Source of the DNA: Shigella phage SHSML-45
Length of the DNA stretch: 64,000 nt
Reading direction: 5' to 3' (one strand)
Sequence record: KX130863
Notes under the pieces: generated by a model
Seen by the model: the letters and a program-made list of their open reading frames with translations, nothing else
What the model was told of the DNA's origin: nothing
Database searches by the model: none
Part shown: positions 1-64,000 of the stretch, piece by piece
Layout of the letters: the number at the start of each line of letters is the position of its first letter
Position numbering within the stretch: position 1 is the first letter of the stretch
Translations under genes and position numbers: made by a program

Positions 1-327
1 TATCTTTAGATAAACCAGCTTGTCTCTCCGCTTCAGTAGCAGAAGCAGCAGATTGGGTTGCTGAAGCCTCAGAAGCATCAGCATGAATACCTGCTTGAAT
101 TTCTGAATCTTTAGCTTTATTCTCAGAATCTTTAGCTGCTATTTCAGAGTCTTTAGCAGCAGCAGCAGATCCTGCAGCGGCCTCAACAGCCGCTGTTAGT
201 TCACCAGCAGTAATAGAACTAATAGAATTACCTAAAACTACTGTGTATTTAGGATATTTACTAGCAGTAGTTGTAGTGTCATCTATGTTCAGAATCTGCT
301 GTACAATAATTTTAGTTTTAAGTGCCA
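1..327 (-). CDS. L-shaped tail fibre protein (pb1-like), N-terminal part; gene continues beyond window edge
   Basis: Minus-strand ATG at 325-327 directly after the p132-like stop; translation [35 protein letters not shown]..., Ala/Ser/Lys-rich repeats; position downstream of p132/pb4 as in T5. Partial. Confidence 0.5.
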
Positions 328-750
328 TTATTGAGTTACCCCATCACTGATAAATACTTTACCCTCCATTATACGAAAAGAGCTAATAGCTGATCCTATG
401 ACATCTCGTGTCATAATTATATCATAATAACCAGCAAAACGTTGTCTTGGGTTATACTTATCACGTTCTTTAGATGCTTTTTCACCAATATTAGTAACGT
501 CTGCAACGGAAAGACTAATTGCAGCAGCACCTTGAGCAGCATCAATAACACGAGTTTTAAAGTTAGCTAGAACCTCGGCGTTCTCATATAAACTAGATTT
601 AATAGTTCCTCGGAGTGAATACCCCGTCAAGTTAACAGGAACTTCTGTTGGTGGATATACACTATCATCAACATCCATAAATTGCATGATAAGACCATAA
701 GGTACTTTTTCATCAACAACAATATCAATAACTCGGTTTTCTGTACTCAT
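328..750 (-). CDS. small tail protein, p132-like (140 aa)
   Basis: 140-aa ORF immediately downstream of the pb4-like gene; size and position match T5 p132. Confidence 0.5.
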
Positions 751-755
751 TATAA

Positions 756-2828
756 TTACCTTATATGGATATACCCACTATTTAGGTCTATCTTCATCTT
801 GTAGTATGCTTCAGGGTTCCCTGATAATGCAGCATTTCTATCGTAGATTATATTAACACCGATTTGCGATAAGAAGGCATTTCCTGCCACAATCTTATCC
901 GCAGTAACAGTCCCATTAACAATCATATTGCCATGAAGAACCATTGCAGGGTTAATCCATCCAGTCCCGTTCCATTGACGGGTAAATGCTGTTTGTGGAG
1001 CATTACTGTTAAATTGTGTTAGAACATCGTATTTAACCGGAGGTTTTCCAAAGTTATTTTGGAAGAATGCGTTAGCTTGTCCATCATCCCAACCACCTAG
1101 TCCCGGAATACCCATAGAGTACATCCCCGGACCACGCTGTCCATCATGTCCTATAGTACCTTCAGTACCACTCCACTGCACCACATCAGACCAGCTAGTA
1201 CCTTCAAGAAGTTTGTTAGTAACTGGATCAAGTGTACCCGTAGTCGCATAGATATTTTGTGTCATATCTGTACGATTAGGTGGAGTTTTTGACCAACCAG
1301 GAGGTGGATAATCTTGTTCTAGTGGTTTAGCGGGTAGAGATGTTGCTAACTTATAAACAAATACTGTCTGTTTACCTTGTAAACCAGTTCCAATATCTAC
1401 GTCACCATTTGGTGTTCCAATTACTACACCACTAGAGATACGCAAAGTAGTACCATCATAACGTATCCATTGTGTAGCGTTACCAATGTCTAGTTTAGCT
1501 TTGGCAGAGGTATTATCCATACCCATCCAAATACCTGAGTTATTATCCCCCCAAGATTTACCTTGAGTGTAAATTGCTGGATTATCCTTACCTGATAAGT
1601 TAGTCATGATAAAGTTCGCAGCATTAATATCTCTAGTAATTACTTTACCATCAACGTTAACAACACGGTTTATAGGGTCAAAAGAAATAGGTGCTTTTCC
1701 TTCTTCATCCAGCAGACCAATGTTAATAGCACCAGTAGCTGCGTCGATTAAGAATGTCTGTCTCCAGATTTCTCCATCTTTCATGCTGCCCTTAATAAAG
1801 GCATAATTAACATCAATACCCGTCTCATTGACAAAGCTGTTGTCTAGAGGAGTATCTTCATTCAATATAAATGTTACAGGAGCTGATTCTGTTATATCTT
1901 GTTTATTTGGTCCCCAGGCAATTGATGATACCTTAAAAGTATGCTCAACTTTCCATGGGAATGATATAATCGTTGCAGCTCTAGCAGCCCCAACGTTTAT
2001 CTTTTGAGCTTTAGTCCAACCAGTCTTAGCATATTCTTCGGAGTTTATATAAGTAACCAGAAATTCACGGACATTAGCACCAGCACCACGTTCCCAGTCC
2101 CACTCTATTCTAACATCATATCGTTCCTTACCATCTGCAATTCGTGCAGCTTTAAAGGCAATGTTAGTAGGTGCAGTAGGTGGTACGAAATTATAAGCTA
2201 CAGTGAAAACGCTAGGATACTCATAATAACCAGATGAGTCAACGGTAACACCATCTGGCATCGTAACTTGACCAGATATTCTGATCTTATAATCACCAAC
2301 AGGAACACCACCAAATTTGATAGTAGGTCCCAGCGCGCCTATATAATACTTAACCCATTCACTATCTTCTGATGCAGTACTTTTTAATTCAATAGTGCAG
2401 TAACTAGCTTCACCAGCAGTCTCTACAACAACTATTGGAGCACCAACACCCACGTCGACGGGTTCTGATTCAGATCTTGCTGCAACAATTATTGGCTTCT
2501 CCTTTGTTCTAAAGTTAGTTTCATTAGAGAGGTTGATACCAATTTTTGCATTTAAAAGTTCTGAGTCGATAATTGAGTCATAGAAAGCCCCCTGAATCTC
2601 ATAGGAGGTAGAGGGGGTTAGATTATTAATCATTACGAAGAAAGTATCTATACCGGTGTAATCACGTCTATCTATACTTTCTCCTATTTTTAACCAAAAA
2701 GATCTACCAATAACATCATAATCAGTATAAATGGAGTGCTGGACATAAGCCAAAGTATATCCAGTCATTATACTATTTAAGACCATTTTGGCTGGTGCAT
2801 TATTTGAAATCATTAAATGGATGCCCAC
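756..2828 (-). CDS. baseplate/tail-tip protein pb4-like (690 aa)
   Basis: Large ORF between hub and p132-like genes; size and order as T5 pb4; beta-rich Gly/Thr composition typical of tail tip proteins. Confidence 0.6.
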
Positions 2829-5662
2829 TCCACAGACTGTTCTCCATCATCCCCTTCGGCCCTAATACGAAAATACAATTTTCTATTTATACCTAGAGCA
2901 CCACTATTCTGGAGAGCAAAGTCTGCCTTATTATACGTTAATAAATAGTCATAAGTATACTGATTTTCAATACGTACACTTCTTAACATCCTATTTTGTG
3001 AATCGTGTATTTCAAGGGTATAAAATATACTCTCTATTATATCTTCTTCAGGTATTCTATCCCAGGCTAGTTTCACATCTGGGCCAACAAACTCAGTTAC
3101 ATCTCCAGAAGCAGTATTAGTTACCCTAAAATTAGATACTACACTAAGGTTTTTAGCGGAGTTAAGTTCTATGGACAGAGTCACCGGAGAACTTCTTCTA
3201 CCATTAATATCCACTGCCCTTATCTCAAATATAGCCAGACCTGCTGGTTCCCCAATTATTTCTTGGATCATACGTTCGTTAGGATTGGTCTCTAACTGTT
3301 GTACTATGTAAGGTTCGGCATGGCCTGAGTGCACAATAGAGTAATAAACTACATTATTGGTTAGACTCGGAAGCCAGGATAACTCACCATTTTTACCTAT
3401 AGAGCCTACTAAACCGCCAGGAGTAGGGGTATACTTAAAGTCTCTAGGAGGAAGGACATTATTACTAATATCGGGAATATCATTACCGCTATTATCAACC
3501 TGCTCAGAGTTGATGAATACATCTTCTCCATACTCCTGTAGAGTAACATTTATCTTTCCTTCCCTAGAGTTTTCCACTTCGTCTACTAGGAAGTACTTCT
3601 TATCCCACCCATAACGGTCGTATGTAAATGCAATAGCATCATTAGGCTCAATACCAATGAATTGATATGGCAATGAGAAAGAAAGTGTTCTTGAGTATCT
3701 GGATTTCTTAAGTTCCCTATCAGCAAAACTTCTTGCAGTATAGTAATTAGTAATATTAGCAAAAGATAGTTGTAATTTTTTATCTAGGTTCTTGTCCTGT
3801 TCCTTATACTTGGAGTTATAGAATGTAATGGAATTAGTTTTCCAGCTAAGAGCTGGATCTACGATAGATGCTTGAACTGAGTTGAATTTATTTCTACCAG
3901 TAGTATCAGATAGCTCCAAATCACCGTAAGTATCTAGAAAATTAATCTCTAATGGAGTATTAGAGTATTTTTCTACAGTAACCCTATACTGGCCAGATAA
4001 ATTGTTAATAGCCCCACCATAGGACTCTAACAAACCTTGCACATTTTTAAATACTGATTCAGATGTATCCAGAATAGTATTCATTTGTACTATTTGTCTA
4101 TTTTCTGCTAGTGGATCAGTCCATCCAACGTATCTCCAATATGGCTGCCAAGATACCTGATAGGATTCATCTATAATATCTAAAATAGCTGCTTCCTGTA
4201 TTAGTTGCTGAAGGGGGAACTGATCAATGGTAATATTAGCGCCATATCTATCAGAGGTTAAGTAATCAAGTGTTTGCCAAATACCATTTAAACTAGTACT
4301 ATTAGCAGTTACTCTACCATCAGAATGGTAGACTTTTACCTTTTTACCTTGAATTTCAGCACTAACTTCTGGAATCTCAGTTCTGTTTTCATTAATAGTA
4401 AAACGCACTACGGCATAAGCAGTATCAAGTAGCTTATATCTAGCATCCCAGTATTCAGGCCCATTACCATTCATATTTTGAAGATAGAACCCACGTTCTT
4501 TAGCTATATCTACTAGTACTTCAGAAGCCGTTTGGTCAGATTTTCCATGATACGTCCAAATTCTTATGTCCCCATTACCATCATTATACTTATATTCCTG
4601 CCCATGCACGGAAGGGCTACTAGAGGGTGTTCCTGACGCTATTCTTTGCATGGTGTCCCCAGCCACTTTTTTAACACCAAAGCAGGTTCTGGAAGAACTA
4701 TCATTATCATTCATACAAATCATAGGGTTATCGCCAAAGGAAAAATCAAGAAAACCGTCTATCTCCCCTTCAGCAAAGGCATATACTACATAAACTATAT
4801 TAGGATTGTGTAGTTCTGTATCCGCAAAAATAGGTATTCCTGGTATTTTCTGCACGCCATAAACTACTGGTATATATTTAGCAGCAAGGTTAAAATCTAT
4901 ATCTACTTCCTTAGTAACAGTTTCATAGTACTTTTTAAGGCTATAGCTTCTAGATAAGCCAAATAGTTTTTTCTTTGATTTTAGCTTATACCTTTCTTCC
5001 TGTACTTGGTACTTTGCTAGTATAGATATACTTTTATTAGCATGAAAGAACCCATAGTCTTCTTGGTACTCAGGTCTTTTAGCCCCGTTAGATGGAACTA
5101 ATTGTCCCGCTACAACTTCAAGCCCCCTATGGGAAGCGTCATCAGTATATCTACCATTAACTCTATCAAAGTCATAGAATTGGTTAGAACAATTCCAGGT
5201 AATTGTAGAGGTTCCTACTCCAGAGGTACTAATGTTATCTTTAATGCCCCCTCCAGTAATCCTCCCCCTAAAATATAGTAAAGGACCATTTGTATCTGGG
5301 TCTACTGGTAGAATAGAACCATCCTCAGTAATAATTGCTTGATGAATTGATACGGTTCTATCTAAGAAGGATACACCATTTTGTACTAGTTTTAGTACTT
5401 CATCCTGTGCTGTACCAGTAATAGTAAAAGATAGACTACCAATAGATAAATCTCTATTTTGTTTGTGTGAGCTAATAGACTTAACTTTACCCGCCTGGTA
5501 TAAGATGCCATTATATAGTACATCCCTAAAATAATCAGTTAAATAAATAAAAGCAGTACTAGTACCAGTAGAGCCAGGTAACTCTAGAGAAATTAGACTA
5601 GCAGTTTTTATTCTGCTATTATTTTTTAAGTAGTTTCTAGCACTATCTAGTATTTTTTTCAT
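2813..5662 (-). CDS. baseplate hub protein pb3-like (949 aa)
   Basis: 949-aa ORF directly after the distal tail protein gene; same length as T5 pb3; overlapping start/stop coupling with neighbours. Confidence 0.7.
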   Translation of the reverse strand: MKKILDSARNYLKNNSRIKTASLISLELPGSTGTSTAFIYLTDYFRDVLYNGILYQAGKVKSISSHKQNRDLSIGSLSFTITGTAQDEVLKLVQNGVSFLDRTVSIHQAIITEDGSILPVDPDTNGPLLYFRGRITGGGIKDNISTSGVGTSTITWNCSNQFYDFDRVNGRYTDDASHRGLEVVAGQLVPSNGAKRPEYQEDYGFFHANKSISILAKYQVQEERYKLKSKKKLFGLSRSYSLKKYYETVTKEVDIDFNLAAKYIPVVYGVQKIPGIPIFADTELHNPNIVYVVYAFAEGEIDGFLDFSFGDNPMICMNDNDSSSRTCFGVKKVAGDTMQRIASGTPSSSPSVHGQEYKYNDGNGDIRIWTYHGKSDQTASEVLVDIAKERGFYLQNMNGNGPEYWDARYKLLDTAYAVVRFTINENRTEIPEVSAEIQGKKVKVYHSDGRVTANSTSLNGIWQTLDYLTSDRYGANITIDQFPLQQLIQEAAILDIIDESYQVSWQPYWRYVGWTDPLAENRQIVQMNTILDTSESVFKNVQGLLESYGGAINNLSGQYRVTVEKYSNTPLEINFLDTYGDLELSDTTGRNKFNSVQASIVDPALSWKTNSITFYNSKYKEQDKNLDKKLQLSFANITNYYTARSFADRELKKSRYSRTLSFSLPYQFIGIEPNDAIAFTYDRYGWDKKYFLVDEVENSREGKINVTLQEYGEDVFINSEQVDNSGNDIPDISNNVLPPRDFKYTPTPGGLVGSIGKNGELSWLPSLTNNVVYYSIVHSGHAEPYIVQQLETNPNERMIQEIIGEPAGLAIFEIRAVDINGRRSSPVTLSIELNSAKNLSVVSNFRVTNTASGDVTEFVGPDVKLAWDRIPEEDIIESIFYTLEIHDSQNRMLRSVRIENQYTYDYLLTYNKADFALQNSGALGINRKLYFRIRAEGDDGEQSVEWASI

Positions 5663-6273
5663 AAACTTTCCCGTAAATTTAATGAGATGCCGGAATATGT
5701 TCCGTTATTATTTAATGTAGATCCGAAAGCATCACCATTCATGAGTTTTGTTCTAAATAGTATCCCATTAAATACTGGTTTTTCAGCTCCAGTAGTAGTT
5801 ACAAATAAATCAGGATATACGTTAATAGACCATGAATTACCAGATCTATTAAATGATGTTATTTTATAAACTTTTGGGTGATTGGATAGTTTAAATAAAT
5901 CACCTGGTTTAGGGATACCAGTAAGAACACCTTTTGTATCCATAGTAATATTGGAGCCCTTTTGTCCTGCGGGTATATTTACTAAGTTAGTATTACCCCT
6001 AACCCTAAAAGCCTCATACTGAGGTAATATAACATCAATGTAGCCTCCTGTCCTTTTGTACTCTAGAATAAAAGCATCTAGAACACTATATTCATCTGGA
6101 AATAGTTCTGGGTAGGAAATATTTATACCCCAGTATTGAGCGGATACCTTAACTTCGTTAACTTTACCATTAGGTAACTCATCACGAATTACTGGGTCAT
6201 TATCAATCAGGTTAACACTTTCGAATCCTAATCCTGAAAGTTCTGGATTCGTGTATGGGTCTGGTAGTCTCAT
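5659..6273 (-). CDS. distal tail protein pb9-like (Dit, 204 aa)
   Basis: 204-aa ORF immediately downstream of the tape measure gene, the canonical Dit position; size matches T5 pb9. Confidence 0.6.
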   Translation of the reverse strand: MRLPDPYTNPELSGLGFESVNLIDNDPVIRDELPNGKVNEVKVSAQYWGINISYPELFPDEYSVLDAFILEYKRTGGYIDVILPQYEAFRVRGNTNLVNIPAGQKGSNITMDTKGVLTGIPKPGDLFKLSNHPKVYKITSFNRSGNSWSINVYPDLFVTTTGAEKPVFNGILFRTKLMNGDAFGSTLNNNGTYSGISLNLRESL

Positions 6274-6337
6274 AGTTAATTTCTCCTCTTAATAACAATA
6301 TTATAATAGGATTGGAAAATTTTATCAAGAAATTTTT

Positions 6338-6375
6338 ATTTTTCCATAAAGAAAAGGAGGACATAAAGTCCTCCT
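6338..6375 (-). terminator. rho-independent terminator after the tape measure gene
   Basis: Hairpin AGGAGGA-CATAAAG-TCCTCCT (6355-6375) followed on the minus strand by a U-rich tract. Confidence 0.6.
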
Positions 6376-6381
6376 CCAGTA

Positions 6382-9300
6382 TTAAGAATTACCAAGTGAT
6401 TTCAGGGTGGTTCCATTCTCATTAAGAGCCTGTTCCACGGCATCTCTTAAAGCAGTGCTGTTATTCGATGCAAAATCTCTAAAGCTAGCAGCATCCATTG
6501 TGCTAATATTCAGAATGATTGGTCTTCCAGAGGTAGTCTTTGATCCATCGGAAAGCTGATCATTAGGTGTAGCTTTCATAGGAACCATAGGAGTAATTAC
6601 CTCGGTACCGTGCTCACCCATTTGATAACTAACTCCAGGGTACATCATACCGCCCTCAGCACGCGGAACAAATGAGTTGGCATTACCAATACCTTTATCA
6701 CCGCGTAGGTAGGATAGTTCTCCTGAACTAGCTTGCATAGATACATCAACATTTTTCTGTCGCTCACCTAGAGTTAAGTACTGAGTAGTATCTGCCCCAG
6801 AATCCGCAATAGAAGACATGCCAGATGCAGAAGATGCTTGAGCAAGAGCTAGGGCACCTGCCAAACCTGCTGCCACCATTAAAGGAATAGAGAACGGGTA
6901 TGGTACAGCTGTTGCTGCTTGCATTACTGCTACTGCAGTTTGGATGATGATCTGCTTCTTAGCTGCGTCTTGTTGAATCTTCAGCTTTTCAGCTTCCAAC
7001 TTCTTCAACTTAGCTTTAGATGCTTCAGATTTACCATCTCGTTTCTGTTCTGCTGCAATAGCCTGATCAATCGCACTAACTTGTTGGCTAGTACTATATT
7101 GAATCATCGAGGCTACAGTCTGCATACCTGCTGCGATCGTGGAAGTAGTATCTAGAGATCCCTGAGAGAACTGAATCATAGCATTAGTTAAGTTACCCAT
7201 ACTTTGTGCTACTGCAGTTGCTTCAGAATTTAGCTCAGATAGCTTAGAGATTGCCTGATCATAAGAAGCCATTCTATTTCCCATATCAGCAAAATCTTTG
7301 TCTTCCCCGGATAGACCAGTTGTAGGAGTATAAGTAGCTCCAACAGAAGATCCAACAGAAGCTTGCATCTCCGCATTTCTCTGTGCCCTTAAACCTGCTA
7401 GTTGTGCCCTAGTTTCAGCTATCTTTTTATTATATTCCGCTTGTGCTGCAGCATTACCTAATGTTTTCTGCTTTAAGTCTTCATATAATTTTAGCTGTTC
7501 CTGTAAGCGCTCCGCATTTCCCATTAATGGTTTAGTAGTAAATTGTCTTTGCTGTTCTTCCTCTCTACCAGCAGCCATTGAAGCAATCTGATCTTGGCGG
7601 AATTTCCAGATTTCACGTTCAATTTGGGCTTGAGCACGTCTAGACTGTTCCGCCTCTTTCTGTTTATCAGCTTGTTTTGTATACCATTCGTACTTCTCTT
7701 TTTCAACGGTCAATTCAAGATTTAACTGTGCTAGACGATACTGAGTATCTGTCATAGTACGGTTATTTAAGAGAGCTATCTCACGATCTACACCCAGGAT
7801 TTTATCTGTATAATCCTTAACCTTCTTCTGGGCCTCCATACCCTGATTAGTAAGCTTAAGTTTCTCCAGCTGAATTTTTTCAATTTCTTTCTCAACAGCT
7901 TTATTTCCCTGGTTTGTTTGAAGAACACGGCGTAAAGCAGCTTCTTGCTCTTCTAACTGTTGGAGTTCTAAACGCCTACCGGCTTCCTGTGCTTTTTCTT
8001 TATCCTTAGTTTGGTTATATACATCAGCTATCTTCTGTTGAACTGCTAACTGGTTCTTAGTCTCATTACCAGTTAGTTTAACGTACTCAGATAAGGCCTG
8101 AGACGCAGTTTTCATTTCGGACAGAGTGTTGTAGCCTAGATTAAGATTTTTAACGTACTCATCAGCACTCTTACCAGTACCTAGAGATAGAGATTCTATG
8201 TTTTTTATAGCATCTGCTAAAGTAGCACTAGTTTTAGCAGCAGTATCTGTATTCTGAGCAACGTTCTGTATATCATTAGCTAAGTCACTAGCAGTTTTCT
8301 TAGTCTGATTGTACGCTTTCTGCTGCTCAGTTAGTCCTTTTAATACAGTAGAGTTAAAATCGTATACAGCATCAGGATCAGTAGTATCTCTCTGTAGATT
8401 AATTTGCTTCTGAAACTCTGGACTAGCCTTTGCAGCAGCGGCTCCAGCAGCTTGATACGCTGATTTCCAAGCATTGAGATTCTCTGTAGAATCCTCTACT
8501 TCCTTACCAAGTCTAGTTACTTGTAGACCCATAGCTGCAGTTTCTGCTACAAATTGCTTATTGGCCTCCGAAGCACCTGCTGCTGCAAGACCAACAGGAA
8601 TACCTTCACCAACTTGACGTATAGCTAATTTTGTATAGAAATCTGCTTGTTCCATTCGTTTATCAAACTCAGATTTTAGCTTATTACGCTTATCAAGAGA
8701 TTCCTTATACATATCTAGAGCTTTATTATAGCCTTCTTCAGAAGCAGCTAAACTTAAAGCAACAGCACCAACGTTGGTAGGGTCTATCTGTCTATTAGTT
8801 TTTTCTTGAGCTCTAGCTGCTTCAGCAGATACAGAAGCCTGAGAAGTATAAAATACTGTGTTGATAGCATCAATTACTGGCCCTAAGTATTTAGCAGCAG
8901 CCTGCTGAATCTTTCTCAGTGCGGCATCAGCATTAGCGGCAAATTGCTCCCACGGAGTTGCACGTAAAACTTCATCTAAGTAACCAAAACGTTTAGTAGA
9001 CTCTGCTATAACAGCATTAGCATACGCCTGCTGTTTCTGGAAAGTAGTAAGACTATTAACGTTATAAGTTATACCCGTATTAGCAGCATTCAACTGTTTA
9101 ACATAGTCAGCATACGCGTCATTAAGACGGATAGTAACACCAAGTTCATCCAGAAGTTCGATTTCTTGTTTAGATACACCTTTGATTACACGGTTAAGTG
9201 CATCAGTCATATCTACACCAAGAACAGCAGCAGCACGACGAGCTACTAGACCAAATTTATTAAGTTGTTCAGCATCAAAACCGTATGCAGAAGCAGAGGA

Positions 9301-10062
9301 TGCTTGTCTCATAGCTTCTTCAAAGGAAATAGCGTACCCAGCTGCCTCTTGTAGTGACCTAGCTAGGGACTGAACAGGGGTACCTGTCTGAGTACCTACT
9401 ATAACACCAAATTTTTCTAGACGATTTAGCTGGTCACCTAGTTTAAGTTGTTCGAATGCAGATTGCAAAACGAAGATGTTGGAAGCAAGAGCTGCGTACA
9501 TAATAGGTAAACTACCACCTATCTTAGCCATTGCTGCAAAATCACGAGTTGCACCGCGTGCTGAACCAGAAGTATTACCAATAGCCCTAGAAGCTCTACC
9601 AGCAGCACCAGTAGTATCGTTAAAGCCTTTAGTTGTGCCACCTAAAGCTCTATTAGTATCGTATAACCTATCTTGAACTTTCTCTGTTGCAGCTGCAACA
9701 TCATTACCCATTGCTTTAACAGATTTAGAAACTCCGTCGAATCCAATTTCTAGCTTATCTGTTACTTCAATAAGTTGGATAGCCAGGTAATCTAGCTTAT
9801 CACCAATACCATCAATAGATTTAGTGATACCAGCCATACCCCTACTAGCCTGCATTTTAGTAAGACTTTTTGCTGCTCTATCTGCCGCCCTCTCAATGGA
9901 GTATAGAGTTTTGGGCATTTTACCTAACTGCTCATTTGTCAGTTCGGAAGCAGCAGCAGCATTTTCTAACGCATCAGATACGTTTTCAATAGACTTTGCA
10001 GTACGAGTTGCCCCCTTCTGTTTAACGTCTATTAGTAGTTCTCGTATTAGCTTATCAGTCAT
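6382..10062 (-). CDS. tail tape measure protein pb2-like (1226 aa)
   Basis: Very long ORF, Ala/Gln/Lys-rich with extended coiled-coil character (QQ/EE/KK repeats), located between tail tube and Dit genes. Confidence 0.9.
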   Translation of the reverse strand: MTDKLIRELLIDVKQKGATRTAKSIENVSDALENAAAASELTNEQLGKMPKTLYSIERAADRAAKSLTKMQASRGMAGITKSIDGIGDKLDYLAIQLIEVTDKLEIGFDGVSKSVKAMGNDVAAATEKVQDRLYDTNRALGGTTKGFNDTTGAAGRASRAIGNTSGSARGATRDFAAMAKIGGSLPIMYAALASNIFVLQSAFEQLKLGDQLNRLEKFGVIVGTQTGTPVQSLARSLQEAAGYAISFEEAMRQASSASAYGFDAEQLNKFGLVARRAAAVLGVDMTDALNRVIKGVSKQEIELLDELGVTIRLNDAYADYVKQLNAANTGITYNVNSLTTFQKQQAYANAVIAESTKRFGYLDEVLRATPWEQFAANADAALRKIQQAAAKYLGPVIDAINTVFYTSQASVSAEAARAQEKTNRQIDPTNVGAVALSLAASEEGYNKALDMYKESLDKRNKLKSEFDKRMEQADFYTKLAIRQVGEGIPVGLAAAGASEANKQFVAETAAMGLQVTRLGKEVEDSTENLNAWKSAYQAAGAAAAKASPEFQKQINLQRDTTDPDAVYDFNSTVLKGLTEQQKAYNQTKKTASDLANDIQNVAQNTDTAAKTSATLADAIKNIESLSLGTGKSADEYVKNLNLGYNTLSEMKTASQALSEYVKLTGNETKNQLAVQQKIADVYNQTKDKEKAQEAGRRLELQQLEEQEAALRRVLQTNQGNKAVEKEIEKIQLEKLKLTNQGMEAQKKVKDYTDKILGVDREIALLNNRTMTDTQYRLAQLNLELTVEKEKYEWYTKQADKQKEAEQSRRAQAQIEREIWKFRQDQIASMAAGREEEQQRQFTTKPLMGNAERLQEQLKLYEDLKQKTLGNAAAQAEYNKKIAETRAQLAGLRAQRNAEMQASVGSSVGATYTPTTGLSGEDKDFADMGNRMASYDQAISKLSELNSEATAVAQSMGNLTNAMIQFSQGSLDTTSTIAAGMQTVASMIQYSTSQQVSAIDQAIAAEQKRDGKSEASKAKLKKLEAEKLKIQQDAAKKQIIIQTAVAVMQAATAVPYPFSIPLMVAAGLAGALALAQASSASGMSSIADSGADTTQYLTLGERQKNVDVSMQASSGELSYLRGDKGIGNANSFVPRAEGGMMYPGVSYQMGEHGTEVITPMVPMKATPNDQLSDGSKTTSGRPIILNISTMDAASFRDFASNNSTALRDAVEQALNENGTTLKSLGNS

Positions 10063-10074
10063 GTTTTATTTTTC

Positions 10075-10108
10075 CCAATAAAAAAGCTCTGGGCATATCA
10101 CCCAGAGC
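10075..10108 (-). terminator. rho-independent terminator immediately upstream of the tape measure start
   Basis: Hairpin GCTCTGGG-CATATCA-CCCAGAGC (10086-10108) followed on the minus strand by a T-run; shares flanking sequence with the 15074-15097 terminator. Confidence 0.6.
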
Positions 10109-10145
10109 CAAGCCTCATCGTGGAACGCCCCATTGGAGGAAACTT

Positions 10146-10637
10146 TTACCGTGCTCGAGATTTAGCATGTGGCTTAACGTTAGGTATTCTACCGTTTTGC
10201 GGCTTATGCTTCTCAGCACGTTTACGTGCAGCGTCTACAGCTTTAGCATCAAATATATTGATAATGTGTAGAACAAATTCTTTTTCTATAGGATCAGTAA
10301 TCCCATAAATATCAAATAAAACACCTAAAGCAGCCTTGTCTTTACCTATAAAGATAGGGAAGTCACCAGGTATGAAACAGTCAACTAGACTATTATAAAT
10401 ATTCATACTAATAGCTACAATAGGTGGAAAGTCTTCAAGTTCAACAGGCATAGCCTTAGGATCAGGTTCTATACCCATTGACTCACAAAGTATTAAATAT
10501 TGTTGTTTAGTCATTTTAGATGCTGAGCTTTTAATACACTTATCGGCAAAATCAGCAACAGCATCTAGTAGTTCTTTACGCTTTTGAGCTACGAAAAGTG
10601 TCGAGGTGGAACACTGTCTGGTTGATCCAAGAATCAA
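10146..10637 (-). CDS. hypothetical protein, tail assembly chaperone position (163 aa; true start may be internal)
   Basis: ORF between tail tube and tape measure genes; overlaps upstream ORF by 62 nt in a different frame. Confidence 0.4.
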   Translation of the reverse strand: MILGSTRQCSTSTLFVAQKRKELLDAVADFADKCIKSSASKMTKQQYLILCESMGIEPDPKAMPVELEDFPPIVAISMNIYNSLVDCFIPGDFPIFIGKDKAALGVLFDIYGITDPIEKEFVLHIINIFDAKAVDAARKRAEKHKPQNGRIPNVKPHAKSRAR

Positions 10638-10995
10638 ACGCAGCAGAGTTCTGCATAAGCATTACAGCATTATCATGACTAAATGGAACTTCAGTAGTAG
10701 GATCAGCATCTGTTTCAATCAGCATCAGCTTTTCAACGTCGCCTACAGTCAAACCAGTCCAACCTTTAATTGCAGCATCAACGAAAGCTTCAATAAACTT
10801 ATCGTCATCCTGTACTTGTATCAGCGTACCATTAACCCATTCGTCACGTTTAGCAGAAGAAATAACACGTTTAGAGGTAGCACGAGACATATAGTTAAGT
10901 TCTAGCTTAAAGTTCGGCATACCTGGGTATGAAAGAGTAATAGTGCGGGTATCAAGAGTAATATCTTTTAAATTAATCATTTTTAATTTCTCCAA
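10576..10995 (-). CDS. hypothetical protein, tail assembly chaperone position (139 aa)
   Basis: ORF between tail tube and tape measure genes, canonical chaperone location in siphophages. Confidence 0.45.
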   Translation of the reverse strand: MEKLKMINLKDITLDTRTITLSYPGMPNFKLELNYMSRATSKRVISSAKRDEWVNGTLIQVQDDDKFIEAFVDAAIKGWTGLTVGDVEKLMLIETDADPTTEVPFSHDNAVMLMQNSAAFDSWINQTVFHLDTFRSSKA

Positions 10996-11875
10996 AGAAA
11001 TCTATTCTCACGGGGTCTGAAGAAGCAGTAGGTATAATATCCCACTCAACTTTATACACATCTGAGAAATCTAGGCGTTTTGTAATACGTGCTAAAGGGA
11101 ATGTTATAGAAACATACTTATTTTTAATAATTAGTGGAGTTCTTGTTTCAGGGTCTAGATTCAAGGACTTATCTCCTACCAATCTCTTAACGTAATAGAA
11201 AGCTAGTGTTGCGGAAGCATTCATTTCATTGACATAAGCTCGTTTATTAGTATAAACTTTGTTTATATCAAATATACTTCTATCTTCTCTCCAAGAACAT
11301 TGTTGTTGGAAGGACATAGATGCTGAAATTAATGCCGGCAGCGGCGCGCTATTAGTATACACAGCTGGAGGACTATACGGAAGTACTTCACCTTGTGTAA
11401 TTGTATATCCATCACGGAAAGTAGATACTTCAGAGAATTTTCCAGACTCAATACCAACATTTAGAATTGGTACACTCTTATCTAGAGAAAAATCAACTGT
11501 TGATACATAACAGTTTTCGAAATAAATACAGCTATTATTATAATTAATAATATACATATTGAACATAATAGGTTCAATATTGGGAGTATTTCTTGGCAAA
11601 AATAAAGAATTTCCCTCGCGCGTGAATCCCATCCAATCAAAGAAATTAGATTCAATAAGCGTAGTACTGAAATTTATTGCCAATGAAATAGATGAAGGAT
11701 CTTGAGCATTAATAATAGAGTCTGCATAGTTAGTACGATTATGGATAGTACGTCTAAGAGTCTTAAACTCTTGAAAAGACGTACTAGCATCATAATTAGA
11801 GAGGGCATCGAAATGATACCCCCTACCATCGTACTCAATAACTATTTTAGACTCTCGCATGAGAGAATAAAACAT
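10973..11875 (-). CDS. tail-associated hypothetical protein (300 aa)
   Basis: ORF immediately downstream of the tail tube gene within the tail module. Confidence 0.4.
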   Translation of the reverse strand: MFYSLMRESKIVIEYDGRGYHFDALSNYDASTSFQEFKTLRRTIHNRTNYADSIINAQDPSSISLAINFSTTLIESNFFDWMGFTREGNSLFLPRNTPNIEPIMFNMYIINYNNSCIYFENCYVSTVDFSLDKSVPILNVGIESGKFSEVSTFRDGYTITQGEVLPYSPPAVYTNSAPLPALISASMSFQQQCSWREDRSIFDINKVYTNKRAYVNEMNASATLAFYYVKRLVGDKSLNLDPETRTPLIIKNKYVSITFPLARITKRLDFSDVYKVEWDIIPTASSDPVRIDFFGEIKND

Positions 11876-11879
11876 TTAA

Positions 11880-13274
11880 TTAACCACCTGTTACAGTAAT
11901 CTGTTTAGTACCTTTAACTCCAGAACCATCCTTAGCAGTAGCTTCTACAGTTACTTCACCAGTTTTAGTGGTGTCCGCAGTTAATAGGCCAGATTCTGGA
12001 TCAATTGTAGCTGCATCACCGGCAGTGATAGCCCAAGTAACTTCCTTATTCTTTGCGGAAGAAGGAGTAACTTCAACACTCATTTGAAGAGTAGCCGAGT
12101 TATTTACTGTAGTAACATCACCAGCAGATTTAACAGTGATTGCGGTTACAGCATTAGTAGCACCATCACCATTAACAATCAAGTTATTAATAGTTGTTTT
12201 GGTATATTTACTAGAGAAGCCTAAGTAACCTTCATCACCAGCATCCAGATCAGATGGAATAGCTTTAAACTCTACTGAAGTACCCAGTACATCATCAGTT
12301 TCAATAGTAGGAATATTAACGTGTGCTTGTTTAGCTACCAGAATAGCCGCAGGACGTTCTTCATCGTACTCACCACCAAGTACTAGAGCAATTTCGAAGC
12401 GGTTAACTACCTTCAGAGTTTTGATAAGATCTTTATACAGCTCCATAGAACCAAGAGATTTATCATTCAGATAAGCAGTTAATGAGCCAGTTAGTTCAAA
12501 TGCGCCAGTAAATGAACCGATCGGAATATTTACACGGGACATAATATTCGGGGTTAGATACGTGATGTTATTATTAATGGTGAAAGTACCACCAGTAATA
12601 GGTATGTCATAAGACTTATTGGTATCCATGTCCTTGATCTTCAAGATCGTTAGTTTGTTCTTAATATAAGAACCCTGGATAGTCATATAAGTTTCATCAT
12701 CAATACCTATTTCATCCGGATCAAATGGTTGCGCATCCAGAGGAATAAGCTGATTACCATTACCAGACCAAGTTACACGACCAATATCTTCGATATCAAC
12801 GTTAACCTCTGCCTGATTAATCTGACAGGAATCAATATAACTCCATGCTTTATCAGTCAGAATATAAATATGTAACATTGCTAACTCATGATAGGAGTTA
12901 TCTTTGAAGTTAACCATGAAGTTAGTTGTGTTATTGTGTGCCCCTGTATTACCTTCTAAGTTAATAGCTTTACCGCTAGAAAGTGCATGCCATAACATAT
13001 AGTCAGGAACAATTTGTTTGCTAGTAGTTTTATCTTTATACGGTAGGATGTAAGTAGAAAAACTCCACTCAGCTGCGTTTAAAGAGTCGTTAAAACGTTT
13101 AGAACCACGAGTTGGACGCGGACCAGCTTCATTAACAGTAATATCTGTTGAGTTACTGTCCTGACCCCAAGAAATATCATCCTGAACTAGAATCTCTTGC
13201 GTGTTGGTCTTATTATGACCAGTCTTAACCGTAGACACGAAGATTCGAGTATTACGTAATAGTTGTAAAGACAT
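11880..13274 (-). CDS. tail tube protein pb6-like (464 aa) with C-terminal Ig-like domain
   Basis: 464 aa, same length as T5 pb6; C-terminus (KEVTWAITAGDAATIDPESGLLTADTTKTGEVTVEATAKDGSG) looks like a bacterial Ig-like (Big_2-type) domain. Confidence 0.75.
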   Translation of the reverse strand: MSLQLLRNTRIFVSTVKTGHNKTNTQEILVQDDISWGQDSNSTDITVNEAGPRPTRGSKRFNDSLNAAEWSFSTYILPYKDKTTSKQIVPDYMLWHALSSGKAINLEGNTGAHNNTTNFMVNFKDNSYHELAMLHIYILTDKAWSYIDSCQINQAEVNVDIEDIGRVTWSGNGNQLIPLDAQPFDPDEIGIDDETYMTIQGSYIKNKLTILKIKDMDTNKSYDIPITGGTFTINNNITYLTPNIMSRVNIPIGSFTGAFELTGSLTAYLNDKSLGSMELYKDLIKTLKVVNRFEIALVLGGEYDEERPAAILVAKQAHVNIPTIETDDVLGTSVEFKAIPSDLDAGDEGYLGFSSKYTKTTINNLIVNGDGATNAVTAITVKSAGDVTTVNNSATLQMSVEVTPSSAKNKEVTWAITAGDAATIDPESGLLTADTTKTGEVTVEATAKDGSGVKGTKQITVTGG

Positions 13275-13300
13275 TTAATTATTTTCTCCTAATCTGTAAC

Positions 13301-13786
13301 TTATCTGCGAAGTGACCTACGTGGAGGCTGATACCTCACTGTTACATTTATTTCTGCTAAACCATATGGGGCCAGTAGACCCTCATCTGTACTAACTGAT
13401 GTAATGATCATATCAGTTGCCTCACATGGGAAGGTCGATCCATTAGGTTTACTAACAGTATATTCTAAATTTCCACCTGTGTCAATAACGGTTTTTATAT
13501 CCGCTACGAGTTTTTCAAGTTGCTCTTGAATGTCTGTTTTCTCTTTATCGTACACCAGGATTGGAAGTTCTAAAAACATCCACTGTTGGCCTGAAGGAAG
13601 ATACTGCCCAGTTTCAGTTCCGATATGAACTGCTACATAAGGAAACTCTCGTATTTCCTCAAATTTATAAGTTTGACGAGAAACGTTTCCGTATAGATTA
13701 TTAAAATATTCGTCAGGTTGAGAACCATCCATTTGTTTAGAGATTCGGTCAACCATAGCTTGTGCAATACTTGTTCTATGATCCAT
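13301..13786 (-). CDS. tail completion / tail terminator-like protein (161 aa)
   Basis: Position between neck genes and tail tube gene. Confidence 0.4.
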   Translation of the reverse strand: MDHRTSIAQAMVDRISKQMDGSQPDEYFNNLYGNVSRQTYKFEEIREFPYVAVHIGTETGQYLPSGQQWMFLELPILVYDKEKTDIQEQLEKLVADIKTVIDTGGNLEYTVSKPNGSTFPCEATDMIITSVSTDEGLLAPYGLAEINVTVRYQPPRRSLRR

Positions 13787-13789
13787 TTA

Positions 13790-14557
13790 TTAGGTTCCTT
13801 GATTAACCTTAATTTTATATCTGGAGTGAATCAGGTCTCTTGCAGCTTTTGCTATAGCCTCACCAATAAGTTTTTGTGGGTTTCTAGCGCCAGGATAAGG
13901 TCGTAGAGATAATCTTCTATATGTAGATACTGCAGGATTAAATACTGAATATGGACGTACCATATAATTATATGTAACATTTAATTCAGGAGCACCTTTG
14001 CTAGTTCCAGCATCTCTAAGCATAACATCTTTAACTTTTAGAGAATTTGCAAAACGACCTGTTCTAAATTTAAGTGGAGCTCCTGCTTTTTTCATATCCT
14101 TTATTAAGTATTCTTTAGCAACCAATTCCAGAATAACCTTCATATTACTATTTGATACAAAACGGCCAGAAGCACCTGTTACTGCACCAGAATATCCATC
14201 TTCTACGTCTCTAGGATCCCCAAAGTTTACTTGAACTCTGCCAGTAGAACGTTTTTTACCTACAGAGGATTTTTTACCAGCGGTTGCTTGAATAAGACTT
14301 TCTAAAGCACCTAAATCTCCAGAAAGATCTAAACTAGAGGATACAGCTTTTAATATAGAAGCTGTTCTAATGTTAAGGAGATCTTGTGATACAGGTTTTG
14401 AGAATTTAAAAGATACCTGAGCAACAGTACCATCTCTAGTAGGATCTTTCAGTCCTGTTTCAACAGAATATACAACAGTATTCTTATTGTTCTCGGAACG
14501 TCCAACATTATCTAGCTGCTCCTTAATAATTTGTGTAGCTAAATCAGAAAGAGACAT
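13790..14557 (-). CDS. neck / head completion protein (255 aa)
   Basis: Position between head-tail adaptor and tail completion genes; start-stop coupled to neighbours. Confidence 0.4.
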   Translation of the reverse strand: MSLSDLATQIIKEQLDNVGRSENNKNTVVYSVETGLKDPTRDGTVAQVSFKFSKPVSQDLLNIRTASILKAVSSSLDLSGDLGALESLIQATAGKKSSVGKKRSTGRVQVNFGDPRDVEDGYSGAVTGASGRFVSNSNMKVILELVAKEYLIKDMKKAGAPLKFRTGRFANSLKVKDVMLRDAGTSKGAPELNVTYNYMVRPYSVFNPAVSTYRRLSLRPYPGARNPQKLIGEAIAKAARDLIHSRYKIKVNQGT

Positions 14558-15069
14558 TATACTCTCCTGTAAACTTCAATAATAGTACGAATATGCTCTG
14601 GAATACCAGACTTAGTATTATTAAAAGTAACTGTTTCTCCACCAATTGTTTTAGCTTGGCGATAATCCTGTTTGTGCCAATGATCTACTAGCATACATGC
14701 TGCAAGTTTGAGATCCTCAGGTATTGGATTAAATCCACCTTGTGTGTATTCTACATCCATATAACCTTCTGGAGGGTTAAATTTAAGAAGTATAACCCCA
14801 TCAGAATACAACTTATACTGTTCGGGATCTATCTCCTTGTCGTTAATAGTCATTTTGGTTACTGAAGTAGCCGAGGGAGAACTTAAGAAGTATTTTTTAC
14901 GAGTAGGTTTTGTATTGATTAACTGGTCTACCGCATCAGCATCATCCATACCTAGGAGGCTAGTAATCAGCGCATTGGCAGCAGTAATCATCATTTCTAC
15001 TCCAGATTCTAGTTCAGGTCGTTTTAACCCGCCGTATAATCTATAGTCTTCAGCTGTGATTATTTGCAT
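14557..15069 (-). CDS. head-tail adaptor-like protein (170 aa)
   Basis: First gene downstream of the major capsid gene and its terminator. Confidence 0.45.
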   Translation of the reverse strand: MQIITAEDYRLYGGLKRPELESGVEMMITAANALITSLLGMDDADAVDQLINTKPTRKKYFLSSPSATSVTKMTINDKEIDPEQYKLYSDGVILLKFNPPEGYMDVEYTQGGFNPIPEDLKLAACMLVDHWHKQDYRQAKTIGGETVTFNNTKSGIPEHIRTIIEVYRRV

Positions 15070-15073
15070 TTAT

Positions 15074-15097
15074 TTTTCCCAATAAAAAAGGAGAGCC
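15074..15097 (-). terminator. rho-independent terminator after the major capsid gene
   Basis: Hairpin GGAGAGC-CGAA-GCTCTCC (15080-15097) followed on the minus strand by TTTTTTATT. Confidence 0.7.
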
Positions 15098-15128
15098 GAA
15101 GCTCTCCTTATCGGCTGAAAAGCCTGTA

Positions 15129-16505
15129 TTAAGATGCAGCGTAAGCACCAGATACAACGCCATTTGCAAAGTAACGTTGCAGGTTAACACGCTGAGTAAC
15201 GTAGTATGCGTCACGCTGTTTACCAGCTTGGCGCTCACGTTCAACAGTAACAGCACGCTGACGTGGCATTACGAAGTTATCTTTATAAACAATAACTGCG
15301 AACTCTTTATCAACCGCTTTAGCTGGGAAGTATTCAGAAACTACAACTGGCAGACCATAAATACGACCAACCTGACCCTGCAGTTTAACAGCATCGTTAC
15401 CAACCTGTGCAACATCCTGCCATTCTTCATCTTCCAGCAGATCGTAGTAAGCATCCATAGATACGATCAGTACCAGTTTGCTCAATTTCAGACCATGACG
15501 GCCAAGTTTACGACGCAGTTTAGAAATAGTTTTAGCAGTTACCAAAACAGTACCATCAGCTTTAGCTTCAGTAGTAACTTTAGCACCATCTTCACTAGCA
15601 AGAGTCAACAGACCTTTCGGCTGACCAGTACCATTACCAGTCATGAACGCTTCTTCGATAGAAACGGCATGTGCTTCGATCAGACGCTTACGCAGCAGAG
15701 GCAGCAGGGAGAAGATTGCATCTTCTTCAGTTTCATCAGTGATGAAGGACTTAGCAGCCAGCTTGTAAGTTTTGAAACTAATCTCAGTCAGAGTACCTTT
15801 AACTTCGTCACCAACAGTTTCGTCAGTACCGAATTTGGAAGCATCTACCCAAGTAGCTTTTCCAGCTTCTGGTTCAACCAGCATAGTAAGAATTTTGCTG
15901 GACATTGGCAGTTCATCGAACAGTGCGCCAACTACTAATTCTTTCTGCAGGTCACGGATAATACGAGTGGAGAAGATAGTTTCATATGCTTCGCTAGACA
16001 TAGAAACGGAAGAAGAACCATTAACAGCCTTAACGTGGGCTTTACCATGTTCAGTTTCAAATACATCCTTCTCCATCATATAAGACAGAAGAACCAGTTT
16101 TTCAACTTCATCTTCAAAAGCTTCCTGAGTACCATACAGTGCTTTAGCTACGCTATCACCGACGAAGGAACGTCCTTCACGAGCTGCCAGCAGAGATTTG
16201 ATTTCGTCCTGAAGACCAACAATAGTTTCCTGCTGCTTTTCTACAGTCTGTGCGAACAGTTCTGCACTCTTTTTAGATTTTTCATCCAGGGACTTAACCA
16301 GTTCCAGAGCTTCTTCTAGCTTCTGACGATCTTCGCCAACTGCTTTAGAAACCAGATCATTCATACGAGCCAGTTCTTTTTCTTCCTGCTCTTTGCGCAT
16401 ACGTTCAGCTTCAGCAGCTTTCTGAGCAGCGGTCAGACCTTCCAGAGATTTAGCCAGATCACCCAGACCAAGTTCTTCTTTCAGCTTATTAATATCAATA
16501 GTCAT
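15129..16505 (-). CDS. major capsid protein pb8-like (458 aa) with N-terminal scaffold-like delta domain
   Basis: 458 aa as T5 pb8; N-terminal ~150 aa is charged and coiled-coil-like (KLKEELGLGDLAKSLEG..., EKSKKSAELFAQTVEKQQETIVGLQDEIK); follows the prohead protease gene; strong terminator hairpin downstream. Confidence 0.85.
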   Translation of the reverse strand: MTIDINKLKEELGLGDLAKSLEGLTAAQKAAEAERMRKEQEEKELARMNDLVSKAVGEDRQKLEEALELVKSLDEKSKKSAELFAQTVEKQQETIVGLQDEIKSLLAAREGRSFVGDSVAKALYGTQEAFEDEVEKLVLLSYMMEKDVFETEHGKAHVKAVNGSSSVSMSSEAYETIFSTRIIRDLQKELVVGALFDELPMSSKILTMLVEPEAGKATWVDASKFGTDETVGDEVKGTLTEISFKTYKLAAKSFITDETEEDAIFSLLPLLRKRLIEAHAVSIEEAFMTGNGTGQPKGLLTLASEDGAKVTTEAKADGTVLVTAKTISKLRRKLGRHGLKLSKLVLIVSMDAYYDLLEDEEWQDVAQVGNDAVKLQGQVGRIYGLPVVVSEYFPAKAVDKEFAVIVYKDNFVMPRQRAVTVERERQAGKQRDAYYVTQRVNLQRYFANGVVSGAYAAS

Positions 16506-16522
16506 TTTTAAATAATTCTCCG

Positions 16523-17155
16523 TTATTCTTTAACGTAGCCTAAAGCTATCGCAAGTTTTTCTAGTTCAGAAAGATTACGTTCTTGAGCTGGGACAGCTTT
16601 AGAACTTATTGCAGTAAAAGATTTACGCCATTCAGTATAATCATGGCCATTCATGCTCTTAGCGAGATTGAATGTTGAGTCCTGATTACAAGGTACAGAA
16701 ACTACCGAAACTTCGTATAGTTCTAAATCTTTAATAATAAATATATCAGTAGCTTCATCCCACTCTGCATCTAGGCAGCGGAATCCGATACTAAAAGTTT
16801 TCAGTACACCGTTTTTAATTAGTGAAAAGATAGCCGGGTCAGAACTTTCATAGATCTCGCATTCTATTTCGAGACCCATTTCAGTAGGGTTAAGATCAAT
16901 ACACTTACCGATTGGACGACGATGATCGTGTCCGAAAAGAATAATCGGGTTTTTCATATAGTTAGTAAGTGCATTAGATGTTTTCCACGCAGAAGCAGGA
17001 ATTACATCACCAGCGCGATCTTTACTAATTGTATTAGCGAATCCACGGATTTTTACAACGCCCTCTTTGGATTCGCTATCAATAGATTTAATATAAGCAT
17101 CTAAATGAACGGGTGCTGATTTTAACTTGTTATAGTCAATAGCAGCTTGTGTCAT
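16523..17155 (-). CDS. prohead protease pb11-like (210 aa)
   Basis: 210-aa ORF immediately upstream of the major capsid gene; size and position match T5 pb11. Confidence 0.7.
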   Translation of the reverse strand: MTQAAIDYNKLKSAPVHLDAYIKSIDSESKEGVVKIRGFANTISKDRAGDVIPASAWKTSNALTNYMKNPIILFGHDHRRPIGKCIDLNPTEMGLEIECEIYESSDPAIFSLIKNGVLKTFSIGFRCLDAEWDEATDIFIIKDLELYEVSVVSVPCNQDSTFNLAKSMNGHDYTEWRKSFTAISSKAVPAQERNLSELEKLAIALGYVKE

Positions 17156-17158
17156 TTA

Positions 17159-17653
17159 TTAGCCTCCAGGAACAGTAGGATTAACTGTCACAGCACATGT
17201 AGCAGAGTCCTTGCTTACTTGCTTACTATCTGTTACAGTTACTTTATAGGCTCCAGAATCCTCCGTAGCTGCTGCAGGCTTAGTATAGGTAGCTCCTGAA
17301 GCACCAGGAATAGGAGAACCATCTTTAGTCCATGTATAAGTATATGGACCAGTACCACCAGTTGCAGTAACAGAAAGTGTTAATGCTGCTCCCTCTTCAA
17401 CTGACATGCTCGCAGTTAAATCTTTAGAAAGAGTTAAGGGTGGAGCCGGTGGAGCAGGAGGAACTGCTTTACCATAAGCCTCTACAAATTTCTTCCATAC
17501 TTTACGGTTAGTATGCGCAGATGAAAGCCCTAGTTCTCTACGCAGAAAAGCATAGCTAGGAACATATTTATGCGCAGCAACCGTAGCAAAGAAGATATGA
17601 GATTCTGGCAGTTTTTCACCAAAAATGGTCTTTAGACCATTATAATCAATCAT
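17159..17653 (-). CDS. capsid decoration protein pb10-like (164 aa) with Ig-like domain
   Basis: 164 aa; C-terminal half (LTLSVTATGGTGPYTYTWTKDGSPIPGASGATYTKPAAATEDSGAYKVTVTD) resembles an Ig-like domain; located between portal and protease genes. Confidence 0.6.
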   Translation of the reverse strand: MIDYNGLKTIFGEKLPESHIFFATVAAHKYVPSYAFLRRELGLSSAHTNRKVWKKFVEAYGKAVPPAPPAPPLTLSKDLTASMSVEEGAALTLSVTATGGTGPYTYTWTKDGSPIPGASGATYTKPAAATEDSGAYKVTVTDSKQVSKDSATCAVTVNPTVPGG

Positions 17654-18867
17654 TCTTTATCTCCCTCGGTGGAACCTTGAGGTCTACCACCTTCTTGACC
17701 AGATACACCTGTTGCAGAACCAGCAACGTTAGCAGGAATACGAATCCTATCCATCTGCTCATCATCTAAAGGTTCAAGGTTCAGCTCTAAACGAGCTTCG
17801 TTACCAGTCATAATACCATTATTAACCAATGAGGTTAAATGTTTAGCCTCAGCTTCTTTATCTGGTGTTAATGCAGCTACCTCCTTAGTATTAGGGGTAA
17901 TCTTATAACCAAAAAAGAAAGTAAGAGAACTAGTCAGTTTGTTCAGCATAGGAATGATAGTCATATAATAGAACAATTCGATGTTTGGTCGAATATTCGC
18001 ATTATTACCACCATCAAGTAGTACTTGCGGAACTCCAAAGGCTAGACAAATAGATTTATTAAATCCTTCGATGTCTTCCTTAAAGTCTAGATCTTTAAAA
18101 GAGGATATTTGGGAGTACGGTTTAGCTTTCATACCACCATCTAGAATCAGGACAGAAGACTGACCCGTACTAGGATTATAATCGAGTTGTAATTCTTCTT
18201 GTTTACGCTCACGCAATTTCTTGTTCAGGATTTCATCCGTCTCAAGAATAAGACCAATCACGGTTCCGTTATCGAGGAATTTCTCTTTAAAGTTAAGCAT
18301 CTTAGAACGCTTCTCAAGAGAATCAATAACAGTAGCAACACGAGATTGTCCAGAAATTTGAGAGTTTGTGCCACACACGTAACTGTTATCCTTTATAAAG
18401 ATAATCTCATCTACGCGATAGTCTATCTGATTATTAAATGTAAATTTTTTGATAAACTTATTGGCATCTGCCTCGACCTGCATAAGAGCAGCCGGGACAT
18501 GGTAAAGCGATGTGCCATCCCAATAGATGTATGCACAACCTTCAAAAAGTAGGTCAGTGACTACAAGTCTACGGAATGTGCTTATATCCATGAATGGATT
18601 AGGTCGTACATTTAAGAGAGTGTCTAGAGTCTTTGTTTTGACGCCATTAGCGTACGTAACAATATTATATTTATCTCCGACAGTATAAGAACACTCCGCC
18701 GCACTATCTATAACCATATTAGCAGTTCTATTGAGAATCTCAATTTTACTGTAGGCTTGTCCAGTGGTAAAAGGCTTACGGTTAGTGCGATGACTAACTG
18801 GTTCCATGTCTCTTATAATACGTTGACCCGGATTTAACTTTTCAGTAATCCAGCTTTTTAAACCCAT
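17650..18867 (-). CDS. portal protein (405 aa)
   Basis: Position between terminase and head genes; size close to the T5 portal. Confidence 0.7.
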   Translation of the reverse strand: MGLKSWITEKLNPGQRIIRDMEPVSHRTNRKPFTTGQAYSKIEILNRTANMVIDSAAECSYTVGDKYNIVTYANGVKTKTLDTLLNVRPNPFMDISTFRRLVVTDLLFEGCAYIYWDGTSLYHVPAALMQVEADANKFIKKFTFNNQIDYRVDEIIFIKDNSYVCGTNSQISGQSRVATVIDSLEKRSKMLNFKEKFLDNGTVIGLILETDEILNKKLRERKQEELQLDYNPSTGQSSVLILDGGMKAKPYSQISSFKDLDFKEDIEGFNKSICLAFGVPQVLLDGGNNANIRPNIELFYYMTIIPMLNKLTSSLTFFFGYKITPNTKEVAALTPDKEAEAKHLTSLVNNGIMTGNEARLELNLEPLDDEQMDRIRIPANVAGSATGVSGQEGGRPQGSTEGDKE

Positions 18868-19319
18868 TATAAGAACCTTGCGAATCCTGATTTTATTTCA
18901 GTCTTGACTTGTGTCTTTTCTTGAGGATTCTGTAATTTGTCTTTCTGCTTTTGAACCCACACTTTTTGCTTATTAGCAGAAAATAAAGGAGGTTCTTTCG
19001 TGTAAACCTTATGTAATAGTTGGTGATGGTGCTGGCACAATGTTACCACGTCCCTAACTAACTCATGCTCATATTTCTTGTAGAATGCTTCCCTATTTGA
19101 AAGGACGATATTCTCATCAGTGAAATCCAGCTGGAGTTCTTTAGCAAATTTTTTTATTAGCTGAGATATAGTATGATAGTGATGAAGTTCTAGGTCTTCA
19201 CTACTACCACATATAGCACAGCAACCATCCTTACTATACCTAGATTTTATACCATCCCTCATTATGGAAATGGCATCACGTTTGTACTTAGTATTAGTGG
19301 CCATACTCCTCCAATCCAA
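18867..19319 (-). CDS. HNH endonuclease (150 aa)
   Basis: Cys/His motif CAICGSSEDLELHHYH ... CQHHHQLLH typical of the HNH fold; sits between terminase and portal genes. Confidence 0.7.
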   Translation of the reverse strand: MDWRSMATNTKYKRDAISIMRDGIKSRYSKDGCCAICGSSEDLELHHYHTISQLIKKFAKELQLDFTDENIVLSNREAFYKKYEHELVRDVVTLCQHHHQLLHKVYTKEPPLFSANKQKVWVQKQKDKLQNPQEKTQVKTEIKSGFARFL

Positions 19320-19968
19320 AGCTATTTAGAAAGATTACTATATCCTCAGGAGCAACATTAAAAAATTCCGTGCTTCCTGTAAAATTAGAAAACCCACAGT
19401 TTTTATTATAATATTCTCTGTGAACTTCCTTTTCTAAATCTAAAGCAGTCTCTCTATCTGGCAGATGATACATGGTGAACAAGTACAGGTCAGAAAATCC
19501 AGATTCTCTTTTAACTTCATTCAACCGTTTCTCGGGATATAAGCTTATGCCTACTTTAGTACCGCTAGAGAAGGACATGATATAGAGGAATCCACCATTC
19601 TCCCACTTAAGAGAACAATAAGGACATCTCTTACCTTGAGTCAATCCATCTAAGGTAATGAAACAGTCATGCCCATTATTGCAGCGTAGATGTAGTTTTG
19701 TTTTAGCATTAGTATAGCTGCTTAACAGAGTATACCCTATATTAGATATTCTGTTACTAACTTCATCTAACGATATTGTATTATTGGAGCAGTGTGGACA
19801 ACCTCTCCTCATATGGAGTATAGAATGTGGTGTTGCTTCCCAAACGTGTGCTCTCTGGCATTTAAATACTGTTTTTGTACGTTGGTTTACATATTCACCG
19901 ACAATTTGGATTCCACGATCAGCTAATCTAATATTTATATCTTTTATTGTTAGCTTTTGTCGACCCAT
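19294..19968 (-). CDS. putative homing-endonuclease-like protein, T5orf172/GIY-YIG-related, with zinc ribbons (224 aa)
   Basis: Two CPxC zinc-ribbon motifs (CPHCSNN, CPYCSLK), GFLYIM...KVGIS core, C-terminal GSTEFFNV shared with a paralog at 50118-50816. Confidence 0.5.
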   Translation of the reverse strand: MGRQKLTIKDINIRLADRGIQIVGEYVNQRTKTVFKCQRAHVWEATPHSILHMRRGCPHCSNNTISLDEVSNRISNIGYTLLSSYTNAKTKLHLRCNNGHDCFITLDGLTQGKRCPYCSLKWENGGFLYIMSFSSGTKVGISLYPEKRLNEVKRESGFSDLYLFTMYHLPDRETALDLEKEVHREYYNKNCGFSNFTGSTEFFNVAPEDIVIFLNSFGLEEYGH

Positions 19969-20139
19969 AGAATCTCCTACACCCCATGTAGAGTATTAAT
20001 TTTTCTTGTTTACGTTCTATTATGGGAGAAGTTCTCCCGATCAATGAATATAGTATACATAATCGTATCGAATTTGTAAAGGGGATTTTAAAATACAGGA
20101 ATGGGATACCAACTGAGTAGTATCCCATCCTATACTTAT

Positions 20140-21456
20140 TTATTTACCACGGGAAATAGAGTAAATTCCATAGCGGAGCGCATCACAAAGGTGAGAGTTA
20201 GCATCATGACGTGGTTTTTCACGTGATAATTTCTCTTCACCCTCTTGGAAATCCCACTTATAGTTCTGCAATGCATGGATTAATGAGGAACATGAAGCAT
20301 CTACAATAATCTTGCCCTGCTGGAATAGTGCTTGCAAGCATGCTAGACCATCTAGGACAGATTTTTTAGCTGGAGCTGATGCAATTTCATGCTCATAAGC
20401 TAAGTCCTGTCGGAACTGGGCTGCTGCAGAGTCAACAAAAATACGATCAACTTTATAACGATCTATACAGTGCTGAATATAAGCAGCATGCTGAGCTGTA
20501 GTTTTCTCCGCCTGCTGGTACTCTTCTAGTACATAGTAAGTATCCGTGTCGTAATGATATTTAATAGTAAGAACTGCTGTAGGATCACGATAACCAACGT
20601 CAATACCAAGCAACGTTTCAAATGCTTCATCATCTTTAAAGAAGTGACGCATACCTTTGAGATCTTTAACATGATCTATAGCATTAAAGGTATCAAATAT
20701 CTGTCCTTCGAATACAGAGAAGTCAGCCTCGTATTCTTGGCGGAAGTAGTTTTTACTAACTGTACGACGTGCTTCCTCAATGTCATTCAGATCAGCACGT
20801 GGGTTATCACGATATGTACCATGAATAGATACCCAGTTAGGTAGTGTCTCGTTAAATCCTTTCTCATAAAACTCTTTGAACCAGTTACCACCACGAGGGG
20901 TAGAAATGAAAAGAGCCTTAGAGTTTGGTTTATCTAGGGTTGGACGAAGCTGAATATCGAATGCAGCACCACCAACGTCAGAGATTGCGGCTTCATCAAA
21001 GATGATGAAATCATAGGAACGACCAACTGCGGAGTCAGCCTGAGCAGCAGAAGCTAATTTGAACAGAGAACCGTTGGCCAGCTCAATTTCTTTATCTTTG
21101 GCATTCTCACGCTCAGTCTGCAATCCATATTTTTTAATTAGACCACGAATCTGTGACCAACCGATGTTTGCTAGTGAGTAGTTAGGTGCAACTACCAGCA
21201 CTTTTACATTAGGTTCTAGCAGTTTTAGGAACCCAAGTGTATATGCGATAAATGACTTACCTACACGACGTGATACACAAGCAGTTACGAAACGATGTCT
21301 AGGGTCTTCTAGGGCATTAATAATTGCTATTTGAGGACCATTAGGTGTAATACCTTCTTGTGCTAGTATTCCCGAAACAGGTAGACGAAAGAAACGCTTA
21401 TCTATTCCGAAATCAATAACATCTACTGTGTTAACATAGGGTCTTGACACTTCCAT
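20140..21456 (-). CDS. terminase large subunit (438 aa)
   Basis: Walker A-like VSRRVGKSF and Walker B-like FIIFDEAA motifs; nuclease-like C-terminal half; 438 aa as T5 TerL. Confidence 0.85.
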   Translation of the reverse strand: MEVSRPYVNTVDVIDFGIDKRFFRLPVSGILAQEGITPNGPQIAIINALEDPRHRFVTACVSRRVGKSFIAYTLGFLKLLEPNVKVLVVAPNYSLANIGWSQIRGLIKKYGLQTERENAKDKEIELANGSLFKLASAAQADSAVGRSYDFIIFDEAAISDVGGAAFDIQLRPTLDKPNSKALFISTPRGGNWFKEFYEKGFNETLPNWVSIHGTYRDNPRADLNDIEEARRTVSKNYFRQEYEADFSVFEGQIFDTFNAIDHVKDLKGMRHFFKDDEAFETLLGIDVGYRDPTAVLTIKYHYDTDTYYVLEEYQQAEKTTAQHAAYIQHCIDRYKVDRIFVDSAAAQFRQDLAYEHEIASAPAKKSVLDGLACLQALFQQGKIIVDASCSSLIHALQNYKWDFQEGEEKLSREKPRHDANSHLCDALRYGIYSISRGK

Positions 21457-21938
21457 TACTTCTTACCTCCAGTAGCTAGGGAAGTAATTAAGTCCATGTA
21501 GTTTTGATCCCCAGCTCCAGCAATAATATTATTCTGGATGTTAGTCTGATTAGCAGGAGCTCGAACGGCAGCTTTAGCTTTTTCTAACTCCACCATCATT
21601 TTCATTTCTTCCATCTTCATTTTGTGAGCTTTCCAGAGAATATCCATAATATCCTGGTCAGATCCCATACCCGTTTCTTCAAGTTCTTCCAGCTTACGCT
21701 TGATAACCTCATCAAGAACTCCAAACAACTTGTCACGGTTGCGGAACCCACTTTCCATAAAGATATCATTGAGGTAGTTCTTAACTTCCCCACGATTCAT
21801 AATATCCCTGAATGCAATTTCCGACATACCAAGACTACGGGCAGCCATGCGTACATCGCTACCGCACTGTAAATAAGCCTCGATTACATCCATGCCTTCA
21901 GGGGACATAAGATCTGGTACTAATACATCATTTGCCAT
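21456..21938 (-). CDS. terminase small subunit-like protein (160 aa)
   Basis: Small ORF directly upstream of and start-stop coupled to the large terminase gene; N-terminal HTH-like segment. Confidence 0.55.
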
Positions 21939-21948
21939 ATTTCCTCCT

Positions 21949-23706
21949 TTAGGTAAGGCGTTGAACTGTTACTCTTAGTCTAGGCAGGAAAACTGCACTA
22001 CCTAAACTCACGTGCATAACTACCCCTAGCTCTACATTTCCATTTCCCAGGTTTTTAACGGTGTATATAAAACTATTCCTGCTTAGAGCATTATTAGGGG
22101 TGTATCTAAAAGCTGCTGTAGTATGAAAAGGTACTAGGTAGCCCACAGGTAGCGTTAGAATCTGGTGGAATATTGCATCTCCATTACCATAACTATGCGC
22201 TTTTCTTCCTTGTACTTGAAACACCCTATCATTCCATGTATTAGCAGGAACACCTGCACAGTTAAGGTTACCGGATATAACTTCAGTAGTAAGAATAACT
22301 GTAGCATTACCGCCAGGGATACCTAACCCAATAGTTGATAAACCAACATACCTGTCGCCAGTTCCGGGATAGTAAGGAGTAATATCATCTCCCATATAAG
22401 AACTACCCACATTTCCACCAAAAAGTCGTAGTGGAACTGCTGAGGGTCCCCAAACAACTCCATGCTCATTACCAATAGTATTATCGTTAGAGTTTACATA
22501 CCACTGTTTACCTACTCCGAACTTATAAATGCTAATCTGTGATTTAGCTCCTCCATAATCTACAGGAGACCACAATCCTCCATTACTAGACCCTACAAGT
22601 TCACATCTTGCCGTGGTATCACCAAAAACTCCAGTATACGCTGCGTTATTTCCGATGAATTCCATATCTGGCCTATAGCCTAAGTTACCAAAAGCATTCT
22701 GGTTAATAAACTTATACCCGGTATTAGGGAGACTCACCCCTTTAATTATGAAATTAGAAGGAGATATAAGAATATCAGAACCAGTAAAGGGGTTGCCGGA
22801 AATACTCATACCACCATTCGAGTACCTTAAATTAAGAACATACCAAATAACCTTAGTAGGAGTTATATTATACCAATCCTGTATTACTGTAGGGTTGCCA
22901 GACTGATTGGCCAGATTAGTAGTAGACCCTCTACAAACAAATCTGTTCCCGCCGTCGTGGTACATAGTATTTACATTGCCTGGGAGCCCTTGTCTAACCC
23001 CACCATATCCACGTATATTAGAATTGCAGACATAAAACCAATCATGCCCTCTATGCGCTGCTCCTAGAGGCGACATCCATCCAGGATCCCAATAGTACGG
23101 GTTATTCCCATCTACAGGTACTGTGCTACTGTTAGTAGGAAACCCTAATTGTGCAAAAGCTTCTGCAACAGTAACACCTACAGGAGCTCCCGCACCAGGC
23201 CTAACTATACCATGGTAGGTACTATGTAACGTAGTACCACCTGTGCCACTCCTAGAGATAGATTCTTCGTGCCCTATCGAGGGGTTATAATTATAAGTTC
23301 CAGATGCGAGGCTGTTACCAAATGCAAATCCACTGGTTTGAGAAACACTAGCAAAAGATCTAAAGGGACCTGCTTGAGTAGCAACTATAGTTTGACCAAC
23401 TTTACTCTGAGTACCATTAAGAAAAGCCCTATGAGTACCATTAATCTCAATAGCAGTTAGTATAACTCTACCTGGGTCGTTGGATTTAATATTTATTATG
23501 TCAGAGGGCATCTGACAGACAAAAAACCCATTCCCGGCATCCCCTAATCCTGCCTCATAAGTACCATCAACTAGAACAAATGGCATATCACTATGAAAAA
23601 TACTATTATTATTTGGACTATAGTGACGATTAATGTCACCCCCAGATTCAGTATTTAAAGATAGTACGGTCTTACCATCGCTATATTTTCCAGCGAAAAA
23701 ACCCAT
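21949..23706 (-). CDS. receptor-binding protein pb5-like (585 aa)
   Basis: Gly/Asn/Thr-rich beta-type protein encoded divergently from a lipoprotein gene, the arrangement of T5 oad/llp; 585 aa (T5 pb5 is longer, suggesting a different receptor class). Confidence 0.65.
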
Positions 23707-23731
23707 ATAATCTCCTATTATAAAAATGTAT

Positions 23732-23760
23732 TTGCTTTCATCCCTCTATTTTGCTATAAT
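23732..23760 (+). promoter_or_regulatory. sigma70-type promoter for the Llp-like gene
   Basis: TTGCTT (23732-23737), 17-nt spacer, TATAAT (23755-23760), AT-rich upstream; GGAGAG RBS before ATG at 23792. Confidence 0.65.
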
Positions 23761-23791
23761 AAATTCATAAATTAGAAATGGAGAGATAAAT

Positions 23792-24058
23792 ATGAAAAAG
23801 TTTGTAATTGCACTAGTTGCCGCAGTTATGTTATCTGGTTGTGCACCTGCTCCCAAACCATTTTGTACTGGATTTGTAAAATCTTTTGGAGGTGCCGGAG
23901 AAGAACATTACGGCCTCAAGGTTCAAAAAGTTCGTATTAAGGGAGATCGCTTTCCAGTAGTACAGCTCCGTACTAAGTTTGGGTGGTGGGATCTCAGTCA
24001 GTTTGACCTTAAATACGGTGATTGTAAATTTAAACTAGAGCAATCTAATTACTTGTAA
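23792..24058 (+). CDS. llp: lipoprotein Llp-like (lytic conversion / receptor-blocking), 88 aa
   Basis: Signal peptide plus lipobox (VMLSGC) at the N-terminus; encoded divergently beside the receptor-binding protein gene. Confidence 0.65.
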   Translation: MKKFVIALVAAVMLSGCAPAPKPFCTGFVKSFGGAGEEHYGLKVQKVRIKGDRFPVVQLRTKFGWWDLSQFDLKYGDCKFKLEQSNYL

Positions 24059-24235
24059 TTAGTATAAAGCAAAAAGACATCCAAGTAAACTAAATTTTTT
24101 ATTTCTTGGACGGTATACTGGCAGAAAACACTACATAAGAAAAGTAGAAGTCCTTCTAGGAGTTCACAGGCACGGTTGGTTATGCCCAAATTATAAAATA
24201 TTTTAAAATACCACATTTATAGGAGCATGAAAGAT

Positions 24236-24364
24236 ATGTCAAACAAAAGAAAGAGCAGACGTGGAGAAGTGTACGATAGCTGGATTAATAGCTTTGGATT
24301 CGGAACTATCCTATTCTTTATTTTCGTAGGTTTTTGGTTAGCAGCTATGGCGGGGTGGATTTAA
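24236..24364 (+). CDS. small membrane protein (42 aa)
   Basis: AGGAG RBS before ATG; basic N-terminus then hydrophobic helix (GTILFFIFVGFWLAAMAGWI); below the ORF-track size cutoff. Confidence 0.45.
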   Translation: MSNKRKSRRGEVYDSWINSFGFGTILFFIFVGFWLAAMAGWI

Positions 24365-24471
24365 TGGAATGGGTAATTATTGCATTACTAGGGATTGTGA
24401 TTATCGGGCAATGTATTTTAGATATTCACTTAGCTAGAATTGAAACTTTATTACTGGAGAAGCGTAAATGA
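24364..24471 (+). CDS. small membrane protein (35 aa)
   Basis: ATG overlaps the preceding stop (TAATG); hydrophobic N-terminus MEWVIIALLGIVIIG. Confidence 0.4.
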   Translation: MEWVIIALLGIVIIGQCILDIHLARIETLLLEKRK

Positions 24472-24662
24472 TGGAAGTAGTAGCTACATTAATAGTATTA
24501 GTAGTTTGGGCAGCTTTCATTATTTCTTACACCGCGTATGTTCGCCTAAAAACTCTAGAAGCTCAGGTAAAACAGCAACAATTTGCTATAGAAAAAGTAG
24601 TAGAACTGCAACGTTGTGATAGTACCCGTATTCTGCAAATTGAGAGGGAATTAGATGTTTAG
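24468..24662 (+). CDS. small membrane protein (64 aa)
   Basis: ATGA start/stop overlap with the upstream ORF; one predicted TM helix then charged tail. Confidence 0.5.
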   Translation: MMEVVATLIVLVVWAAFIISYTAYVRLKTLEAQVKQQQFAIEKVVELQRCDSTRILQIERELDV

Positions 24663-24900
24663 TATTATAATTGCTTTTATTATCGGGGTAATCGCGGGAG
24701 TTTTCGGAATGACTGCGGCTATTAACAAGCATCGTAAGTATACTGCGGAAGTATCGCGGGAGATTGCGGAAAGGGAGCGGAAGTTTGAAGAGAAACGTGC
24801 GGAGTTTGAGCGGGAGTGGAATGATGGTTCTCGGGCGTCGCGGAAGAGATTTCGTGAGTTTAGACCTGAACATAGGTTTGATGACCCTTCTATGCGCTAA
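24655..24900 (+). CDS. small membrane protein with Arg/Glu-rich tail (81 aa)
   Basis: Overlaps the upstream ORF; N-terminal TM helix (IIIAFIIGVIAGVFGMTAAI), highly charged C-terminus. Confidence 0.5.
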   Translation: MFSIIIAFIIGVIAGVFGMTAAINKHRKYTAEVSREIAERERKFEEKRAEFEREWNDGSRASRKRFREFRPEHRFDDPSMR

Positions 24901-24942
24901 TTGGGAAATCTCGAAATTTCATAAGATTACACATGGGGGTTC

Positions 24943-25482
24943 ATGGTGAAGAATAATCTAAATATACAGGAAATACAAGAAGTATTTGCTTATGATCCCG
25001 AAACTGGAGTTTTTACCTGGAAAAGAGGCAATCGTAAGGGTAAAGAAGCAGGTACTTTAAATAGGGGATATAGGCAGCTTAAGTATCGAGGGTTTAAAGC
25101 TTATGCACATCAAGTAGCTTTTGTTATTATGGAGAATAGATGGCCAGCGGAATGTGTAGACCACATAGATAGGAATAAACTAAATAATAGATGGTCAAAT
25201 TTAAGAGAGGCTTCAATTACAGAGAATAATCATAATGGCAGAATCTCAAGAGCATCATCAGGCTATCTAAATGTTACATGGCATAAAGAACTTCAGAAGT
25301 GGATGGTAAGATTACATGATAAACAGGGGCTGATAAGGGGTACTACTAAGTACTTTCCCTATAGCGGATTAGAAGATGCCGTAAATTATGCAAATTTACT
25401 AAGAAGGACATTTCATGGTGACTTTGCAATACAGGAGATGTTCAAAGGAAGTATACCAGACGTTGCCCAATTAAACAGTTAA
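24943..25482 (+). CDS. HNH homing endonuclease (179 aa)
   Basis: Motif AHQVAFVIMENRWPAECVDHIDRNKLNNRWSNLREAS typical of phage HNH homing endonucleases; paralogs throughout the window. Confidence 0.75.
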   Translation: MVKNNLNIQEIQEVFAYDPETGVFTWKRGNRKGKEAGTLNRGYRQLKYRGFKAYAHQVAFVIMENRWPAECVDHIDRNKLNNRWSNLREASITENNHNGRISRASSGYLNVTWHKELQKWMVRLHDKQGLIRGTTKYFPYSGLEDAVNYANLLRRTFHGDFAIQEMFKGSIPDVAQLNS

Positions 25483-25529
25483 TTAGCGCTAAAATGACTT
25501 TTGCCAAATTCTTTGGATTACGTACGCGT

Positions 25530-25550
25530 GGGTGGGTGCAGTGGGTTGGG
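25530..25550 (+). other. G-quadruplex-type motif
   Basis: Four GGG tracts with short loops (GGGTGGGTGCAGTGGGTTGGG) in an intergenic region. Confidence 0.4.
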
Positions 25551-25603
25551 CGAAAATACTTAGTCTGCTAACCGCCACCCCCGTTACTATTACCATGCTA
25601 ACT

Positions 25604-25640
25604 GTTTCATCCTGCAACCATTTTAATTGCAGGATGAAAC
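25604..25640. terminator. perfect 14-bp stem hairpin between convergent genes
   Basis: GTTTCATCCTGCAA...TTGCAGGATGAAAC followed on the plus strand by a T-rich stretch; lies between the plus-strand HNH gene and the minus-strand dmp-like gene. Confidence 0.5.
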
Positions 25641-25657
25641 TATTTCAACTTTAATTA

Positions 25658-26392
25658 TTACGCGACTTTTAGTTTCTCAATATATTGTTGCGGGCTGCAA
25701 CTATATTCTGCGCGTTCTTCCTCGGTCATACTTTCCCAACATAATTGCAGGCGGTCGGCTAGGAATTGATAATCATTATCATCGTCGAGCGATTCATCAA
25801 TAAAGGTTTCACCTATCAATGTAACCCCAATCGATAGAATATCGTTAATAGCTTGCGCGTCCAGCGTTTTAAATCCGTATGACGCCGCCGCTGATAGCAC
25901 GCCTTTATGATCATCAATCATCGTAAAATCAGCGTTTGGATATAGCTGTTTAAATAATTCAAAATAATAAGATTTATATACCGCGTCCTTACTGTGGTAT
26001 ATCTCGCTAACTTTATCAGCCTCAAAATATTTGTGTAGTGTATCACGGGAAAACACGCGGATATTACTATCACCACGACCGCGCAACCCTTGTTTACGCA
26101 AATAATAATAGTCCGACTTGCTCATTAGTCGAGCGGTGCAAATAATGTTTAAAGTATTTGCGTCATTCATGCACTGGCGCATATATGTAACAAGGGGCAA
26201 TAGTGTATCTTGCATTATTAAATCATGTTTGCAGGCTTCATTTTTATACTTATTTAAATCTAAATTGCCCTCGCTATCAAAGCAAGGCGCTACACGATGA
26301 AACGAATTAACGATAGTGCCGTCCAGATCCCAGATCATGACGCGGGAAATATGCGGGAAATTACGGGTAATATTCGTTTTAACTTGATTCAT
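25658..26392 (-). CDS. dmp: 5-prime-deoxyribonucleotidase Dmp-like (HAD superfamily), 244 aa
   Basis: N-terminal HAD motif IWDLDGT; 244 aa as T5 Dmp; adjacent to the A1-like gene. Confidence 0.6.
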   Translation of the reverse strand: MNQVKTNITRNFPHISRVMIWDLDGTIVNSFHRVAPCFDSEGNLDLNKYKNEACKHDLIMQDTLLPLVTYMRQCMNDANTLNIICTARLMSKSDYYYLRKQGLRGRGDSNIRVFSRDTLHKYFEADKVSEIYHSKDAVYKSYYFELFKQLYPNADFTMIDDHKGVLSAAASYGFKTLDAQAINDILSIGVTLIGETFIDESLDDDNDYQFLADRLQLCWESMTEEERAEYSCSPQQYIEKLKVA

Positions 26393-26420
26393 TTTATTAC
26401 GTTCTCCATTTGAGGGATTA

Positions 26421-26454
26421 GATTAATTCAGCATTACCCGCTAGTAAATAGCGG
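26421..26454. promoter_or_regulatory. conserved palindromic motif upstream of the dmp-like gene
   Basis: CATTACCCGCTAGTAAATAGCGGGTAATAATAAA with an 8-bp inverted repeat; related copy at 30323-30352. Confidence 0.5.
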
Positions 26455-26472
26455 GTAATAATAAATTAACTA

Positions 26473-26865
26473 TTAAAGGCCATACGCAAGCGCGTCAGCG
26501 ATAAAACTAACATCCTCACCTGATACATAGGAACGAATACCCGCACAAGTATATACTTTTGCACTCATCAATTGATCATCTAGGCAAGCGGGGCAAGGCG
26601 CAACCACTGCGAAAGCTAAACCGGATTTTACCGCGTCGATGATAGTCGTTTCTTGTTTCATCGTGTCAACATAAACGCCTGCGGCCTTAATGTAACTACT
26701 TGCGCGGCCTTGCGTATAGGCGAAAGTAGTGATCTGTAAAGCGTCGTTAAATTCGATTAAATCATCGACAACATGCCCCGCCTCGACGTGATAACGTTCG
26801 CCATTAGAATAAACCAGAACAATAGAAGATTGAGCGCGGTCAAATGGAATATTTTGCTTTTTCAT
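26473..26865 (-). CDS. hypothetical pre-early protein (130 aa)
   Basis: ORF with RBS, GC-richer codon usage like neighbours; no recognisable motif. Confidence 0.45.
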   Translation of the reverse strand: MKKQNIPFDRAQSSIVLVYSNGERYHVEAGHVVDDLIEFNDALQITTFAYTQGRASSYIKAAGVYVDTMKQETTIIDAVKSGLAFAVVAPCPACLDDQLMSAKVYTCAGIRSYVSGEDVSFIADALAYGL

Positions 26866-26886
26866 ATTTATATAACTCCAATTAGT

Positions 26887-27396
26887 TTAATAAGGGATAT
26901 TAAATTCTTTACACTTTGATTTAACCCATTCTAAAAGAATAGATAAATCATAATTGCCTTTTGAAACATATTTATTTGTTATAGGGTTTTTAATTTTTGC
27001 CCTGTAATATTCTCCCGCTATGGGATCAACTTTATCAAGATAAATATATTTCGGTAGTTTATTACGCCTTTTATAATCACTCTTATTTGTCATATTAACA
27101 GCATGAGTAACTAGGCGTAAATTATTTATATCGTTGTTAACGGGGTAAGAAATTATTTTATGATCTATATCTAAATCAGGGTTAATTTCTTTATTAAATA
27201 AAACCCAAATTAAACGATGAGCTTTATATAATTCACCATTAATCATTACATCATAATAGCCTGTCTGATTTAATGTTCCCGCTACACTTCCAGCTTTCAC
27301 ACCGGGCTTACTTATTTTCCATCGTAAAAATGATGGGCTAGATTCATCATAATAAACATTCTCGTTAACTTCATTAAAATCTATTTCTTTTGCCAT
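26887..27396 (-). CDS. HNH homing endonuclease (169 aa)
   Basis: Motif YKAHRLIWVLFNKEINPDLDIDHKI...NLRLVTHAVN shared with other HNH paralogs. Confidence 0.7.
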   Translation of the reverse strand: MAKEIDFNEVNENVYYDESSPSFLRWKISKPGVKAGSVAGTLNQTGYYDVMINGELYKAHRLIWVLFNKEINPDLDIDHKIISYPVNNDINNLRLVTHAVNMTNKSDYKRRNKLPKYIYLDKVDPIAGEYYRAKIKNPITNKYVSKGNYDLSILLEWVKSKCKEFNIPY

Positions 27397-27466
27397 TTAT
27401 AATCCTCCAATTAATATTGTCTCACTAATTGGAGGATTTAGGCAAATAAGATTTTAATTTATTGGC

Positions 27467-29134
27467 TTACTGTACAAAAAATTTACCGTTTTTAAAGTCA
27501 ATCAAAGTGCGCTGACCGTTTGCATAGGTAATAATATGCGTTTGCGTCCAGCTTGACGCGCCAACGTTGTAGCCCATATCAAGCGACCCCGCCACGCCAG
27601 CGGTATAAACGCCGCCGTAAATGCTAGCCGTATGAGTATGACCAGTGTTAAGGCGTCCCAACTTTTTAAACTGCTTAGGATTGCCCCGACTGCCGTTAAT
27701 GCCATTGTGACCGTGTACGCCGCATTCAATGCCAGCGATTTTAAATGATTGGTCTGTCGTCAGGAAAATAGCGTTAAATTCGCAACCTGCGACACTACGC
27801 AAGGCGTAATCTAGAACGTTAAAGGTATCATCCTTTTCAGCAATAGCGGCGTAAATCGCGGCATTTAGACGGTGATACAATTCCGCGTTTGCGGGATCGT
27901 CTTTAATGTTTGCGTTACGATCATCTAGCCAGCGTGAAAGAGCTAAATCGTGATTCGATTCAACAATAATTGTCTGCGAAAAATCGCGTTCCATTGACTC
28001 CAGCACGCGTCCAGTATCGATAAGATCATCCAGAACTTTATCACGTCCGGCGGCGTACTGTTTAGCAAGGAATACACCACTTGCGCGGTTATGATGATTG
28101 CGCGATGTAAAATCATGCACATCATGAATAAACTGATATTTCGGTTTAAGAATATCAAGCAAGCTGTTTTCACTAGCCCATGACGCAGCGGCGCAATCAT
28201 CATCTAATTTTTCGGCGTGAATATCGCCATATTGCAAGCCTAGAACATGATCGGATGTTTCAAAACATCCGGTAGGCATAGCGCAAACATTCAAATCGTA
28301 GAACATGCCGCTTTCGTCCATTGTTTCAAGCTGGCGGCAATAAAATTCTCCGTCGTCGTCAAATTCTACTAGCAAAGCGCCGAAATTATGTAAAGCCTCG
28401 GCCTTTTGCCCTGCTTTCTGCTGAATGTAGTTTTTAAGCGTAGCCGTTCCGGTTGAGTACATACGGCGCACTACTTCACCTTTTAACGCTGGCACACTTT
28501 CAGCGGTGATTTTAGCATGACCGATTGCCAGACCTTCAATATTTAAAGCCGTGGCGGTTTCTGCGAATCCTGAAAGCGGATAATCTGCCGTTGGTAAAAC
28601 GTTAATTTCAGCCATGAAAGCAAAGCGGCGATTATTCAGGAAAACATTTTTATCGCAAATATATTTATCGAAAGCTGAATCATATTTGATTCCTTCGCTA
28701 CCTTCGCCGTTTTGGAATCCATTTTTATTATAAATGAATTTACTAACCAGCAATTCAGCACCGATATATTCAGCGAATTTTTCCAGACTTGCTAAAAAGT
28801 TTTTATGCGGGAAAGTATTATTTTGAATCGACGTTAGAATAAAACGGCGACCGGATTTAACTTCCCATTGTTCGACGGTACTAGAAACAATCCCCGCCGC
28901 TTCGGGGCGATCATCATTTTTAATCGCCTTTTCAGCTTTTGCCGCTTTCGGTTTCGCTGGCTTATTTGCTTCCAACCAGTCACAAATTGCGGTCGAATGT
29001 TTCGGCGTATCATAAACAGCTTTTGAAATATCGTCGCAAACTTCCAATTTAGTAGCGCGTAAACGCTTACCGTAGAAGTTAAAATCTGCGGCCATTTTCA
29101 AAATTTGAGCTTGTTTTTCTGCGGAAATAACCAT
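27467..29134 (-). CDS. A1: A1-like pre-early protein, metallophosphoesterase-type (555 aa)
   Basis: 555 aa (T5 A1 is about this size); C-terminal His-rich metal-binding motifs (GHNGINGSRGNP...GHTHTASIYGG); sits between dmp-like and A2-sized genes. Confidence 0.6.
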   Translation of the reverse strand: MVISAEKQAQILKMAADFNFYGKRLRATKLEVCDDISKAVYDTPKHSTAICDWLEANKPAKPKAAKAEKAIKNDDRPEAAGIVSSTVEQWEVKSGRRFILTSIQNNTFPHKNFLASLEKFAEYIGAELLVSKFIYNKNGFQNGEGSEGIKYDSAFDKYICDKNVFLNNRRFAFMAEINVLPTADYPLSGFAETATALNIEGLAIGHAKITAESVPALKGEVVRRMYSTGTATLKNYIQQKAGQKAEALHNFGALLVEFDDDGEFYCRQLETMDESGMFYDLNVCAMPTGCFETSDHVLGLQYGDIHAEKLDDDCAAASWASENSLLDILKPKYQFIHDVHDFTSRNHHNRASGVFLAKQYAAGRDKVLDDLIDTGRVLESMERDFSQTIIVESNHDLALSRWLDDRNANIKDDPANAELYHRLNAAIYAAIAEKDDTFNVLDYALRSVAGCEFNAIFLTTDQSFKIAGIECGVHGHNGINGSRGNPKQFKKLGRLNTGHTHTASIYGGVYTAGVAGSLDMGYNVGASSWTQTHIITYANGQRTLIDFKNGKFFVQ

Positions 29135-29230
29135 GATAATAAAACTCCGTTAAAGGGATTAAAAACTTTTGTTATTGGCAATATTGCCAGATATAACGCC
29201 TTGAATAATAGGCGTTATAATTTGCAACAT

Positions 29231-29428
29231 TTAACTAATCGGCATTAGGCTAGAACTAACACCACAAGCAACGGCGGCAATAAAACAAAGTAAGCCCAAA
29301 CGCTTAGCTAATTTAGATTTACGTTTAAAATAATATGAATCTAAATCATTTTGAAAATAAGCGAACAATAATGAGGCCGCCATAATAAATAAGCCTAGAA
29401 TTAAAGATTCAGTAGGAAAGAAAATCAT
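29231..29428 (-). CDS. small membrane protein (65 aa)
   Basis: Two hydrophobic helices flanking a basic loop (KRKSKLAKR). Confidence 0.4.
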   Translation of the reverse strand: MIFFPTESLILGLFIMAASLLFAYFQNDLDSYYFKRKSKLAKRLGLLCFIAAVACGVSSSLMPIS

Positions 29429-29517
29429 TTTTAAAACTCCTGATTTAAGGGAAGAAAATAACTATCGCTAAACAGTTATATTATTGCCCTCCCACTAGGA
29501 AGGGCAAGGTATAACTA

Positions 29518-29934
29518 TTATTCACCTGCGGCTTGTTTTACTTCATCGGCAACGCCTAACAGTTGCGCCACGGCGTCCAGTGTTTCCAATTTTGCACTTT
29601 CCAGTGATGCCAGATCGTCAACGTCTTTGATAATGCCTGAATCGATGGCATGTTTTGCAATAACACGCACATAATGCGCTTTACGGATGGAACTACCACC
29701 GCCAACTTTACGCGGCTTATCGCTTTTCTGATACGCTTTCGCGCTGGTCAATTTTGAGCGAACAGACACGGGGGAGGCCGCGCCAACTGTTTTCGCAATT
29801 TCTTTCAGGCCGTCGCTGTTGGCGAACTCTAATCCGTTTTCATTAATTAGCTGTTGATACATGGTAACAGCCTGCTGGGTGTTTTCTTCATTCCAAGCAA
29901 ATTTTGCGGTTTTTTCGGTTTTAACGTTAGCCAT
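29518..29934 (-). CDS. A2-like pre-early protein (138 aa)
   Basis: Size and position immediately upstream of the A1-like gene match T5 A2; basic central region. Weak assignment. Confidence 0.4.
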   Translation of the reverse strand: MANVKTEKTAKFAWNEENTQQAVTMYQQLINENGLEFANSDGLKEIAKTVGAASPVSVRSKLTSAKAYQKSDKPRKVGGGSSIRKAHYVRVIAKHAIDSGIIKDVDDLASLESAKLETLDAVAQLLGVADEVKQAAGE

Positions 29935-30035
29935 GATTGTAACTCCTATCGATTTAATTTAAGGGATAAGATTAACATAATGTTAATCGTTATATACCCC
30001 GAACTACTGGGGTATATAAAAGTAACACTATAAAC

Positions 30036-30287
30036 TTATGCTACAGCTTCCCATTTTTCATTGCGCTGGGCAACCTTTACAACGTCGCCGGATTTAACCC
30101 GAACGTTATAAACGGTTTTCCCGTTGTTACTCCGTTCCGTTTCAGCGTATACCGCATCAATTACATCAAACGGCATAAGCGCCGCGCCTTTAATGCGCTC
30201 GGCCTTTCCGGTTAATTCGTCCGTTTTAGTAACGAAAGGAATAAAAACGGATTGACCAATTTTTGGCGCATTAGTAACGTTTTTCAT
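30036..30287 (-). CDS. hypothetical protein (83 aa)
   Basis: ORF preceded by a conserved palindromic upstream motif also found before the dmp-like gene. Confidence 0.45.
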   Translation of the reverse strand: MKNVTNAPKIGQSVFIPFVTKTDELTGKAERIKGAALMPFDVIDAVYAETERSNNGKTVYNVRVKSGDVVKVAQRNEKWEAVA

Positions 30288-30322
30288 GGTATAAACTCCA
30301 ATTTATTCAGTGGATTGTTCCG

Positions 30323-30352
30323 CATTACCTGCTAGAAAGTAACAGGTAATAA
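30323..30352. promoter_or_regulatory. conserved palindromic motif upstream of ORF 30036-30287
   Basis: CATTACCTGCTAGAAAGTAACAGGTAATAA, same architecture as the copy at 26421-26454. Confidence 0.5.
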
Positions 30353-30485
30353 GAAAAAATCCGCTCGCCAATATAATCAATTTAAAGAACTCCACTCAGG
30401 CCGCTATATCCCAGTTAGGGGGCGGGACACATTATGGTAAGTGCCGACCGTCAAATTTTATCAAGTTATCGCTCTTATCGAACTG

Positions 30486-30509
30486 GGTACATCTTAAAGC
30501 CTATCGGCT
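30486..30509. repeat. 24-bp inverted repeat, left copy
   Basis: GGTACATCTTAAAGCCTATCGGC matches the reverse complement of 30752-30775 with one mismatch. Confidence 0.65.
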
Positions 30510-30515
30510 AGGGTG

Positions 30516-30719
30516 TCAAACAGTTTTTTGCAGTTTTTTATGATTTTCTTTCAGGTCAATCATAATATTGCGCCAGATCATTTCTAAACCTTGCTGGCGG
30601 CCTTTCTTGTACTGCGCAAATCGGTATTTTACGGATTGCTGGGCTATTGTCAACAATTTTTTTGTTTCGCTATCTAGTGCCTTGCTAGGCTTGCCAGTTA
30701 TTAAAAGCGTTTGTTTCAT
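30516..30719 (-). CDS. small basic protein (67 aa), possibly DNA-binding
   Basis: Lys/Arg/Gln-rich; bracketed exactly by a 24-bp inverted repeat pair. Confidence 0.4.
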   Translation of the reverse strand: MKQTLLITGKPSKALDSETKKLLTIAQQSVKYRFAQYKKGRQQGLEMIWRNIMIDLKENHKKLQKTV

Positions 30720-30751
30720 ATCGTCGATTCCTTATAATATATAAGTTTACC

Positions 30752-30775
30752 GCCGATAGGCTTTAAGATATACCC
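30752..30775. repeat. 24-bp inverted repeat, right copy
   Basis: GCCGATAGGCTTTAAGATATACC; partner of 30486-30509; lies in the upstream region of ORF 30516-30719. Confidence 0.65.
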
Positions 30776-30896
30776 AATTTTTAAAGAGCGTGGCGGTAAA
30801 CTTCCCGCCGTGTAGTTCGTCATTGCCGCCCTACGAGATAAATAATAGCAAATACCAAAAATGGCGCAACCTTATTTTTGTAAAGAAACGTAAGTT

Positions 30897-31238
30897 TTAC
30901 GCCTTTCTATAGTCCCCCTTATTTTGGTTGTTTTCGGCTTGAGTTACTAACCGTAAGTTATCAATAAAATTATTACTAGGGTTACGATCAATATGATCAA
31001 TTACTAGTTTGCTATCTATTTTATAGTTAAATAATAACCACACAATACGATGCGCTAGGTAACGCTCTTTATTGAGCTGTACAGACCAATAGCCATCCTT
31101 TCTTTTAGTGCCTGCTACCCCATGAAAGGCGCAACCGGGGCGGGATACTTTCCACCGTAGGCAACTGGGACTAGTTTCATCATAGTAAAGATTATCTAGC
31201 ACGGTTTCTAAATCAATATCTTTTGTTAACTCAATCAT
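30897..31238 (-). CDS. HNH homing endonuclease (113 aa)
   Basis: Motif AHRIVWLLFNYKIDSKLVIDHIDRNPSNNFIDNLRLVTQAEN. Confidence 0.7.
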   Translation of the reverse strand: MIELTKDIDLETVLDNLYYDETSPSCLRWKVSRPGCAFHGVAGTKRKDGYWSVQLNKERYLAHRIVWLLFNYKIDSKLVIDHIDRNPSNNFIDNLRLVTQAENNQNKGDYRKA

Positions 31239-31573
31239 TAATATTCTCCTATTAGTTTCATTTGGTTATTATATTATACCAAAATTATTAGCAATGTGGC
31301 TAATACAGTTTCACCGGACGCCGTCCAGCTATTGCCTAAGTTTAAAGGAAACGGGCGCGCGAATACCACAAAACAAAGCAGATAGGCAAGTAATTTTTTC
31401 ATATATATTTGCTTTGCCCTACTTGACAAAATCTAAAAAGCTCGTGGTAGCGATAAACGGCTTATCACCTTATGATGGGATGGCTAAAAACTTCATCGCG
31501 TTCTAGGGCGTTTTAGGCGCATTCTAGCCTTGTTGATAACTTATCCCCAGAAGCAAAAATGAAATTTTCCTAG

Positions 31574-31616
31574 TTATCCACTTGACTTTTATTTTCCAGT
31601 GGATAACTACTTATTT
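31574..31616. promoter_or_regulatory. inverted pair of DnaA-box-like sites
   Basis: TTATCCACT at 31574-31582 and its complement AGTGGATAA at 31608-31616; one mismatch to the TTATCCACA consensus. Confidence 0.5.
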
Positions 31617-31835
31617 TATGAAATAAATTAATTGACTTTTGTTTGTTAGTATGTATTGAGAGAATAGTAGGCTTATAATTGCTAGGATGATAATAATGCT
31701 GGTGGATTGTAACAGCCTGAACTATTAGCAGACTACTAATCCCGTAAAATCTCATTAGCCAACTAACTATTACATAATATATAATATATACATAAATTAA
31801 TAAGAAATAATAACGATAAGAAACTATCGGCCTAA

Positions 31836-31965
31836 GTGAGAAACACTATCATTTAAGTTATCCACAAGTTTATTAACAGCACTTTTTGACTTGACACGAT
31901 AGGCGGCGATATAAGGACTTTTACACAGACTTATCCACAGGTTATCCTACTGTATAAATATACAG
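31836..31965. repeat. left arm of ~130-bp imperfect inverted repeat, containing two DnaA boxes
   Basis: TTATCCACA at 31858-31866 and 31931-31939; reverse complement of 35225-35354 matches with few mismatches over the outer ~60 bp and inner ~42 bp. Confidence 0.7.
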
Positions 31966-32231
31966 GGTAAAAAGGTAGTGTTAACAACTGCAATCAATTT
32001 TAAGCGGCCTAAATCGCATTCTAACGAGCAAAACGCTGTAGGGTAATATTAAAGTAAAGCCTTCACCAGTCGCCCTGGTGGCTCCGCCGTGTTTTGCTCT
32101 TTACTATACCGCTGCGCAGTTAGCATAAAACTAGGCGTTAGGCAAGGAAAATAAAAAGGTAAAATAAACGTTGCCCCTAGAAAGAAAATACCTTTATCAT
32201 TCTCCTACCGATTAACGAGGGAGGCCAACAA

Positions 32232-33218
32232 ATGAGGCTATATAAACCAGATAACGCAACCGTCTTAAAAGGTGCATTGCGCAACCTGCTGGACGGTAGC
32301 AGAACAACCAGCATTAAACACTTTGTTAACAAGGCCGAAGATATTCACCAAAATTTTTTTGATGATTTCGATGCCTATGATATGAGTAGTTTTTTGCAAC
32401 TGTATAAGCAGGGGGCAACGATTATCTTGTATAATCGGGATAATCACCTGCTTACTAGCAGGGGGCCGGATACCGATTTCATAATTGTAAAAGGTAGCAC
32501 AGTAAAAGCCTATGATACTGGGGCGGGCTTAGAAGTTTTTTCAATAGAAAACTATGAAGCCAACCCCAATGATCTTTATGACGTTGAAAACTTTCTTGAT
32601 TCATTTTGGCGTTATTTATCCGTTGGCTGGAATCGGTCAATTGGTGACGGGTATCGTCTGGCGGCTGTAATGGCTTTTGATGATAACGGTAATTTTTTGC
32701 TACCGCCGGAATTATATGATCGTGTATATGAAGGCGATATTGTTGACGCCGGATTCTCTTTCGAAAGAGAAGAAAGTATTGGCAATATAGAAAAACATGC
32801 TGTAAATTCTAACACTCAAAGCGTTAATACTCAAATCACTGAAAATAAAGGAAAAAACACCATGACCAAGATCGCTAATATTGTTGCCGCTAATAAATCC
32901 GCTGTTGTAAACGCTGCAAAACTGGAAGCGGGTAAAATTGCACTGACTCAAATTACGAAAGTAGCGGCGAAAAAAGCACCGTTTATGATTAAAGGTTATA
33001 TTGATACACCTATCGGTCGAGTAGTGATTGCCAACCTGCTGAGCGTAGCGGTTGACCAGTACGCCCCAAGTAACCAAAAGGCGAAAGCGGTAGCAGGGGC
33101 AGCTATGGAAGCGGCAATGCTGGAAATGGTGCAAAGTTTTAACATCGCTGAAATGATTGATGAAATGGTGAAAGGTATTGATATTTCTACTTTTACCACT
33201 AGCACCGAAAGCGAGTAA
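32232..33218 (+). CDS. hypothetical protein (328 aa)
   Basis: Long plus-strand ORF inside the inverted-repeat-bracketed segment; Ala/Lys-rich helical C-terminal third; no recognised motif. Confidence 0.55.
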   Translation: MRLYKPDNATVLKGALRNLLDGSRTTSIKHFVNKAEDIHQNFFDDFDAYDMSSFLQLYKQGATIILYNRDNHLLTSRGPDTDFIIVKGSTVKAYDTGAGLEVFSIENYEANPNDLYDVENFLDSFWRYLSVGWNRSIGDGYRLAAVMAFDDNGNFLLPPELYDRVYEGDIVDAGFSFEREESIGNIEKHAVNSNTQSVNTQITENKGKNTMTKIANIVAANKSAVVNAAKLEAGKIALTQITKVAAKKAPFMIKGYIDTPIGRVVIANLLSVAVDQYAPSNQKAKAVAGAAMEAAMLEMVQSFNIAEMIDEMVKGIDISTFTTSTESE

Positions 33219-33283
33219 TAATATTAAGCGGGGATTGTTACCCCGCTTTACTATTCCCTTGTTAACTAATAGGAGGCTAATAA

Positions 33284-33778
33284 ATGGCTGCGGAAAAATA
33301 TGGCTTCTCACTGGGAGAAGTGAGCACGGCAAAACATGATATGATCATTTTGGTCGATTGTCATACTGGCTATTGCGGAGAAGGCTGGACGGAGGAACAT
33401 TTTGTTCCCGCTGGCTGTGATCTGGACGCTTTCGCAAACGAACACGCATATGATAATGCTTCTCGTTTCGGTAGTGATGGGGAAGAAGATGAAGAAACAG
33501 GGGAATGGATTGAAAATGATAATGTATACGCGAGTCTTTATCATTATCAATTGAGTAAGTCCGGTACTTATGTAAATGGTGGCGATCCTATTAATACCGT
33601 TATGAAACTAATTATTAAACACGGTGGCGCGGAAATAATTGGTAACAAGGCGTTATTATATGCAAATCGATTAAAACAGCTTGTTTATATTCCTGATAAT
33701 TCCCGTTGGGATGAATATGCCGTTTTACAGAAAGAACTAAAACGCTGTTTCGGCGTGGAAACATTAGAAATAGTCTAA
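33284..33778 (+). CDS. hypothetical protein (164 aa)
   Basis: ORF with AGGAGG RBS 8 nt upstream; acidic central stretch (DGEEDEETGEW). Confidence 0.55.
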   Translation: MAAEKYGFSLGEVSTAKHDMIILVDCHTGYCGEGWTEEHFVPAGCDLDAFANEHAYDNASRFGSDGEEDEETGEWIENDNVYASLYHYQLSKSGTYVNGGDPINTVMKLIIKHGGAEIIGNKALLYANRLKQLVYIPDNSRWDEYAVLQKELKRCFGVETLEIV

Positions 33779-34037
33779 TGTAAAGTTTTGTAAAGGTCGC
33801 CTATTATGGCGGCCTTTTTTGTTATAATGCCTTTACACCGAAACGGTGGACTGAAAATTTTCCCTGATTTCTAGGAGGCGTTAAAATGGTTATTTTTCGA
33901 TCTATTCTGGCTAGTATCTTGGGCGCTATTTTATCACTGTTTGCAATAGCTTTCGGAGTTCACGTGGTTATTATTGGAGCAGGTATCGCGGGGTTTTCTT
34001 ACTTGTTAGGCTGTATGACTGGTAAAGGGGAATAAAA

Positions 34038-34250
34038 ATGTTAAAGAATGTTTCCCTTGCCCGTTCCAAAGGTTTTAAGCTGGTGGATGTTAACACGTTC
34101 GAGCGTCCAGATTGTAAAATCGAATATGTAGCACGCAACAAAAACGCTTTCCGTGTTACAGAAAAGAAATTTGACAAGCGCGGCAATTTGGTAGCCGAAA
34201 CGGTTAAACACTTTGCCACCTTTTACGCTGCATTTCGTGGGGTATTATGA
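34038..34250 (+). CDS. hypothetical protein (70 aa)
   Basis: ORF start-coupled to an upstream small hydrophobic ORF (33887-34035). Confidence 0.4.
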   Translation: MLKNVSLARSKGFKLVDVNTFERPDCKIEYVARNKNAFRVTEKKFDKRGNLVAETVKHFATFYAAFRGVL

Positions 34251-34365
34251 TAGCGCAAATTAAAACAGCGTTTCGTTTCTGGGGAGTGATCCTCAGCGTA
34301 TGTTTTGGCATAGTTATTATTAGCCAGCTAATGATCATTGTTGCAATCGCAGGGGAAATGCTATC

Positions 34366-34710
34366 ATGGTAATTTATGAGGGCAATCGTTTTGTTACTAA
34401 TTGCCGTCCGGCATTATTAGCAAACTATTTAAACCAGCTTTCACCAGTTTATAAAGGCGTGGTTAATATCTATGAAGGCAAAGCACATTATAAAATTTCT
34501 GCCGTTGTCACCCGTGAACTAGCGTTTCAATTTTTAACTTTTGGGTCTTGTGACGTTCAGGTTATGGGGGAAGCGTTAATAGCAGAAAATGAAAATGAAT
34601 TTACTGACATTTTCCGCAAAGTATGTACGGAGCGCCTGATTATGAAAGGCGCATATATTCAATCCACTGCTGAAAGTATTGAAACAGCATTTCGAAAAAT
34701 TGCACAATGA
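34366..34710 (+). CDS. hypothetical protein (114 aa)
   Basis: ORF overlapping the stop of an upstream small hydrophobic ORF. Confidence 0.45.
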   Translation: MVIYEGNRFVTNCRPALLANYLNQLSPVYKGVVNIYEGKAHYKISAVVTRELAFQFLTFGSCDVQVMGEALIAENENEFTDIFRKVCTERLIMKGAYIQSTAESIETAFRKIAQ

Positions 34711-34837
34711 ATAGCTGGTGGCGAAAAACACAAAGCCATAAATCTAATAATACCGCTGGGAAGCATTCCCAGCGTTTACGATTTGGTAATGGCTTCACAA
34801 TGATATTGATAATCATTCTCATTCTAGGAGCAATGGC

Positions 34838-35077
34838 ATGGCTGTAAGAATTTTACGATATGTAGAACGTAAAGAAACCGATATTATGCAACATCATTTA
34901 ACTGATGGGCAATACGCGCAATTTTTAGAAATGCAGAAAAGCGGAGCTGATACAGCAACGCTAGGAGCGTGGATCAACTCAGTTTCAACGTGTACGCATT
35001 TTGATTCATACGGGTATACGCCAGCCGAAACCGTCCAGATCTTTGACGACTACGAGAAAGAATACATAACAGACTAA
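34838..35077 (+). CDS. hypothetical protein (79 aa)
   Basis: ORF with GGAG RBS; last gene before the right inverted-repeat arm. Confidence 0.45.
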   Translation: MAVRILRYVERKETDIMQHHLTDGQYAQFLEMQKSGADTATLGAWINSVSTCTHFDSYGYTPAETVQIFDDYEKEYITD

Positions 35078-35224
35078 TAATAACGGGGCGCAACTATCGG
35101 CCCCGCTTTTTCTGGCCTTCCTCAAATTTCCCCTTATTAAAGTACCTCCTCCAAAATTAAAACGCTTAGAATGCGTTTGAGAGCGTTTTAGACCTATATT
35201 AGAGTTATTCACTACGTAGGAATA

Positions 35225-35354
35225 CTGTATAAATATACAGTAGGATAACCTGTGGATAAGTCTGTTGAAAACGCCTCAAAATCGCTAGGGTTTTGTCAAG
35301 TCAAATCGTGCTGTTAATAAACCTGTGGATAACTTAAATAACAGTGTTTCTCAC
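35225..35354. repeat. right arm of ~130-bp imperfect inverted repeat, containing two DnaA boxes
   Basis: TGTGGATAA at 35251-35259 and 35325-35333; inverted partner of 31836-31965. Confidence 0.7.
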
Positions 35355-35510
35355 TTCCCTTTCTAAATGCGAATCATTCTCAGTATGTGACTCATTCGTA
35401 TTCAACTCTGTAAATGATAACCGTTCTCATTCCCCTTTCTAAACGCGAATCATTATCATTCGCATTCAACTTCTCAAATGCGAATCAATCTCATTATCAT
35501 TCGCATTCAG
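35345..35510. repeat. imperfect tandem direct repeats
   Basis: Recurring units CCCTTTCTAAA(T/C)GCGAATCATT and TCATTCGCATTCA read directly in the sequence. Confidence 0.6.
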
Positions 35511-35515
35511 GCGAG

Positions 35516-35531
35516 CAGGGCAATTGCCCTG
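35516..35531. repeat. perfect 16-bp palindrome CAGGGCAATTGCCCTG
   Basis: Self-complementary sequence immediately before the first GTGCAAATCCGA copy. Confidence 0.7.
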
Positions 35532-35566
35532 CGCTTTTGTGCAAATCCGACATTTGCCCCCATGGA

Positions 35567-36106
35567 TTACGCGTGGGCGTGTATGTGCAAATCCGACCCA
35601 TTTTTGGTAGTGTGCAAATCCGACCCTAAAATTTCATCCCTCCATTTTACTAGAAATTCTAGATCATATGAACACTTAGACTGAGTACCATTACTAGTAG
35701 GAACATAAGCCCGGTAATAATCACCCTTTGAGGTAGTTCTAGCAACACGAATATATTTTGGAAGATTGGTTGTTTTACTGTTGGTATTTTTGCGATTTCT
35801 AGCATTTTTATAGTCTGGTATTTGTCTTAGATTCTCAGGAGAATTATTAGTGGGATCCTGATCTATATGATCTACCTGCAACTCGGGATCAATACTGCCG
35901 TTATGCAGGCAGAAAACAATCCGAGAAACTGCTAGGGTTCCCACCCCAGATACAAAGACCACATAAGACTTCCTACCTTTTCCGTCGTCCCTTAAAGTGC
36001 CTGTATGTTTTCTTTTAGGTAATCTACTCAGCCCACTGGGACTTGATGGGTCAATAAAAAATAAGTCTTTCATTTGTGCATATTCGATAGGTATATATCT
36101 TGACAT
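35567..36106 (-). CDS. HNH homing endonuclease (about 179 aa from internal start)
   Basis: Motif LAVSRIVFCLHNGSIDPELQVDHIDQDPTNNSPENLR; GGAGG RBS before ATG at 36106; the track ORF extends to 36160. Confidence 0.65.
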   Translation of the reverse strand: MSRYIPIEYAQMKDLFFIDPSSPSGLSRLPKRKHTGTLRDDGKGRKSYVVFVSGVGTLAVSRIVFCLHNGSIDPELQVDHIDQDPTNNSPENLRQIPDYKNARNRKNTNSKTTNLPKYIRVARTTSKGDYYRAYVPTSNGTQSKCSYDLEFLVKWRDEILGSDLHTTKNGSDLHIHAHA

Positions 36107-36180
36107 AATAAAATTCCTCCTATGAAGTAATATTATAACAAAATTTTCGAAAGTGTGCAAGTGAAATTTTTATATTTGAA

Positions 36181-36207
36181 AATAACCGCCCTCCCTATAA
36201 CCGCCCT
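36181..36207 (+). repeat. direct repeat AATAAC(C/T)GCCCTCCCTATAACCGCCCT, copy 1
   Basis: Near-identical 27-bp sequence recurs at 36706-36732; each copy is followed by a GTGCAAATCCGA motif. Confidence 0.65.
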
Positions 36208-36705
36208 ATTCGAATCCTGTGGGATATGTGCAAATCCGACACGGTTTTTCTAGGATTAAGATGTGCGAATCCAATGAAATTTTTGTGACTTCGATGAGAG
36301 GGTGTGTGATTGTGTGAGTTTGGGGAGAAGTTGAGAGAGCGAGAGAAATTTAGAGGCTAGAAGGATGTGGGCGCAGGATTGGTGCGGAGCACCTGATTTG
36401 CGGGGATTTTGGGGAAGAGTTGAGATAATTTGGGAAGATTTGAGATAGGTGCAGAAAAAGTAAAATTTTATTAGCAAAATGGGGCAAAATAGCTTGACAA
36501 GTGGAAATTCTTGTGGATCTAAAAACTCAGGCAATCATGGGCCTTCGGCCCGAAATAATGCTGCTATTTTCGGGAGATTATATGTTCCTAAAAACTTAGG
36601 CATTTGTGCAAATCCGACCAGTTTTTAAACTCCTGTCAGTGTGCAAATCCGATAGCAATTTCCAGAAATGTGTTTTGGAAAAATGTCTTCTAGAAATAAC
36701 TGCCC

Positions 36706-36732
36706 TCCCTATAACCGCCCTGTATAGAAAAC
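36706..36732 (+). repeat. direct repeat AATAAC(C/T)GCCCTCCCTATAACCGCCCT, copy 2
   Basis: Matches 36181-36207 with one mismatch. Confidence 0.65.
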
Positions 36733-37234
36733 CGGCCTAAGATATGTGACGTTGGTGAGAAACTGCCCTAGAATGCGTGCAAATCCGATGAATATTTTTG
36801 TGTGATCTCTAGAATTTGTGCTTATCAATTTCCTAGAAACTTAGGAGTCTAGAAGAAAGTGTTGTGCCATCCTAGCAGATGAGCGGCAACCGGTGTATCA
36901 TCTTGAACGTTAATTTATCTATTCAACAGTATTAGTTTTTATATAAGTATAAGATCCCCAGGGTTCTCATATAGAGCTTTGCCCCCACCAGAAGGTCTCG
37001 TGATGTTTCTAGTAATCTTTATTAAATTACCTGTTGACTTGTCCTGTCGCTCCGTAACCTACGCTACAAGTCAGTAATTTAAGATTCCTGAACCACCACA
37101 CCTTCTGTGTGGCAACTCTAAATGGTTAATTCTATTAACTCATAGAGTTATGATAACATACATTTAGCTATCTGTCAACGAGAGTTTGTATTTGAGTCTC
37201 GGTACAGGTATTGTGCACCGAGACATGCAGAGTA

Positions 37235-38119
37235 CTATAATAATTCTTGGTATGCTTTCTGATACGCCTCAGTATCTGTAGGTGTATCTTTTGCTAACGC
37301 AATTAGTTCATCCGTTATCTGAATATTCGTATTATAACGTTGGTGGAACTCGTCTGGAATTTCTAGATATCTATTTATGAATGCTGCAGCAAGCGGTGTA
37401 ACTAACCCAATTTCTAGAGATAACTTAACTTGTTTCTCATAAATTAAATATTGAGAATCAGACGGTATTGGTGGGGTTACATCAATTTTTTCTGGTTCTT
37501 TTTCTGGTAGCAATGGATTGTTATACAATGCTTCATCTGGAAGCACAGATTTACGCTCTTTAAATATATAAGTTTCTAGATCAGATGCTTTAGACCCTGA
37601 ATACACAGCAAAAACGCTAGCTTTACCTTGAGATGCCCTAACTGGTAAGTAACTAGTAGGGTAGCTCCTTAATGCATCGTGGAATGGACTTCCTGAGTAT
37701 TTGTATGTATCCCCATAGAGATCATCAATATTCATTCGTTCATCTTCAAAGATATGGAAAGAGCTAAATGATGGGATAGTAAAGTATTCCATCTGTAATC
37801 CATAAACTAAGAAACGATGTGCGTATGCACTGATTTTTAAGACTGTAAATGCTTTCTCACCTTCTTTATAGGAATTGCCTTTTGAAGTAACTTGGTAACG
37901 TTTACAAAACATCTCTACTAGACGTTTCTCATTAATACCAAGAGTGGAGTACAGTCGTCCATTTAATCCTATAAGTGCATCGAACATAAATGCTAGTTTA
38001 TCTTTTTCTTCTTGGGATAGTTCTGGAAATGGCAATACTTTGGCATTAGGAACACTATTGTTCTCTTTAGGTTTTGTTTTACCAGCATTTTGTCTTAGTT
38101 TATCTTTAAAGTTATACAT
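37235..38119 (-). CDS. hypothetical protein (294 aa)
   Basis: First long minus-strand ORF after the repeat region; no recognised motif. Confidence 0.55.
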   Translation of the reverse strand: MYNFKDKLRQNAGKTKPKENNSVPNAKVLPFPELSQEEKDKLAFMFDALIGLNGRLYSTLGINEKRLVEMFCKRYQVTSKGNSYKEGEKAFTVLKISAYAHRFLVYGLQMEYFTIPSFSSFHIFEDERMNIDDLYGDTYKYSGSPFHDALRSYPTSYLPVRASQGKASVFAVYSGSKASDLETYIFKERKSVLPDEALYNNPLLPEKEPEKIDVTPPIPSDSQYLIYEKQVKLSLEIGLVTPLAAAFINRYLEIPDEFHQRYNTNIQITDELIALAKDTPTDTEAYQKAYQELL

Positions 38120-38198
38120 TATTATCTCCCGTTTTTAAGGTCTGGATGACCTTCTTTTTATTTTAGAGCCTCCGTAGAGGCTCATATATTAGGAATTA

Positions 38199-38810
38199 TT
38201 AATCCTTTTTACTCTCATTAATAACAGCCCCCAATGCTTCCATAATTGCATCTTCTAGACTTCCATGTTTATCAGGATTACTAAAATGAATAGTATAAAC
38301 AGAATTCCTAGAAACTCCAGCATCCGCAGGTGCTACGCTTCGCATATCAGATTCAAAAGCTTCTTGGGTATGTTGCAGCTGTACAGAAGGGCCGTAATCT
38401 TCACCAAACTTATATGACTGTGTGTTACTTACCACACCCCCACAAGGAACATTGTGCATATCCGACATTAATCTTTTATCAGAATTATTTAACATTGCAA
38501 TTGGCCCAGACTGCCATGGATCTCTAATAGTCACTGGAGTACTAGGGCGGTTCACCTCAGTCTTCACAAGTTTGTACCCTGCATCGATTAGTGCATTAAT
38601 CAGGTTATCCGCCGGGATGCGAGCCGTACCAAAAATCTTACGAGCATCTTCGAGCTTACCTTCAAGATCTTTACATGCTCTAAGGTCAGTGTGTGCAAAT
38701 GTTAGCTTCATAGATTTGAATTGTACAGTAGCAGTTAAATCTTTAAAGCTATAATCCCATGTGTTCAGTTCATGGTCTGGTACTACTTGAATAGGTTGTT
38801 GTGTAAACAT
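38199..38810 (-). CDS. hypothetical protein (203 aa)
   Basis: ORF start-stop coupled to the downstream small membrane protein genes. Confidence 0.5.
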   Translation of the reverse strand: MFTQQPIQVVPDHELNTWDYSFKDLTATVQFKSMKLTFAHTDLRACKDLEGKLEDARKIFGTARIPADNLINALIDAGYKLVKTEVNRPSTPVTIRDPWQSGPIAMLNNSDKRLMSDMHNVPCGGVVSNTQSYKFGEDYGPSVQLQHTQEAFESDMRSVAPADAGVSRNSVYTIHFSNPDKHGSLEDAIMEALGAVINESKKD

Positions 38811-38994
38811 TATTTATTCTCCAGTTTGTCTAACAGTTTATGGGCTGCTAGGTTATATTGCTCAAGTTCACGATTAAGGATTTGGTTTTCACACTTTAGC
38901 TCTAGATTCTTATTATTAAGAATATTGCAGATCAGTAGAAGTGCTAATATAACTAGCAAGGAACCTACAAGTATTAAAAGAAAAAGAGTTTCCA

Positions 38995-39228
38995 TTATTT
39001 AATTCCCATGTAACGTTTGAGATATATGACGAAGTCTTCTGCTGTATGCTCCACACTACCTTGAGCTACAAACAACTTTAAAGCCTCACGCTGTAATTTA
39101 AGAGCAGCTAACTCACCACGTAATTTTGTTATATCTTCCGCTAGTTCTCTAGCTCTGCGCATAATAGCAAATGATACAAATGTTACAATAAATAACATAA
39201 CTGCTAAAATAATTACTATGATCTCCAT
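38995..39228 (-). CDS. small membrane protein (77 aa)
   Basis: N-terminal TM helix (IIVIILAVMLFIVTFVSFAIM) then charged helical tail. Confidence 0.45.
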   Translation of the reverse strand: MEIIVIILAVMLFIVTFVSFAIMRRARELAEDITKLRGELAALKLQREALKLFVAQGSVEHTAEDFVIYLKRYMGIK

Positions 39229-39498
39229 ATTAACATCCAGCTTTTATCATATATTTGGGCATGTTCTACTAATTCATTTATTGATGTAGAATTATCGTAG
39301 ATACCCTCTAGTAAACGTTTTCTGTCAAATTTATCAACCAAATACTCCGCGCCATTTATCACTACCATATACAGCTCTGGAACTAAGGGGTGTTTGTTTG
39401 GTATTGGACGACTACCTAAGTCTATTTCATTTTTACCCCACTCTGTTTTAAACAGTCTGTTACTAAGTGCTGCTAGTGGGTTTGACCATACAATATAG

Positions 39499-40047
39499 CT
39501 ACTCACTACTTATCTCCATTCTTAGCTTTGAAAACTTATTATACCAAACTATATGATTATCGTCAATTACAAATTTATGGTAACATGCTGGTACGGTATA
39601 AGTTCCATAATCCGTGACACGCTGCACAACCTTGTGTGCACACAGTCGACAACCATGCCCTTCTAAATGAGATCTAGCAGTTTGCCAGTAATAACCCTTA
39701 TGGTCTGGACAATAGATCTCGACTTGCTGTTGCATTGTTTTATAATTTACACGCTCATACCCAAAGAAAGCCCCGTGAGCTGCAATGGCTTTCTTGATAA
39801 ATATAAGGTTTAGCGCCTCTTGCTGAAAATCGGGATGTAGCTGTTTAATCTTAGTTCTATTAATAGATCCATCCGATTTGATGAACCTATTTATTGGAAA
39901 GTTGTTAGCTTCCTCGATTAATAGTTCATTTACTTTCTCTCTCATATTAGATACTCTCACAACTAAGATGGAAACATTCGTAAGCATCTCCAGTAAACTC
40001 TTTATCTTGTAGTATACACTTAGCCTGGTCTTCTGGTACTCCAACAT
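39499..40047 (-). CDS. hypothetical Cys/His-containing protein (182 aa)
   Basis: ORF with CPDHKGYYW...GHGCRLCAH possible metal-binding motifs. Confidence 0.4.
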   Translation of the reverse strand: MLEYQKTRLSVYYKIKSLLEMLTNVSILVVRVSNMREKVNELLIEEANNFPINRFIKSDGSINRTKIKQLHPDFQQEALNLIFIKKAIAAHGAFFGYERVNYKTMQQQVEIYCPDHKGYYWQTARSHLEGHGCRLCAHKVVQRVTDYGTYTVPACYHKFVIDDNHIVWYNKFSKLRMEISSE

Positions 40048-40205
40048 CTAATAATTGTTGTTTACTTGGCTTTTCAGCGAATACTTTTACAAAATACTCA
40101 CCATCCTGATTATACTCATTTATATCTCTAGTAAGGACATATACTTGCATTTGAAGTTCCTTGAAACATAAAAGGCCAGAACAATTAAGTCCTGGCCTCC
40201 TAAAA

Positions 40206-40643
40206 TTAATGAAGTTGTTTACCACTTCTTAACATAGTGGCCGTTTCCATAAGACCTAGCGTAGCATCACGCTTATTGATCTGTTTACCAAGTTCATCAG
40301 TACGTTTACTGATGTAAGCATTAATAGCCATATTCATAGCTGTAGCGAGATCTTCTTTGGTTATCTCTTCATCGTCTAAAGCTAATTTAGCCAAAGAATC
40401 AAATGTGCTAGAGAGTCCTATAAGATCTGAGGTTTCTCCCGCCAAAATAGGATTAATATTATCTACTGTTACTTCTAGCATGGAGTTGACAATATCTTCA
40501 CCGTCTATTAGACCAGTTTCAATATTACTCTCCCACTCCTTCATCTGCTCCAATAATGGATTTTTCTTTTCTGTCATGGTAGAGGTTTCCTGTGTCAGTC
40601 GGTAAGAAGGATGATTGAGCTTTAGGCGGATGTTGCTTAGCAA
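40206..40643 (-). CDS. hypothetical protein (145 aa)
   Basis: ORF in a compact run of overlapping minus-strand early-type genes. Confidence 0.4.
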   Translation of the reverse strand: MLSNIRLKLNHPSYRLTQETSTMTEKKNPLLEQMKEWESNIETGLIDGEDIVNSMLEVTVDNINPILAGETSDLIGLSSTFDSLAKLALDDEEITKEDLATAMNMAINAYISKRTDELGKQINKRDATLGLMETATMLRSGKQLH

Positions 40644-41282
40644 TCCAGTTAAGAATCAGCACGCGACTAGGAACAATATCGGTGTTATACCAAAAATCGT
40701 GAACCCATTGACGAGCATCTTCAAACTTACCAAATTTATATGCTTTCTTAAACAATTCAAATCCAAAACAATCTGGTGTAAAGTCTACTTCGCGATATTG
40801 AATTACTTTAGAACCAGTTAGGTCTTGGATCGCTGCATTAATTTCTGTATGCGAGAACTTTGTTTCATGAAACTTATTAAAGAATCGGTAGTTGAAGCGT
40901 CCGTTCGTTTCGACAAACAACTGGATGAAAAGATCGTTAAATTGGTTATCAAACCAGTAATTCTGTAGTTGTTGTAGTGCTGTCATTTACGAACTCCGTT
41001 AATTGCCGTGATAATGCCTTCATACATAAAAGGAAGTAACCAAGAAGTATAGAATATATTTTCCGTTATTCCTAGATGTCGAAAAAGTATATTAAATAAT
41101 GCTGTTAGAAATACAATCTGAGGCAGTAATACAAAATACTCAGTTACAATCTTTGGTGCCTGATAAACAAGACGTTTTATCATTGTTTTTAAGTCTCCTT
41201 ATTACTTTGGCCTGCTCCACAATAATGAAAACTGCGAGCACTAATAGTGCTATTAGCCCCGCAGTAATTGGTACTAAATCAA

Positions 41283-41672
41283 TCATGGGAGACGCCATAC
41301 GTAATTAGCTGTCTGTAGAACTTCGGAAACATCATCATGTTGCATCACTACAGACGTTGGAGAGTAACTATTCGCCAGTTCTGTACGAACCATCTCACGT
41401 TCTTCTCCAGTTTCAATATTTTTAACAACCACCTTCATTTTGAGAGGTGTCAGTTCAGAGAGCGGTTTCCAAGAGTCCTCAATTGCAATTCCTACCTTTT
41501 TCTCGATTACCATGAGAACTTCTAGTGTGTCATCTGGAATACTAATATTATTATTTACAAACTGTAACAGCTCATGCAAAGTATTTAATTCGTTAAAATT
41601 AAGTTTCATCTTTAAGAATATCCTCAACCATATCACAGGACTGTTGCAATTCGTCAGCAATACGCTTAACAT
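41283..41672 (-). CDS. hypothetical protein (129 aa)
   Basis: ORF in a compact minus-strand gene run. Confidence 0.4.
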   Translation of the reverse strand: MLSVLLTNCNSPVIWLRIFLKMKLNFNELNTLHELLQFVNNNISIPDDTLEVLMVIEKKVGIAIEDSWKPLSELTPLKMKVVVKNIETGEEREMVRTELANSYSPTSVVMQHDDVSEVLQTANYVWRLP

Positions 41673-42636
41673 CGGTCTTCGTCACTTTACCAATTAACAT
41701 CACCAGTAGCATAGAAAGTATAATAAGTGGAACTGGAATAACAAATAATGCTACCTTAGCTATATTCTTCGGTGCCCATGTATGGTACTTAGTAACTAGA
41801 ACTCCTACCACGATTAGGTAAAATGCTAGAATAAACATCATCATTTTTTAATCTCCGTGATTATCTGTGTGCGCATTACTTTAGCAGGTAATTTATTATT
41901 CCCAACTATTGCTTCTATATTATTTAATTTTTCCTTAAGAATATCCGAGCGTCTTTGGGCTATTTCAATATCTTGCTCTAGCAAACGGTGGTGTAGTCCA
42001 TCGTTAGTAATAAGCATATTTTCCATGCTTTTTCGTGCATTCACAATCCCAATAACTCCGCCAATCGCTACTAGCGTAGTAAGAATTAGTAACCCAATAA
42101 GAATTTCAATCAACATTAAATATCCTTACATTTTTCATTGTTTGGAACTAGTTTACACAACTCCACATTTAACTCGTGGATAGAATTGTCTAGTTCTTCT
42201 AAACGTGTGTGAAGAGAAACTATACTATATATTAACACTCCTAAAAGGAATGACAGCATAAAAATGGATAGTCTTTCCATTATTTCTTACCTTTCAGTTG
42301 TTTAACTTCACGCTCAAAGCTAGCTGCTCGGCGTTCTGCCACTGCTTGATGCTCCTTAGCAAAGCGTGCCTCTTGTTTTGCTAAGTTAAAGGCCATAGCG
42401 TTCTTGTTAAGAGAATCGTACATCTTTTTCATTGCTGGGATGGACATTTTCATCAGTTGCCCCTCAAATCCTTGCATGTCGAGGAGAATTGCTAATACAT
42501 TGGCCATTTCAGTCTTGGTAAGGTTAGAGGCGTCGAAGTCTTTAGTCATGTTTTCCATTAGAATTTCCTCTCTCATTAATTTATGAACTTATTATACAGA
42601 ATTTTAAGGCTTAAAGCAACTGAATTTTTTAATTAC

Positions 42637-43068
42637 TTACCAATCGTTAACGAAACCTGAGAACTCAGAAGCAAAAACTTTTTCAAATTTTTCTGCAATT
42701 TCAGGATGATCTTTACAGATTAACTCAATACATGCTTCTGGAGCTATTCCTTCGTCTTCAGGATCACCGTAATATTTGTCCCAAAGATCATCAGGGATGA
42801 TGTGCTCTGCCAAATCTTGGAAAGAGATTAGCTGATAACGTTCTGCTTCCTCGGGGATAAGGATTTCACAAAGATCTTTATCTATATCACTACGGTAATC
42901 AGCAATTAGCAAGGCATTGCAAGCATGGCACTCCCAAACCATCAAGCGTTCAGAAATAGGATTAGACTTATCCTGAACGTAAGACTGAAACAGGGGTCGG
43001 AAAGTAGCTTTGACTTGTTCAAACTTATCTGCTGCTGCGAAAACTAGAGCCTTATCAACTTTGTTCAT
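42637..43068 (-). CDS. hypothetical protein (143 aa)
   Basis: ORF with acidic composition. Confidence 0.45.
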   Translation of the reverse strand: MNKVDKALVFAAADKFEQVKATFRPLFQSYVQDKSNPISERLMVWECHACNALLIADYRSDIDKDLCEILIPEEAERYQLISFQDLAEHIIPDDLWDKYYGDPEDEGIAPEACIELICKDHPEIAEKFEKVFASEFSGFVNDW

Positions 43069-43235
43069 TTTATCTCCTTCTCATCAATTTATAGAGTAAT
43101 TATACAGAAACTTAGGCATTTTAGCAAATAAAACTTTTAATTAAAATGCCTAATCCTGTACTAATAGCAATACAAATGATTATAAGTATTGCTACTGCTT
43201 GTATGATTCGTTTAATAATAGCCTCAGCTATATAC

Positions 43236-43757
43236 TTAGACATTTAACATCCAGCTAATTTTATCGTGGGAAGTATACCTACCACTCATGATGTCTTCCA
43301 GTCGTACTGGTGATTTTGCATACTCTACACAAACGTTAATATAACGGGGATCTCCCATTAATTCAAAGTGAGTATGCCCATGTAAGTTCTTCTTACCCCT
43401 CAGCTCTCCTGGATGTACTGGAGCATGGGAAAGCCAGAAGTTTTTATATTTAACTAGTGATTGTACATTATCTACAACTCCTGCTAAGTCTTTGAAAGAT
43501 AATCCTTCTCGCTCTAAGTCGTGGTTCCCCAAAACCAGTGTAGTTCTAACATTGCTAAAGAGTTTTCCGAACTTCTCCAAACCATTTCTAGATACAAATG
43601 CATCTCCTAAAATATAAAATACTGTACGCTTATCTTTCATGGATGTAATAGTATCCATAATAAATTCATCATGCTCTTCCATAGTAGAGAAGATTGGCCT
43701 GAATTTAGTAATATTTGCATGTCCTAAATGGAGATCACTCCAAAAGCAAACTTTCAT
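43236..43757 (-). CDS. metallophosphoesterase (calcineurin-like fold), 173 aa
   Basis: Motifs DLHLGH, GDAF, GNHD and GHTH characteristic of the metallophosphatase fold. Confidence 0.65.
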   Translation of the reverse strand: MKVCFWSDLHLGHANITKFRPIFSTMEEHDEFIMDTITSMKDKRTVFYILGDAFVSRNGLEKFGKLFSNVRTTLVLGNHDLEREGLSFKDLAGVVDNVQSLVKYKNFWLSHAPVHPGELRGKKNLHGHTHFELMGDPRYINVCVEYAKSPVRLEDIMSGRYTSHDKISWMLNV

Positions 43758-44633
43758 TTAAAGAATCCTCTGTACACCACAGCTATTATTTTTGTCAGTG
43801 GTAAATGTTGTGATTTTGCCAGTTTCATCATTAACCTGCGCAACCGTCAACTGCCCGTTGAAAACACCGCCAGTATCAAGATAAACACGGTTCTGGTATA
43901 AAATCGGGTAAGGTACTCCAGTATGTCCGTGAAACACGAAATCTACTCCTTTAACTGGAGGTATTTCTACTGTGTATTTTTCTTTAAACCCAGAATAACG
44001 CTGGAAATAGGGGTGTTCCTCACCATTTTTAGACAAGTGGAAGCCTATCTCTTGGATTACATCTCGATCCCATAAGTATGGTTCAACATGGTATCCAGGA
44101 TGGTCATGTGGGTCTTCCTTAGCTGCTTCTACTTGTGCAATAAGGTTATCCCATACTGGGGTTTCTACCTCATTACCACATTCTTTATACGTGAATGGTA
44201 CACCACCATGAACAACACCATACTTCTTACCACGATGCAGCACAGTCAGGAATACTGGAAGTTTTTCAGCCATGTCTTCGGCAATATTTTTAATGATATC
44301 TGTATCTAGTTCATTCATAGCCCACATACCACCGTTATACATCCAGTTAGCCCAATCCCCTACAATCATAAACTGGTCATGATTTCCACGAACGCTACAG
44401 AAACGTGGATTATACAGGAATTTGGCTAAAACTTGTAGGTTTTGTGTGCCTCGGTCAATTAAGTCCCCTACACATACAACGCAATCTTTCTTGCCGTTAT
44501 AGCCAGCTAATTGTAGTGCATCTTCTAGTAAATCGTTGCATCCATGAATATCACCAACAAAGAATAAGTTAACATCATCAGGTACTACTAGTGTTTTATG
44601 CACATTAAATTCTTTTTTCATAATTATTCCCAA
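43758..44633 (-). CDS. Ser/Thr protein phosphatase, PPP family (291 aa)
   Basis: Canonical PPP motifs GDIHGC, GDLIDRG and RGNHD in correct order and spacing. Confidence 0.8.
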   Translation of the reverse strand: MGIIMKKEFNVHKTLVVPDDVNLFFVGDIHGCNDLLEDALQLAGYNGKKDCVVCVGDLIDRGTQNLQVLAKFLYNPRFCSVRGNHDQFMIVGDWANWMYNGGMWAMNELDTDIIKNIAEDMAEKLPVFLTVLHRGKKYGVVHGGVPFTYKECGNEVETPVWDNLIAQVEAAKEDPHDHPGYHVEPYLWDRDVIQEIGFHLSKNGEEHPYFQRYSGFKEKYTVEIPPVKGVDFVFHGHTGVPYPILYQNRVYLDTGGVFNGQLTVAQVNDETGKITTFTTDKNNSCGVQRIL

Positions 44634-44873
44634 ATAACATTTAAAATAGTTGTACCATAGTTATTAGATAGTTTGAGAGTATAACCCTCTTTATAAATGG
44701 CTTTTATGGCCTCATAACTAATTTCATCACGGTTAAACTGCACATAAGAACCACCACATTCTACAGAAGATATAATCCGTCTTTTAACGTATCTATACGG
44801 TTTCTTTCTGCTCTTGAGAAGAGCAGCTCTATTAACTCTAGCTAAATGTTTTGCTTGCTCTGCTAACATTTAA

Positions 44874-45251
44874 TTATCTCCAATGGTTAGTATGTTTTTC
44901 AGCCTCTTCATCATTAGGCTCAAATACTACGTGGCAATCTACAGCTTCCCAAAAGGCTTCACGGATTAAGGAGTTCTTAGCTGAAATATCTAACTCTTCC
45001 CACTCCTCTAAAGTCTCTAGGTCTGTATCAACTTCGGTATCACAGCCAACCAAACCCAGAGACACAACAAGAGTAAGACGATCTTCACGTTCTTCGGGAT
45101 AAACCTCAGCATACTCCCAAGCAGCTTCTTCAACATAATATTGTTGTTCCTTTTCTGGAAGTGACTTATACTTTTCCTCTGTAATACCCATCTCAACAGC
45201 GCGAGTACCACAAACTACGTTATTATTAATAATTAGATATGCATAGTTCAT
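44874..45251 (-). CDS. hypothetical acidic protein (125 aa)
   Basis: ORF, Glu-rich. Confidence 0.4.
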   Translation of the reverse strand: MNYAYLIINNNVVCGTRAVEMGITEEKYKSLPEKEQQYYVEEAAWEYAEVYPEEREDRLTLVVSLGLVGCDTEVDTDLETLEEWEELDISAKNSLIREAFWEAVDCHVVFEPNDEEAEKHTNHWR

Positions 45252-45378
45252 TGGAATACTCCTATTTCTTGTAGTGCGTAGATAGCCTTCTCATCAATTT
45301 ATATAAGTATTATACCAAAATTTTTAGCAAAAAGCAAGTAAAATAAAAGCCTGATCCGCTAAGATCAGGCTTGGTTTA

Positions 45379-45675
45379 TTAATCCTCTGGATTATCATCC
45401 AGGAAATTTTTAATAGCTTCGTGCATAGTTTCTTTACGAAGCTGACGTCCAATCAAAATATGGTTAGCTTCTACTCGACCATTAGGTAAGCGATCTGCCA
45501 GAACTACTACAGGAACTTGGCGTACACCAAATTTCTGCATTAATTCTGTATTATCAGTCTCTTTATGGACTTCCAAATTATATTCATTGACTACTTTATC
45601 AAACACAGGTTCGAAAAGAGCACAAGGACGACACGTGGAACCTTTTAATAAATAAATAACTTTGCTCATATACAC
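45379..45675 (-). CDS. thioredoxin/glutaredoxin-fold protein (98 aa)
   Basis: N-terminal CxxC motif (GSTCRPCALFEPVF) in a ~100-aa protein. Confidence 0.5.
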   Translation of the reverse strand: MYMSKVIYLLKGSTCRPCALFEPVFDKVVNEYNLEVHKETDNTELMQKFGVRQVPVVVLADRLPNGRVEANHILIGRQLRKETMHEAIKNFLDDNPED

Positions 45676-45682
45676 TCCTATT

Positions 45683-46222
45683 TTACTTGTTAAGCTCTTC
45701 TAAATCTGGTATATATCCAAGAAACTCCTCAATTAAAGCGTACTCCCCAGCAATCTCCTGTCTAGACTTATTTGCTAAGTCTACTGCCAGAGCTAAGTCT
45801 TCATAATTGAAAGTTCCTTTCATACGTTTTCGGCCTGTTTCATCCGTAATTTGAACTCTCCATTTCTGCCTATCTTTAGCCCACATAACATTTGCATATC
45901 CAGATTTGGACTTTCTATGCTTCTTATTACGACAATTTTGTGGTTTAGATGCAGAACGTAAGTTTTTCCATCGGTTATTTTGTGGATTTCTATCTATGTG
46001 ATCCACAAATTCAGGTATATATCCTTCCATATATAGGAAGGCCCATCTATGGGCTCCCTGCCTCTCCCCTTCCACCATTATCATTATGTAATCATTGTTG
46101 TATAGAGTTCCAGCTTCCATTCCCCTCTTTACATACTGATTATTACCATCTATCTTCCAGGTAAATATCCCGGTTTCTGGGTTATATTCTAGTAATTCTT
46201 TTAGTCTTTCTTGAGTAATCAC
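45683..46222 (-). CDS. HNH homing endonuclease (179 aa)
   Basis: Motif AHRWAFLYMEGYIPEFVDHIDRNPQNNRWKNLRSAS, close paralog of 24943-25482. Confidence 0.75.
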   Translation of the reverse strand: MITQERLKELLEYNPETGIFTWKIDGNNQYVKRGMEAGTLYNNDYIMIMVEGERQGAHRWAFLYMEGYIPEFVDHIDRNPQNNRWKNLRSASKPQNCRNKKHRKSKSGYANVMWAKDRQKWRVQITDETGRKRMKGTFNYEDLALAVDLANKSRQEIAGEYALIEEFLGYIPDLEELNK

Positions 46223-46623
46223 AATTTATTAATGGCCTCTAAGAAGTTTTTCATGCACTTAACAGTTGCGGTGCTCAGATCAAGATTTACACCCAAACAC
46301 TCGGTTAATGCTTCCTGATAAGGAGCCTTTAATCTGCCTTCTGGGACTTCTACCTTCTTATATTCTTTATTTTTGACCTTTTTAATCATAGTCTCTAGTA
46401 CAAGAAGCGGTAATTTAGCACCTTCAATATCAGTACCCAAAAGTTCAGTTAAAATTTTATTAAGATCAAGACGAGTTAACTTTTTGCCCTTAGACATAGT
46501 AGTTCCTGCCTTCTTCTCAAGTTTTTTACGCTCTGGTGAATCGAGGTCACGTAATGCGATGTTCAACTCATATGGAGCCATGTTATAATGTTCCGCCATT
46601 TGAGTGTAGAAACGATCAGACAT
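46219..46623 (-). CDS. hypothetical protein (134 aa)
   Basis: ORF start-stop coupled to the HNH gene. Confidence 0.4.
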   Translation of the reverse strand: MSDRFYTQMAEHYNMAPYELNIALRDLDSPERKKLEKKAGTTMSKGKKLTRLDLNKILTELLGTDIEGAKLPLLVLETMIKKVKNKEYKKVEVPEGRLKAPYQEALTECLGVNLDLSTATVKCMKNFLEAINKL

Positions 46624-46698
46624 AATATATACCTCTCTTAACTAATTTATGTATATATTATATAATAACTAGGGCTAAAAGTCAACTACTTTTTTATC

Positions 46699-47115
46699 TT
46701 AATCTACTACATGTATAAATCTTTTCCTAACTAGATACATAGTTATTGGGTAAATTGAGTACATAAGTATCGGGGAGAAAAGGGTGAAATACGCTGTAAC
46801 TCCCCCAGCTAACATCAAAGGTATTAATGCTAGAGTAAGGGCCATAAGAATCATACCGAATGAAACAGCCAAAGCTATGGATATAGGATTCTCTAGTTCC
46901 ATCCATAACCAACAATATTTCGTATCTCTATGGCAATTGCATTTACAAACGCCGAATGAACCCATAATTATATACTCTAGTCCGTGAATAACCTTTATTA
47001 ATAAGCTATTTCGGGTAGTTAATGCAAGGATAGTAAAGACTATCATTAAAACGAATACTACTAGACTTATTTTCCAGATACCTAGCAGCATCATAGTGAA
47101 TAGTTCTGCAAACAT
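46699..47115 (-). CDS. multi-pass membrane protein (138 aa)
   Basis: Several hydrophobic helices; immediately downstream of the endolysin terminator. Confidence 0.45.
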   Translation of the reverse strand: MFAELFTMMLLGIWKISLVVFVLMIVFTILALTTRNSLLIKVIHGLEYIIMGSFGVCKCNCHRDTKYCWLWMELENPISIALAVSFGMILMALTLALIPLMLAGGVTAYFTLFSPILMYSIYPITMYLVRKRFIHVVD

Positions 47116-47156
47116 GGCTTTCTCCTATCTTCAAAAATTATTAAAGCCCCCTTTGC

Positions 47157-47181
47157 CTAAAAAGGCGGGAATACTCCCGCC
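47157..47181 (-). terminator. rho-independent terminator after the endolysin gene
   Basis: Hairpin GGCGGGAATACTCCCGCC (47164-47181) followed on the minus strand by a T-run. Confidence 0.6.
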
Positions 47182-47190
47182 GTATCTTAC

Positions 47191-47604
47191 TTAAATCAAT
47201 TCTATATGTGGGCCATCAAAAGTACCACGTTGGATTTCATCCTTATAACTTCCGTTCTGGTTCCAATCACCACCCCATCTAATCTTTACCCCTAGCTCTT
47301 CTGCTGCCTTAAAGAAGGCATCTGCCACTAATTTGAATGATTCTAAATCATTCCAATCAATCTTCCCATTTTTAAGAGGAGCAAAGTCAACGGCCAGCCC
47401 TTGTACGTGTTTTGACTTGCTCGGGTCTTTTAAAAACGAGGTTCCATTCTTAATATTTTGGGCGCTTTGTTCTAAGGAACGTAATCCTTCTGTAATCGTA
47501 AAATCATATGGGCTTAATTCTAAAGCTCTATGAGTTACTCTTACTAAATCTGGATGAACACCCTTTAATCTATCTAAACTTCTTTTACCAAATTTAAAAC
47601 TCAT
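47191..47604 (-). CDS. lys: endolysin, L-alanyl-D-glutamate peptidase type (137 aa)
   Basis: 137 aa as T5 endolysin; metal-binding peptidase motifs (HVQGLAVDF, GGDWN, DGPHIEL); adjacent to a holin-like gene. Confidence 0.75.
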   Translation of the reverse strand: MSFKFGKRSLDRLKGVHPDLVRVTHRALELSPYDFTITEGLRSLEQSAQNIKNGTSFLKDPSKSKHVQGLAVDFAPLKNGKIDWNDLESFKLVADAFFKAAEELGVKIRWGGDWNQNGSYKDEIQRGTFDGPHIELI

Positions 47605-48257
47605 ATTGATCTACCTAAAGATCTCTGTTGTGGGGAACAGAGCTTTGTTAAATACTCGTTAAATTTCTCAGAATCGGCTGCATCTACAGGATTATCTTTC
47701 CAAGCAATACCAATATATCCAGCATAGATATTGTTTAGATTGAAATAGGGACAAGTGTATATGTAATTAAAAGTAACGTTCTTAAACGCAGGTATATTTA
47801 ACCCCATGTATTTATTTACTTTTACACTTAAATCCGATGCGTAGTTAAAGCCTTCCAAGTGACGTCTATATAGCTCAGACGTTTTATTTACCGCTTTATC
47901 GGCCAAGTCAGCCCTATCTAATTGCGCATTGCTTTCCCATGCAATAATGTTAGAATAATCATTAATGGCATCGGGTTTATACTTGACGACAAAAACAGCA
48001 TCCGCACCCGTTTGAGAAAAGAGTACCATGCTCTTTTCTCTAGCTACATTAGGAAAGTTATCTATCCTTTGAGTTTGAACATCCTGTAGAACCGCAGACG
48101 TGGAGAAAGTCTTTAAGAATGACATCACCTCGCTAGTATTACTAACAAATAAGAAAATAATGACAGCAACTAAGATAGTTAGCAGACGTTTAAGAAGCGA
48201 TGCTGGATCTTTCGCTTCTTGGAGCAGTACCGTTAATAATTGTAAGAACTTTTCCAA
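47601..48257 (-). CDS. holin-like membrane protein (218 aa)
   Basis: N-terminal hydrophobic helix (LLTILVAVIIFLFV); directly upstream of and overlapping the endolysin gene; size matches T5 holin. Confidence 0.55.
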   Translation of the reverse strand: MEKFLQLLTVLLQEAKDPASLLKRLLTILVAVIIFLFVSNTSEVMSFLKTFSTSAVLQDVQTQRIDNFPNVAREKSMVLFSQTGADAVFVVKYKPDAINDYSNIIAWESNAQLDRADLADKAVNKTSELYRRHLEGFNYASDLSVKVNKYMGLNIPAFKNVTFNYIYTCPYFNLNNIYAGYIGIAWKDNPVDAADSEKFNEYLTKLCSPQQRSLGRSI

Positions 48258-48412
48258 TTGTAACCTCCTCTAACCAGTACCATTATACTAATTTTGGAGG
48301 AAAATTACAATGTGTTTTTAAAGATCACTTCTGGAGCACAAAATTATGTCGTTGTCAAGAAGAATTTTAGATAAAAGAAAAGCCAGGGTACTTAACCCTG
48401 GCTTAAAATTAC

Positions 48413-49012
48413 TTACTCTTCGTTGTGCTCCTCGGATTGAGGTAACTGAGCTTTATTATATTGCTCAGATCGATATTTTGCCAAGATTTCAGTACGCTTA
48501 TGAATTTCCTTGCTATCTAGATAGATATTTTTGTTGTCTTTTACCATCTCGTCGATTTCATCTATTGAGAAGAACGGATAGTAGACATCTAGCATCATAT
48601 CTTCTACAAACTTGTTGTAAGATTCATAGGCTTTCTTGATTTCTTGACCTTTCTCACAGAACCCGCCAGAGAACGTGTGCCCCATTAGCGTAGCATGTGG
48701 ATGTACTACCCATCCATGACAAGATAGGAAAATTGTGCAGTAAGCAGAAGCACTAGGACCAATCAGGTGTCCTATAACTGTTCCACGGCAATTAGCAATT
48801 AAGTTAGATAACTGTGCAGCAGTATCAACATAACCACCTGGACCATTAATCATCAGATTAATTTCGTCGTCCTCATTTGCCTGCATAAGTACCATTGATA
48901 AATCACGGTATTCATCCGGTGGGCCTAATTCTTCATCAAAGAAAAAGGTATACTCGTTAGATTGGCGAATGGAGTGAAACAGGTTAGTCTTTTCTTCTTT
49001 TTTATTAGTCAT
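48413..49012 (-). CDS. hypothetical protein, possibly ClpP-like peptidase fold (199 aa)
   Basis: Segment MINGPGGYVDTAAQLSNLIANCRGTVIGHLIGPSASAY resembles the ClpP core; weak, unverified. Confidence 0.35.
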   Translation of the reverse strand: MTNKKEEKTNLFHSIRQSNEYTFFFDEELGPPDEYRDLSMVLMQANEDDEINLMINGPGGYVDTAAQLSNLIANCRGTVIGHLIGPSASAYCTIFLSCHGWVVHPHATLMGHTFSGGFCEKGQEIKKAYESYNKFVEDMMLDVYYPFFSIDEIDEMVKDNKNIYLDSKEIHKRTEILAKYRSEQYNKAQLPQSEEHNEE

Positions 49013-49024
49013 AGCGATCCTTGA

Positions 49025-49777
49025 TTATCCAACTAGTGGTTCTAGCTCTAAGTCACAGAAGTTATAAACTTCTAGTTTAAGGTTATTGATACCATCGAAT
49101 TTATTAACTAATTCGTGAGTAATATATTTTGCAGGAATACCACTTTCAGATGGATGATCTGATTTAATAGTGAACTTCTGCTCAGCGGGTACTACATTTA
49201 CTATCAAAGAATCCATATCTAAATGGTTTGTTTCTCTGAGTAACTCTCCTTCATTGGGGAATCTAACATCTGTTATTACGGCGACATCTGGGTCGTCTTT
49301 AGCGATGGATTGCTCCAGAATTATGAGCCAAATGCGTTCATGCACCAGCTGCCTTCCTAGCTCTGTCCCTACGAGCTGTAACATTTTTCTCGGAGAAATA
49401 AATAAACTATAAAGACCATCTTCTTTACTCTCTGAGATAAGTTGTTGAGGATTAAGATATTTTTCCTCAAAAATAGGCCAAACGTACGAGAAGTCTTCAA
49501 ACTTATCGATACCATACTTAACCCACACATCTCTAGCTCGCTCCAACTGAGATTGTGTGACCGTAAACCATTGGTCAATTTCTTTTCCCCTGCGCTCTCC
49601 TAGAAACTCTGGAGTTACCCCGAGGATTACGGATGCAAGCTCATAAACTGGTTTAGCAAAACTGTAACGACGGGGTAAACACGTTGGATACGTGTCATTA
49701 CACCAATCGATAATTAATTTTGCAACGGTATCTTTTCCTGCACCTGCCTCGCCATGTAAACCTACTAATACTGACAT
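49025..49777 (-). CDS. deoxynucleoside monophosphate kinase-like P-loop protein (250 aa)
   Basis: N-terminal Walker A GEAGAGKDT; 250 aa as T5 dNMP kinase. Confidence 0.55.
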   Translation of the reverse strand: MSVLVGLHGEAGAGKDTVAKLIIDWCNDTYPTCLPRRYSFAKPVYELASVILGVTPEFLGERRGKEIDQWFTVTQSQLERARDVWVKYGIDKFEDFSYVWPIFEEKYLNPQQLISESKEDGLYSLFISPRKMLQLVGTELGRQLVHERIWLIILEQSIAKDDPDVAVITDVRFPNEGELLRETNHLDMDSLIVNVVPAEQKFTIKSDHPSESGIPAKYITHELVNKFDGINNLKLEVYNFCDLELEPLVG

Positions 49778-50130
49778 TAATCTTTCCTATTGTTAATGGG
49801 TGGATAGTAAATTAAGCAACGTTTTTCTTGTAAATCTTGGCGATAAAAGCAAACCATACTAGTCAATCGTGAGATATATGAATATTCTGCCTCGCGGCAT
49901 TTTGCCAACATATTCCAATCTTTATATGGTACGACTACTACTACGCCATCCTCCCCATTTGTAGCTAATTTCTTTTCGAATTTGAAATCAAAGCTACAAG
50001 GTTGAAGTCCTTTAGGCCAGTCCACATGAGCTGTTGGTAGTTCATGGGTAGGTTCTGGCTTTATTTCTTGTGCACAGCCTGTGATTGTGATTGCGGCTGC
50101 GAGCAGTATTCCAAGTTTTATTTTGTGCAT
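49777..50130 (-). CDS. lipoprotein (117 aa)
   Basis: Signal peptide with lipobox (ITGC); Pro-rich segment after the lipobox; several Cys. Confidence 0.55.
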   Translation of the reverse strand: MHKIKLGILLAAAITITGCAQEIKPEPTHELPTAHVDWPKGLQPCSFDFKFEKKLATNGEDGVVVVVPYKDWNMLAKCREAEYSYISRLTSMVCFYRQDLQEKRCLIYYPPINNRKD

Positions 50131-50816
50131 CTACGCACCTCATAATGTGTTTCTATGTATTGTTCCACTTCTACTGGAGAAACATTGAAAAACTCTGTAC
50201 TTCCACTAAACCCCCCATAACTGCATCTTTTATTTTTATAGACACTATGTAGGTCAGCTTCGATCTTAGCTGTTTCTTCCTTAGAACCCTTGCCACAAAT
50301 ATAGTAAGATGATACTCTCAGATCTTTAAAACCACTACAAGACTTAACTTCTAGAAGTCTTTTCTGCACACTCTTACTTATACCTATTTTTATGCCTTTA
50401 TCTGAAACAAATATGTATAAAAATCCTTGTGTATCCCAAGCTGTTTTGGCACAATTTGGGCACCCACTATGGTGTAAAACGTGGTTAGTGGTTGTCTCCC
50501 ACTGATGGGAACATGTATTACATAAAAACTTTAGCTTAGAAGTAGAATTAGTATATTCACTTAGTAATACGATTTTTCTAGGACTGAGGAGTGAGTTAAT
50601 CCTGTCTTTGGTTAACTTTTCATTGCCTGCACATTTTGGGCATCCTCTACCTTTATTTCTGACATTTGTAGGGGCTGTTAACCATGTATTAGAGCATATA
50701 AGACACTTAAATTGTGTCTTTGTCTTATTATGTTCATATTCCCCTACTAATCTTACTGTCCTACCTTGAGCTTCTAAATCTTTATTAAAGATTTCTTTAT
50801 TTATTTTTACGCTCAT
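50118..50816 (-). CDS. putative homing-endonuclease-like protein, T5orf172/GIY-YIG-related, with zinc ribbons (232 aa)
   Basis: CPKC and CPNC zinc-ribbon motifs, GFLYIF...KIGIS core, C-terminal GSTEFFNV; paralog of 19294-19968. Confidence 0.5.
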   Translation of the reverse strand: MSVKINKEIFNKDLEAQGRTVRLVGEYEHNKTKTQFKCLICSNTWLTAPTNVRNKGRGCPKCAGNEKLTKDRINSLLSPRKIVLLSEYTNSTSKLKFLCNTCSHQWETTTNHVLHHSGCPNCAKTAWDTQGFLYIFVSDKGIKIGISKSVQKRLLEVKSCSGFKDLRVSSYYICGKGSKEETAKIEADLHSVYKNKRCSYGGFSGSTEFFNVSPVEVEQYIETHYEVRRCTK

Positions 50817-51222
50817 CCCTACAGTACTCCAAGCTACCAGAAAGACATGCTAATCTTTCCTCGAATTCCTTACTCTGCTTTTTAGCAATTAATGTAACCA
50901 ATCCAGGCTTTGCAGCTATAATATCTTGACGACTAAGTGCTTTATCAAGCTGATTAATTTTCTTGTCTAGATCTGCTTGCGAAACATTATTCATTGTGAA
51001 ATACTGATTCATTCGAGTCTCACGAAGTTCACTCTCAGCCCTCACATTATTAAGGGAAGTTTCTAGAGAAGAGATCTTTTTAGTAGCTACTGCAAGATCA
51101 CCTGCTAGAGTCTCAACCTTATTAACTAAGTGATAAGCACCGAATCCGATGCCTATCGCCAAACCAGCTCCCAGGATATACCACTTACCTTGCCATAGAG
51201 AACTAATAAAGTTTTTTATCAT
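50797..51222 (-). CDS. membrane-anchored coiled-coil protein, spanin-like (141 aa)
   Basis: N-terminal TM helix (WYILGAGLAIGIGFGAY) followed by a long charged helical region. Confidence 0.4.
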   Translation of the reverse strand: MIKNFISSLWQGKWYILGAGLAIGIGFGAYHLVNKVETLAGDLAVATKKISSLETSLNNVRAESELRETRMNQYFTMNNVSQADLDKKINQLDKALSRQDIIAAKPGLVTLIAKKQSKEFEERLACLSGSLEYCRDERKNK

Positions 51223-51899
51223 CTTTTCATATTCCTGAATGACGTAACCGTATCAAATCCATGTGCTGCTAGGCGGTCTTTATCAGAAATGGTAATAATA
51301 TCTGGTTCTCCTGTTCCAAGTACGCCCCAGATATATTGTTCAATTCTCTGGTGTAATCGGTATAAGTTGCTTTCAACTTCCTGCCACGGAATACCTGATA
51401 GATGTAGGCGTGGGTTAGTTATAACCTTGAAATACTTATTACTATCTTTATCATTTGGAACTACTGAGTCTAGAACCGCTAAAGGTACTCTTAACTCAGC
51501 TAAGGCTTCTTCAGCTTTAGAGGTAACTTCTTCTTGCCAGGATAGAATAGATTCTTTTGGCTTTCCTCTATTTATATCTAGTAGAGAAAATCCCGTTGAC
51601 CATCCATTCTCTTTCAAAACTTCTAATGCTTTGTCTAGGTTGAAAGTTTTTACTTGAGTATCCAATACATCAATATGGTACATCCAGTAAATCTCTCCTG
51701 CTAGGAAAAACGGTAGAATTTTAAAGTAGCCTTTCTTTTCACCAACACGAGCAATCATACGTTCTTGCATAATCATGTAGTTGCCATCATCTGGAGCCTT
51801 TATTGTTAGCTCTTCAGTTTTACGCTCCCAAGCACGATCGGGGTCAAACAAGCTGTTCTGCAAATCGTATACATCTGCCCATTTACTAATAATTCTCAT
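51219..51899 (-). CDS. hypothetical protein (226 aa)
   Basis: ORF start-stop coupled to neighbours. Confidence 0.45.
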   Translation of the reverse strand: MRIISKWADVYDLQNSLFDPDRAWERKTEELTIKAPDDGNYMIMQERMIARVGEKKGYFKILPFFLAGEIYWMYHIDVLDTQVKTFNLDKALEVLKENGWSTGFSLLDINRGKPKESILSWQEEVTSKAEEALAELRVPLAVLDSVVPNDKDSNKYFKVITNPRLHLSGIPWQEVESNLYRLHQRIEQYIWGVLGTGEPDIITISDKDRLAAHGFDTVTSFRNMKR

Positions 51900-51902
51900 A
51901 GT

Positions 51903-52418
51903 TTATCCTCTAAATCCCTCGTAAATAGCAAATTCACCAAAATACTCGAATCTTAACTCATTAGCAGTTTCTACTGCTTCTTTAAGATCACTAAAGATTC
52001 CGCCATAGATTGTTTTTCTATCTTTAGTAACAGAAACTTGCCACTTATTAGCTCTTTTATTCCAACTTACATTTTTGTAACCTGAAGTATTATTAGAGTA
52101 CTTTGACTTATTGGCATTATTCTGTGATTCAGTAGACTCCCTCAAGTTATCCCAAACATTATTTGTTGGGTTAATATCTTTATGGTCTATGTTTTCTGGT
52201 ATATAACCTTTCTTATATAGAAAGGCTAACTGATGAGCATAGTAAGGTTTTCCATCAATTCTTATAGAAATATACCCATTGGATTTTCCACCAGCTAAAC
52301 ATCCAGCATGTCTGGCATTCCATGCATTATCTAACTCTTTTCTGAACTTCCACCTAAAATTTCCAATATGTTCATCATACTCCAGAATACTTTTTAGGTA
52401 TTCTTGTGTTAATTCCAT
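51903..52418 (-). CDS. HNH homing endonuclease (171 aa)
   Basis: Motif AHQLAFLYKKGYIPENIDHKDINPTNNVWDNLRES. Confidence 0.7.
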   Translation of the reverse strand: MELTQEYLKSILEYDEHIGNFRWKFRKELDNAWNARHAGCLAGGKSNGYISIRIDGKPYYAHQLAFLYKKGYIPENIDHKDINPTNNVWDNLRESTESQNNANKSKYSNNTSGYKNVSWNKRANKWQVSVTKDRKTIYGGIFSDLKEAVETANELRFEYFGEFAIYEGFRG

Positions 52419-52568
52419 AATATAATTGATCCTTTTGCCTCAATCTATAAACATATTATACAATACTTGTGGCATCTGAGCAACTGAAATTTTATTACAA
52501 AAATAGCCCAGTCGCAAAATTGCAGGCTGGGCTTTGTCATTATTATTCTTGCTAGGAGGTGATTATCA

Positions 52569-52958
52569 TCACTCTTGTTTACTTAATTCTCTAGCACGAC
52601 GTAGCGATCCAGCGGTTCTCCATAGTTTAATGTCGTCAACAACTTCTTTGTAGGGAGCAATAGTAAGACCTAGCGGCCCCGCTACCAACAGTCCAAAGAA
52701 ACCAATTACACGCATGTAAAGCAAGCATTCTTTGGGAGTCATTGACTGGACAGCCTGTCTTTCCTCAGCACTGTCGAACTCGTGTTCTTGATAGTCTAAA
52801 CGTAGGTACTTAATAAACCATTCAGCAGAATATTCATCCAGATGACGAATAACTGCAATAGCATAGCCTAAACCAATAATAAACCATGCTGCTACAATGA
52901 ATAAAATAAAGCTCATGATATCTCCAGTTAAAGTTGAGGTCAGCGACCAACTCACCAC
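52569..52958 (-). CDS. membrane protein (129 aa)
   Basis: Two hydrophobic helices. Confidence 0.4.
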   Translation of the reverse strand: MVSWSLTSTLTGDIMSFILFIVAAWFIIGLGYAIAVIRHLDEYSAEWFIKYLRLDYQEHEFDSAEERQAVQSMTPKECLLYMRVIGFFGLLVAGPLGLTIAPYKEVVDDIKLWRTAGSLRRARELSKQE

Positions 52959-54264
52959 TTACCGCACTAAGGGGCACGACTCCCTTATCCGTAACAGTTG
53001 CAGGTGACGCAACTCGGTCCTACGCGAGTTCTTTACTTGCTCTGCATTTCAGCGCGAAACTTTTTCATCTTACGAGTTTTACGGAAGAAGAAGTAAGTAG
53101 CTACTGGCCCGAACAAGGTGTCCATGATAAGCATACCTGACATAATGAATTTGAACATCTTTTCATCGTCAAATTCTGCTAATTCTGGTGGACGATATTT
53201 GTTTATAACATAAAGAATAACATCTTTATTTTTAGAGATATACAGATCATCAATCAGGCTGTAAATCGCGACAACTGCACCAATAACAAACCACAAAGCA
53301 AATGGAGAGATAATCATTTAAGATCCTTTTCATCAATTAGAATAGTAACAAACAATGGTACACAACCTGGGCACAAATCTTTACCAAACTTTTCCATCAC
53401 ATCCCAAAGTGGTAAAGTAATCACACCATTCTTAACTCTAGGATCTGTATACTCAGCTATTCGTTTATTTGCAAAATCAGTAGCTAAATCTGAGTTATGC
53501 TCGTAGCTATAATCAGTCCAGAATTTAACATGATCCTTTCTAAGATATTCTAGTACAGCATCAGTTGCTGGAATCTGTACTAGACTGTTGAGATTTAGCT
53601 CTTTCACGTTCTTCTCTCCGACGTTTGCGTTCTTTCATCATGTAAGCTGCTACAACTTCATGGTAGTAGTCGTTAATGTTACCTTCAGGCAAGAAATGCT
53701 TAATCGTTTCTAGCTGGCAGACAACACGGTAAAGATGTTTATTTGGTAAACATAATTTCATGCCCATAACAAATCCAGAGAAGCCTGGAACACTGAACAT
53801 GGGTTGGGCTTCTACGTTGCCCTCTGGATTGATACTAAGTTCAATCGAGATGCCCATTTTCATGCTATAAAGCTGACAGCCTTCACCATTGCCAAATCTT
53901 GACCAAACAGTGAAGTCCTCATCTATCTGATCTTGGATTTCTTCGACTGCATGTTTAATTCTAGGGTCTAAATTACTCATCTTCACCTTCAAAGCCGCAG
54001 TCATAACGGCAAGTAAAAGAATCAGAACTATTAGTACGTTGAGTAGTGATTTCACCACGTTTACTAACAGTAATAGCCGGAGTAGAGAAGTTTTTATTAG
54101 TATAGATTTCTACTTTGCCATTACGTTCTTTAACATCACGTACTTTACCATATTCGGTGGTAATGCCGTTCTGTTGTATCCTAACACTACCATTTTTCAT
54201 AGAAACTTTGGTAGATGCCAGAGAACCGAAACTAACTGCTGAGATTACTAGAGCAATAATAAAC

Positions 54265-54546
54265 TTATTCATCTTCATCGTCCTCTTTACAGTCACGGCA
54301 TACATCATAATCATTGAAAGAATGTTCGTGAGCTTCACACCACCAAGAACAAGAATCGCACAAGAAAATTTCTGTTTTCTCTATTGACTGTCCAAGCAGT
54401 TCGTCTGCTTCATCTTCTGTGATTTTCAAACTACAAACATCAGCAACACGTTTAACAATCATTTTACCTGCTTCATGATAAGACATACAAGTCCCAACAA
54501 CATCATGCTCAAGTACATGAACAGCACAGTCTAAGTGAGTTTTCAT
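54265..54546 (-). CDS. Cys-rich small protein (93 aa)
   Basis: CDSCSWWCEAHEH...CRDCKE paired-cysteine motifs. Confidence 0.4.
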   Translation of the reverse strand: MKTHLDCAVHVLEHDVVGTCMSYHEAGKMIVKRVADVCSLKITEDEADELLGQSIEKTEIFLCDSCSWWCEAHEHSFNDYDVCRDCKEDDEDE

Positions 54547-54623
54547 TTCAAAGCCCTCTCTATCAATTTATATAAATATTATATCAATAAAGAGGCTCTT
54601 TAGCAAATGAATTATTTACGAAA

Positions 54624-54971
54624 TTAGTCGTAGCACCACCATAAACCACGCTTACGCATGTCATGGTCGCGATTATAATCATAATTTTCTGGATCTTTCA
54701 TCACGCGGTGGAGTTCTTGACGATTCCCTTGACGAACCATTTTATTAGAATGCCACTTAACATTCTTACTAATAGAATTCCAGTTATAACCATCCTTTTT
54801 CTCATTACGAATGGTTGCTTCCTTCATTTCTTTTTTGATGTCGTCCCAAGATTTGGCATAAGTAACACGAATGTAGTAGCCACTTGCTTTGAGGAAAGTA
54901 TATCCCTGGGTGTAATTAGCTTTAGACTTCCACCACTGATCACCAGTTTGTCTACGATAAGTACGGCTCAT
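54624..54971 (-). CDS. hypothetical basic protein (115 aa)
   Basis: ORF, Arg/Lys/Trp-rich. Confidence 0.4.
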   Translation of the reverse strand: MSRTYRRQTGDQWWKSKANYTQGYTFLKASGYYIRVTYAKSWDDIKKEMKEATIRNEKKDGYNWNSISKNVKWHSNKMVRQGNRQELHRVMKDPENYDYNRDHDMRKRGLWWCYD

Positions 54972-55092
54972 ATTACCTCCATTAAGTCTTTTAAATTAAC
55001 CTAATGTGGATGAATTTTATTATACATAAACTATTTTCCTGTACACAGAAAAACCCCAGACTACTTATTCAATAGCTGGGGTTTGTTATTAA

Positions 55093-55407
55093 TTACAGAT
55101 CGGGGCGTTCATCTTCGAAACAGCCTGAGCTAATTCCTTCTCCGAATCCTACAAAGCCATCAAATTCGTCATTTGAGATGCCCATAATCATTGCTTCCAT
55201 TTTCCTAATCTCCGAGATTTTCATGCCTGCTTTACTATTCTTATAGTACTTGCGAGGGTTCCCACACATCCAACAAGAACAGATGCAAGGAGTAGTAGTG
55301 ATAATACCTAACCGTTTAGGGCTTTCTTCATGTGGGAAGACTGTCCAATACTTTTTGCGATTGTTCTTCACACGTTGCCGGTGATGGCGTCTCAATGCTC
55401 GATCCAC
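55093..55407 (-). CDS. small zinc-ribbon protein (104 aa)
   Basis: CICSCWMCGNPRK motif. Confidence 0.4.
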   Translation of the reverse strand: MDRALRRHHRQRVKNNRKKYWTVFPHEESPKRLGIITTTPCICSCWMCGNPRKYYKNSKAGMKISEIRKMEAMIMGISNDEFDGFVGFGEGISSGCFEDERPDL

Positions 55408-55488
55408 ACATTTCTCCTAAAACTTGGGAGATAAATGGAGTTTGCTCGACTACCTTGCGTAGCTGGGAGAAATCGTATCCAAACCCCA

Positions 55489-55857
55489 TTACATCGCCTG
55501 AGTAAATGTACGACTAATAACGTCGTTCTGTTGTTCACGAGTCAGTGCGTTAAAACGTACAGCGTACCCTGAAACACGGATAGTTAATTGAGGGTATTTT
55601 TCAGGATGTTTCTGTGCATCCAAAAGCTGATCACGACTTAACACATTGACATTTAGGTGCTGACCTCCCTCGATTTGAGGAACTACTTCCACCTTGACTT
55701 CACGGAAGGATTCGGGGTCAAAATGTGGTGTGATACCTTCTAGATCCTCAACCAGAACTTTTTGTTTAAGTTCACCATCTTTAGAGTACAGTTGAATAAT
55801 CTGATTATCATGAACAAGATTAATTACGCCAGACTTAAGATTTTGATATGCTTTCAT
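55489..55857 (-). CDS. grcA: autonomous glycyl radical cofactor GrcA-like (about 122 aa)
   Basis: C-terminus [57 protein letters not shown] closely matches recalled E. coli GrcA/YfiD including the RVSGY glycyl radical motif; AGGAG RBS before ATG at 55857; the track ORF extends into the adjacent tRNA. Confidence 0.8.
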
Positions 55858-55870
55858 TAGCTCTCCTGTT

Positions 55871-55946
55871 TGGTAGTTAGTAGTGGATTTGAACCACTGT
55901 AGTCGCTCCGTATGAAGGAGGTGCATAACCACTCTGCCAACTAACT
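55871..55946 (-). tRNA. tRNA, anticodon CAU (Met or Ile2)
   Basis: Cloverleaf read manually: 7-bp acceptor stem, T-arm AGTGG-TTCAAAT-CCACT, anticodon loop TTCATAC, encoded CCA. Confidence 0.7.
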
Positions 55947-56042
55947 ATTATGTTTTACTAGGCTAAGTAAGTATTCTTTATACTCTTTAGACCAACTAGC
56001 TTTTTTAAACTTTCCTGGACGCATAGCCTTAATTCCTAGATT

Positions 56043-56119
56043 TGGTACTCCGGGAGGGATTTAAACCCCCGATCTCTCGGTTATCAGCCGAGTGCTTTAG
56101 ATCGCTAAGCTACCGAAGC
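56043..56119 (-). tRNA. tRNA-Ile (GAU)
   Basis: Anticodon arm CTCGG-CTGATAA-CCGAG; T-arm with TTTAAAT loop; acceptor stem with two G-U pairs; encoded CCA. Confidence 0.6.
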
Positions 56120-56134
56120 ATTAAAATATTTACA

Positions 56135-56425
56135 TCACACACTGTCTAAGTAAGAAGTATAGTGGAATTTAGTTTCTCCAGTATTATCTACTTCTACCTC
56201 AGTTCGTGGTACTTGACGAACCACACCATGAATCATCTTATATCGGATGCCTCTAGCTGGTTCATGATCTTTTGGAAATACTTGTTTAACCGTCACTACT
56301 TTATATTCTTCACGCGGTGTTAGCACTACTACTTGATCACCCTCTTTGATTTTCCAAGAAGATGGAAATTCATAGGTGTATCTTTGACCACCGGTAAGGA
56401 ATATAACAGAAAGATAACGTTTCAT
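56135..56425 (-). CDS. hypothetical protein (96 aa)
   Basis: ORF between tRNA genes. Confidence 0.4.
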   Translation of the reverse strand: MKRYLSVIFLTGGQRYTYEFPSSWKIKEGDQVVVLTPREEYKVVTVKQVFPKDHEPARGIRYKMIHGVVRQVPRTEVEVDNTGETKFHYTSYLDSV

Positions 56426-56502
56426 TTGGTTTCCCTCTCATTAATTTATATAAATATTATAGCAATAAATAAGAGAGAAAGCAAATGAGTTTTTCTTGAA
56501 AT

Positions 56503-56578
56503 TGGTAGCGGGTTCCAGTACTGCCCTGGACTTACTTAGCTTATGAGACTAAGAAGAACTCTATGCCTCCCACCCGCA
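56503..56578 (-). tRNA. tRNA-like, anticodon CAU, atypical T-loop
   Basis: 76 nt fitting standard cloverleaf positions: anticodon arm TTAGT-CTCATAA-GCTAA, T-stem TCCAG/CTGGA with non-canonical loop GGCAGTA, one acceptor mismatch, encoded CCA. Confidence 0.45.
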
Positions 56579-56831
56579 ATTGTTTGGTCATTCTAGGCAG
56601 GACTCGAACCTGCTATCACTTGTGCGGACTTACGAGAACCATTCTTTCACTCGAATCGAACGAGCTTCTGCCCTCGCCAAGTTGGTTTCCCCATCAACCA
56701 CGCTAGAATGTTAGATTGTTTTCAGTGCAAGAGTCCGAGTCTTGGACACGACCGCTTCGCAAGTACATAGGCAGCTTATCATGAGTCAGCACTTCCGAAT
56801 TGCTAGCTCCGTGTTCTGCACTGAAATTCTG

Positions 56832-57179
56832 TTAGTTTAATCGTAAAGTATTATCTACTTCACCATTAATTGTTCGGCATTCCTCTGGGATTGCCGGGGT
56901 GGCCTTGTATTCCCACCACTCAGCACCATCATATTCCCCACGTTCTAGCCAAGTTCCATCGGCAAACCATACATTACCATAAAGTAATTGTCCACCGTAT
57001 CCAGAATCATATTCAAAGTCTAGGTTATTAAGAAAATCCTCAATGTATTCTTCTGTATAACCTAAAGGTAATACCCAAACTTTTTTATCCCCATAATACC
57101 CGAATTCTATTTTAATACACTTAACTTTAGAATTGGTATTTTTTAAGGCGAGTAACAGCTCTTCTTTAGCATTACGCAT
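56832..57179 (-). CDS. hypothetical protein (115 aa)
   Basis: ORF between tRNA genes. Confidence 0.4.
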   Translation of the reverse strand: MRNAKEELLLALKNTNSKVKCIKIEFGYYGDKKVWVLPLGYTEEYIEDFLNNLDFEYDSGYGGQLLYGNVWFADGTWLERGEYDGAEWWEYKATPAIPEECRTINGEVDNTLRLN

Positions 57180-57204
57180 AGTATATTCTCATACTGAATT
57201 ATTT

Positions 57205-57281
57205 TGGCGCGACCGATGGGATTTGAACCCACATTCCCTCCCGTGACAGGGGAGTACCATTACCAAGCCAGCCCCGGTCGC
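57205..57281 (-). tRNA. tRNA-Asp (GUC)
   Basis: Acceptor GCGACCG/CGGTCGC, anticodon arm CTCCC-CTGTCAC-GGGAG, T-loop TTCAAAT, encoded CCA. Confidence 0.75.
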
Positions 57282-57578
57282 ATAATTTATTTACTCAGCT
57301 TTGAGTTTTTCAATAGCTGCATTAAGTTCTTTAAGAAACTCTTTTCGTACATTAAGACGATTGAGACTTACTAGTATATCATGTTTAAGTTCTTCGATGT
57401 ATTTCTTCTCAACTTCAATATTGTTGATAGTGCTATCACGATGAACTTCTAGCTGCGCAATCACATTCTTGGACATGCTTGTTTCCTCAGTTATTAATGA
57501 AAATGGTATCTGTGGCTGAATTCGATGTCAGCAATGATAGCTGGTTGGCTACCGGTTTACTTAACTCTACACAGAATT

Positions 57579-57661
57579 TGGCGGGCCGTGTAGGATTCGA
57601 ACCTACGTTGTCTTTCGACACGGATTAACAATCCGCCGCCAAACCGCTTGGCTAACGACCC
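57579..57661 (-). tRNA. tRNA with anticodon GUU (Asn) and unusually long variable region
   Basis: Anticodon arm GCGGA-TTGTTAA-TCCGT, T-arm GTAGG-TTCGAAT-CCTAC, encoded CCA; 83 nt with a 13-nt variable segment GTCGAAAGACAAC. Confidence 0.55.
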
Positions 57662-57813
57662 TAAATTTATATTGCTGACTAGGATTTTCACCTAGACGGA
57701 GTTAGCACCGTAGCGTGTAGCGGCATACCTCTCCAAACCGTGCCTCATCTTTCAATTACGGAGACAGTGTTCCTACGCGTGCCTGAATTGATTTAACAAT
57801 TCTTTCAGCAAAT

Positions 57814-57889
57814 TGGACGACCGCATGAGATTTGAACTCACATAAAAAGGATTTGCAATCCTTCGCCTAAGCCATTCAGCCAACGGTCG
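57814..57889 (-). tRNA. tRNA-Cys (GCA)
   Basis: Anticodon arm AAGGA-TTGCAAA-TCCTT, T-arm GTGAG-TTCAAAT-CTCAT, encoded CCA. Confidence 0.7.
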
Positions 57890-58406
57890 ATCTATCTTGT
57901 TTTTCGAGATCTTCAAATTCTAGATCATTGAAGTTCCCTAGAGTACGGGTGTAGAACCTATCTCCTGAGTCATAGCCTGATTTACCACAATCATACATTT
58001 TAAATTCACGAAGAGGTGTGAAAATGTGTTCAGAACCACAACACTTAAATCTAACTAATCGTTTCATTAGCTTCTCCAGTTCAATTTATGTAATTATTAT
58101 ATAGAACTTTTGGAAACTAAGCGACTACATTTTTTAAGAATTTGATGCCTTTCTTTTTCTTCTTATATTTCCACGTTAATGGATTTTGTCGATTATGAGC
58201 GCTTGAGATCTTTGTCTCGTCAAAGTTCTTCAATATCATGTAATCACAGGATAATTGTTCTAGTGGAATGTGATCACCGTCAAAAGCGTATACATAAGGC
58301 TGTTGACTAGCACGATAATGATAGACTTTGTTAATTCTACGTTTCAGCGACTTATCCGCGCAGTAAATAAAGAAGTTTTCAGGATGCATCAGCATCTACT
58401 TCAATT

Positions 58407-58490
58407 TGGTGCATCGTGATGGATTTGAACCACCAACCCCGAAGGGCACGGATTTACAGACCGCTGCAATAGACATTCTGCCAACGATGC
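58407..58490 (-). tRNA. tRNA, probable Tyr (GUA), class II with long variable arm
   Basis: Acceptor GCATCGT/ACGATGC, T-arm GGTGG-TTCAAAT-CCATC, anticodon loop CTGTAAA, ~15-nt variable arm; anticodon stem imperfect. Confidence 0.5.
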
Positions 58491-59366
58491 ACATTTAAAA
58501 GTATTCAAATACTAGTTTAAACACTTTTAAATATGTTTCCAAATTAGATAACTATTATACCAAGTTTTAAGGCACTGAGCAAGTCAAATTTCGAAGAACT
58601 TGCTCAGTGCTGTATTAGTTAGTCGAACTTAGGAGTGACAGTTAAGGAGAACGGAAGTTCAAAAACTTCTTCCCCCTCATTACTAACTGTAACTACACGA
58701 CCTTTAAGTTCAGACATTAAAATATCAATATCAGCTTTTGCATCTGGAGCCATGCCAGCTTCAACACATTTAGCTTTAACTTCCGGAAGGAGTTCTACAT
58801 CGTAGAAATAAAGCCATTCAATCTCACCTTCCCAGCCTTCCCAGGATTTACAGATTGCACTTTCAATACCAGTTGCTATAACACGATTTTGCATTCGTTA
58901 ACTCCTTCATCAATTTATATAACTATTATATCAGAAATTTAAAGTAAAAGGCAAGTACATTTTTAAAAATTCTATTCGGAGGAGCTAAACTCCAGATTCT
59001 TCGGCCAAGTCTAGACTAATAAGAGTTATAGCCATAATTGCCGCACCATGTTCTTTTTCCCCGGTGTTTTTAGCAGAGTCTATAATATCCTTAATCTGTT
59101 CGTAATAACTTTTTACTTCTTGTTCAATACCTGCCTCGGCTATCATGCCTTTAGTCATGATTCGTTGCATAGTAATTTCACGGTTAGCCATGATGTTTCT
59201 CCAGCTTCATTTTTAATAGTTTACAAATGAAGTCAACGTCTTCATCTGTGCCTAGATCTCTATCTTCAAGAGTTGCCTTGAAGTTTTTCGTTAGTTCCAT
59301 AAGAACTACTTCTCTAGAACGACGTGTTGGCGGGGGTGGATGTCTATACATCTTATTTCCTTAATT

Positions 59367-59441
59367 TGGTGGGTCGGAGGAGAATCTAACTCCTACTCGT
59401 TAGCTTATGAGGCCACCGCTTTAACTTTAAGCTACCGACCC
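59367..59441 (-). tRNA. tRNA, anticodon CAU (Met or Ile2)
   Basis: Acceptor GGGTCGG/CCGACCC, D-arm GCTT-AAAGTTA-AAGC, anticodon loop CTCATAA, T-arm AGGAG-TTAGATT-CTCCT, encoded CCA. Confidence 0.55.
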
Positions 59442-59447
59442 TATGTT

Positions 59448-59536
59448 TGGCGGAAGAAGGGGGAATCGAACCCACAAGGCTATATTTCAAACCGACAGAT
59501 TAGCAATCTGCTGCAATACCGTTATGCTATTCTTCC
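59448..59536 (-). tRNA. tRNA-Ser (GCU), class II
   Basis: Acceptor GGAAGAA/TTCTTCC, anticodon arm GCAGA-TTGCTAA-TCTGT, long variable arm, T-loop TTCGATT, encoded CCA; 89 nt. Confidence 0.65.
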
Positions 59537-59557
59537 GAATTTATAAGATATATTATA

Positions 59558-60076
59558 TTAGAAATTTAGCTTCATGGCAAGAAAATTTTTCAAGTTTTCG
59601 GTAGACATCTCATCCACATCTATAGGAGAAACAAACCCATTTAATTGTCTAGCAAACTTTTCGCCAGCAGGATCATTATCCCCAACAGCTACCAATTTAA
59701 AAGGTAGTAATTTCAATTGCTTTAATAGCGGTTTTCCTGGAGAAGAACCCAACATTGCTAGAGCAGGATACCCAGCATTATGTAATGCTACAGCCTTAAA
59801 TACAGATTCAGCAATTAATACTACTTTTTCATCCCCATTGAGAGTTTCTAGTCCCCATACACACTGTGTAGTAGAATAAGTAAAATATCTAGCTTCAAAG
59901 GGGCACTTACCATGACCTTTTGGAGCAGAAGGATTATAAGTCTGATAGCCTCTCAACATTCCAGAGAAGTCATACAATGGGACTGTTAGCCATCCTTCTG
60001 GGCTTAACCAGCAGTGATATTTATCTGTATCAAACCCTCTAGATAAGAGATGTTCTGTTAGTTCATCAATAGTCAT
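59558..60076 (-). CDS. Toprim-domain protein (about 172 aa from internal start)
   Basis: Toprim-like signature: conserved Glu in VVLIAESVFKAVAL and DxD in LVAVGDNDPAGEKFARQL; GAGAGG RBS before ATG at 60076. Confidence 0.5.
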   Translation of the reverse strand: MTIDELTEHLLSRGFDTDKYHCWLSPEGWLTVPLYDFSGMLRGYQTYNPSAPKGHGKCPFEARYFTYSTTQCVWGLETLNGDEKVVLIAESVFKAVALHNAGYPALAMLGSSPGKPLLKQLKLLPFKLVAVGDNDPAGEKFARQLNGFVSPIDVDEMSTENLKNFLAMKLNF

Positions 60077-60361
60077 ACTAGATTCCTCTCTCAAATTTAT
60101 AAATATATTATGCAGAGAATTTAGCATTCAAGCAATTGAATTTTTTAACTTTTTAGAGGAAAATCACAGGATGCTTAAGGGTAGCAGGTAAGTGGGTAGA
60201 CCCCAAAATTGTTATCCCCACTTGATTTTCAATGTGATATAGTGTAAAGTATTTGTCATAGCTGAGTGACCAAAGAGACACACTTATCCTCTACCTTAAA
60301 ACAGAAAAGCCCTGCGCTCTCCAGGGAACACAGGGCTTACTTCGAATATTACGTGTGGGAA

Positions 60362-61309
60362 TTACTTGTTACGCATATCCATAATCATCTGGCCATCGTA
60401 ACCAGTGCCAACTACTGTTTGAGGTACACCGCCTTGATATTTCTGAGCACGAATCATTTCAACTTCTAGTTGTTTCCAGCGAATCATCTCAGGAGTAATA
60501 GTACGTTGCAGAGCGGCGTTAGCTTCGGCTTCCTTCTTAGCTGCGTACAGTTTAGCATCTGCATCACGTTCGTTTGCAATAGCTTGGTTGTTACGAGCTT
60601 CACGATCTGCTTCTGCTTGTTTAACCTTCTGCTGTGCTTCTTGTTCAACACGAGCCAACTCAGCTTTCGCAGCATTAACTTGTTCCTCACGAACTTTGGT
60701 ATTCTGTACCTGTTCCACGATTACAGGCGGCAAAGTAATATCCTGAAGGAACACTTGCTTAACTGTGTAACCATAAGGGCGTGCATACTCTTCAACTTCC
60801 TGTTGAATTGCGGTTTGTAATTGAGCCTGGATTTTAGCATCAAACAAATCTTGTGCTTTAGGAACAGACTTACCGAACTCACGAATAGTGGACAGTAATT
60901 TTTCAGTTACATATTTGTCTAATGCTTGATCCTGGGTACCTGCGTTAATACGGTTAATCGGTGCCTTAGAACCATCAAACTGCAACATAACAGTCAGGTC
61001 AACAGTGGATTTAAACTTATCCTGACTAGGAACCTGAAGTTTATCTAATTTTACAGCAATGTCTTTTGTACTAAAAGTATCGAAAGATGCAAATGGGTTT
61101 ACAAGATGAAAACCAGGTAATACAGGATTAGGGTCTACTTTACCCAGAAATGTTTGGGTTTTAACCGTACCATCAGAAACAATAGTATATGAATTAAAAG
61201 CTAGGATTAAACCTGCTAAACCAACTACAGCACCAATACCCCAACGTTTAATAGTGCGAATTACTTTTTGCTCAGAAGTCAGTTCTTTCATATTTTTAGT
61301 ATTAAACAT
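60362..61309 (-). CDS. SPFH/band-7 (stomatin/prohibitin-like) membrane protein (315 aa)
   Basis: N-terminal TM anchor, central SPFH-like region, C-terminal Ala/Glu/Gln-rich coiled coil. Confidence 0.6.
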   Translation of the reverse strand: MFNTKNMKELTSEQKVIRTIKRWGIGAVVGLAGLILAFNSYTIVSDGTVKTQTFLGKVDPNPVLPGFHLVNPFASFDTFSTKDIAVKLDKLQVPSQDKFKSTVDLTVMLQFDGSKAPINRINAGTQDQALDKYVTEKLLSTIREFGKSVPKAQDLFDAKIQAQLQTAIQQEVEEYARPYGYTVKQVFLQDITLPPVIVEQVQNTKVREEQVNAAKAELARVEQEAQQKVKQAEADREARNNQAIANERDADAKLYAAKKEAEANAALQRTITPEMIRWKQLEVEMIRAQKYQGGVPQTVVGTGYDGQMIMDMRNK

Positions 61310-61547
61310 ATATTTCCTTATTATTTAGAAGAGTTAGCTACTACAGTTACTTTAGTTGCAGAAATAAACAGGCTAGCATCCACAGCAAATTCAGGAGCTT
61401 TGATATCTCCATTATGAAATATGACTATACCGGAGACTACTTCAAATGCTAGTGCTGTAACATCGGTGGTATTTACTTGTGAATGTTCACCTACTACTTT
61501 TACTATATATCGTGTTTTCACTTTATTTTCCTAGCAGTTAATAAAAT

Positions 61548-61622
61548 TGGCCGAGGTGACAGGATTCGAACCTGCATAAAGGAATTTAGAAGACTCCTGC
61601 CTCTCCCTTAGACTACACCCCG
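61548..61622 (-). tRNA. tRNA-Arg (UCU)
   Basis: Acceptor CGGGGTG/CACCTCG, anticodon arm GGAGT-CTTCTAA-ATTCC, T-arm GCAGG-TTCGAAT-CCTGT, encoded CCA. Confidence 0.6.
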
Positions 61623-62123
61623 TTTAAGTATTTTTAAGAACTCTCGTAAAAACTCTTAAAAATACAGACGATACCGGGAGAGTCATAAGTCTCACTCATT
61701 AAGTATTTCAAGACAAAATACAGTAACGTCTATTATTTTCCAGTTTAAGTCAAGGTGACTTAGTGGTTATGTCCTGCGGTATACTGAGGACTCGGTTAGG
61801 TTAGGGTCATGACTCCCCACCTTTTGCTGCTACTCAACAGGAGTTATCGCGAATTACCTGTGCTATTGTGCACCATTAGTGACATCTCTCATGTCAGCAT
61901 TTCCCACTTTGTGGATAGCTTGAAAAACTACTCCGATATGGAGAAAGAACTTCACTATCCTAGAATACCTTCTAAAGTTCTTCTTTAGCCTGGACATAGT
62001 TAAATCGTAATAAAACTATTCAGCAGACTGGTTGGTTAGTCTGGAACCAACTACCGCGTGGTTTAGGCAGTGCGCAACTAACCTCGGAAGCTTTTACGTT
62101 AAAAGCACCAGTTATCCAGTTCT

Positions 62124-62195
62124 TACCGACCGTAGGATTCGAACCTACATCTTCCACCAGTTACGGCTTGATAATACCGTTTATACTAGATCGGC
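62124..62195 (-). tRNA. tRNA-like sequence, anticodon undetermined, no encoded CCA
   Basis: Canonical T-arm GTAGG-TTCGAAT-CCTAC and pairable acceptor GCCGATC/GGTCGGT, but no convincing anticodon stem by manual folding. Confidence 0.4.
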
Positions 62196-62308
62196 AGTGT
62201 TACTACATAAGTGATTTCCACACCCCACTATTTATAAATTAGAGAAGAATTACTCTCTAATTTATGAATATATTATACAGAATTTATAAGCATTTAGCAA
62301 ATGAATTT

Positions 62309-62743
62309 TTAGAAAAACTCGCTAGCAATCAAGGCGGCTGTTTTACCATCATAACGCCCCGGAAACTCTGCCTTAATAGTTTTCATTAGGAGAGCTTTGG
62401 TAATACCTGGGTTTAGCTTAACCAATTCTGCAAAATATTTACGAATTTCAGTTTCAGTTAGCTGTTGTAGTGCATAATCATGCTCTAAACGCGCTAAAAG
62501 ATCTAAGTATTCAGCATCAGGAGTATAGTCAACATTCGATTTTTCAGCGGCAATCCGTGTATTCTCAATTGCTTTGAGTTGTGATTTCAACCAGTTAGTA
62601 AACTCCAGCTCAGTTACGCAATCTTTATCAATACGTTGCAGGTCTCCTAGAACCGTACTTAGATGCTTAACTGATACAGCGTCACCACTTTTGCGAGCAG
62701 CTTCAATCAACTCTCGCAGTACATAAAGCATGTTCATGCCCAT
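62309..62743 (-). CDS. hypothetical protein (144 aa)
   Basis: ORF. Confidence 0.45.
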   Translation of the reverse strand: MGMNMLYVLRELIEAARKSGDAVSVKHLSTVLGDLQRIDKDCVTELEFTNWLKSQLKAIENTRIAAEKSNVDYTPDAEYLDLLARLEHDYALQQLTETEIRKYFAELVKLNPGITKALLMKTIKAEFPGRYDGKTAALIASEFF

Positions 62744-62981
62744 TATTTCATCCCCAATGCTTGGTTAAAAGATTGTTCTGTCATAACTACTGAGACTTTG
62801 GCGAAATCAAACTTTTTAGGGTTCGTAGTGATCTCAGCAACGTTGGAAGTTTTAACAGTTTTCGTAGTACGAATACCGCGAGTGCTAACACCAATGACGA
62901 TCAAGTTTTTCATATTTCGCTTCCTCTCATTAATTTATGAAAGTATTATACAGAAGTTTAAGTATTTAAGCAAATAAATTT

Positions 62982-63431
62982 TTAAGTTTTAGTGACAGCA
63001 GGCTTATAAAATGTATGTCCCTTAATCTTAGTTGTTTTCTTAAACTTCTTTGTCCAGTATGGTTTATCTTTACCACTATGGAAGTATAAAGCTCCATGTG
63101 TAGGATCTTGTGGTAAATCAACGTAGTATATCACTCTAGCTAAATTCTTGGCAGTTTGCCAAGCCTCATCGGTTTTATCAACTTTTGGTCTCTTAGATAC
63201 CCAAGAGAACTGGTTAGACTGATATACTACTTTACAGTAGGAATCTGGAAATTTGCCGGAGTTTACACGGTTTTTAGTAACCTGTGCAACCGCCATCATT
63301 CCCTTTATGCCCTCACCACGACTCTCGAAATAGATATTTTTAGCAATGCAATCTATTTCTTTTGCATCGTGCGATGCTTGACTACTAAAGCTGAAGGTAA
63401 GGGCAGCTACTAAAAGCAAAGCTGCCTTCAT
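62982..63431 (-). CDS. secreted cell wall hydrolase, SleB-like (149 aa)
   Basis: N-terminal signal peptide (MKAALLLVAALTFSFSSQA); motif NIYFESRGEG...MAVAQVTKNRV typical of SleB-type hydrolases. Confidence 0.55.
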   Translation of the reverse strand: MKAALLLVAALTFSFSSQASHDAKEIDCIAKNIYFESRGEGIKGMMAVAQVTKNRVNSGKFPDSYCKVVYQSNQFSWVSKRPKVDKTDEAWQTAKNLARVIYYVDLPQDPTHGALYFHSGKDKPYWTKKFKKTTKIKGHTFYKPAVTKT

Positions 63432-63443
63432 TCTTTTTACTCC

Positions 63444-63875
63444 TTAAAATAGATCATATTCTAATCTATTGGGATTTTCTCGGTATCCATAAGACGTAAG
63501 AGTACCCCTCATATACTCTGCGTCAACAGGATTAGATGTTACTAGAACCACTTTTAGTGGTCTTTGACCTAAAAATAGTATATGATCTAATAAGTCTTTT
63601 CCTTGTACCTCTGGATCTCCTAAATCTGAGTCCATAAATAAATAGGATCCTGTGAAACTAAATATATCTGATAGCTCCAGCGCACCTATAACTGTACGAC
63701 AAATAATGGACATTTCAGGTAGATCTCTAACATCGTCTATTAGAATATTGGTCTGCTTCCCAATTTCTGCATTACATAAACCATTTACTAGTTTTTCTCT
63801 TTCCCCTTTAGCTTGTTCGAAAGTGGTGAAGCCAGGAGATACGAAAAACTTTCCACCTAATGTAATGCTATACAC
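63444..63875 (-). CDS. hypothetical protein (143 aa)
   Basis: ORF. Confidence 0.45.
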   Translation of the reverse strand: MYSITLGGKFFVSPGFTTFEQAKGEREKLVNGLCNAEIGKQTNILIDDVRDLPEMSIICRTVIGALELSDIFSFTGSYLFMDSDLGDPEVQGKDLLDHILFLGQRPLKVVLVTSNPVDAEYMRGTLTSYGYRENPNRLEYDLF

Positions 63876-64000
63876 AAAACCCTCGGGGAGGAGTTCTACA
63901 CCTACGGTTTTATTAGTATTAATCCTATTTAACTTAAAATTTGTCTCTCTTAGATTAATAATTCTGTTATCCCACGGTATAGTATTTATATGGTCGATCA

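Follow-up and report, generated by a model that had tools for sequence, protein, structure and literature searches.

Shigella phage SHSML-45 carries a BF23/AKFV33-type host-recognition module whose receptor is very probably BtuB

In T5 the receptor-binding protein (RBP) pb5 (Oad; 8a8c, 8b14) is borne on the end of the straight fibre pb4, as known from the T5 literature, and recognises FhuA, not BtuB. The solved complexes of FhuA with pb5 and with Llp provide the mechanistic template for this module; the same study places the disulphide of the T5 lipoprotein Llp at Cys11-Cys58 and reports the T5 receptor loops at low confidence in AlphaFold (PMC9586334). BF23 carries a related Hrs/Llp module (Mondigler et al. 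2006; OR083247) and has BtuB as its receptor; its Hrs can take over the function of pb5 in T5, and receptor blocking has been shown for its Llp (PMC10644984). BtuB is also the receptor of phiR2-01 (PMC8624392) and of DT57C and DT571/2, for which resistant mutants carried a btuB deletion or IS insertion; the cloned llp of DT57C lowered plating of BF23, DT57C and DT571/2 more than 100-fold and left T5 unaffected (PMC4728585). FepA is a known alternative receptor among T5-like phages and is used by H8. A recent dataset includes 23 BtuB-binding Demerecviridae with RBPs about 30% identical to pb5, and FhuA use there is limited to T5 and CEV2 (bioRxiv 10.64898/2026.04.02.716166). The receptor can be predicted from the RBP cluster (PMC8594841). 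Shigella phage SHSML-45 is among the phages used in commercial Shigella cocktails; a literature search on this phage returned cocktail-efficacy papers and BLAST tables and no receptor study.

The window analysed here is a stretch of 64,000 nucleotides from SHSML-45 (sequence record KX130863). Its RBP gene, a pb5/Oad/Hrs homologue of the BF23/AKFV33 type, which is very probably the BtuB type, lies on the minus strand at 21949-23706 and encodes 585 aa from an ATG start with no internal stops; an AGGAG five nucleotides before the ATG (23712-23716, minus strand) reads as its ribosome-binding site. Residues 1-585 align to positions 1-650 of the 650-position profile PHROG 4815, 'receptor binding tail protein', at E = 6.2e-273, a full-length similarity that places the product in the family of T5-like receptor-binding tail-tip proteins and, at 6e-273, is far beyond chance. 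A PDB sequence search recovered the solved T5 pb5 chains 8b14_B and 8a8c_B (E = 3e-51), and the N-terminus and C-terminus (...QRLT) are conserved with all T5-like RBPs. The sequence is exactly that of YP_009280207.1 from Shigella phage SHSML-45, deposited as receptor-binding protein, and its 90% cluster has 231 members. The product is the usual tail-tip receptor-binding protein of T5-like phages, previously catalogued, of the same family and at the same genome position as T5 pb5 and presumably with the same role at the pb4 tip. The pb4 straight central fibre gene is found at 756-2828 on the minus strand (PHROG 3890, 'straight fibre tail protein', E = 0).

Pairwise comparison placed this RBP with those of BtuB phages (56-98% identity) and far from those of T5 and H8 (about 29-38%). 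Identity was 96-98% to Bas31, Bas32 and T5_ev219, 73% to DT571/2, 67% to BF23 Hrs and 56% to phiR2-01, and, depending on counting, about 30-38% to T5 pb5 and about 29-33% to the H8 RBP. The initial annotation had called the product shorter than pb5, and it is, at 585 versus 640 aa. The shorter length reflects separate deletions; one of them removes the greater part of the loop L4 region of T5 (T5 570-590), leaving a 9-residue stub. The middle third of the two proteins stayed unaligned in the HMMER search, and only 10-30% of positions are identical over SHSML-45 residues about 106-285, the region that T5 uses at FhuA. High identity to pb5 over the receptor-contacting loops L1-L4, as expected of the FhuA type, was thus not found, and high identity to the H8 RBP, as expected of the FepA type, was not found either. 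Loops L1, L2 and L4 of T5 were mapped onto the SHSML-45 protein through a low-identity alignment, and their positions are tentative; the receptor assignment does not hinge on a structural model. A Gly/Asn-rich composition had also been remarked on; this is true (Gly 14.0%, Asn 9.1%) but does not discriminate, since T5 pb5 is of similar composition (Gly 12.8%, Asn 8.8%).

The nearest relatives are the AKFV33-type pb5 proteins (AKFV33, Bas31 DaisyDussoix, Bas32 IrisVonRoten, T5_ev219, Cit2 and about 100 other records), all of 585 aa. They are 95-98% identical to the SHSML-45 protein without gaps, differ from it at 11-30 positions, with five substitutions that are private to SHSML-45, and have the same Llp and context. 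The BF23 module shares gene order, BtuB class and an RBP that is homologous end to end. BF23 Hrs is 595 aa long, however, and identity to it falls to 30-57% over residues about 91-270 and 50-57% over 466-510; since these two stretches are so divergent, Hrs and the SHSML-45 RBP are regarded as different subtypes with the same Llp. Hrs of DT57C/DT571/2, for which BtuB was shown genetically, represents a third BtuB subtype, with an RBP of 586 aa and an Llp that differs by one residue. Between BF23 and SHSML-45 a recombination point appears to lie between the RBP and llp genes, and Golomidova et al. noted one between the genes for DT57C (PMC4728585).

The divergent llp gene (23792-24058, plus strand) encodes a predicted receptor-blocking, or superinfection-exclusion, lipoprotein of 88 aa in PHROG 1119 that also matches Pfam LPAM_1 (23.9 bits, cutoff 20). 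Its N-terminus reads MKKFVIALVAAVM-LSGC, with a predicted signal peptide at residues 1-16, the lipobox L-S-G-C and a predicted lipidated Cys17 (codon at 23840-23842). In the Lol sorting pathway an Asp at +2 is the retention signal; the residue following Cys17 is Ala, and Llp carries no such signal. A lipoprotein signal peptide, a lipobox Cys and the sorting signal expected of an outer-membrane lipoprotein are all present. Llp is identical to BF23 Llp at 88 of 88 positions, the two genes differing by 8 synonymous and 0 non-synonymous changes, and its exact sequence occurs on 281 contigs. The RBP is accordingly paired with a BF23-type Llp, as in the BtuB subgroup, and not with a T5-type one. Identity to T5 Llp is 24-28%, so the suggestion that Llp specificity would differ from that of T5 agrees with the alignments. 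Pairwise BLASTP against T5 Llp gave E = 1e-4, mostly from the signal peptide, and a PDB sequence search with the SHSML-45 Llp returned chance-level matches only (such as ovomucoid, E = 0.2), with the T5 Llp chain not among them. Both proteins match PHROG 1119 (E = 1.8e-26 for SHSML-45, 1.1e-19 for T5), they have a common lipobox, and Cys25 and Cys78 align with Cys26 and Cys73 of T5 Llp (mature residues 11 and 58); the kinship of the two lipoproteins is visible only at the profile level.

The RBP and llp genes are separated by an 85-nt divergent control region (23707-23791), which has the same length in BF23, with divergent promoters annotated there. It is 95-100% identical in nucleotide sequence to those of BF23, DT571/2, Bas32, EV219 and AKFV33 and unalignable with that of T5; for BF23, llp and the intergenic region are 95-97% identical. 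A putative llp promoter was located at 23732-23761 on the plus strand, with TTGCTT (23732-23737), a 17-nt spacer and TATAATA (23755-23761). This is an exact copy of the T5 consensus TTGCTT-N17-18-TATAATA as given with the AKFV33 sequence, whose record annotates a promoter at the equivalent spot, suggesting that the element may function as a promoter in SHSML-45. A scan of 21300-25000 for generic sigma-70 promoters and terminators gave no excess over shuffled sequence and left the intergenic region empty; it missed the putative llp promoter because TTGCTT shares just 3 of 6 bases with TTGACA. The ribosome-binding site of llp reads GGAGAG (23780-23785, plus strand), and a published BF23 llp cloning primer that spans it matches the window exactly at 23780-23820.

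T5 and BF23 have the same order, terL - terS - RBP <-> llp - four small membrane ORFs, and the placement of the RBP gene immediately upstream of terS, with a small lipoprotein gene diverging from it, is also shared with DT571/2 and phiR2-01. The T5-like gene order recorded in the initial annotation was therefore borne out, with llp 85 nt away from the RBP gene. In a sliding comparison with T5, nucleotide identity runs at 80-98% over terL/terS, drops to about 46-60% from 21949 to 24226 and returns to 89-96% from 24227. On the left, the terminase small subunit gene (21456-21938, minus strand; PHROG 3802, E = 1.7e-89) is 86-93% identical to those of T5, BF23 and H8; on the right, four small membrane-protein ORFs, homologues of T5.159-T5.162 (24227-24900, plus strand; PHROGs 8596, 6369, 5851 and 6447), are 91-94% identical to those of T5, DT571/2 and BF23. 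Judged by this identity profile, the RBP-llp block of about 2.3 kb, comprising the RBP gene, control region, llp and spacer (21949-24226), is a swapped host-recognition cassette relative to T5.

Receptor data are available for the closest relatives from RB-TnSeq screens (bioRxiv 10.64898/2026.04.02.716166 supplements). For Bas31, btuB was the only listed hit (fitness about 15), and it was strong for Bas32 (about 14-15). T5_ev219, the closest relative, gave a noisy screen in which btuB (9.9, in one of two replicates) stood beside LPS-core genes and yrfF; all three phages were assigned BtuB. Since the SHSML-45 RBP groups, at 56-98% identity, with those of phages verified to use BtuB, its receptor is very probably BtuB, and its Llp the matching BtuB-blocking lipoprotein, an assignment that runs through near-identical relatives.

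Binding to FhuA in the manner of T5 pb5 was concluded in 2026 for the related phage Cit2, whose RBP was given as 96.9% identical to that of 'T5' (PMC12980165), and the Cit2 RBP is 96.2% identical to that of SHSML-45. When the identities were recomputed the 96.9% figure was not reproduced, and the claim was rejected: in a direct comparison the Cit2 RBP shows 36% identity to the genuine pb5 of T5 (NC_005859) and 97.3% to the T5_ev219 protein, and the 'T5' reference in that paper thus appears to have been mislabelled. The low identity to pb5, overall and in the FhuA-contacting region, the loss of loop L4 and the BF23-type Llp all argue against FhuA, as do the screens of Bas31, Bas32 and EV219, which pointed to btuB and not fhuA, and the confinement of FhuA use to T5 and CEV2 in the dataset cited above; FhuA as the receptor of SHSML-45 is highly improbable. 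FepA would be less probable still. The H8 RBP belongs to the same family, occupies the same locus upstream of terS and is 83% identical to the SHSML-45 protein over the N-terminal 30 residues, but that segment is conserved across all types, the H8 protein is 637 aa long with different insertions, overall identity is as low as noted above and the DNA of the cassette cannot be aligned with that of H8 (44-67%). The idea that the receptor differs from that of T5 thus stands, and the protein alignment proposed as its check did not turn up the high identity to pb5 that would have spoken against it. The accompanying argument from size class holds in part: a length of 585-595 aa marks BtuB users, but not users of FepA, the 637-aa H8 protein being in the size class of T5 pb5. 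Taken together, these comparisons indicate that the receptor is almost certainly BtuB, and not FhuA or FepA.

With BtuB as the receptor, a finer difference in specificity was also considered. Five RBP residues, G113, D493, R494, G507 and A531, were unseen in 17 sampled relatives, and six or seven changes cluster within 493-508, a stretch inside residues 466-510, which vary across BtuB subtypes as well. In the tentative alignment with T5, G113 falls beside Gln115 at the tip of loop L1, and A531 beside or with the L4 stub. The changes D113G, N493D, G494R, S507G and S531A, together with the rare K502 and H504, might in principle retune loop contacts, and the altered specificity could match the BtuB variants of Shigella hosts, or preserve infection of btuB point mutants resistant to the other subclade phages. 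This seems improbable. The substitutions are few in number and in part conservative (K/R, S/A, S/G), the T5 loop alignment is unreliable at 10-27% identity, and dN/dS is 0.03-0.05 over the gene within the subclade and at most 0.25 in codons 485-515, with no sign of positive selection. The RBP in its subclade is under strong purifying selection, and with dN/dS at most 0.25 positive selection on the 493-508 cluster was rejected as evidence of adaptation. In its wider form, the proposal would be that the private and rare substitutions sit in BtuB-contacting loops and give SHSML-45 a fine specificity unlike that of other AKFV33-type phages, and more broadly that the BF23, DT57C and AKFV33 subtypes dock differently on BtuB and share one Llp; this has a marginally better, though still slim, chance of being correct. 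If it were, SHSML-45 might, for example, still infect btuB loop mutants or better fit Shigella BtuB.

The current view of T5-like host recognition is unchanged by these results, and their practical value is modest. Since the receptor is almost certainly BtuB, loss of btuB is the expected route to resistance against SHSML-45, and where independent receptors are wanted this phage should not be paired with other BtuB-dependent phages. To judge from the sequences compared here, the receptor of a T5-like phage is reliably callable from the pair of RBP and Llp. The published FhuA inference for an AKFV33-type RBP (PMC12980165) is flagged on account of its apparently mislabelled reference sequence.

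The locus is very probably the module with which a T5-like phage (Tequintavirus) recognises its host, in the BF23/AKFV33 version. A single copy of the RBP would be seated on the tip of the straight fibre pb4; lateral fibres would deal with the O-antigen, after which the RBP would bind irreversibly to BtuB, the TonB-dependent vitamin B12 transporter. The binding signal may then pass up the fibre, the tail tube would open, the tape-measure protein would leave and the DNA would be ejected. In the opposite direction, the T5-type promoter would drive llp, and the 88-aa prolipoprotein, lipidated at Cys17, would reach the periplasmic leaflet of the outer membrane and bind BtuB. If it acts as T5 Llp does on FhuA, it may jam the BtuB plug from the periplasmic face and cause the extracellular loops to fold inward, so that further BtuB-dependent phages could not adsorb and progeny would be spared waste on cell debris. 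The PDB search found no BtuB-RBP or BtuB-Llp structure, and the binding geometry is therefore borrowed from FhuA; loop insertion and periplasmic jamming at BtuB are presumed by that analogy, and SHSML-45 itself is expected to behave as its relatives do. The lateral fibre genes, which set the O-antigen range, fall outside the present finding.

Sequence comparisons support the vitamin B12 transporter BtuB as the receptor of the 585-aa receptor-binding protein (RBP) of SHSML-45. The RBP gene is an ATG-initiated ORF of 585 codons on the minus strand (21949-23706), with a ribosome-binding site, AGGAG, read from the sequence 5 bases upstream of the start. Downstream, 10 nt past the RBP stop, lies the terminase small subunit gene terS (21456-21938, minus strand; PHROG 3802), followed by the large subunit gene terL (20140-21456, minus strand). 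On the opposite strand, 85 nt upstream of the RBP gene, is llp, an 88-codon ORF (23792-24058, plus strand), and beyond it are four ORFs for small membrane proteins, homologues of T5.159-T5.162. T5 and BF23 share this arrangement, as the initial annotation had proposed in describing an RBP gene divergent from the lipoprotein gene as in T5. That the product is shorter than T5 pb5 was also borne out: it lacks 55 residues, through discrete deletions, one of which removes most of T5 residues 570-590 in the alignment, corresponding to loop L4, one of four pb5 loops inserted into FhuA (PMC9586334). The reported Gly/Asn richness was likewise found (Gly 14.0%, Asn 9.1%), but since T5 pb5 has similar values (12.8% and 8.8%) it is a family trait rather than a marker of receptor class.

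The exact 585-aa sequence is on record as ANN87086.1 / YP_009280207.1, 'receptor-binding protein [Shigella phage SHSML-45]', and its 90% cluster has 231 members; the group is well studied, and this member of it was already catalogued. A profile search matched it end to end to PHROG 4815 'receptor binding tail protein' (E = 6e-273). In a PDB sequence search its sole solved relatives were the T5 pb5 chains 8b14_B and 8a8c_B (E = 3e-51), aligned in two blocks (residues 1-109 and 273-531) with the middle third unaligned. The best nucleotide match in the BLAST collection used, from which the SHSML-45 record is seemingly missing, was 94.6% for the RBP gene and ∼92% for the first 25 kb of the window. 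Translated searches (tblastn) of 50,697 phage records gave a stepped distribution of identities. The AKFV33 type, the RBP subtype that includes T5_ev219, Bas31 and Bas32, accounted for 86 records at 95-99% and 17 at 90-95%, and 293 records fell at 60-80% (DT571/2 at 73%, many Salmonella phages at 66-72%). Below 60%, phiR2-01 (55%) was followed by a large fall to ∼30%, where T5 and its FhuA-type relatives, Klebsiella phages and the FepA phage H8 were found. Identities to T5 and H8 vary with the denominator chosen, being 30.0% and 28.8% by tblastn, 33% and 30% by global alignment divided by the longer sequence, and 37.8% and 32.9% over aligned columns only. Global alignment over the longer sequence gave 67% to BF23 Hrs, 73% to DT571/2, 56% to phiR2-01, 96% to Bas31 and 97% to Bas32; T5_ev219 was 98.1% identical. 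Divergence from BF23 Hrs was greatest at residues ∼91-270 (30-57% identity) and 466-510 (50-57%).

RBPs of T5-like phages form three clusters that predict BtuB, FepA or FhuA as receptor (PMC8594841). Members of the SHSML-45 cluster with direct receptor evidence are BF23, the classical BtuB phage (PMC10644984), DT57C and DT571/2, which select btuB deletion or IS-insertion mutants (PMC4728585), the BtuB-dependent phiR2-01 (PMC8624392), Bas31, Bas32 and T5_ev219. The last three were assigned to BtuB by RB-TnSeq (bioRxiv 10.64898/2026.04.02.716166 supplements): btuB was the sole gene listed for Bas31 (fitness ∼15), scored ∼14-15 for Bas32, and scored 9.9 (t = 80) in one of two replicates for T5_ev219, a noisier screen than the others, in which read counts were low and LPS-core genes and yrfF also scored. 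The same study describes 23 BtuB-binding Demerecviridae with RBPs 'approximately 30%' identical to pb5, and FhuA use limited to T5 and CEV2 (bioRxiv 10.64898/2026.04.02.716166). Within the AKFV33 subclade the RBP gene is under strong purifying selection (dN/dS 0.03-0.05 at dS 0.23-0.74), and conserved function at 96-98% identity is therefore naturally expected. A literature search found no receptor study of SHSML-45 itself, which is the siphovirus component of the ShigActive and ShigaShield cocktails. The comparison with pb5 and its relatives proposed in the initial annotation (T5 ∼30-38%, BF23 67%, DT571/2 73%; Llp 24-28% to T5 Llp) thus supports its suggestion that receptor and Llp specificity differ from those of T5, and narrows it to BtuB.

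FhuA has been inferred for one phage of this subtype, Citrobacter phage Cit2 (OP745948), in a 2026 paper that reported its RBP as 96.9% identical to 'T5' and its Llp as grouping with those of BtuB phages (PMC12980165). When recomputed from the Cit2 gene (L010:1294-3051, compared with window 21949-23706), identity was 36% to T5 pb5 of NC_005859, 97.3% to T5_ev219 and 96.2% to the SHSML-45 RBP, and the Cit2 Llp is that of BF23. The further identities given in the paper (BF23 66.7%, DT57C 73.2%, H8 27.7%) also fit an AKFV33-type RBP. Because both sets of values fit this type, the 'T5' sequence in question was probably T5_ev or another T5-like record. With only 36% identity to genuine T5 pb5, the FhuA call looks like the result of a mislabelled reference, and the simplest explanation for the RBP/Llp 'decoupling' discussed in the paper is an artefact of the reference used.

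The N-terminus of the 88-aa Llp, MKKFVIALVAAVMLSGC, is a lipoprotein signal peptide with a lipobox, and Pfam LPAM_1 scored above cutoff. All 88 residues are identical to Llp of BF23, AKFV33, Bas31 and Cit2, with 99% identity to DT571/2, Bas32 and T5_ev219 and 51% to phiR2-01. The gene differs from BF23 llp by eight synonymous and zero non-synonymous changes, the exact protein sequence occurs on 281 contigs, and the published BF23 llp cloning primers (PMC4728585) have exact matches in the window, at 23780-23820 and 24221-24241. BF23 Llp is cited in PMC10644984 and PMC4728585 as blocking BtuB, and DT57C Llp, which differs at one residue, cut plating more than 100-fold for BF23, DT57C and DT571/2 but left T5 unaffected (PMC4728585).

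The T5 and BF23 Llps have been termed non-homologous (PMC10644984, PMC4728585). PHROG 1119 (Cor/Llp family) nevertheless takes in both (BF23-type E = 1.8e-26, T5 E = 1.1e-19), and in the alignment the non-lipobox residues Cys25 and Cys78 fall on Cys11 and Cys58 (mature numbering), the disulphide pair of T5 Llp. The two proteins probably share a fold and are remotely homologous. Pairwise BLASTP gave E = 1e-4, mainly from the signal peptide, and a PDB sequence search with the SHSML-45 Llp made no connection to T5 Llp. The T5 llp segment compared with window 23792-24058 was L001:1188-1421.

A putative llp promoter could be read from the sequence on the plus strand as TTGCTT (23732-23737), a 17-nt spacer and TATAATA (23755-23761), with GGAGAG at 23780-23785 preceding the llp ATG at 23792. 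The AKFV33 record has an annotated promoter at the corresponding position and gives the T5 promoter consensus, which these elements match exactly. A generic promoter scan did not report the putative llp promoter, because TTGCTT agrees with TTGACA at only three positions.

Nucleotide identity to T5 is 80-98% across terL and terS and 89-96% from 24227 onward. Over the interval from 21949 to ∼24226 it falls to ∼46-60%, which is in effect unalignable. This collapse between conserved flanks indicates that the RBP-llp block (∼2.3 kb) is a replaced module. Such a replacement was reportedly first described for BF23. Window 21949-24058 was compared with BF23 (L004), DT571/2 (L003) and Bas32 (L007) for dS and nucleotide identity. 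Nucleotide identity to BF23, DT571/2, Bas32, T5_ev219 and AKFV33 is 95-100% for llp and the intergenic region; for the RBP gene it is 87-94% inside the AKFV33 subtype but falls to 68-71% against BF23 and DT571/2. RBP dS within the subtype (0.23-0.74) compares with 0.09-0.18 for llp even against BF23. Judged by these divergences, the two genes have different histories within the BtuB group, and the hrs-llp recombination point described by Golomidova et al. (PMC4728585) recurs with the AKFV33 type, a third RBP subtype. One nearly invariant Llp is common to three RBP subtypes (BF23, DT57C, AKFV33), implying that recombination has occurred repeatedly between the RBP gene and llp.

Five RBP residues, G113, D493, R494, G507 and A531, were absent from 17 sampled relatives, which have D, N, G or S, S and S, respectively; K502 and H504 are rare. 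In low-confidence alignments with T5, G113 adjoins the position of the L1 tip residue Gln115 and A531 falls in the L4 remnant. Such substitutions could adjust binding, but with dN/dS no higher than 0.25 in codons 485-515 there is no sign of adaptation.

A model of infection can draw on the family membership, cassette boundaries and identities to characterised proteins established in this analysis, on the published BtuB dependence of near-identical RBPs and blocking by Llp, and otherwise on analogy with T5 structures. The RBP would sit at the tip of the pb4 fibre (pb4 gene 756-2828), and receptor binding would pass a signal to the tail tip and open the tube, with the tape-measure protein giving rise to the DNA channel. 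Llp, an early product, would carry its lipid on Cys17 and, since Ala at +2 is no inner-membrane retention signal, be sorted to the outer membrane; on the periplasmic face of the receptor it would jam the plug, leaving the RBP site covered by extracellular loops. PDB sequence searches with RBP and Llp found no BtuB complex structure, and the binding geometry on BtuB is therefore putative, by analogy with T5.

Several other features were observed in the window. An HNH endonuclease ORF (24943-25482, plus strand; 179 aa; PHROG 99, E = 1.5e-50) lies between the last small membrane ORF and a dmp-like gene (25658-26392), at the position where the terminal repeat starts in T5 and BF23. Identity to all references falls from 24901, and T5, BF23 and DT571/2 have no gene here; the ORF is probably a homing-endonuclease insertion. 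A second HNH ORF (26887-27396, minus strand; 169 aa; PHROG 99, E = 8e-37) lies in a low-GC stretch (26750-27500, ∼29% GC). It is flanked by a conserved 130-aa ORF on one side and by the A1 DNA-transfer gene (27467-29134) on the other, and in BF23 no gene separates the equivalents of these two. Between the portal gene and terL, two overlapping endonuclease-like ORFs (18867-19968, minus strand) encode 224 aa (PHROG 681 'endonuclease') and 150 aa (PHROG 3497; weak HNH match, CxxC...HH motif), whereas BF23 has a single 'nicking endonuclease' gene in this place. ARAGORN called ten tRNA genes at 55.8-62.2 kb, among them a candidate tRNA-Ser with the unusual anticodon ACT (62123-62196, minus strand), which may be a real gene, a miscall or an odd tRNA known in T5-like phages.

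What the first reader, a model, noticed from the sequence alone, without database searches (positions are those of the whole stretch)
23707..24900. Lipoprotein gene with strong promoter followed by four translationally coupled small membrane-protein genes
Divergent from the receptor-binding gene is an Llp-like lipoprotein with a textbook TTGCTT-17-TATAAT promoter. Directly after it come four small single-TM proteins (42, 35, 64 and 81 aa) with overlapping start and stop codons (TAATG, ATGA). T5 Llp blocks the receptor to prevent superinfection. The extra membrane proteins could extend that function (exclusion, receptor masking) or be an unrelated membrane-active module. Two of them are too short to appear in the ORF track.
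Basis: partly seen in the sequence, partly recalled or inferred. Interest (0 to 1): 0.5.

Follow-up and report, generated by a model that had tools for sequence, protein, structure and literature searches.

The report
BF23-type llp plus T5 orf1-4
This is the well-known right-end early operon of a T5-like phage: the BF23 receptor-blocking lipoprotein gene followed by four tiny membrane-protein genes that have been annotated in phage T5 since 1994, whose function is still unknown but which do not look like partners of the lipoprotein.

Summary
A lipoprotein gene (23792-24058) lies divergent from the receptor-binding gene. It sits behind TTGCTT-17-TGcTATAAT (23732-23760). Four single-TM ORFs of 42, 35, 64 and 81 aa follow, with overlaps TAATG, ATGA and ATGTTTAG.

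Corrections: 177 nt separate llp from the first small ORF, and this spacer is a decayed fifth gene.

The lipoprotein is 88/88 identical to BF23 Llp, the characterised BtuB blocker. It is not demonstrably homologous to T5 Llp.

The four ORFs are T5 orf1-4 (T5.159-T5.162; PHROGs 8596, 6369, 5851, 6447). They are real genes (dN/dS 0.09-0.30).

They stay 73-100% conserved across three unrelated receptor-binding-protein types, and occur in phages with no lipoprotein at this locus. So they belong to the backbone, not to the swappable RBP-llp cassette.

The positive-inside rule places their tails in the cytoplasm, out of reach of an outer-membrane receptor.

The promoter belongs to the phage's early class (14 motif matches in the window against 0.44 expected).

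T5 knock-downs scored all four "Not Fit".

Their function remains unknown. My best guess is accessory early inner-membrane factors. The locus is already known and of modest interest.

The parts
21949..23706 (-). Receptor-binding tail-tip protein (pb5/Hrs family, 585 aa). It belongs to the BtuB-type group of alleles and forms a swappable host-recognition cassette together with llp.
   Evidence: phrog_4815, E 6e-273. 97% identical to the RBPs of VSe12 and chee24, 396 of 585 residues identical to BF23 Hrs, and 30% identical to T5 pb5.
23732..23772 (+). T5 early-class sigma-70 promoter: TTGCTT, 17 nt, (TGc)TATAAT, 6 nt, ATAAAT.
   Evidence: Exact match to the composite motif. The window holds 14 matches with up to 3 mismatches against 0.44 expected, and 0 of 100 shuffles reach 14. 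The other 13 lie on the minus strand at 42.5-63 kb. The same architecture sits at this position in T5, TrudiRoth, Shivani, PSTCR5 and Boggle.
23780..23785 (+). Shine-Dalgarno sequence GGAGAG of llp, 6 nt upstream of the ATG.
   Evidence: Read from the sequence. It lies inside the exact match to primer BF23Llp42-F.
23792..24058 (+). llp, BF23 allele: an 88-aa prolipoprotein with lipobox LSG|C17 and Ala at +2, so sorted to the outer membrane. It is the BtuB-blocking lytic-conversion and superinfection-exclusion protein.
   Evidence: 88/88 identical to BF23_00171, annotated 'receptor blocking protein'. LPAM_1 hit. phrog_1119, E 1.8e-26. C17, C25 and C78 are invariant in 12 homologues. dN/dS is 0.14. 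Function is taken from PMC4728585 and PMC10644984.
24059..24235 (+). Spacer between llp and o1. It is a decayed remnant of a fifth gene that is intact in phage Shivani (108 aa). It includes a conserved leader element, CATCCAAGTAAAC...T-run...CTTGGA (24078-24114), and the AGGAG SD of o1 (24221-24225).
   Evidence: 76.5% nucleotide identity over 98 nt to the Shivani leader and gene start (E 4e-17). The T5 spacer aligns to the Shivani protein with in-frame stops (E 6e-8). No terminator, no Rfam hit, and a fold z-score of -0.75.
24236..24364 (+). o1, equal to T5.159 / orf1 (42 aa). It has a basic N-terminus and a C-terminal TM, so it is predicted to be N-in and tail-anchored in the inner membrane.
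   Evidence: phrog_8596, E 4e-32. Found in 446 phage records. dN/dS is 0.09. The start is supported by the alignment.
24364..24471 (+). o2, equal to T5.160 / orf2 (35 aa). It has an N-terminal TM and a short basic helix. Its start overlaps the o1 stop (TAATG).
   Evidence: phrog_6369, E 6e-24. dN/dS is 0.11. A 51-aa paralogue is inserted in HildyBeyeler and L014 (hhalign probability 95.6%).
24468..24662 (+). o3, equal to T5.161 / orf3 (64 aa). It has an N-terminal TM and a coiled-coil-like tail. Its start overlaps the o2 stop (ATGA).
   Evidence: phrog_5851, E 1e-33. Found in 305 records. dN/dS is 0.30. It is absent from some lineages.
24655..24900 (+). o4, equal to T5.162 / orf4 (81 aa). It has an N-terminal TM that continues into a long, highly charged helix, then a basic tail. 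It overlaps o3 by 8 nt.
   Evidence: phrog_6447, E 5e-46. Found in 354 records. dN/dS is 0.17. The AF2 model is a single helix over residues 2-69, pLDDT 71. Residues 1-66 are conserved and the C-terminus comes in three alternative versions.
24936..25530 (+). HNH homing-endonuclease cassette (CDS 24943-25482). It marks the 3' limit of the operon and sits at the junction between unique sequence and the terminal repeat.
   Evidence: HNH_3, 44.3 bits. phrog_99, E 1.5e-50. Compared with T5 it is a roughly 595-bp insertion ending a few bp before the T5 right terminal repeat start.

Best explanation
This is the right-end early operon of a T5-like (Tequintavirus) phage.

Shown:

- A promoter of the phage's own early class drives llp.
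- The llp product is identical to BF23 Llp, an outer-membrane lipoprotein that blocks the BtuB receptor. That block stops superinfection and stops progeny being lost on cell debris.
- Four translationally coupled genes follow. They are orthologues of T5 orf1-4 (T5.159-T5.162), lie under purifying selection, and each encodes a tiny protein with one TM segment.
- They belong to the conserved genome backbone, not to the exchangeable RBP-llp cassette.

Inferred:

- No early-class promoter motif and no terminator lie between llp and o1, and the spacer is a dead gene. So the four are most likely co-transcribed with llp as early genes.
- By the positive-inside rule, o1 is N-in and tail-anchored, and o2-o4 are N-out and C-in. 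All soluble parts therefore face the cytoplasm from the inner membrane.
- They therefore cannot mask an outer-membrane receptor and do not act through Llp.

My committed guess, at low confidence: they are accessory early inner-membrane factors that alter the infected cell's inner membrane from its cytoplasmic face. The most plausible version is a receptor-independent barrier against DNA entry by related phages, or resealing and modulation of the membrane. They are dispensable under laboratory conditions.
For: Identity of llp:

- 88/88 identical to BF23 Llp.
- The published BF23 llp primers match the window exactly.
- Expression of the DT57C llp gene (one residue different from BF23 Llp) lowers plating of BF23-type phages more than 100-fold and leaves T5 unaffected (PMC4728585).

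Identity of the four ORFs:

- T5 annotation.
- PHROG hits.
- 73-100% identity in 25 loci.

They are real genes: dN/dS is 0.09-0.30, with variable sites most numerous at third codon positions.

They are backbone, not cassette:

- They are conserved next to BtuB-type, FhuA-type and Shivani-type RBPs.
- Homology between the T5-type and BF23-type loci resumes about 45-50 nt upstream of o1.
- Shivani, Boggle and PSTCR5 have small TM ORFs at this locus but no lipobox ORF.

Early promoter class: 14 motif hits against 0.44 expected. This is the only one on the plus strand. The same promoter heads the locus in six phages from four genera.

Co-transcription:

- No terminator and no structured RNA in the spacer.
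- The spacer is a pseudogene remnant.
- The T5 record annotates promoters and terminators genome-wide and has none between llp and T5.159.
- In Bas33 RNA-seq at 20 min, TPM is 127-219 for llp, 137-162 for the extra o2 paralogue and 408-462 for o3 (PMC13250531 supplement).

Topology: K and R residues lie N-terminal of the TM in o1 and C-terminal of the TM in o2-o4 (sequences). The o4 model is one long helix.

Dispensability: T5.159-T5.162 were all scored 'Not Fit' in the CRISPRi-ART screen (PMC11879866 supplement).

Not needed for lysis: T5 has a holin, an endolysin and two spanins elsewhere in the genome.
Against: - No experiment addresses the function of orf1-4. The mechanistic part rests on position, timing and topology only.
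- Topology comes from charge distribution, not from a dedicated predictor or from fusions.
- Known inner-membrane exclusion proteins are usually single proteins, often with periplasmic parts. These four have essentially none.
- The BF23 GenBank record annotates a computationally predicted promoter in the llp-o1 spacer. There is also a 9/12 sigma-70 match at 24003-24030. Independent transcription therefore cannot be excluded.
- The RNA-seq was not strand-specific. It gave about 1 TPM for o1 and o2 and 13-22 for o4, which is uneven for one operon. The two genes shorter than a read were probably under-counted.
- The CRISPRi-ART T5 data set has low sensitivity: the portal and primase genes were also scored 'Not Fit'.
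Confidence: 0.6

Rival explanations
1. One reading: the four membrane proteins work with Llp to mask or inactivate the outer-membrane receptor, as an extended lytic-conversion module.
For: They share strand and probably transcript with llp and sit next to the RBP gene. All known receptors of this subfamily are TonB-dependent transporters (PMC8594841), so a shared energy-transduction target in the inner membrane is conceivable.
Against: - Their sequences are conserved while the RBP and llp are replaced by unrelated alleles.
- They are present where no lipoprotein exists in the locus.
- The predicted topology leaves at most 3 residues in the periplasm for o2-o4 and none for o1.
- Llp alone, expressed from a plasmid, suffices for exclusion (PMC4728585).
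Confidence: 0.05
2. They are lysis regulators, for example antiholins or holin modulators that set lysis timing from the inner membrane.
For: They are small bitopic membrane proteins. The T5 holin is a single-TM protein and the T5 spanins resemble those of T4, a phage whose holin is controlled by small accessory proteins (own knowledge).
Against: - They lie about 90 kb from the lysis genes on the T5 map (T5.040-T5.045 at about 20-23 kb, T5.159-T5.162 at about 111 kb).
- They use an early promoter rather than lysis-cassette control.
- They have no similarity to any holin, antiholin or spanin family in Pfam, PHROGs or NCBIfam.
- Their orientation is the opposite of i-spanins and of RI.
Confidence: 0.1
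3. They are host-takeover modulators. Each small protein binds and inhibits or re-tunes a host inner-membrane machine (division, FtsH-type proteolysis, transport), as many bacterial small membrane proteins do.
For: - Early expression class.
- Tails facing the cytoplasm.
- Weak, sub-threshold resemblance of o4 to the bitopic proteins LapA, ZapG and FtsL (22.1, 19 and 14.4 bits).
- Copy number varies between lineages.
Against: The family hits are all below the curated cut-offs and are what any TM-plus-charged-helix sequence would give. T5 already assigns division inhibition to a pre-early gene (PMC13250531). No target is indicated by any data.
Confidence: 0.2
4. They are not functional genes but chance ORFs in AT-rich DNA next to the terminal repeat.
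For: They are very short. Two are below usual gene-calling limits. Knock-downs show no fitness effect. Read counts for o1 and o2 are about 1 TPM.
Against: - dN/dS is 0.09-0.30 with variable sites most numerous at third positions.
- Start codons, SD sequences and overlaps are conserved in more than 300 phage records.
- o1 is found in as many records (446) as there are close TerL homologues (442 at 90% identity or more).
Confidence: 0.03

Closest known systems
Phage T5 llp-orf1-orf2-orf3-orf4 locus (GenBank X75922; T5.158-T5.162 in NC_005859)
   Same: Same position: between the RBP gene and the right terminal repeat. Same early promoter architecture, same four ORF lengths (42, 35, 64 and 81 aa) and same overlaps. 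Protein identity is 83-98% for orf1-4.
   Different: The llp gene is a different, unrelated allele (BF23 type, 88 aa, blocks BtuB) rather than T5 Llp (77 aa, blocks FhuA). The RBP is only 30% identical. An HNH cassette follows orf4 here.
Phage BF23 hrs-llp host-recognition module (OR083247; Mondigler et al. 2006, as cited in PMC4728585 and PMC10644984)
   Same: Llp is 88/88 identical. The small ORFs are 56/64 to 77/81 identical. The spacer is nearly identical.
   Different: The RBP is only about 67% identical (396 of 585 residues), so this phage pairs BF23 Llp with a different BtuB-group RBP allele. The same pairing was described for DT57C. BF23 has no HNH gene after orf4.
Cor / T5 Llp family of FhuA-blocking lipoproteins (structural mechanism in PMC9586334)
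   Same: A small outer-membrane lipoprotein encoded next to the RBP gene, expressed early, that blocks a TonB-dependent transporter. PHROGs places it in the same cluster, phrog_1119. It has two invariant cysteines besides the lipid-attachment cysteine, which could form a disulphide as in T5 Llp.
   Different: - Pairwise similarity to T5 Llp is confined largely to the signal peptide.
- The NCBIfam Cor model scores 15.8 bits against a cutoff of 31.
- There is no PDB sequence hit.
- Foldseek finds no match to the solved T5 Llp structure.
- The target is BtuB, not FhuA.
Inner-membrane superinfection-exclusion proteins such as T4 Imm (own knowledge)
   Same: Small, early-expressed, membrane-embedded and non-essential in the laboratory. 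Encoded among host-interaction genes.
   Different: No sequence similarity was found to any described family. There are four or five coupled proteins rather than one. No exclusion phenotype has been shown.

Membership tests
BF23-type Llp (BtuB-blocking lytic-conversion lipoprotein) | Sequence identity to the experimentally characterised BF23 Llp | tested here: met
   88/88 residues identical to BF23_00171. Both published BF23 llp primers match the window exactly, at 23780-23820 and 24221-24241.
BF23-type Llp (BtuB-blocking lytic-conversion lipoprotein) | Lipoprotein signal peptide with a lipobox, and a non-Asp residue at +2 (outer-membrane sorting) | tested here: met
   LPAM_1 scores 23.9 bits against a cutoff of 20. 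The sequence reads LSG|C17-A18. C17 is invariant in 12 homologues.
BF23-type Llp (BtuB-blocking lytic-conversion lipoprotein) | Encoded divergently next to the RBP (hrs/oad) gene, behind an early promoter | tested here: met
   The RBP start is at 23706 (minus strand) and the llp start at 23792 (plus strand). The early-class promoter is at 23732-23772.
BF23-type Llp (BtuB-blocking lytic-conversion lipoprotein) | Blocks BtuB and excludes BtuB-dependent T5-like phages | not testable with these tools
   Taken from the literature for the identical or one-residue-different protein (PMC4728585; PMC10644984).
T5 Llp / Cor family (FhuA blockers) | Detectable sequence homology of the mature protein to T5 Llp or Cor | tested here: inconclusive
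   phrog_1119 'Cor', E 1.8e-26 over the full length. Against that, BLASTP to T5 Llp gives 30% identity over 67 aa, mainly in the signal peptide. The NCBIfam Cor model gives 15.8 bits against a cutoff of 31, covering residues 1-35 only. The literature calls the two proteins non-homologous.
T5 Llp / Cor family (FhuA blockers) | Fold shared with the solved T5 Llp structure | tested here: not met
   AF2 model with pLDDT 83. Foldseek against the PDB gives no match at E <= 0.001, and T5 Llp is not among the top 50. Caveat: this is a small domain and only one method was used.
T5 orf1-4 / T5.159-T5.162 small membrane proteins (PHROGs 8596, 6369, 5851, 6447) | Full-length sequence match to each family | tested here: met
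   E-values of 4e-32, 6e-24, 1e-33 and 5e-46, each covering the whole profile. Identity to the T5 proteins is 83-98%.
T5 orf1-4 / T5.159-T5.162 small membrane proteins (PHROGs 8596, 6369, 5851, 6447) | Synteny: between llp/RBP and the right terminal repeat, same order, with overlapping starts and stops | tested here: met
   The T5 and BF23 repeats start 42 nt after the orf4 stop. Here the HNH insertion sits at that point.
T5 orf1-4 / T5.159-T5.162 small membrane proteins (PHROGs 8596, 6369, 5851, 6447) | One transmembrane segment each | tested here: met
   The maximum 17-residue Kyte-Doolittle mean is 2.2-3.3 in relatives. The T5 record notes 'contains single transmembrane domain' for each.
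Two-component spanins / holins (lysis proteins) | i-spanin topology (N-in, periplasmic coiled coil) paired with an o-spanin lipoprotein inside a lysis cassette | tested here: not met
   Basic residues follow the TM in o2-o4, predicting a C-in orientation (sequences). No lysis-family hits were found. The T5 holin, endolysin and spanins are elsewhere in the genome.
Inner-membrane superinfection-exclusion proteins (T4 Imm-like) | Sequence or profile similarity to a described exclusion protein | tested here: not met
   No hit in Pfam, PHROGs, NCBIfam or PADLOC beyond their own families. An exhaustive HMMER search with the o4 profile found only T5-like phage proteins.
Inner-membrane superinfection-exclusion proteins (T4 Imm-like) | Blocks DNA entry of a superinfecting phage after adsorption | not testable with these tools
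   Needs plating, adsorption and injection assays.

The most novel reading that the evidence does not exclude
The array of tiny bitopic membrane proteins, not llp, is the ancestral payload of a conserved early operon at the right genome end of T5-like phages. In this reading it forms a receptor-independent inner-membrane module.

One possible role is blocking DNA entry by related phages that use a different receptor and so escape Llp. Another is resealing the membrane after the phage's own two-step DNA transfer.

In this reading llp is a later cassette insertion into the operon's 5' leader.

Supporting hints:

- The same early promoter and leader precede small TM ORFs in Shivani, in a Klebsiella Sugarlandvirus and in a Providencia Priunavirus. 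None of these has a lipoprotein there.
- The array gains and loses paralogues between lineages.
Probability: 0.2. Interest if true: 0.55.

Novelty: already known. Interest (0 to 1): 0.25.

Why it matters
As found, it matters little. The locus is a textbook T5/BF23 feature, present in several hundred sequenced phages.

It does point to a real gap in knowledge. The four genes are conserved, lie under purifying selection and have an early-class promoter, with o1 near-universal in the subfamily, yet they have had no assigned function since 1994.

They are outside the receptor cassette and probably face the cytoplasm. That narrows the experiments worth doing. It also warns against annotating them as 'receptor-blocking' or 'tail' proteins, as several GenBank records do.

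For phage-therapy engineering of T5-like phages, it helps to know that RBP plus llp can be swapped without touching this array.

Tried and rejected
1. A regulatory element in the llp-o1 spacer. The scan found no terminator-like site there; the only plus-strand promoter-like match upstream of o1 (24003-24030, 9/12) lies inside llp, and the regional count is at chance level (5 found against 5.7 expected). There is no Rfam match. Folding is no better than for shuffles, with z-scores of -0.75 here and +0.70 in T5. The spacer turned out to be a dead gene.

2. Distant homologues of o4. The word-indexed search found 76 proteins, all at least 54% identical over the matched stretch and from T5-like phage contigs. 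The exhaustive HMMER profile search of 1.84 billion representatives found the same family plus one marginal hit. No lead to function came from either.

3. Sub-threshold hits of o4 to LapA_dom, ZapG-like and FtsL. I rejected these as compositional, since any TM plus charged helix would give them.

4. PADLOC defence models: no hits.

5. Fold comparison of the BF23-type Llp model with solved structures: nothing significant, and no T5 Llp match. PDB sequence search: only noise.

6. Paralogy between o2 and o3: not supported (hhalign probability 1%). Paralogy between o2 and the extra 51-aa ORF of some relatives is supported (95.6%).

7. A role in lysis: set aside, because T5 has a full lysis set elsewhere.

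8. Genome-wide essentiality papers (HIDEN-SEQ and two transposon studies): they contain no T5-like data. A full-text search for the terms T5.159 to T5.162 found no relevant paper.

9. The minus-strand 95-aa ORF at 24586-24873, which overlaps o4. I rejected it because substitutions follow the codon phase of the plus-strand frame.

10. Whether the window is phage Shivani. TerL and o3 are 100% identical. But Shivani has a different RBP, no llp and an extra HNH gene in this locus, so the window is a mosaic relative.
Full report
**What is there.** The window around 23.7-24.9 kb reads as the first-stage reader said.

- The 585-aa receptor-binding protein gene runs leftward from 23706.
- Eighty-five bases away, an 88-aa ORF runs rightward (23792-24058). 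It has a classical lipoprotein signal, MKKFVIALVAAVMLSG|C (Pfam LPAM_1, 23.9 bits against a cutoff of 20).
- It is preceded by GGAGAG (23780-23785) and by TTGCTT-17 nt-TATAAT (23732-23760), with a TG that makes an extended -10.
- After a 177-nt spacer come four ORFs of 42, 35, 64 and 81 aa: 24236-24364, 24364-24471, 24468-24662 and 24655-24900.
- Their junctions are TAATG, ATGA and an 8-nt overlap, ATGTTTAG.
- Each has its own purine-rich SD-like sequence and one strongly hydrophobic segment.

**Where it comes from.** The region is 91-95% identical to 246 records of T5-like phages of Escherichia and Salmonella. The neighbours are the terminase subunits on one side. On the other side lie an HNH endonuclease and the pre-early genes dmp and A1 of the terminal repeat. 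The large terminase is 100% identical to that of Salmonella phage Shivani. Shivani differs in this locus, so the window is a mosaic Tequintavirus.

**The lipoprotein.**

- It is 88/88 identical to the 'receptor blocking protein' of phage BF23 (OR083247).
- The two primers published for cloning BF23-type llp match the window exactly, at 23780-23820 and 24221-24241 (primers in PMC4728585).
- That paper shows that expressing the DT57C llp gene (one residue different from BF23 Llp) lowers plating of BF23 and DT57C more than 100-fold but not of T5. It also shows that those phages use BtuB.
- So the gene is llp in the functional sense, but the BF23 allele.
- Its relation to T5 Llp is weak. BLASTP gives 30% identity over 67 residues, mostly signal peptide. 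The NCBIfam Cor model scores below its cutoff. There is no PDB sequence hit. A confident AF2 model (pLDDT 83) finds no solved structure at E <= 0.001, and T5 Llp is not in the top 50.
- PHROGs nevertheless lumps it into phrog_1119 'Cor'. The literature calls the two Llp proteins non-homologous.
- Three cysteines are invariant: C17, C25 and C78.
- Ala at +2 predicts outer-membrane sorting (established Lol rule). This fits the periplasmic-face binding shown for T5 Llp on FhuA (PMC9586334).

**The four small ORFs are known genes.**

- They are orf1-orf4 of the original T5 llp record X75922.
- They are T5.159-T5.162 of NC_005859, each annotated 'contains single transmembrane domain'.
- They match PHROGs 8596, 6369, 5851 and 6447 over their full lengths, with E-values from 6e-24 to 5e-46.
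- tblastn finds o1 in 446 phage records, o4 in 354 and o3 in 305. For comparison, 442 records carry a TerL at least 90% identical. So o1 is close to universal in the subfamily.
- Pooled pairwise dN/dS over 10-20 distinct sequences is 0.09, 0.11, 0.30 and 0.17. Variable sites are most numerous at third codon positions in all four.
- They are therefore real protein-coding genes, not chance ORFs.
- The 42-aa start of o1 is the conserved one. The upstream ATG is ACG in several relatives.

**They are not part of the receptor cassette.**

- In 25 related loci the four proteins stay 73-100% identical. This holds whether the adjacent RBP and llp are BF23-type or T5-type, where the RBP is 30% identical and llp is undetectable.
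- It also holds in Shivani, whose RBP is a third type: 24% identical to T5 pb5 and about 30% to this one.
- Nucleotide homology between the T5-type and BF23-type loci resumes about 45-50 nt upstream of the o1 start codon.
- Shivani has o1-o4 but no lipobox ORF in the locus.
- A Klebsiella relative (Boggle) has 74-aa and 153-aa proteins, each an N-terminal TM plus coiled coil, at this position.
- A Providencia relative (PSTCR5, 70% TerL identity) has five overlapping single-TM ORFs of 29-46 aa there.
- Neither of those two has a lipoprotein at the locus. Vibrio phage pVp-1 has no such array.
- The array also varies within the subfamily. HildyBeyeler and L014 carry an extra 51-aa paralogue of o2 (hhalign probability 95.6%). 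Some lineages lack o3. The o4 C-terminus after residue 66 comes in three versions.

**The spacer.**

- The 177 nt between llp and o1 hold no terminator-like site and no Rfam family, and fold no better than shuffles.
- Comparison explains the spacer. Its first 98 nt are 76.5% identical (E 4e-17) to the leader and start of a 108-aa gene that is intact in Shivani.
- The T5 spacer still aligns to that protein, with in-frame stops and a deletion (E 6e-8).
- In TrudiRoth the gene matches in two separate pieces and is annotated as two ORFs.
- The spacer is thus a decayed fifth gene.
- The sequence after llp (TATAAAGCAAAAAGACATCCAAGTAAAC...) also repeats the promoter-proximal leader seen in Shivani (TATAAATTAAAAAGGCATCCAAGTAAAC...). 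This suggests that llp was inserted as a cassette into the 5' leader of an older operon (inference).

**Promoter and timing.**

- The composite motif TTGCTT-N17-TATAAT-N6-ATAAAT occurs 14 times in the window with up to 3 mismatches. Only 0.44 are expected, and 0 of 100 shuffles reach 14.
- Thirteen of these lie on the minus strand between 42.5 and 63 kb. From its position beyond the terminal-repeat genes I take that stretch to be the early-gene region; I did not check it gene by gene. The fourteenth is the llp promoter.
- The same architecture heads this locus in T5, TrudiRoth, Shivani, PSTCR5 and Boggle.
- From memory, it resembles the classic strong T5 promoter PN25.
- A study of T5 promoters notes an AT-rich discriminator consensus in early promoters (PMC7472727).
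- The generic scan missed this promoter because TTGCTT matches TTGACA at only 3 of 6 positions.
- With no early-class motif and no terminator before o1, co-transcription with llp is the simplest reading.
- Against that, the BF23 record annotates a software-predicted promoter in the spacer, and a 9/12 sigma-70 match lies at 24003-24030.
- In RNA-seq of the 93%-identical phage Bas33 at 20 min, as I read the columns of the supplementary table, TPM is:
  - 127-219 for llp
  - 137-162 for the extra o2 paralogue
  - 408-462 for o3
  - 13-22 for o4
  - about 1 for o1 and o2
- The last two genes are shorter than one read. The analysis was not strand-specific (PMC13250531).

**Topology and what it excludes.**

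- o1 has five K/R residues before its C-terminal TM and nothing after it.
- o2, o3 and o4 start with 1-3 residues and then the TM. The TM is followed by K/R-rich helices: LARIETLLLEKRK, YVRLKTLEAQVK... and INKHRKY...EKRAEFEREW...SRKRF.
- By the positive-inside rule, all soluble parts face the cytoplasm.
- AF2 models o4 as one helix over residues 2-69, at pLDDT 71.
- Such proteins cannot reach an outer-membrane transporter. Together with the cassette independence, this argues against receptor masking.
- A lysis role is unnecessary, because T5 has a holin, an endolysin and two spanins elsewhere. The orientation is also the opposite of i-spanins.

**Function.**

- Nothing in Pfam, NCBIfam or PADLOC gives a lead. 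The only hits of o4, to LapA_dom, ZapG and FtsL, are below threshold and compositional.
- An exhaustive profile search found only T5-like phage proteins.
- In the CRISPRi-ART screen of T5, T5.159-T5.162 were all 'Not Fit' (PMC11879866 supplement). That data set also missed known essential genes.
- I found no paper that tests these genes.
- My committed, low-confidence reading is that they are accessory early inner-membrane factors acting from the cytoplasmic face. The leading candidates are a receptor-independent exclusion or membrane-protection role and modulation of host membrane machines.

**Verdict.** The Llp call is right in function, though it is the BF23 allele for BtuB. The proposed functional link to the small proteins is not supported. 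The arrangement has been on record since 1994. Interest is modest: it lies in an old unanswered question, not in a new discovery.

Noticed in passing
window 24936-25530 (CDS 24943-25482): An HNH homing-endonuclease cassette is inserted within a few bp of the point where the right terminal repeat begins in T5 and BF23, 42 nt after the orf4 stop. Relatives carry a different HNH gene there, or none. The alternative C-termini of o4 (55-81 aa) track these insertions.
   Followed up: partly
window 42579-62973, minus strand (13 sites), plus 23732-23772, plus strand: A composite promoter motif, TTGCTT-N17-TATAAT-N6-ATAAAT, occurs 14 times against 0.44 expected. It appears to define the phage's early promoter set. 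The llp promoter is the only copy on the plus strand and the only one outside that stretch.
   Followed up: partly
window 24078-24114; Shivani L029 about 2575-2612; Boggle L026 about 3985-4020: A conserved leader element, CATCCAAGTAAAC - T-run - CTTGGA(T/C)G, is an imperfect hairpin with a loop of about 20 nt. It lies after llp here and directly after the early promoter in Shivani and in a Klebsiella phage. Its role is unknown. It folds no better than shuffles and is not repeated elsewhere in the window.
   Followed up: partly
window 24059-24235; Shivani L029 2630-2956; TrudiRoth L005 2217-2533: The llp-o1 spacer is the remnant of a fifth gene. That gene is 108 aa and intact in Shivani, annotated as two ORFs in Epseptimavirus, and truncated with in-frame stops in T5. 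It has a weakly hydrophobic segment, LIGTVVMVRAIARVF.
   Followed up: yes
HildyBeyeler L001 2455-2610; L014 3055-3210: An extra 51-aa gene is inserted between o1 and o2 in some relatives. It is a paralogue of o2, sharing MEWVII... and ...RIETLLEERK, so the array grows by tandem duplication.
   Followed up: yes
Providencia phage PSTCR5 L027 4439-4987; Klebsiella phage Boggle L026 4033-4802: Distant Demerecviridae carry unrelated-looking arrays of tiny single-TM ORFs at the same position, behind the same promoter type and without a lipoprotein. PSTCR5 has five ORFs of 29-46 aa, and Boggle has 74-aa and 153-aa TM-plus-coiled-coil proteins.
   Followed up: partly
window 26887-27396, minus strand: A second homing-endonuclease-like ORF (169 aa) sits among the pre-early genes between dmp and A1. 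Shivani has an annotated HNH gene at the equivalent place.
   Followed up: no
GenBank records listed (for example VSe12, JLBYU40, OSYSP, phiLLS): Public annotations of the small ORFs are inconsistent and sometimes misleading. o1 is called 'receptor-blocking protein', and o3 and o4 are called 'tail assembly protein' or 'tail fiber protein'. These look like label spill-over from neighbouring genes.
   Followed up: no

Follow-up and report, generated by a model that had tools for sequence, protein, structure and literature searches.

Predicted T5-type terminal repeat in Shigella phage SHSML-45 and host-like codon usage of its non-mobile pre-early genes

The DNA analyzed here, in the following called the window, comprises 64,000 nt of Shigella phage SHSML-45 (KX130863), a T5-like phage approx. 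97% identical to Salmonella phage Shivani. In T5, a terminal repeat is located at both genome ends in the virion, and its left copy is the first-step-transfer DNA, which enters the cell alone. The corresponding part of the window (Table 1) holds a leftward operon with dmp, A1, A2 and small genes as well as a rightward operon, and both pre-early operons would be driven from the central non-coding region. A promoter-like site (30,653-30,626; TTGACA N16 TAAAAT) was found where the T5 annotation has P-H22. The three HNH endonuclease genes in the repeat are parasitic. T5 has no HNH gene at the site of the first one, where its alignment with the window is interrupted (26,910-27,475); the second gene separates Repeat Regions 1 and 2 of Davison (bioRxiv 10.1101/866236), and the third amounts to approx. 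575 bp of additional sequence compared to T5 (window 35,634 to 36,209 is the equivalent of T5 9,847 to 9,908). The phage tRNA genes, including tRNA-Arg(UCU) at 61,548-61,622, form a cluster outside the repeat on second-step-transfer DNA.

Table 1. Features in and around the predicted terminal repeat of SHSML-45 (window coordinates).
Feature	Position	Strand	Remarks
Predicted T5-type terminal repeat, collapsed copy	25537..36519	.	10,983 bp; Shivani 1-11,123 aligns there
Predicted left genome terminus (terminase cut site)	25535..25537	+	~3 nt resolution; alignment of relatives' record starts
Predicted right boundary of terminal repeat	36519..36520	.	between ...TTGTGGATC and TAAAAACTCAGG...
G-run (G-quadruplex-type) motif GGGTGGGTGCAGTGGGTTGGG	25530..25550	+	straddles predicted left terminus
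dmp (deoxynucleoside-5'-monophosphatase), pre-early	25658..26392	-	matches Shivani CPT_Shivani1/155, T5.001
T5.002-like pre-early gene	26473..26865	-	130 aa; 44.5% GC
HNH homing endonuclease, AT-rich insertion	26887..27396	-	Pfam HNH_3; 28.4% GC, GC3 0.19
A1 (DNA transfer / host DNA degradation protein), pre-early	27467..29134	-	100% identical to Shivani A1
T5.005-like small protein	29231..29428	-	65 aa
A2 (DNA-binding protein required in second-step transfer)	29518..29934	-	46.8% GC, highest of all window genes
T5.007-like and T5.008-like pre-early genes	30036..30719	-	30,036-30,287 and 30,516-30,719
HNH homing endonuclease	30897..31238	-	Pfam HNH_3, E = 6.5e-17
IRC-spacer-IRD inverted-repeat arm	31834..32026	.	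DnaA boxes TTATCCACA at 31,858 and 31,931; TTTTACACA at 31,919
Rightward pre-early operon	32232..35077	+	Shivani and T5 annotation
DUF7566 protein, T5.011-like	32,232-33,218	+	Pfam DUF7566, E = 2e-112
164-aa ORF, rightward operon	33,284-33,778	+	
Small ORFs, rightward operon	34,038-34,250; 34,366-34,710; 34,838-35,077	+	
IRD'-spacer-IRC' arm	35166..35356	.	DnaA boxes at 35,251 and 35,324 on minus strand
GTGCAAATCCGA array, DRD-type repeats	35536..36788	.	seven copies
HNH homing endonuclease inside injection-stop repeat region	35567..36160	-	Pfam HNH_3; Shivani17
Phage tRNA gene cluster	55871..62196	-	ARAGORN; same nine tRNAs annotated for Shivani

Based on alignments with relatives, window 25,537-36,519 is almost certainly the long direct terminal repeat, of T5 type, of a Shivani-like Tequintavirus, present as one collapsed copy. 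It is flanked by unique right-end DNA on its left and by unique left-end (early) DNA on its right, as the window continues into Shivani 108,918-108,975 and Shivani 11,124-16,000, respectively, and only a single copy was found in the 64 kb. At the left edge, using references whose records start at mapped or annotated left ends, position 1 of T5, SP15, GEC_vB_N7 and HASG4 aligned to 25,535, the left ends of Bf23 and DT57C to 25,536, that of Shivani to 25,537 and that of AKFV33 to 25,538, while the last base of the GEC_vB_N3, N5 and N7 records matched 25,534. At the right edge, T5 10,219, Bf23 9,743 and Shivani 11,123 share one column of a gap-free alignment (97% identical). Both edges line up, in register, with the repeat ends annotated for T5, Bf23 and Shivani. 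[quoted passage not shown]

A preliminary description of this DNA had proposed a block from 25,500 to 35,100 covering pre-early-like genes, with a T5-type terminus or repeat boundary near 25,530-25,550. The pre-early genes are indeed present, and the terminus agrees by homology with the left ends of the relatives; the right end of the block, however, was placed too early, since the repeat extends to 36,519. We infer that the repeat is duplicated at both virion ends and that these positions are the exact termini; likewise, homology to T5 and BF23 suggests an A1/A2-dependent two-step DNA injection. As the repeat is present once and in the middle of the sequence, the true virion genome would be approx. 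11 kb longer than the record and would start near 25,535-25,537. The boundaries, the pre-early genes and the DnaA-box repeats are already known in that they are annotated or described for close relatives.

The G-quadruplex-type motif previously noticed at 25,530-25,550 was found at precisely these coordinates. Two of its G-tracts belong to unique DNA and two are the opening bases of the repeat. It is the sole canonical G4 motif (G3+N1-7 x4) on either strand of the 64 kb, whereas 0.12 are expected according to first-order Markov simulations. Given this rarity and a predicted cut site inside the motif, a G-quadruplex could be imagined to act as a recognition or cleavage signal for the terminase. 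Shivani has the same motif with one base changed, but the motif is absent in six of eight aligned relatives: T5, Bf23 and ESCO40 have GGTGTG(T/C)(C/T)CACTGCCTCCGG at this position, and DaisyDussoix, MM-1 and SCF have two GGG tracts only. Nevertheless, the termini of all six fall in the same columns, and the left virion end would retain just two G-tracts after cleavage. A signal function is, therefore, extremely improbable, and the motif appears to be lineage-specific rather than a conserved feature of the terminus.

The repeat-rich region with DnaA boxes, also part of the preliminary description, is real. All four perfect TTATCCACA sites of the entire window are located inside the two inverted-repeat arms, which are inverted partners of each other with 77% identity; in the left arm, the last pair of boxes is 3 bp apart. 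T5 iss (9,140-10,149) maps to the right arm, which is proposed to be the core of the injection stop signal. The GTGCAAATCCGA array overruns the right repeat edge by approx. 270 bp, as in T5, and the repeat-rich zone accordingly reaches 36,788 instead of 35,100. Davison describes such DnaA-box inverted repeats and the SHSML-45 arms fit this description; arms and array together are the counterpart of the injection-stop region described there.

The block had further been described as GC-richer than AT-rich flanks. Its GC content is 39.76% at 25,500-31,000 and 39.55% at 25,500-35,100, compared to 38.36% for the whole window, 39.64% for the left flank (15,000-25,499) and 37.69% for the right flank (35,101-64,000). 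Thus, the left structural flank is not AT-rich but indistinguishable from the block (39.6% vs. 39.8%), and a difference of 2 points exists against the right flank only. In a sliding-window analysis, the block reaches the 95th percentile of all 5.5-kb windows, yet this is a difference of only 1.4 points (sd 1.0). Judged by the refuting condition given in the preliminary description, a flat GC profile, the claim of a GC-richer block comes close to failing. Within the block, 500-bp windows range from 29.4% (27,001-27,500, homing endonuclease gene) to 47.2% (27,501-28,000, A1). The whole repeat has 39.5% GC, compared to 38.7% and 37.6% in unique DNA to the left and right; its non-coding DNA (37.7%) is not enriched over that of the right unique region (37.2%). 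What stands from the earlier claim is that four genes, A2, A1 and two neighbors, are individually GC-high (43-47%): among all genes called in the 64 kb, the top three ranks in GC content are taken by A2 (46.8%), the 130-aa gene (44.5%) and an 83-aa gene (44.4%), with A1 (43.3%) in sixth place. Hence, there is no real GC island at the pre-early block, and the compositionally odd mobile pieces are the AT-rich HNH endonuclease genes rather than a GC-rich block.

A clear shift was detected in codon usage. For this analysis, window genes were called by a simple longest-ORF procedure, Salmonella or E. coli was assumed as host, and the E. coli codon table and Sharp-Li weights served as reference. GC3 of the repeat genes is 0.360 (0.378 without HNH genes) and differs from 0.274 on the left (Mann-Whitney, p = 0.002) and 0.313 on the right (p = 0.03). 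GC1 and GC2 of the pre-early genes are unchanged, i.e., only third positions have shifted. AGR codons (AGA/AGG) account for 7 of 85 arginine codons (8%) in non-mobile pre-early genes, but for 294 of 677 (43%) elsewhere (Fisher, p = 1.6e-11). The leftward operon contains none among 51 arginine codons (dmp 0/12, A1 0/22), and the rightward operon is less extreme (DUF7566 gene, 4/11). Similarly, ATA is used in 19 of 142 pre-early cases compared to 250 of 956 elsewhere (p = 8e-4), and in none of the 34 isoleucine codons of A1. RSCU values correlate with those of E. coli at r = 0.60 for pre-early genes, -0.05 for late, -0.05 for early and -0.12 for HNH genes, and host-likeness also differs per gene (Mann-Whitney, p = 1.7e-6). 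Since early genes have r = -0.05, codon usage changes in a sharp step at the boundary between first-step and second-step DNA, not in a gradient from early to late. We conclude that a codon-usage regime with raised GC3, near-absent AGA, AGG and ATA and host-like preferences is restricted to the non-mobile pre-early genes. The slight rise in bulk GC may be a diluted by-product of codon selection.

One explanation would be translational selection for very high and fast expression, independent of tRNA arrival. T5 pre-early promoters are very strong, the rarest host codons are avoided by the pre-early genes, and the first principal component of codon usage, which contrasts AGA with CGT, also singles out a major-capsid-like gene. 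However, the Sharp-Li adaptation index of the pre-early genes (0.24-0.44; 0.30 overall vs. 0.25-0.27, p = 0.02-0.10) is far below the 0.65 of the capsid-like gene and only marginally above that of other genes. The pre-early genes resemble genome-average host codon usage in preferring GGC, CGC, CCG, GCG and ACG, whereas T-ending optimal codons are the choice of highly expressed late genes, which the second component separates from the pre-early genes. We regard high expression as an unlikely cause, though one with a certain standing.

A regional mutational process could also be considered, in which GC-biased gene conversion between the two repeat copies or a peculiarity of replication or packaging raises GC. 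The slightly elevated GC of the repeat would fit, as would the repeat of Pectobacterium phage My1, which is 3.3 points GC-richer. In contrast, the non-coding repeat DNA equals the right unique region, and the HNH genes located there are AT-rich and lack host-like codon usage (AGR 13/27), which argues against a regional cause. In Klebsiella phage vB_Kpn24-P3, the repeat is not GC-richer but GC-poorer than the early region, and the codon contrast is nonetheless present. The equal GC3 shift in intergenic DNA and in every ORF of the repeat that would support such a process is absent here, and it can hardly be the cause.

The codon step recurs in other T5-like phages. In My1, AGR codons make up 15 of 120 in pre-early genes compared to 168 of 304 (p = 6e-17), and the correlation with host codon usage is +0.52 compared to -0.28 (per-gene p = 8e-6). 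In vB_Kpn24-P3, the values are 5 of 99 compared to 81 of 385 and r = 0.77 compared to 0.54 (per-gene p = 0.0015), its early genes likewise being fairly host-like. In Vibrio phage Cody, early and pre-early genes have similar AGR fractions (0.28 vs. 0.21), and late genes alone deviate (0.57). Thus, the step is found in two enterobacterial lineages that are independent of each other, and to some extent in a lineage infecting Vibrio. Silent sites between vB_Kpn24-P3 and SHSML-45 are near saturation (same-codon fraction 0.47-0.59, with 0.40-0.45 expected); a codon contrast at this distance points, therefore, to maintained selection and not to recent import.

This bears on the suggestion of the preliminary description that the module has a different origin or was acquired as a mosaic, i.e., that it came from a GC-richer source and retained its composition. 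Pre-early genes are the GC-richest of the window and host-like in codon usage, and T5-like genomes do recombine, the left flank being closest to GEC_vB_N3/N7 (92%) and the repeat to Shivani (97%). On the other hand, all T5-like phages examined share the gene order dmp-A1-A2, also those from other subfamilies; the module is syntenic in T5, Bf23, Shivani, My1, the Klebsiella phage and Cody, and a relative of A1 was found in 1,133 phage records. Bulk GC is the same as in the left flank, non-coding repeat DNA is not enriched, the shift affects GC3 in non-HNH genes alone rather than all DNA and codon positions, and the pre-early genes are still approx. 10 points below host GC. Amelioration without selection should, moreover, have erased the contrast in nearly saturated lineages. 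Acquisition from elsewhere, already disfavored, is very improbable.

The reading we prefer is based on the timing of tRNA supply. During the first minutes, pre-early genes would have to rely on host tRNAs alone for their translation, because the phage tRNA genes, including tRNA-Arg(UCU), are on DNA entering only after A1 and A2 are made. Selection would then remove rare, phage-tRNA-dependent codons from the pre-early genes, and early and late genes would be free to drift toward AT-rich codons served by phage tRNAs. In the SHSML-45 window, the Klebsiella phage and My1, tRNA-Arg(UCU) and all other tRNA genes are indeed outside the repeat. Codons exactly matching phage tRNAs are less frequent in pre-early than in early genes of My1 (0.32 vs. 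0.41, p = 5e-9) and the Klebsiella phage (0.26 vs. 0.33, p = 3e-5), a comparison confounded with GC3 since such codons are mostly A-ending, and one in which Ser and Gly run in the opposite direction. Several observations speak against this cause: the pre-early genes resemble genome-average host usage with an adaptation index raised only slightly, the rightward operon is less extreme, early genes of Cody look like its pre-early genes, and those of the Klebsiella phage are fairly host-like as well. We give this cause an even chance; terminal repeat, codon regime and tRNA timing taken together are a probable explanation of the locus.

With somewhat less confidence than for SHSML-45 itself, we put forward tentatively that two-step injection imposes a hard codon-usage partition across Demerecviridae, in which first-step genes have to make do with host tRNAs, as phage tRNA genes come with second-step DNA, and genes delivered later are released from this constraint. 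No report of such a partition in T5-like phages was found in the literature searched. If general, the codon step would be a sequence-only marker of pre-early genes and of the first-step/second-step boundary in uncharacterized phages, and direct genomic evidence for a role of phage tRNAs right from the first minutes that follow second-step transfer. It would tie together two hallmark traits of T5, the entry of DNA in stages and the large set of tRNAs.

Comparing the locus with known systems, the Shivani repeat (KP143763, 1-11,123 and 108,976-120,098) has 96-99.9% nucleotide identity throughout the SHSML-45 repeat, with identical boundaries and an identical gene set, in which none of the three HNH endonucleases is missing. 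The repeat is approx. 140 bp shorter in SHSML-45 and has a divergent stretch at approx. 34,252-34,363; differences outside it concern the receptor-binding region and, just beyond the left boundary, the HNH gene at 24,943-25,482. Unlike the Shivani record, the SHSML-45 sequence has the repeat only once. The T5 left terminal repeat (AY543070, 1-10,219) is 76-90% identical and shares homologs of dmp, T5.002, A1, T5.005, A2, T5.007, T5.008 and T5.011 in the same order and orientation, besides the inverted repeats with paired DnaA boxes and the DRD-type array past the repeat end. Unlike T5, SHSML-45 has an extra HNH gene in place of T5.003 and another within iss; several of the small rightward ORFs have been exchanged, and the terminus-proximal 20 nt are G-rich instead of C-rich. 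Regarding codon usage, Bailly-Bechet and co-workers reportedly linked, in 2007, a temporal partition to phage-encoded tRNAs in T4 and other tRNA-bearing phages. SHSML-45 resembles this partition in that genes whose expression precedes the action of the phage tRNAs are nearer to host usage and later genes use phage-tRNA codons. In contrast to an early-to-late gradient, the break in SHSML-45 is a sharp step that coincides with the physical boundary of DNA entry, and its early genes are no closer to host usage than its late genes.

The preliminary description had proposed a GC-richer block at 25,500-35,100, most pronounced at 25,500-31,000. The latter segment has a GC content of 39.76% and the whole block one of 39.55%, compared with 38.36% for the window, 37.69% for the right flank and 39.64% for the left flank of structural genes (15,000-25,499). 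Compared with other windows of its size, the block reaches the 95th percentile, with an excess of 1.4 points, and 500-bp values inside it range from 29.4% to 47.2%. Thus, no GC island exists, as there is no contrast to the left structural flank, and the claim holds only for A2, A1 and two neighbors. Of all genes called in the window, A2 (46.8%), a 130-aa gene (44.5%) and an 83-aa gene (44.4%) have the highest GC content; A1 ranks sixth (43.3%). The block average is flattened because such GC-rich genes alternate with long non-coding repeats and AT-rich HNH homing-endonuclease genes, e.g., the one at 26,887-27,396 (28.4% GC).

Database searches with 25,000-35,500 matched 544 phage records, led by the Salmonella phages vB_SLGBLB0002 (97.8%) and Shivani (97.3%); annotations beneath these matches name A1, A2, dmp and 'terminal repeat'. 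Judged by this similarity, the window belongs to a T5-like phage. Local alignment to annotated loci placed the left repeat of Shivani (1-11,123) on window 25,537-36,519. At the left edge, Shivani DNA preceding the right repeat (108,918-108,975) continues unbroken on 25,479-25,536; at the right edge, DNA following the left repeat (11,124-16,000) matches 36,520-41,396 without gaps at 99.7% identity. Since the repeat is flanked by unique DNA of both the right and the left end, and no second copy was found in the 64-kb window, it is present as one collapsed copy. In the T5 record, this repeat is annotated as first-step-transfer DNA. The block corresponds to a feature already known, and the window phage is closely related to an annotated one. 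Pfam did not recognize dmp, A1, A2, the 130-aa protein or a 164-aa protein, and these proteins were identified from annotated genes of Shivani and T5 to which they are nearly identical. An Rfam scan of 24,000-38,000 gave no match. Promoter-like (54 vs. 37.3 +/- 6.2) and terminator-like sites (18 vs. 11.3 +/- 3.2) are mildly enriched, and predictions were relied on only where they coincide with a T5-annotated promoter.

The non-HNH genes on the repeat, i.e., the pre-early genes, differ from the other genes of the window in synonymous codon usage. GC1 and GC2 do not differ between regions, whereas GC3 is 0.360 in repeat genes (0.378 without HNH genes), 0.274 in late and 0.313 in early genes. In genes called by a simple ORF procedure, AGA and AGG make up 7 of 85 arginine codons in non-HNH repeat genes vs. 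294 of 677 elsewhere (Fisher p = 1.6e-11), and 0 of 51 in the leftward operon with its seven genes. ATA (19/142 vs. 250/956 isoleucine codons, p = 8e-4) and GGA (18/130 vs. 244/949 glycine codons, p = 0.003) are likewise avoided, and CGC, GGC, CCG, ACG and GCG are three- to fivefold commoner in repeat genes than elsewhere. RSCU correlates with E. coli genome usage in non-HNH repeat genes (r = 0.60), in contrast to late (−0.05), early (−0.05) and HNH genes (−0.12). The difference in E. coli resemblance is also found per gene (Mann-Whitney p = 1.7e-6; 7 vs. 52 genes of >=100 aa), and an unsupervised PCA of codon usage sets the repeat genes apart on PC2. Absolute r values and adaptation indices, which depend on the Sharp-Li weights and an E. 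coli K-12 codon table, are approximate; the AGA/AGG, ATA and GC3 counts are independent of these tables. The adaptation index of the pre-early genes is weakly raised (0.30 vs. 0.25-0.27) and, therefore, we limit our claim to host-like usage and rare-codon avoidance rather than 'optimised' codons. By a wide margin the highest index in the window (0.65), and also the extreme PC1 value, belong to a 458-aa late gene at 15129-16505 (−), probably encoding the major capsid protein; it favors T-ending optimal codons, a bias unlike that of the pre-early genes in kind.

This signal is gene-specific and synonymous rather than regional, because non-coding GC is not raised in the repeat (37.7%; right 37.2%, left 35.4%) and the three HNH genes within the repeat are not host-like (AGA/AGG 13/27). 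The same two observations, together with a codon contrast that persists in a Klebsiella phage with a GC-poorer repeat (below), led us to reject GC-biased gene conversion.

The codon contrast recurs in other lineages. In Pectobacterium phage My1, of another subfamily, AGA/AGG account for 15/120 arginine codons in pre-early vs. 168/304 in early genes (p = 6e-17) and ATA for 28/180 vs. 133/417 isoleucine codons in the other genes; RSCU correlation with E. coli is +0.52 vs. −0.28 (per-gene p 8e-6). Klebsiella phage vB_Kpn24-P3 (A1 75% aa identity) has 5/99 AGA/AGG in pre-early, 81/385 in early and 17/54 in late genes, and 13/166, 70/413 and 22/49 ATA, respectively, with r falling from 0.77 to 0.54 and −0.09 (per-gene p 0.0015). 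Support from Vibrio phage Cody is partial, because its pre-early genes differ from late, not early, genes (AGA/AGG 0.21 pre-early, 0.28 early, 0.57 late; ATA 0.17, 0.11, 0.37). Bulk GC is lineage-dependent: the repeat exceeds the rest in My1 (43.0% vs. 39.7%), hardly so in Cody (40.1% vs. 39.7%), and is lower in vB_Kpn24-P3 (43.5% vs. 45.2%), where GC3 is equal. A conserved codon contrast combined with variable bulk GC argues against the suggested different origin or mosaic acquisition of the module and for maintained selection. Recent horizontal transfer was rejected as well, since the contrast is conserved across lineages near silent-site saturation (same-codon fraction between the window phage and vB_Kpn24-P3 0.47-0.59 vs. 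0.40-0.45 expected).

In T5, the left repeat alone enters the cell first, and the rest follows once A1 and A2 have been made. Because first-step DNA enters before second-step DNA, the pre-early genes would be translated with host tRNAs alone, while early and late genes would come in together with the phage tRNAs (see table). The sharp codon step at the repeat boundary fits this timing, since early genes resemble the host no more than late genes do. We infer that tRNA timing is the most likely cause of the codon step. Both My1 and vB_Kpn24-P3 carry tRNA-Arg(UCU) and 25-26 tRNA genes outside the repeat, and codons that exactly match phage tRNAs are used less often by pre-early than by early genes (0.32 vs. 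0.41, p = 5e-9, and 0.26 vs. 0.33, p = 3e-5, respectively), a comparison confounded with GC3. Nine tRNAs of the window phage are annotated likewise in Shivani, whose record lists no further ones. ARAGORN additionally reported a tRNA-Ser at 62123-62196 (−) whose anticodon, ACU, is unusual; it is absent from the Shivani annotation and may be miscalled or degenerate. Two tRNA genes have a CAU anticodon (55871 and 59367 (−)); one could be an AUA-reading tRNA-Ile of the lysidine type, bearing on the ATA contrast.

Termini and tRNA gene cluster in window coordinates
Feature	Position	Basis	Remark
Record starts at physical end: SP15, GEC_vB_N7, HASG4	25,535	alignment	
Record start at physical end: DT57C	25,536	alignment	
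Record start at physical end: AKFV33	25,538	alignment	
Record ends: GEC_vB_N3, N5, N7	base matching 25,534	alignment	
Phage tRNA gene cluster	55,871-62,196		on second-step DNA; includes tRNA-Arg(UCU), reader of AGA

A terminus had been guessed at about 25,530-25,550, and homology bears this out: the repeat starts at 25,537 according to Shivani and at 25,535-25,536 according to T5 and Bf23 (the Bf23 repeats had been called with PhageTerm), and further records start or end there. The block does not end at 35,100, as the repeat ends of T5 (10,219), Bf23 (9,743) and Shivani (11,123) share one column of a gap-free four-way alignment, within a 97%-conserved stretch, corresponding to window 36,519. 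A 28-nt direct repeat, AAATAACCGCCCTCCCTATAACCGCCCT (27/28 identical), lies on both sides of this boundary (36180-36207 inside, 36694-36721 outside). Between the left terminus and the dmp end, a perfect 14-bp inverted repeat, GTTTCATCCTGCAA N9 TTGCAGGATGAAAC, is found at 25604-25640; it is not an obvious intrinsic terminator because no T-run follows.

The G-quadruplex-type motif noticed at 25,530-25,550, GGGTGGGTGCAGTGGGTTGGG, is real and the sole canonical one in the window (0.12 expected), and the predicted terminus cut lies within it. Among nine aligned phages, its left half reads GGGTGGG or GAGGTGTG and its right half CAGTGGGTTGGG or CACTGCCTCCGG; only the combination in the window and Shivani yields four GGG tracts. 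Judged from this alignment, the motif is lineage-specific. A G-quadruplex as functional signal is unlikely, since the termini of all nine phages fall in the same 3-nt span whichever version is present. In the 12 nt just within the terminus (25537-25550), nearly all differences between CAGTGGGTTGGG and CACTGCCTCCGG are G-to-C swaps, which affect five positions; intermediates are few (among them SelmaRatti). Either a small inversion or strand-symmetric constraint on the cut site may lie behind this.

Left of the terminus, the window is closest to the GEC_vB_N3/N5/N7 phages (92%), not Shivani. Within 20000-25534, which looks like a recombinant host-range module, only 24,263-24,851 aligns to Shivani pre-repeat DNA. 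An HNH gene (Pfam HNH_3) at 24943-25482 (+), largely within the 24852-25478 stretch, stops some 55 nt short of the predicted terminus; Shivani carries another HNH/AP2 endonuclease gene in its place, and in ESCO40 and SelmaRatti an HNH gene likewise adjoins the junction. These differences and the HNH genes amount to ordinary recombination between T5-like phages and the usual spread of homing endonucleases among them.

Perfect TTATCCACA sites number four in the 64 kb, and all lie inside two inverted-repeat arms (31,834-32,026 and 35,166-35,356; 77% identical). A pair of DnaA boxes at 31,919 and 31,931 is 3 bp apart. Clustering is confined to these perfect sites, as the general consensus TTWTNCACA shows no window-wide enrichment (9 vs. 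7.4 expected). Seven copies of GTGCAAATCCGA extend over 35,536-36,788, about 270 bp past the repeat end, and the T5 injection stop signal (9,140-10,149) corresponds to window ~35,000-36,450. Within this injection-stop region, an HNH gene at 35567-36160 (−) parts copies 1-3 from 4-7, adding about 575 bp relative to T5; Shivani shares the gene, so these repeats evidently do not depend critically on their spacing. A 39-nt inverted repeat (30470-30508 and 30752-30790, 85% complementary) on either side of a T5.008-like ORF (30,516-30,719) is probably IRA/IRA' of Repeat Region 1 (Davison, 2020). The architecture as such is already known: IRC-spacer-IRD and IRD'-spacer-IRC' arms, paired DnaA boxes, DRD repeats and their overrun were described for T5-like phages (Davison, 2020; bioRxiv 10.1101/866236), and the inverted-repeat arms, DnaA pairs, DRD repeats and repeat-end overrun of the window all match.

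Literature on T5 pre-early genes or first-step transfer in connection with codons or tRNAs contained no report of a codon partition that we could find, and an earlier mention is possible. As a general idea, it is established that phage genes expressed early resemble the host more, whereas late ones match phage tRNAs; the addition of some interest is a sharp cross-lineage step in codon usage between first-step and second-step DNA.
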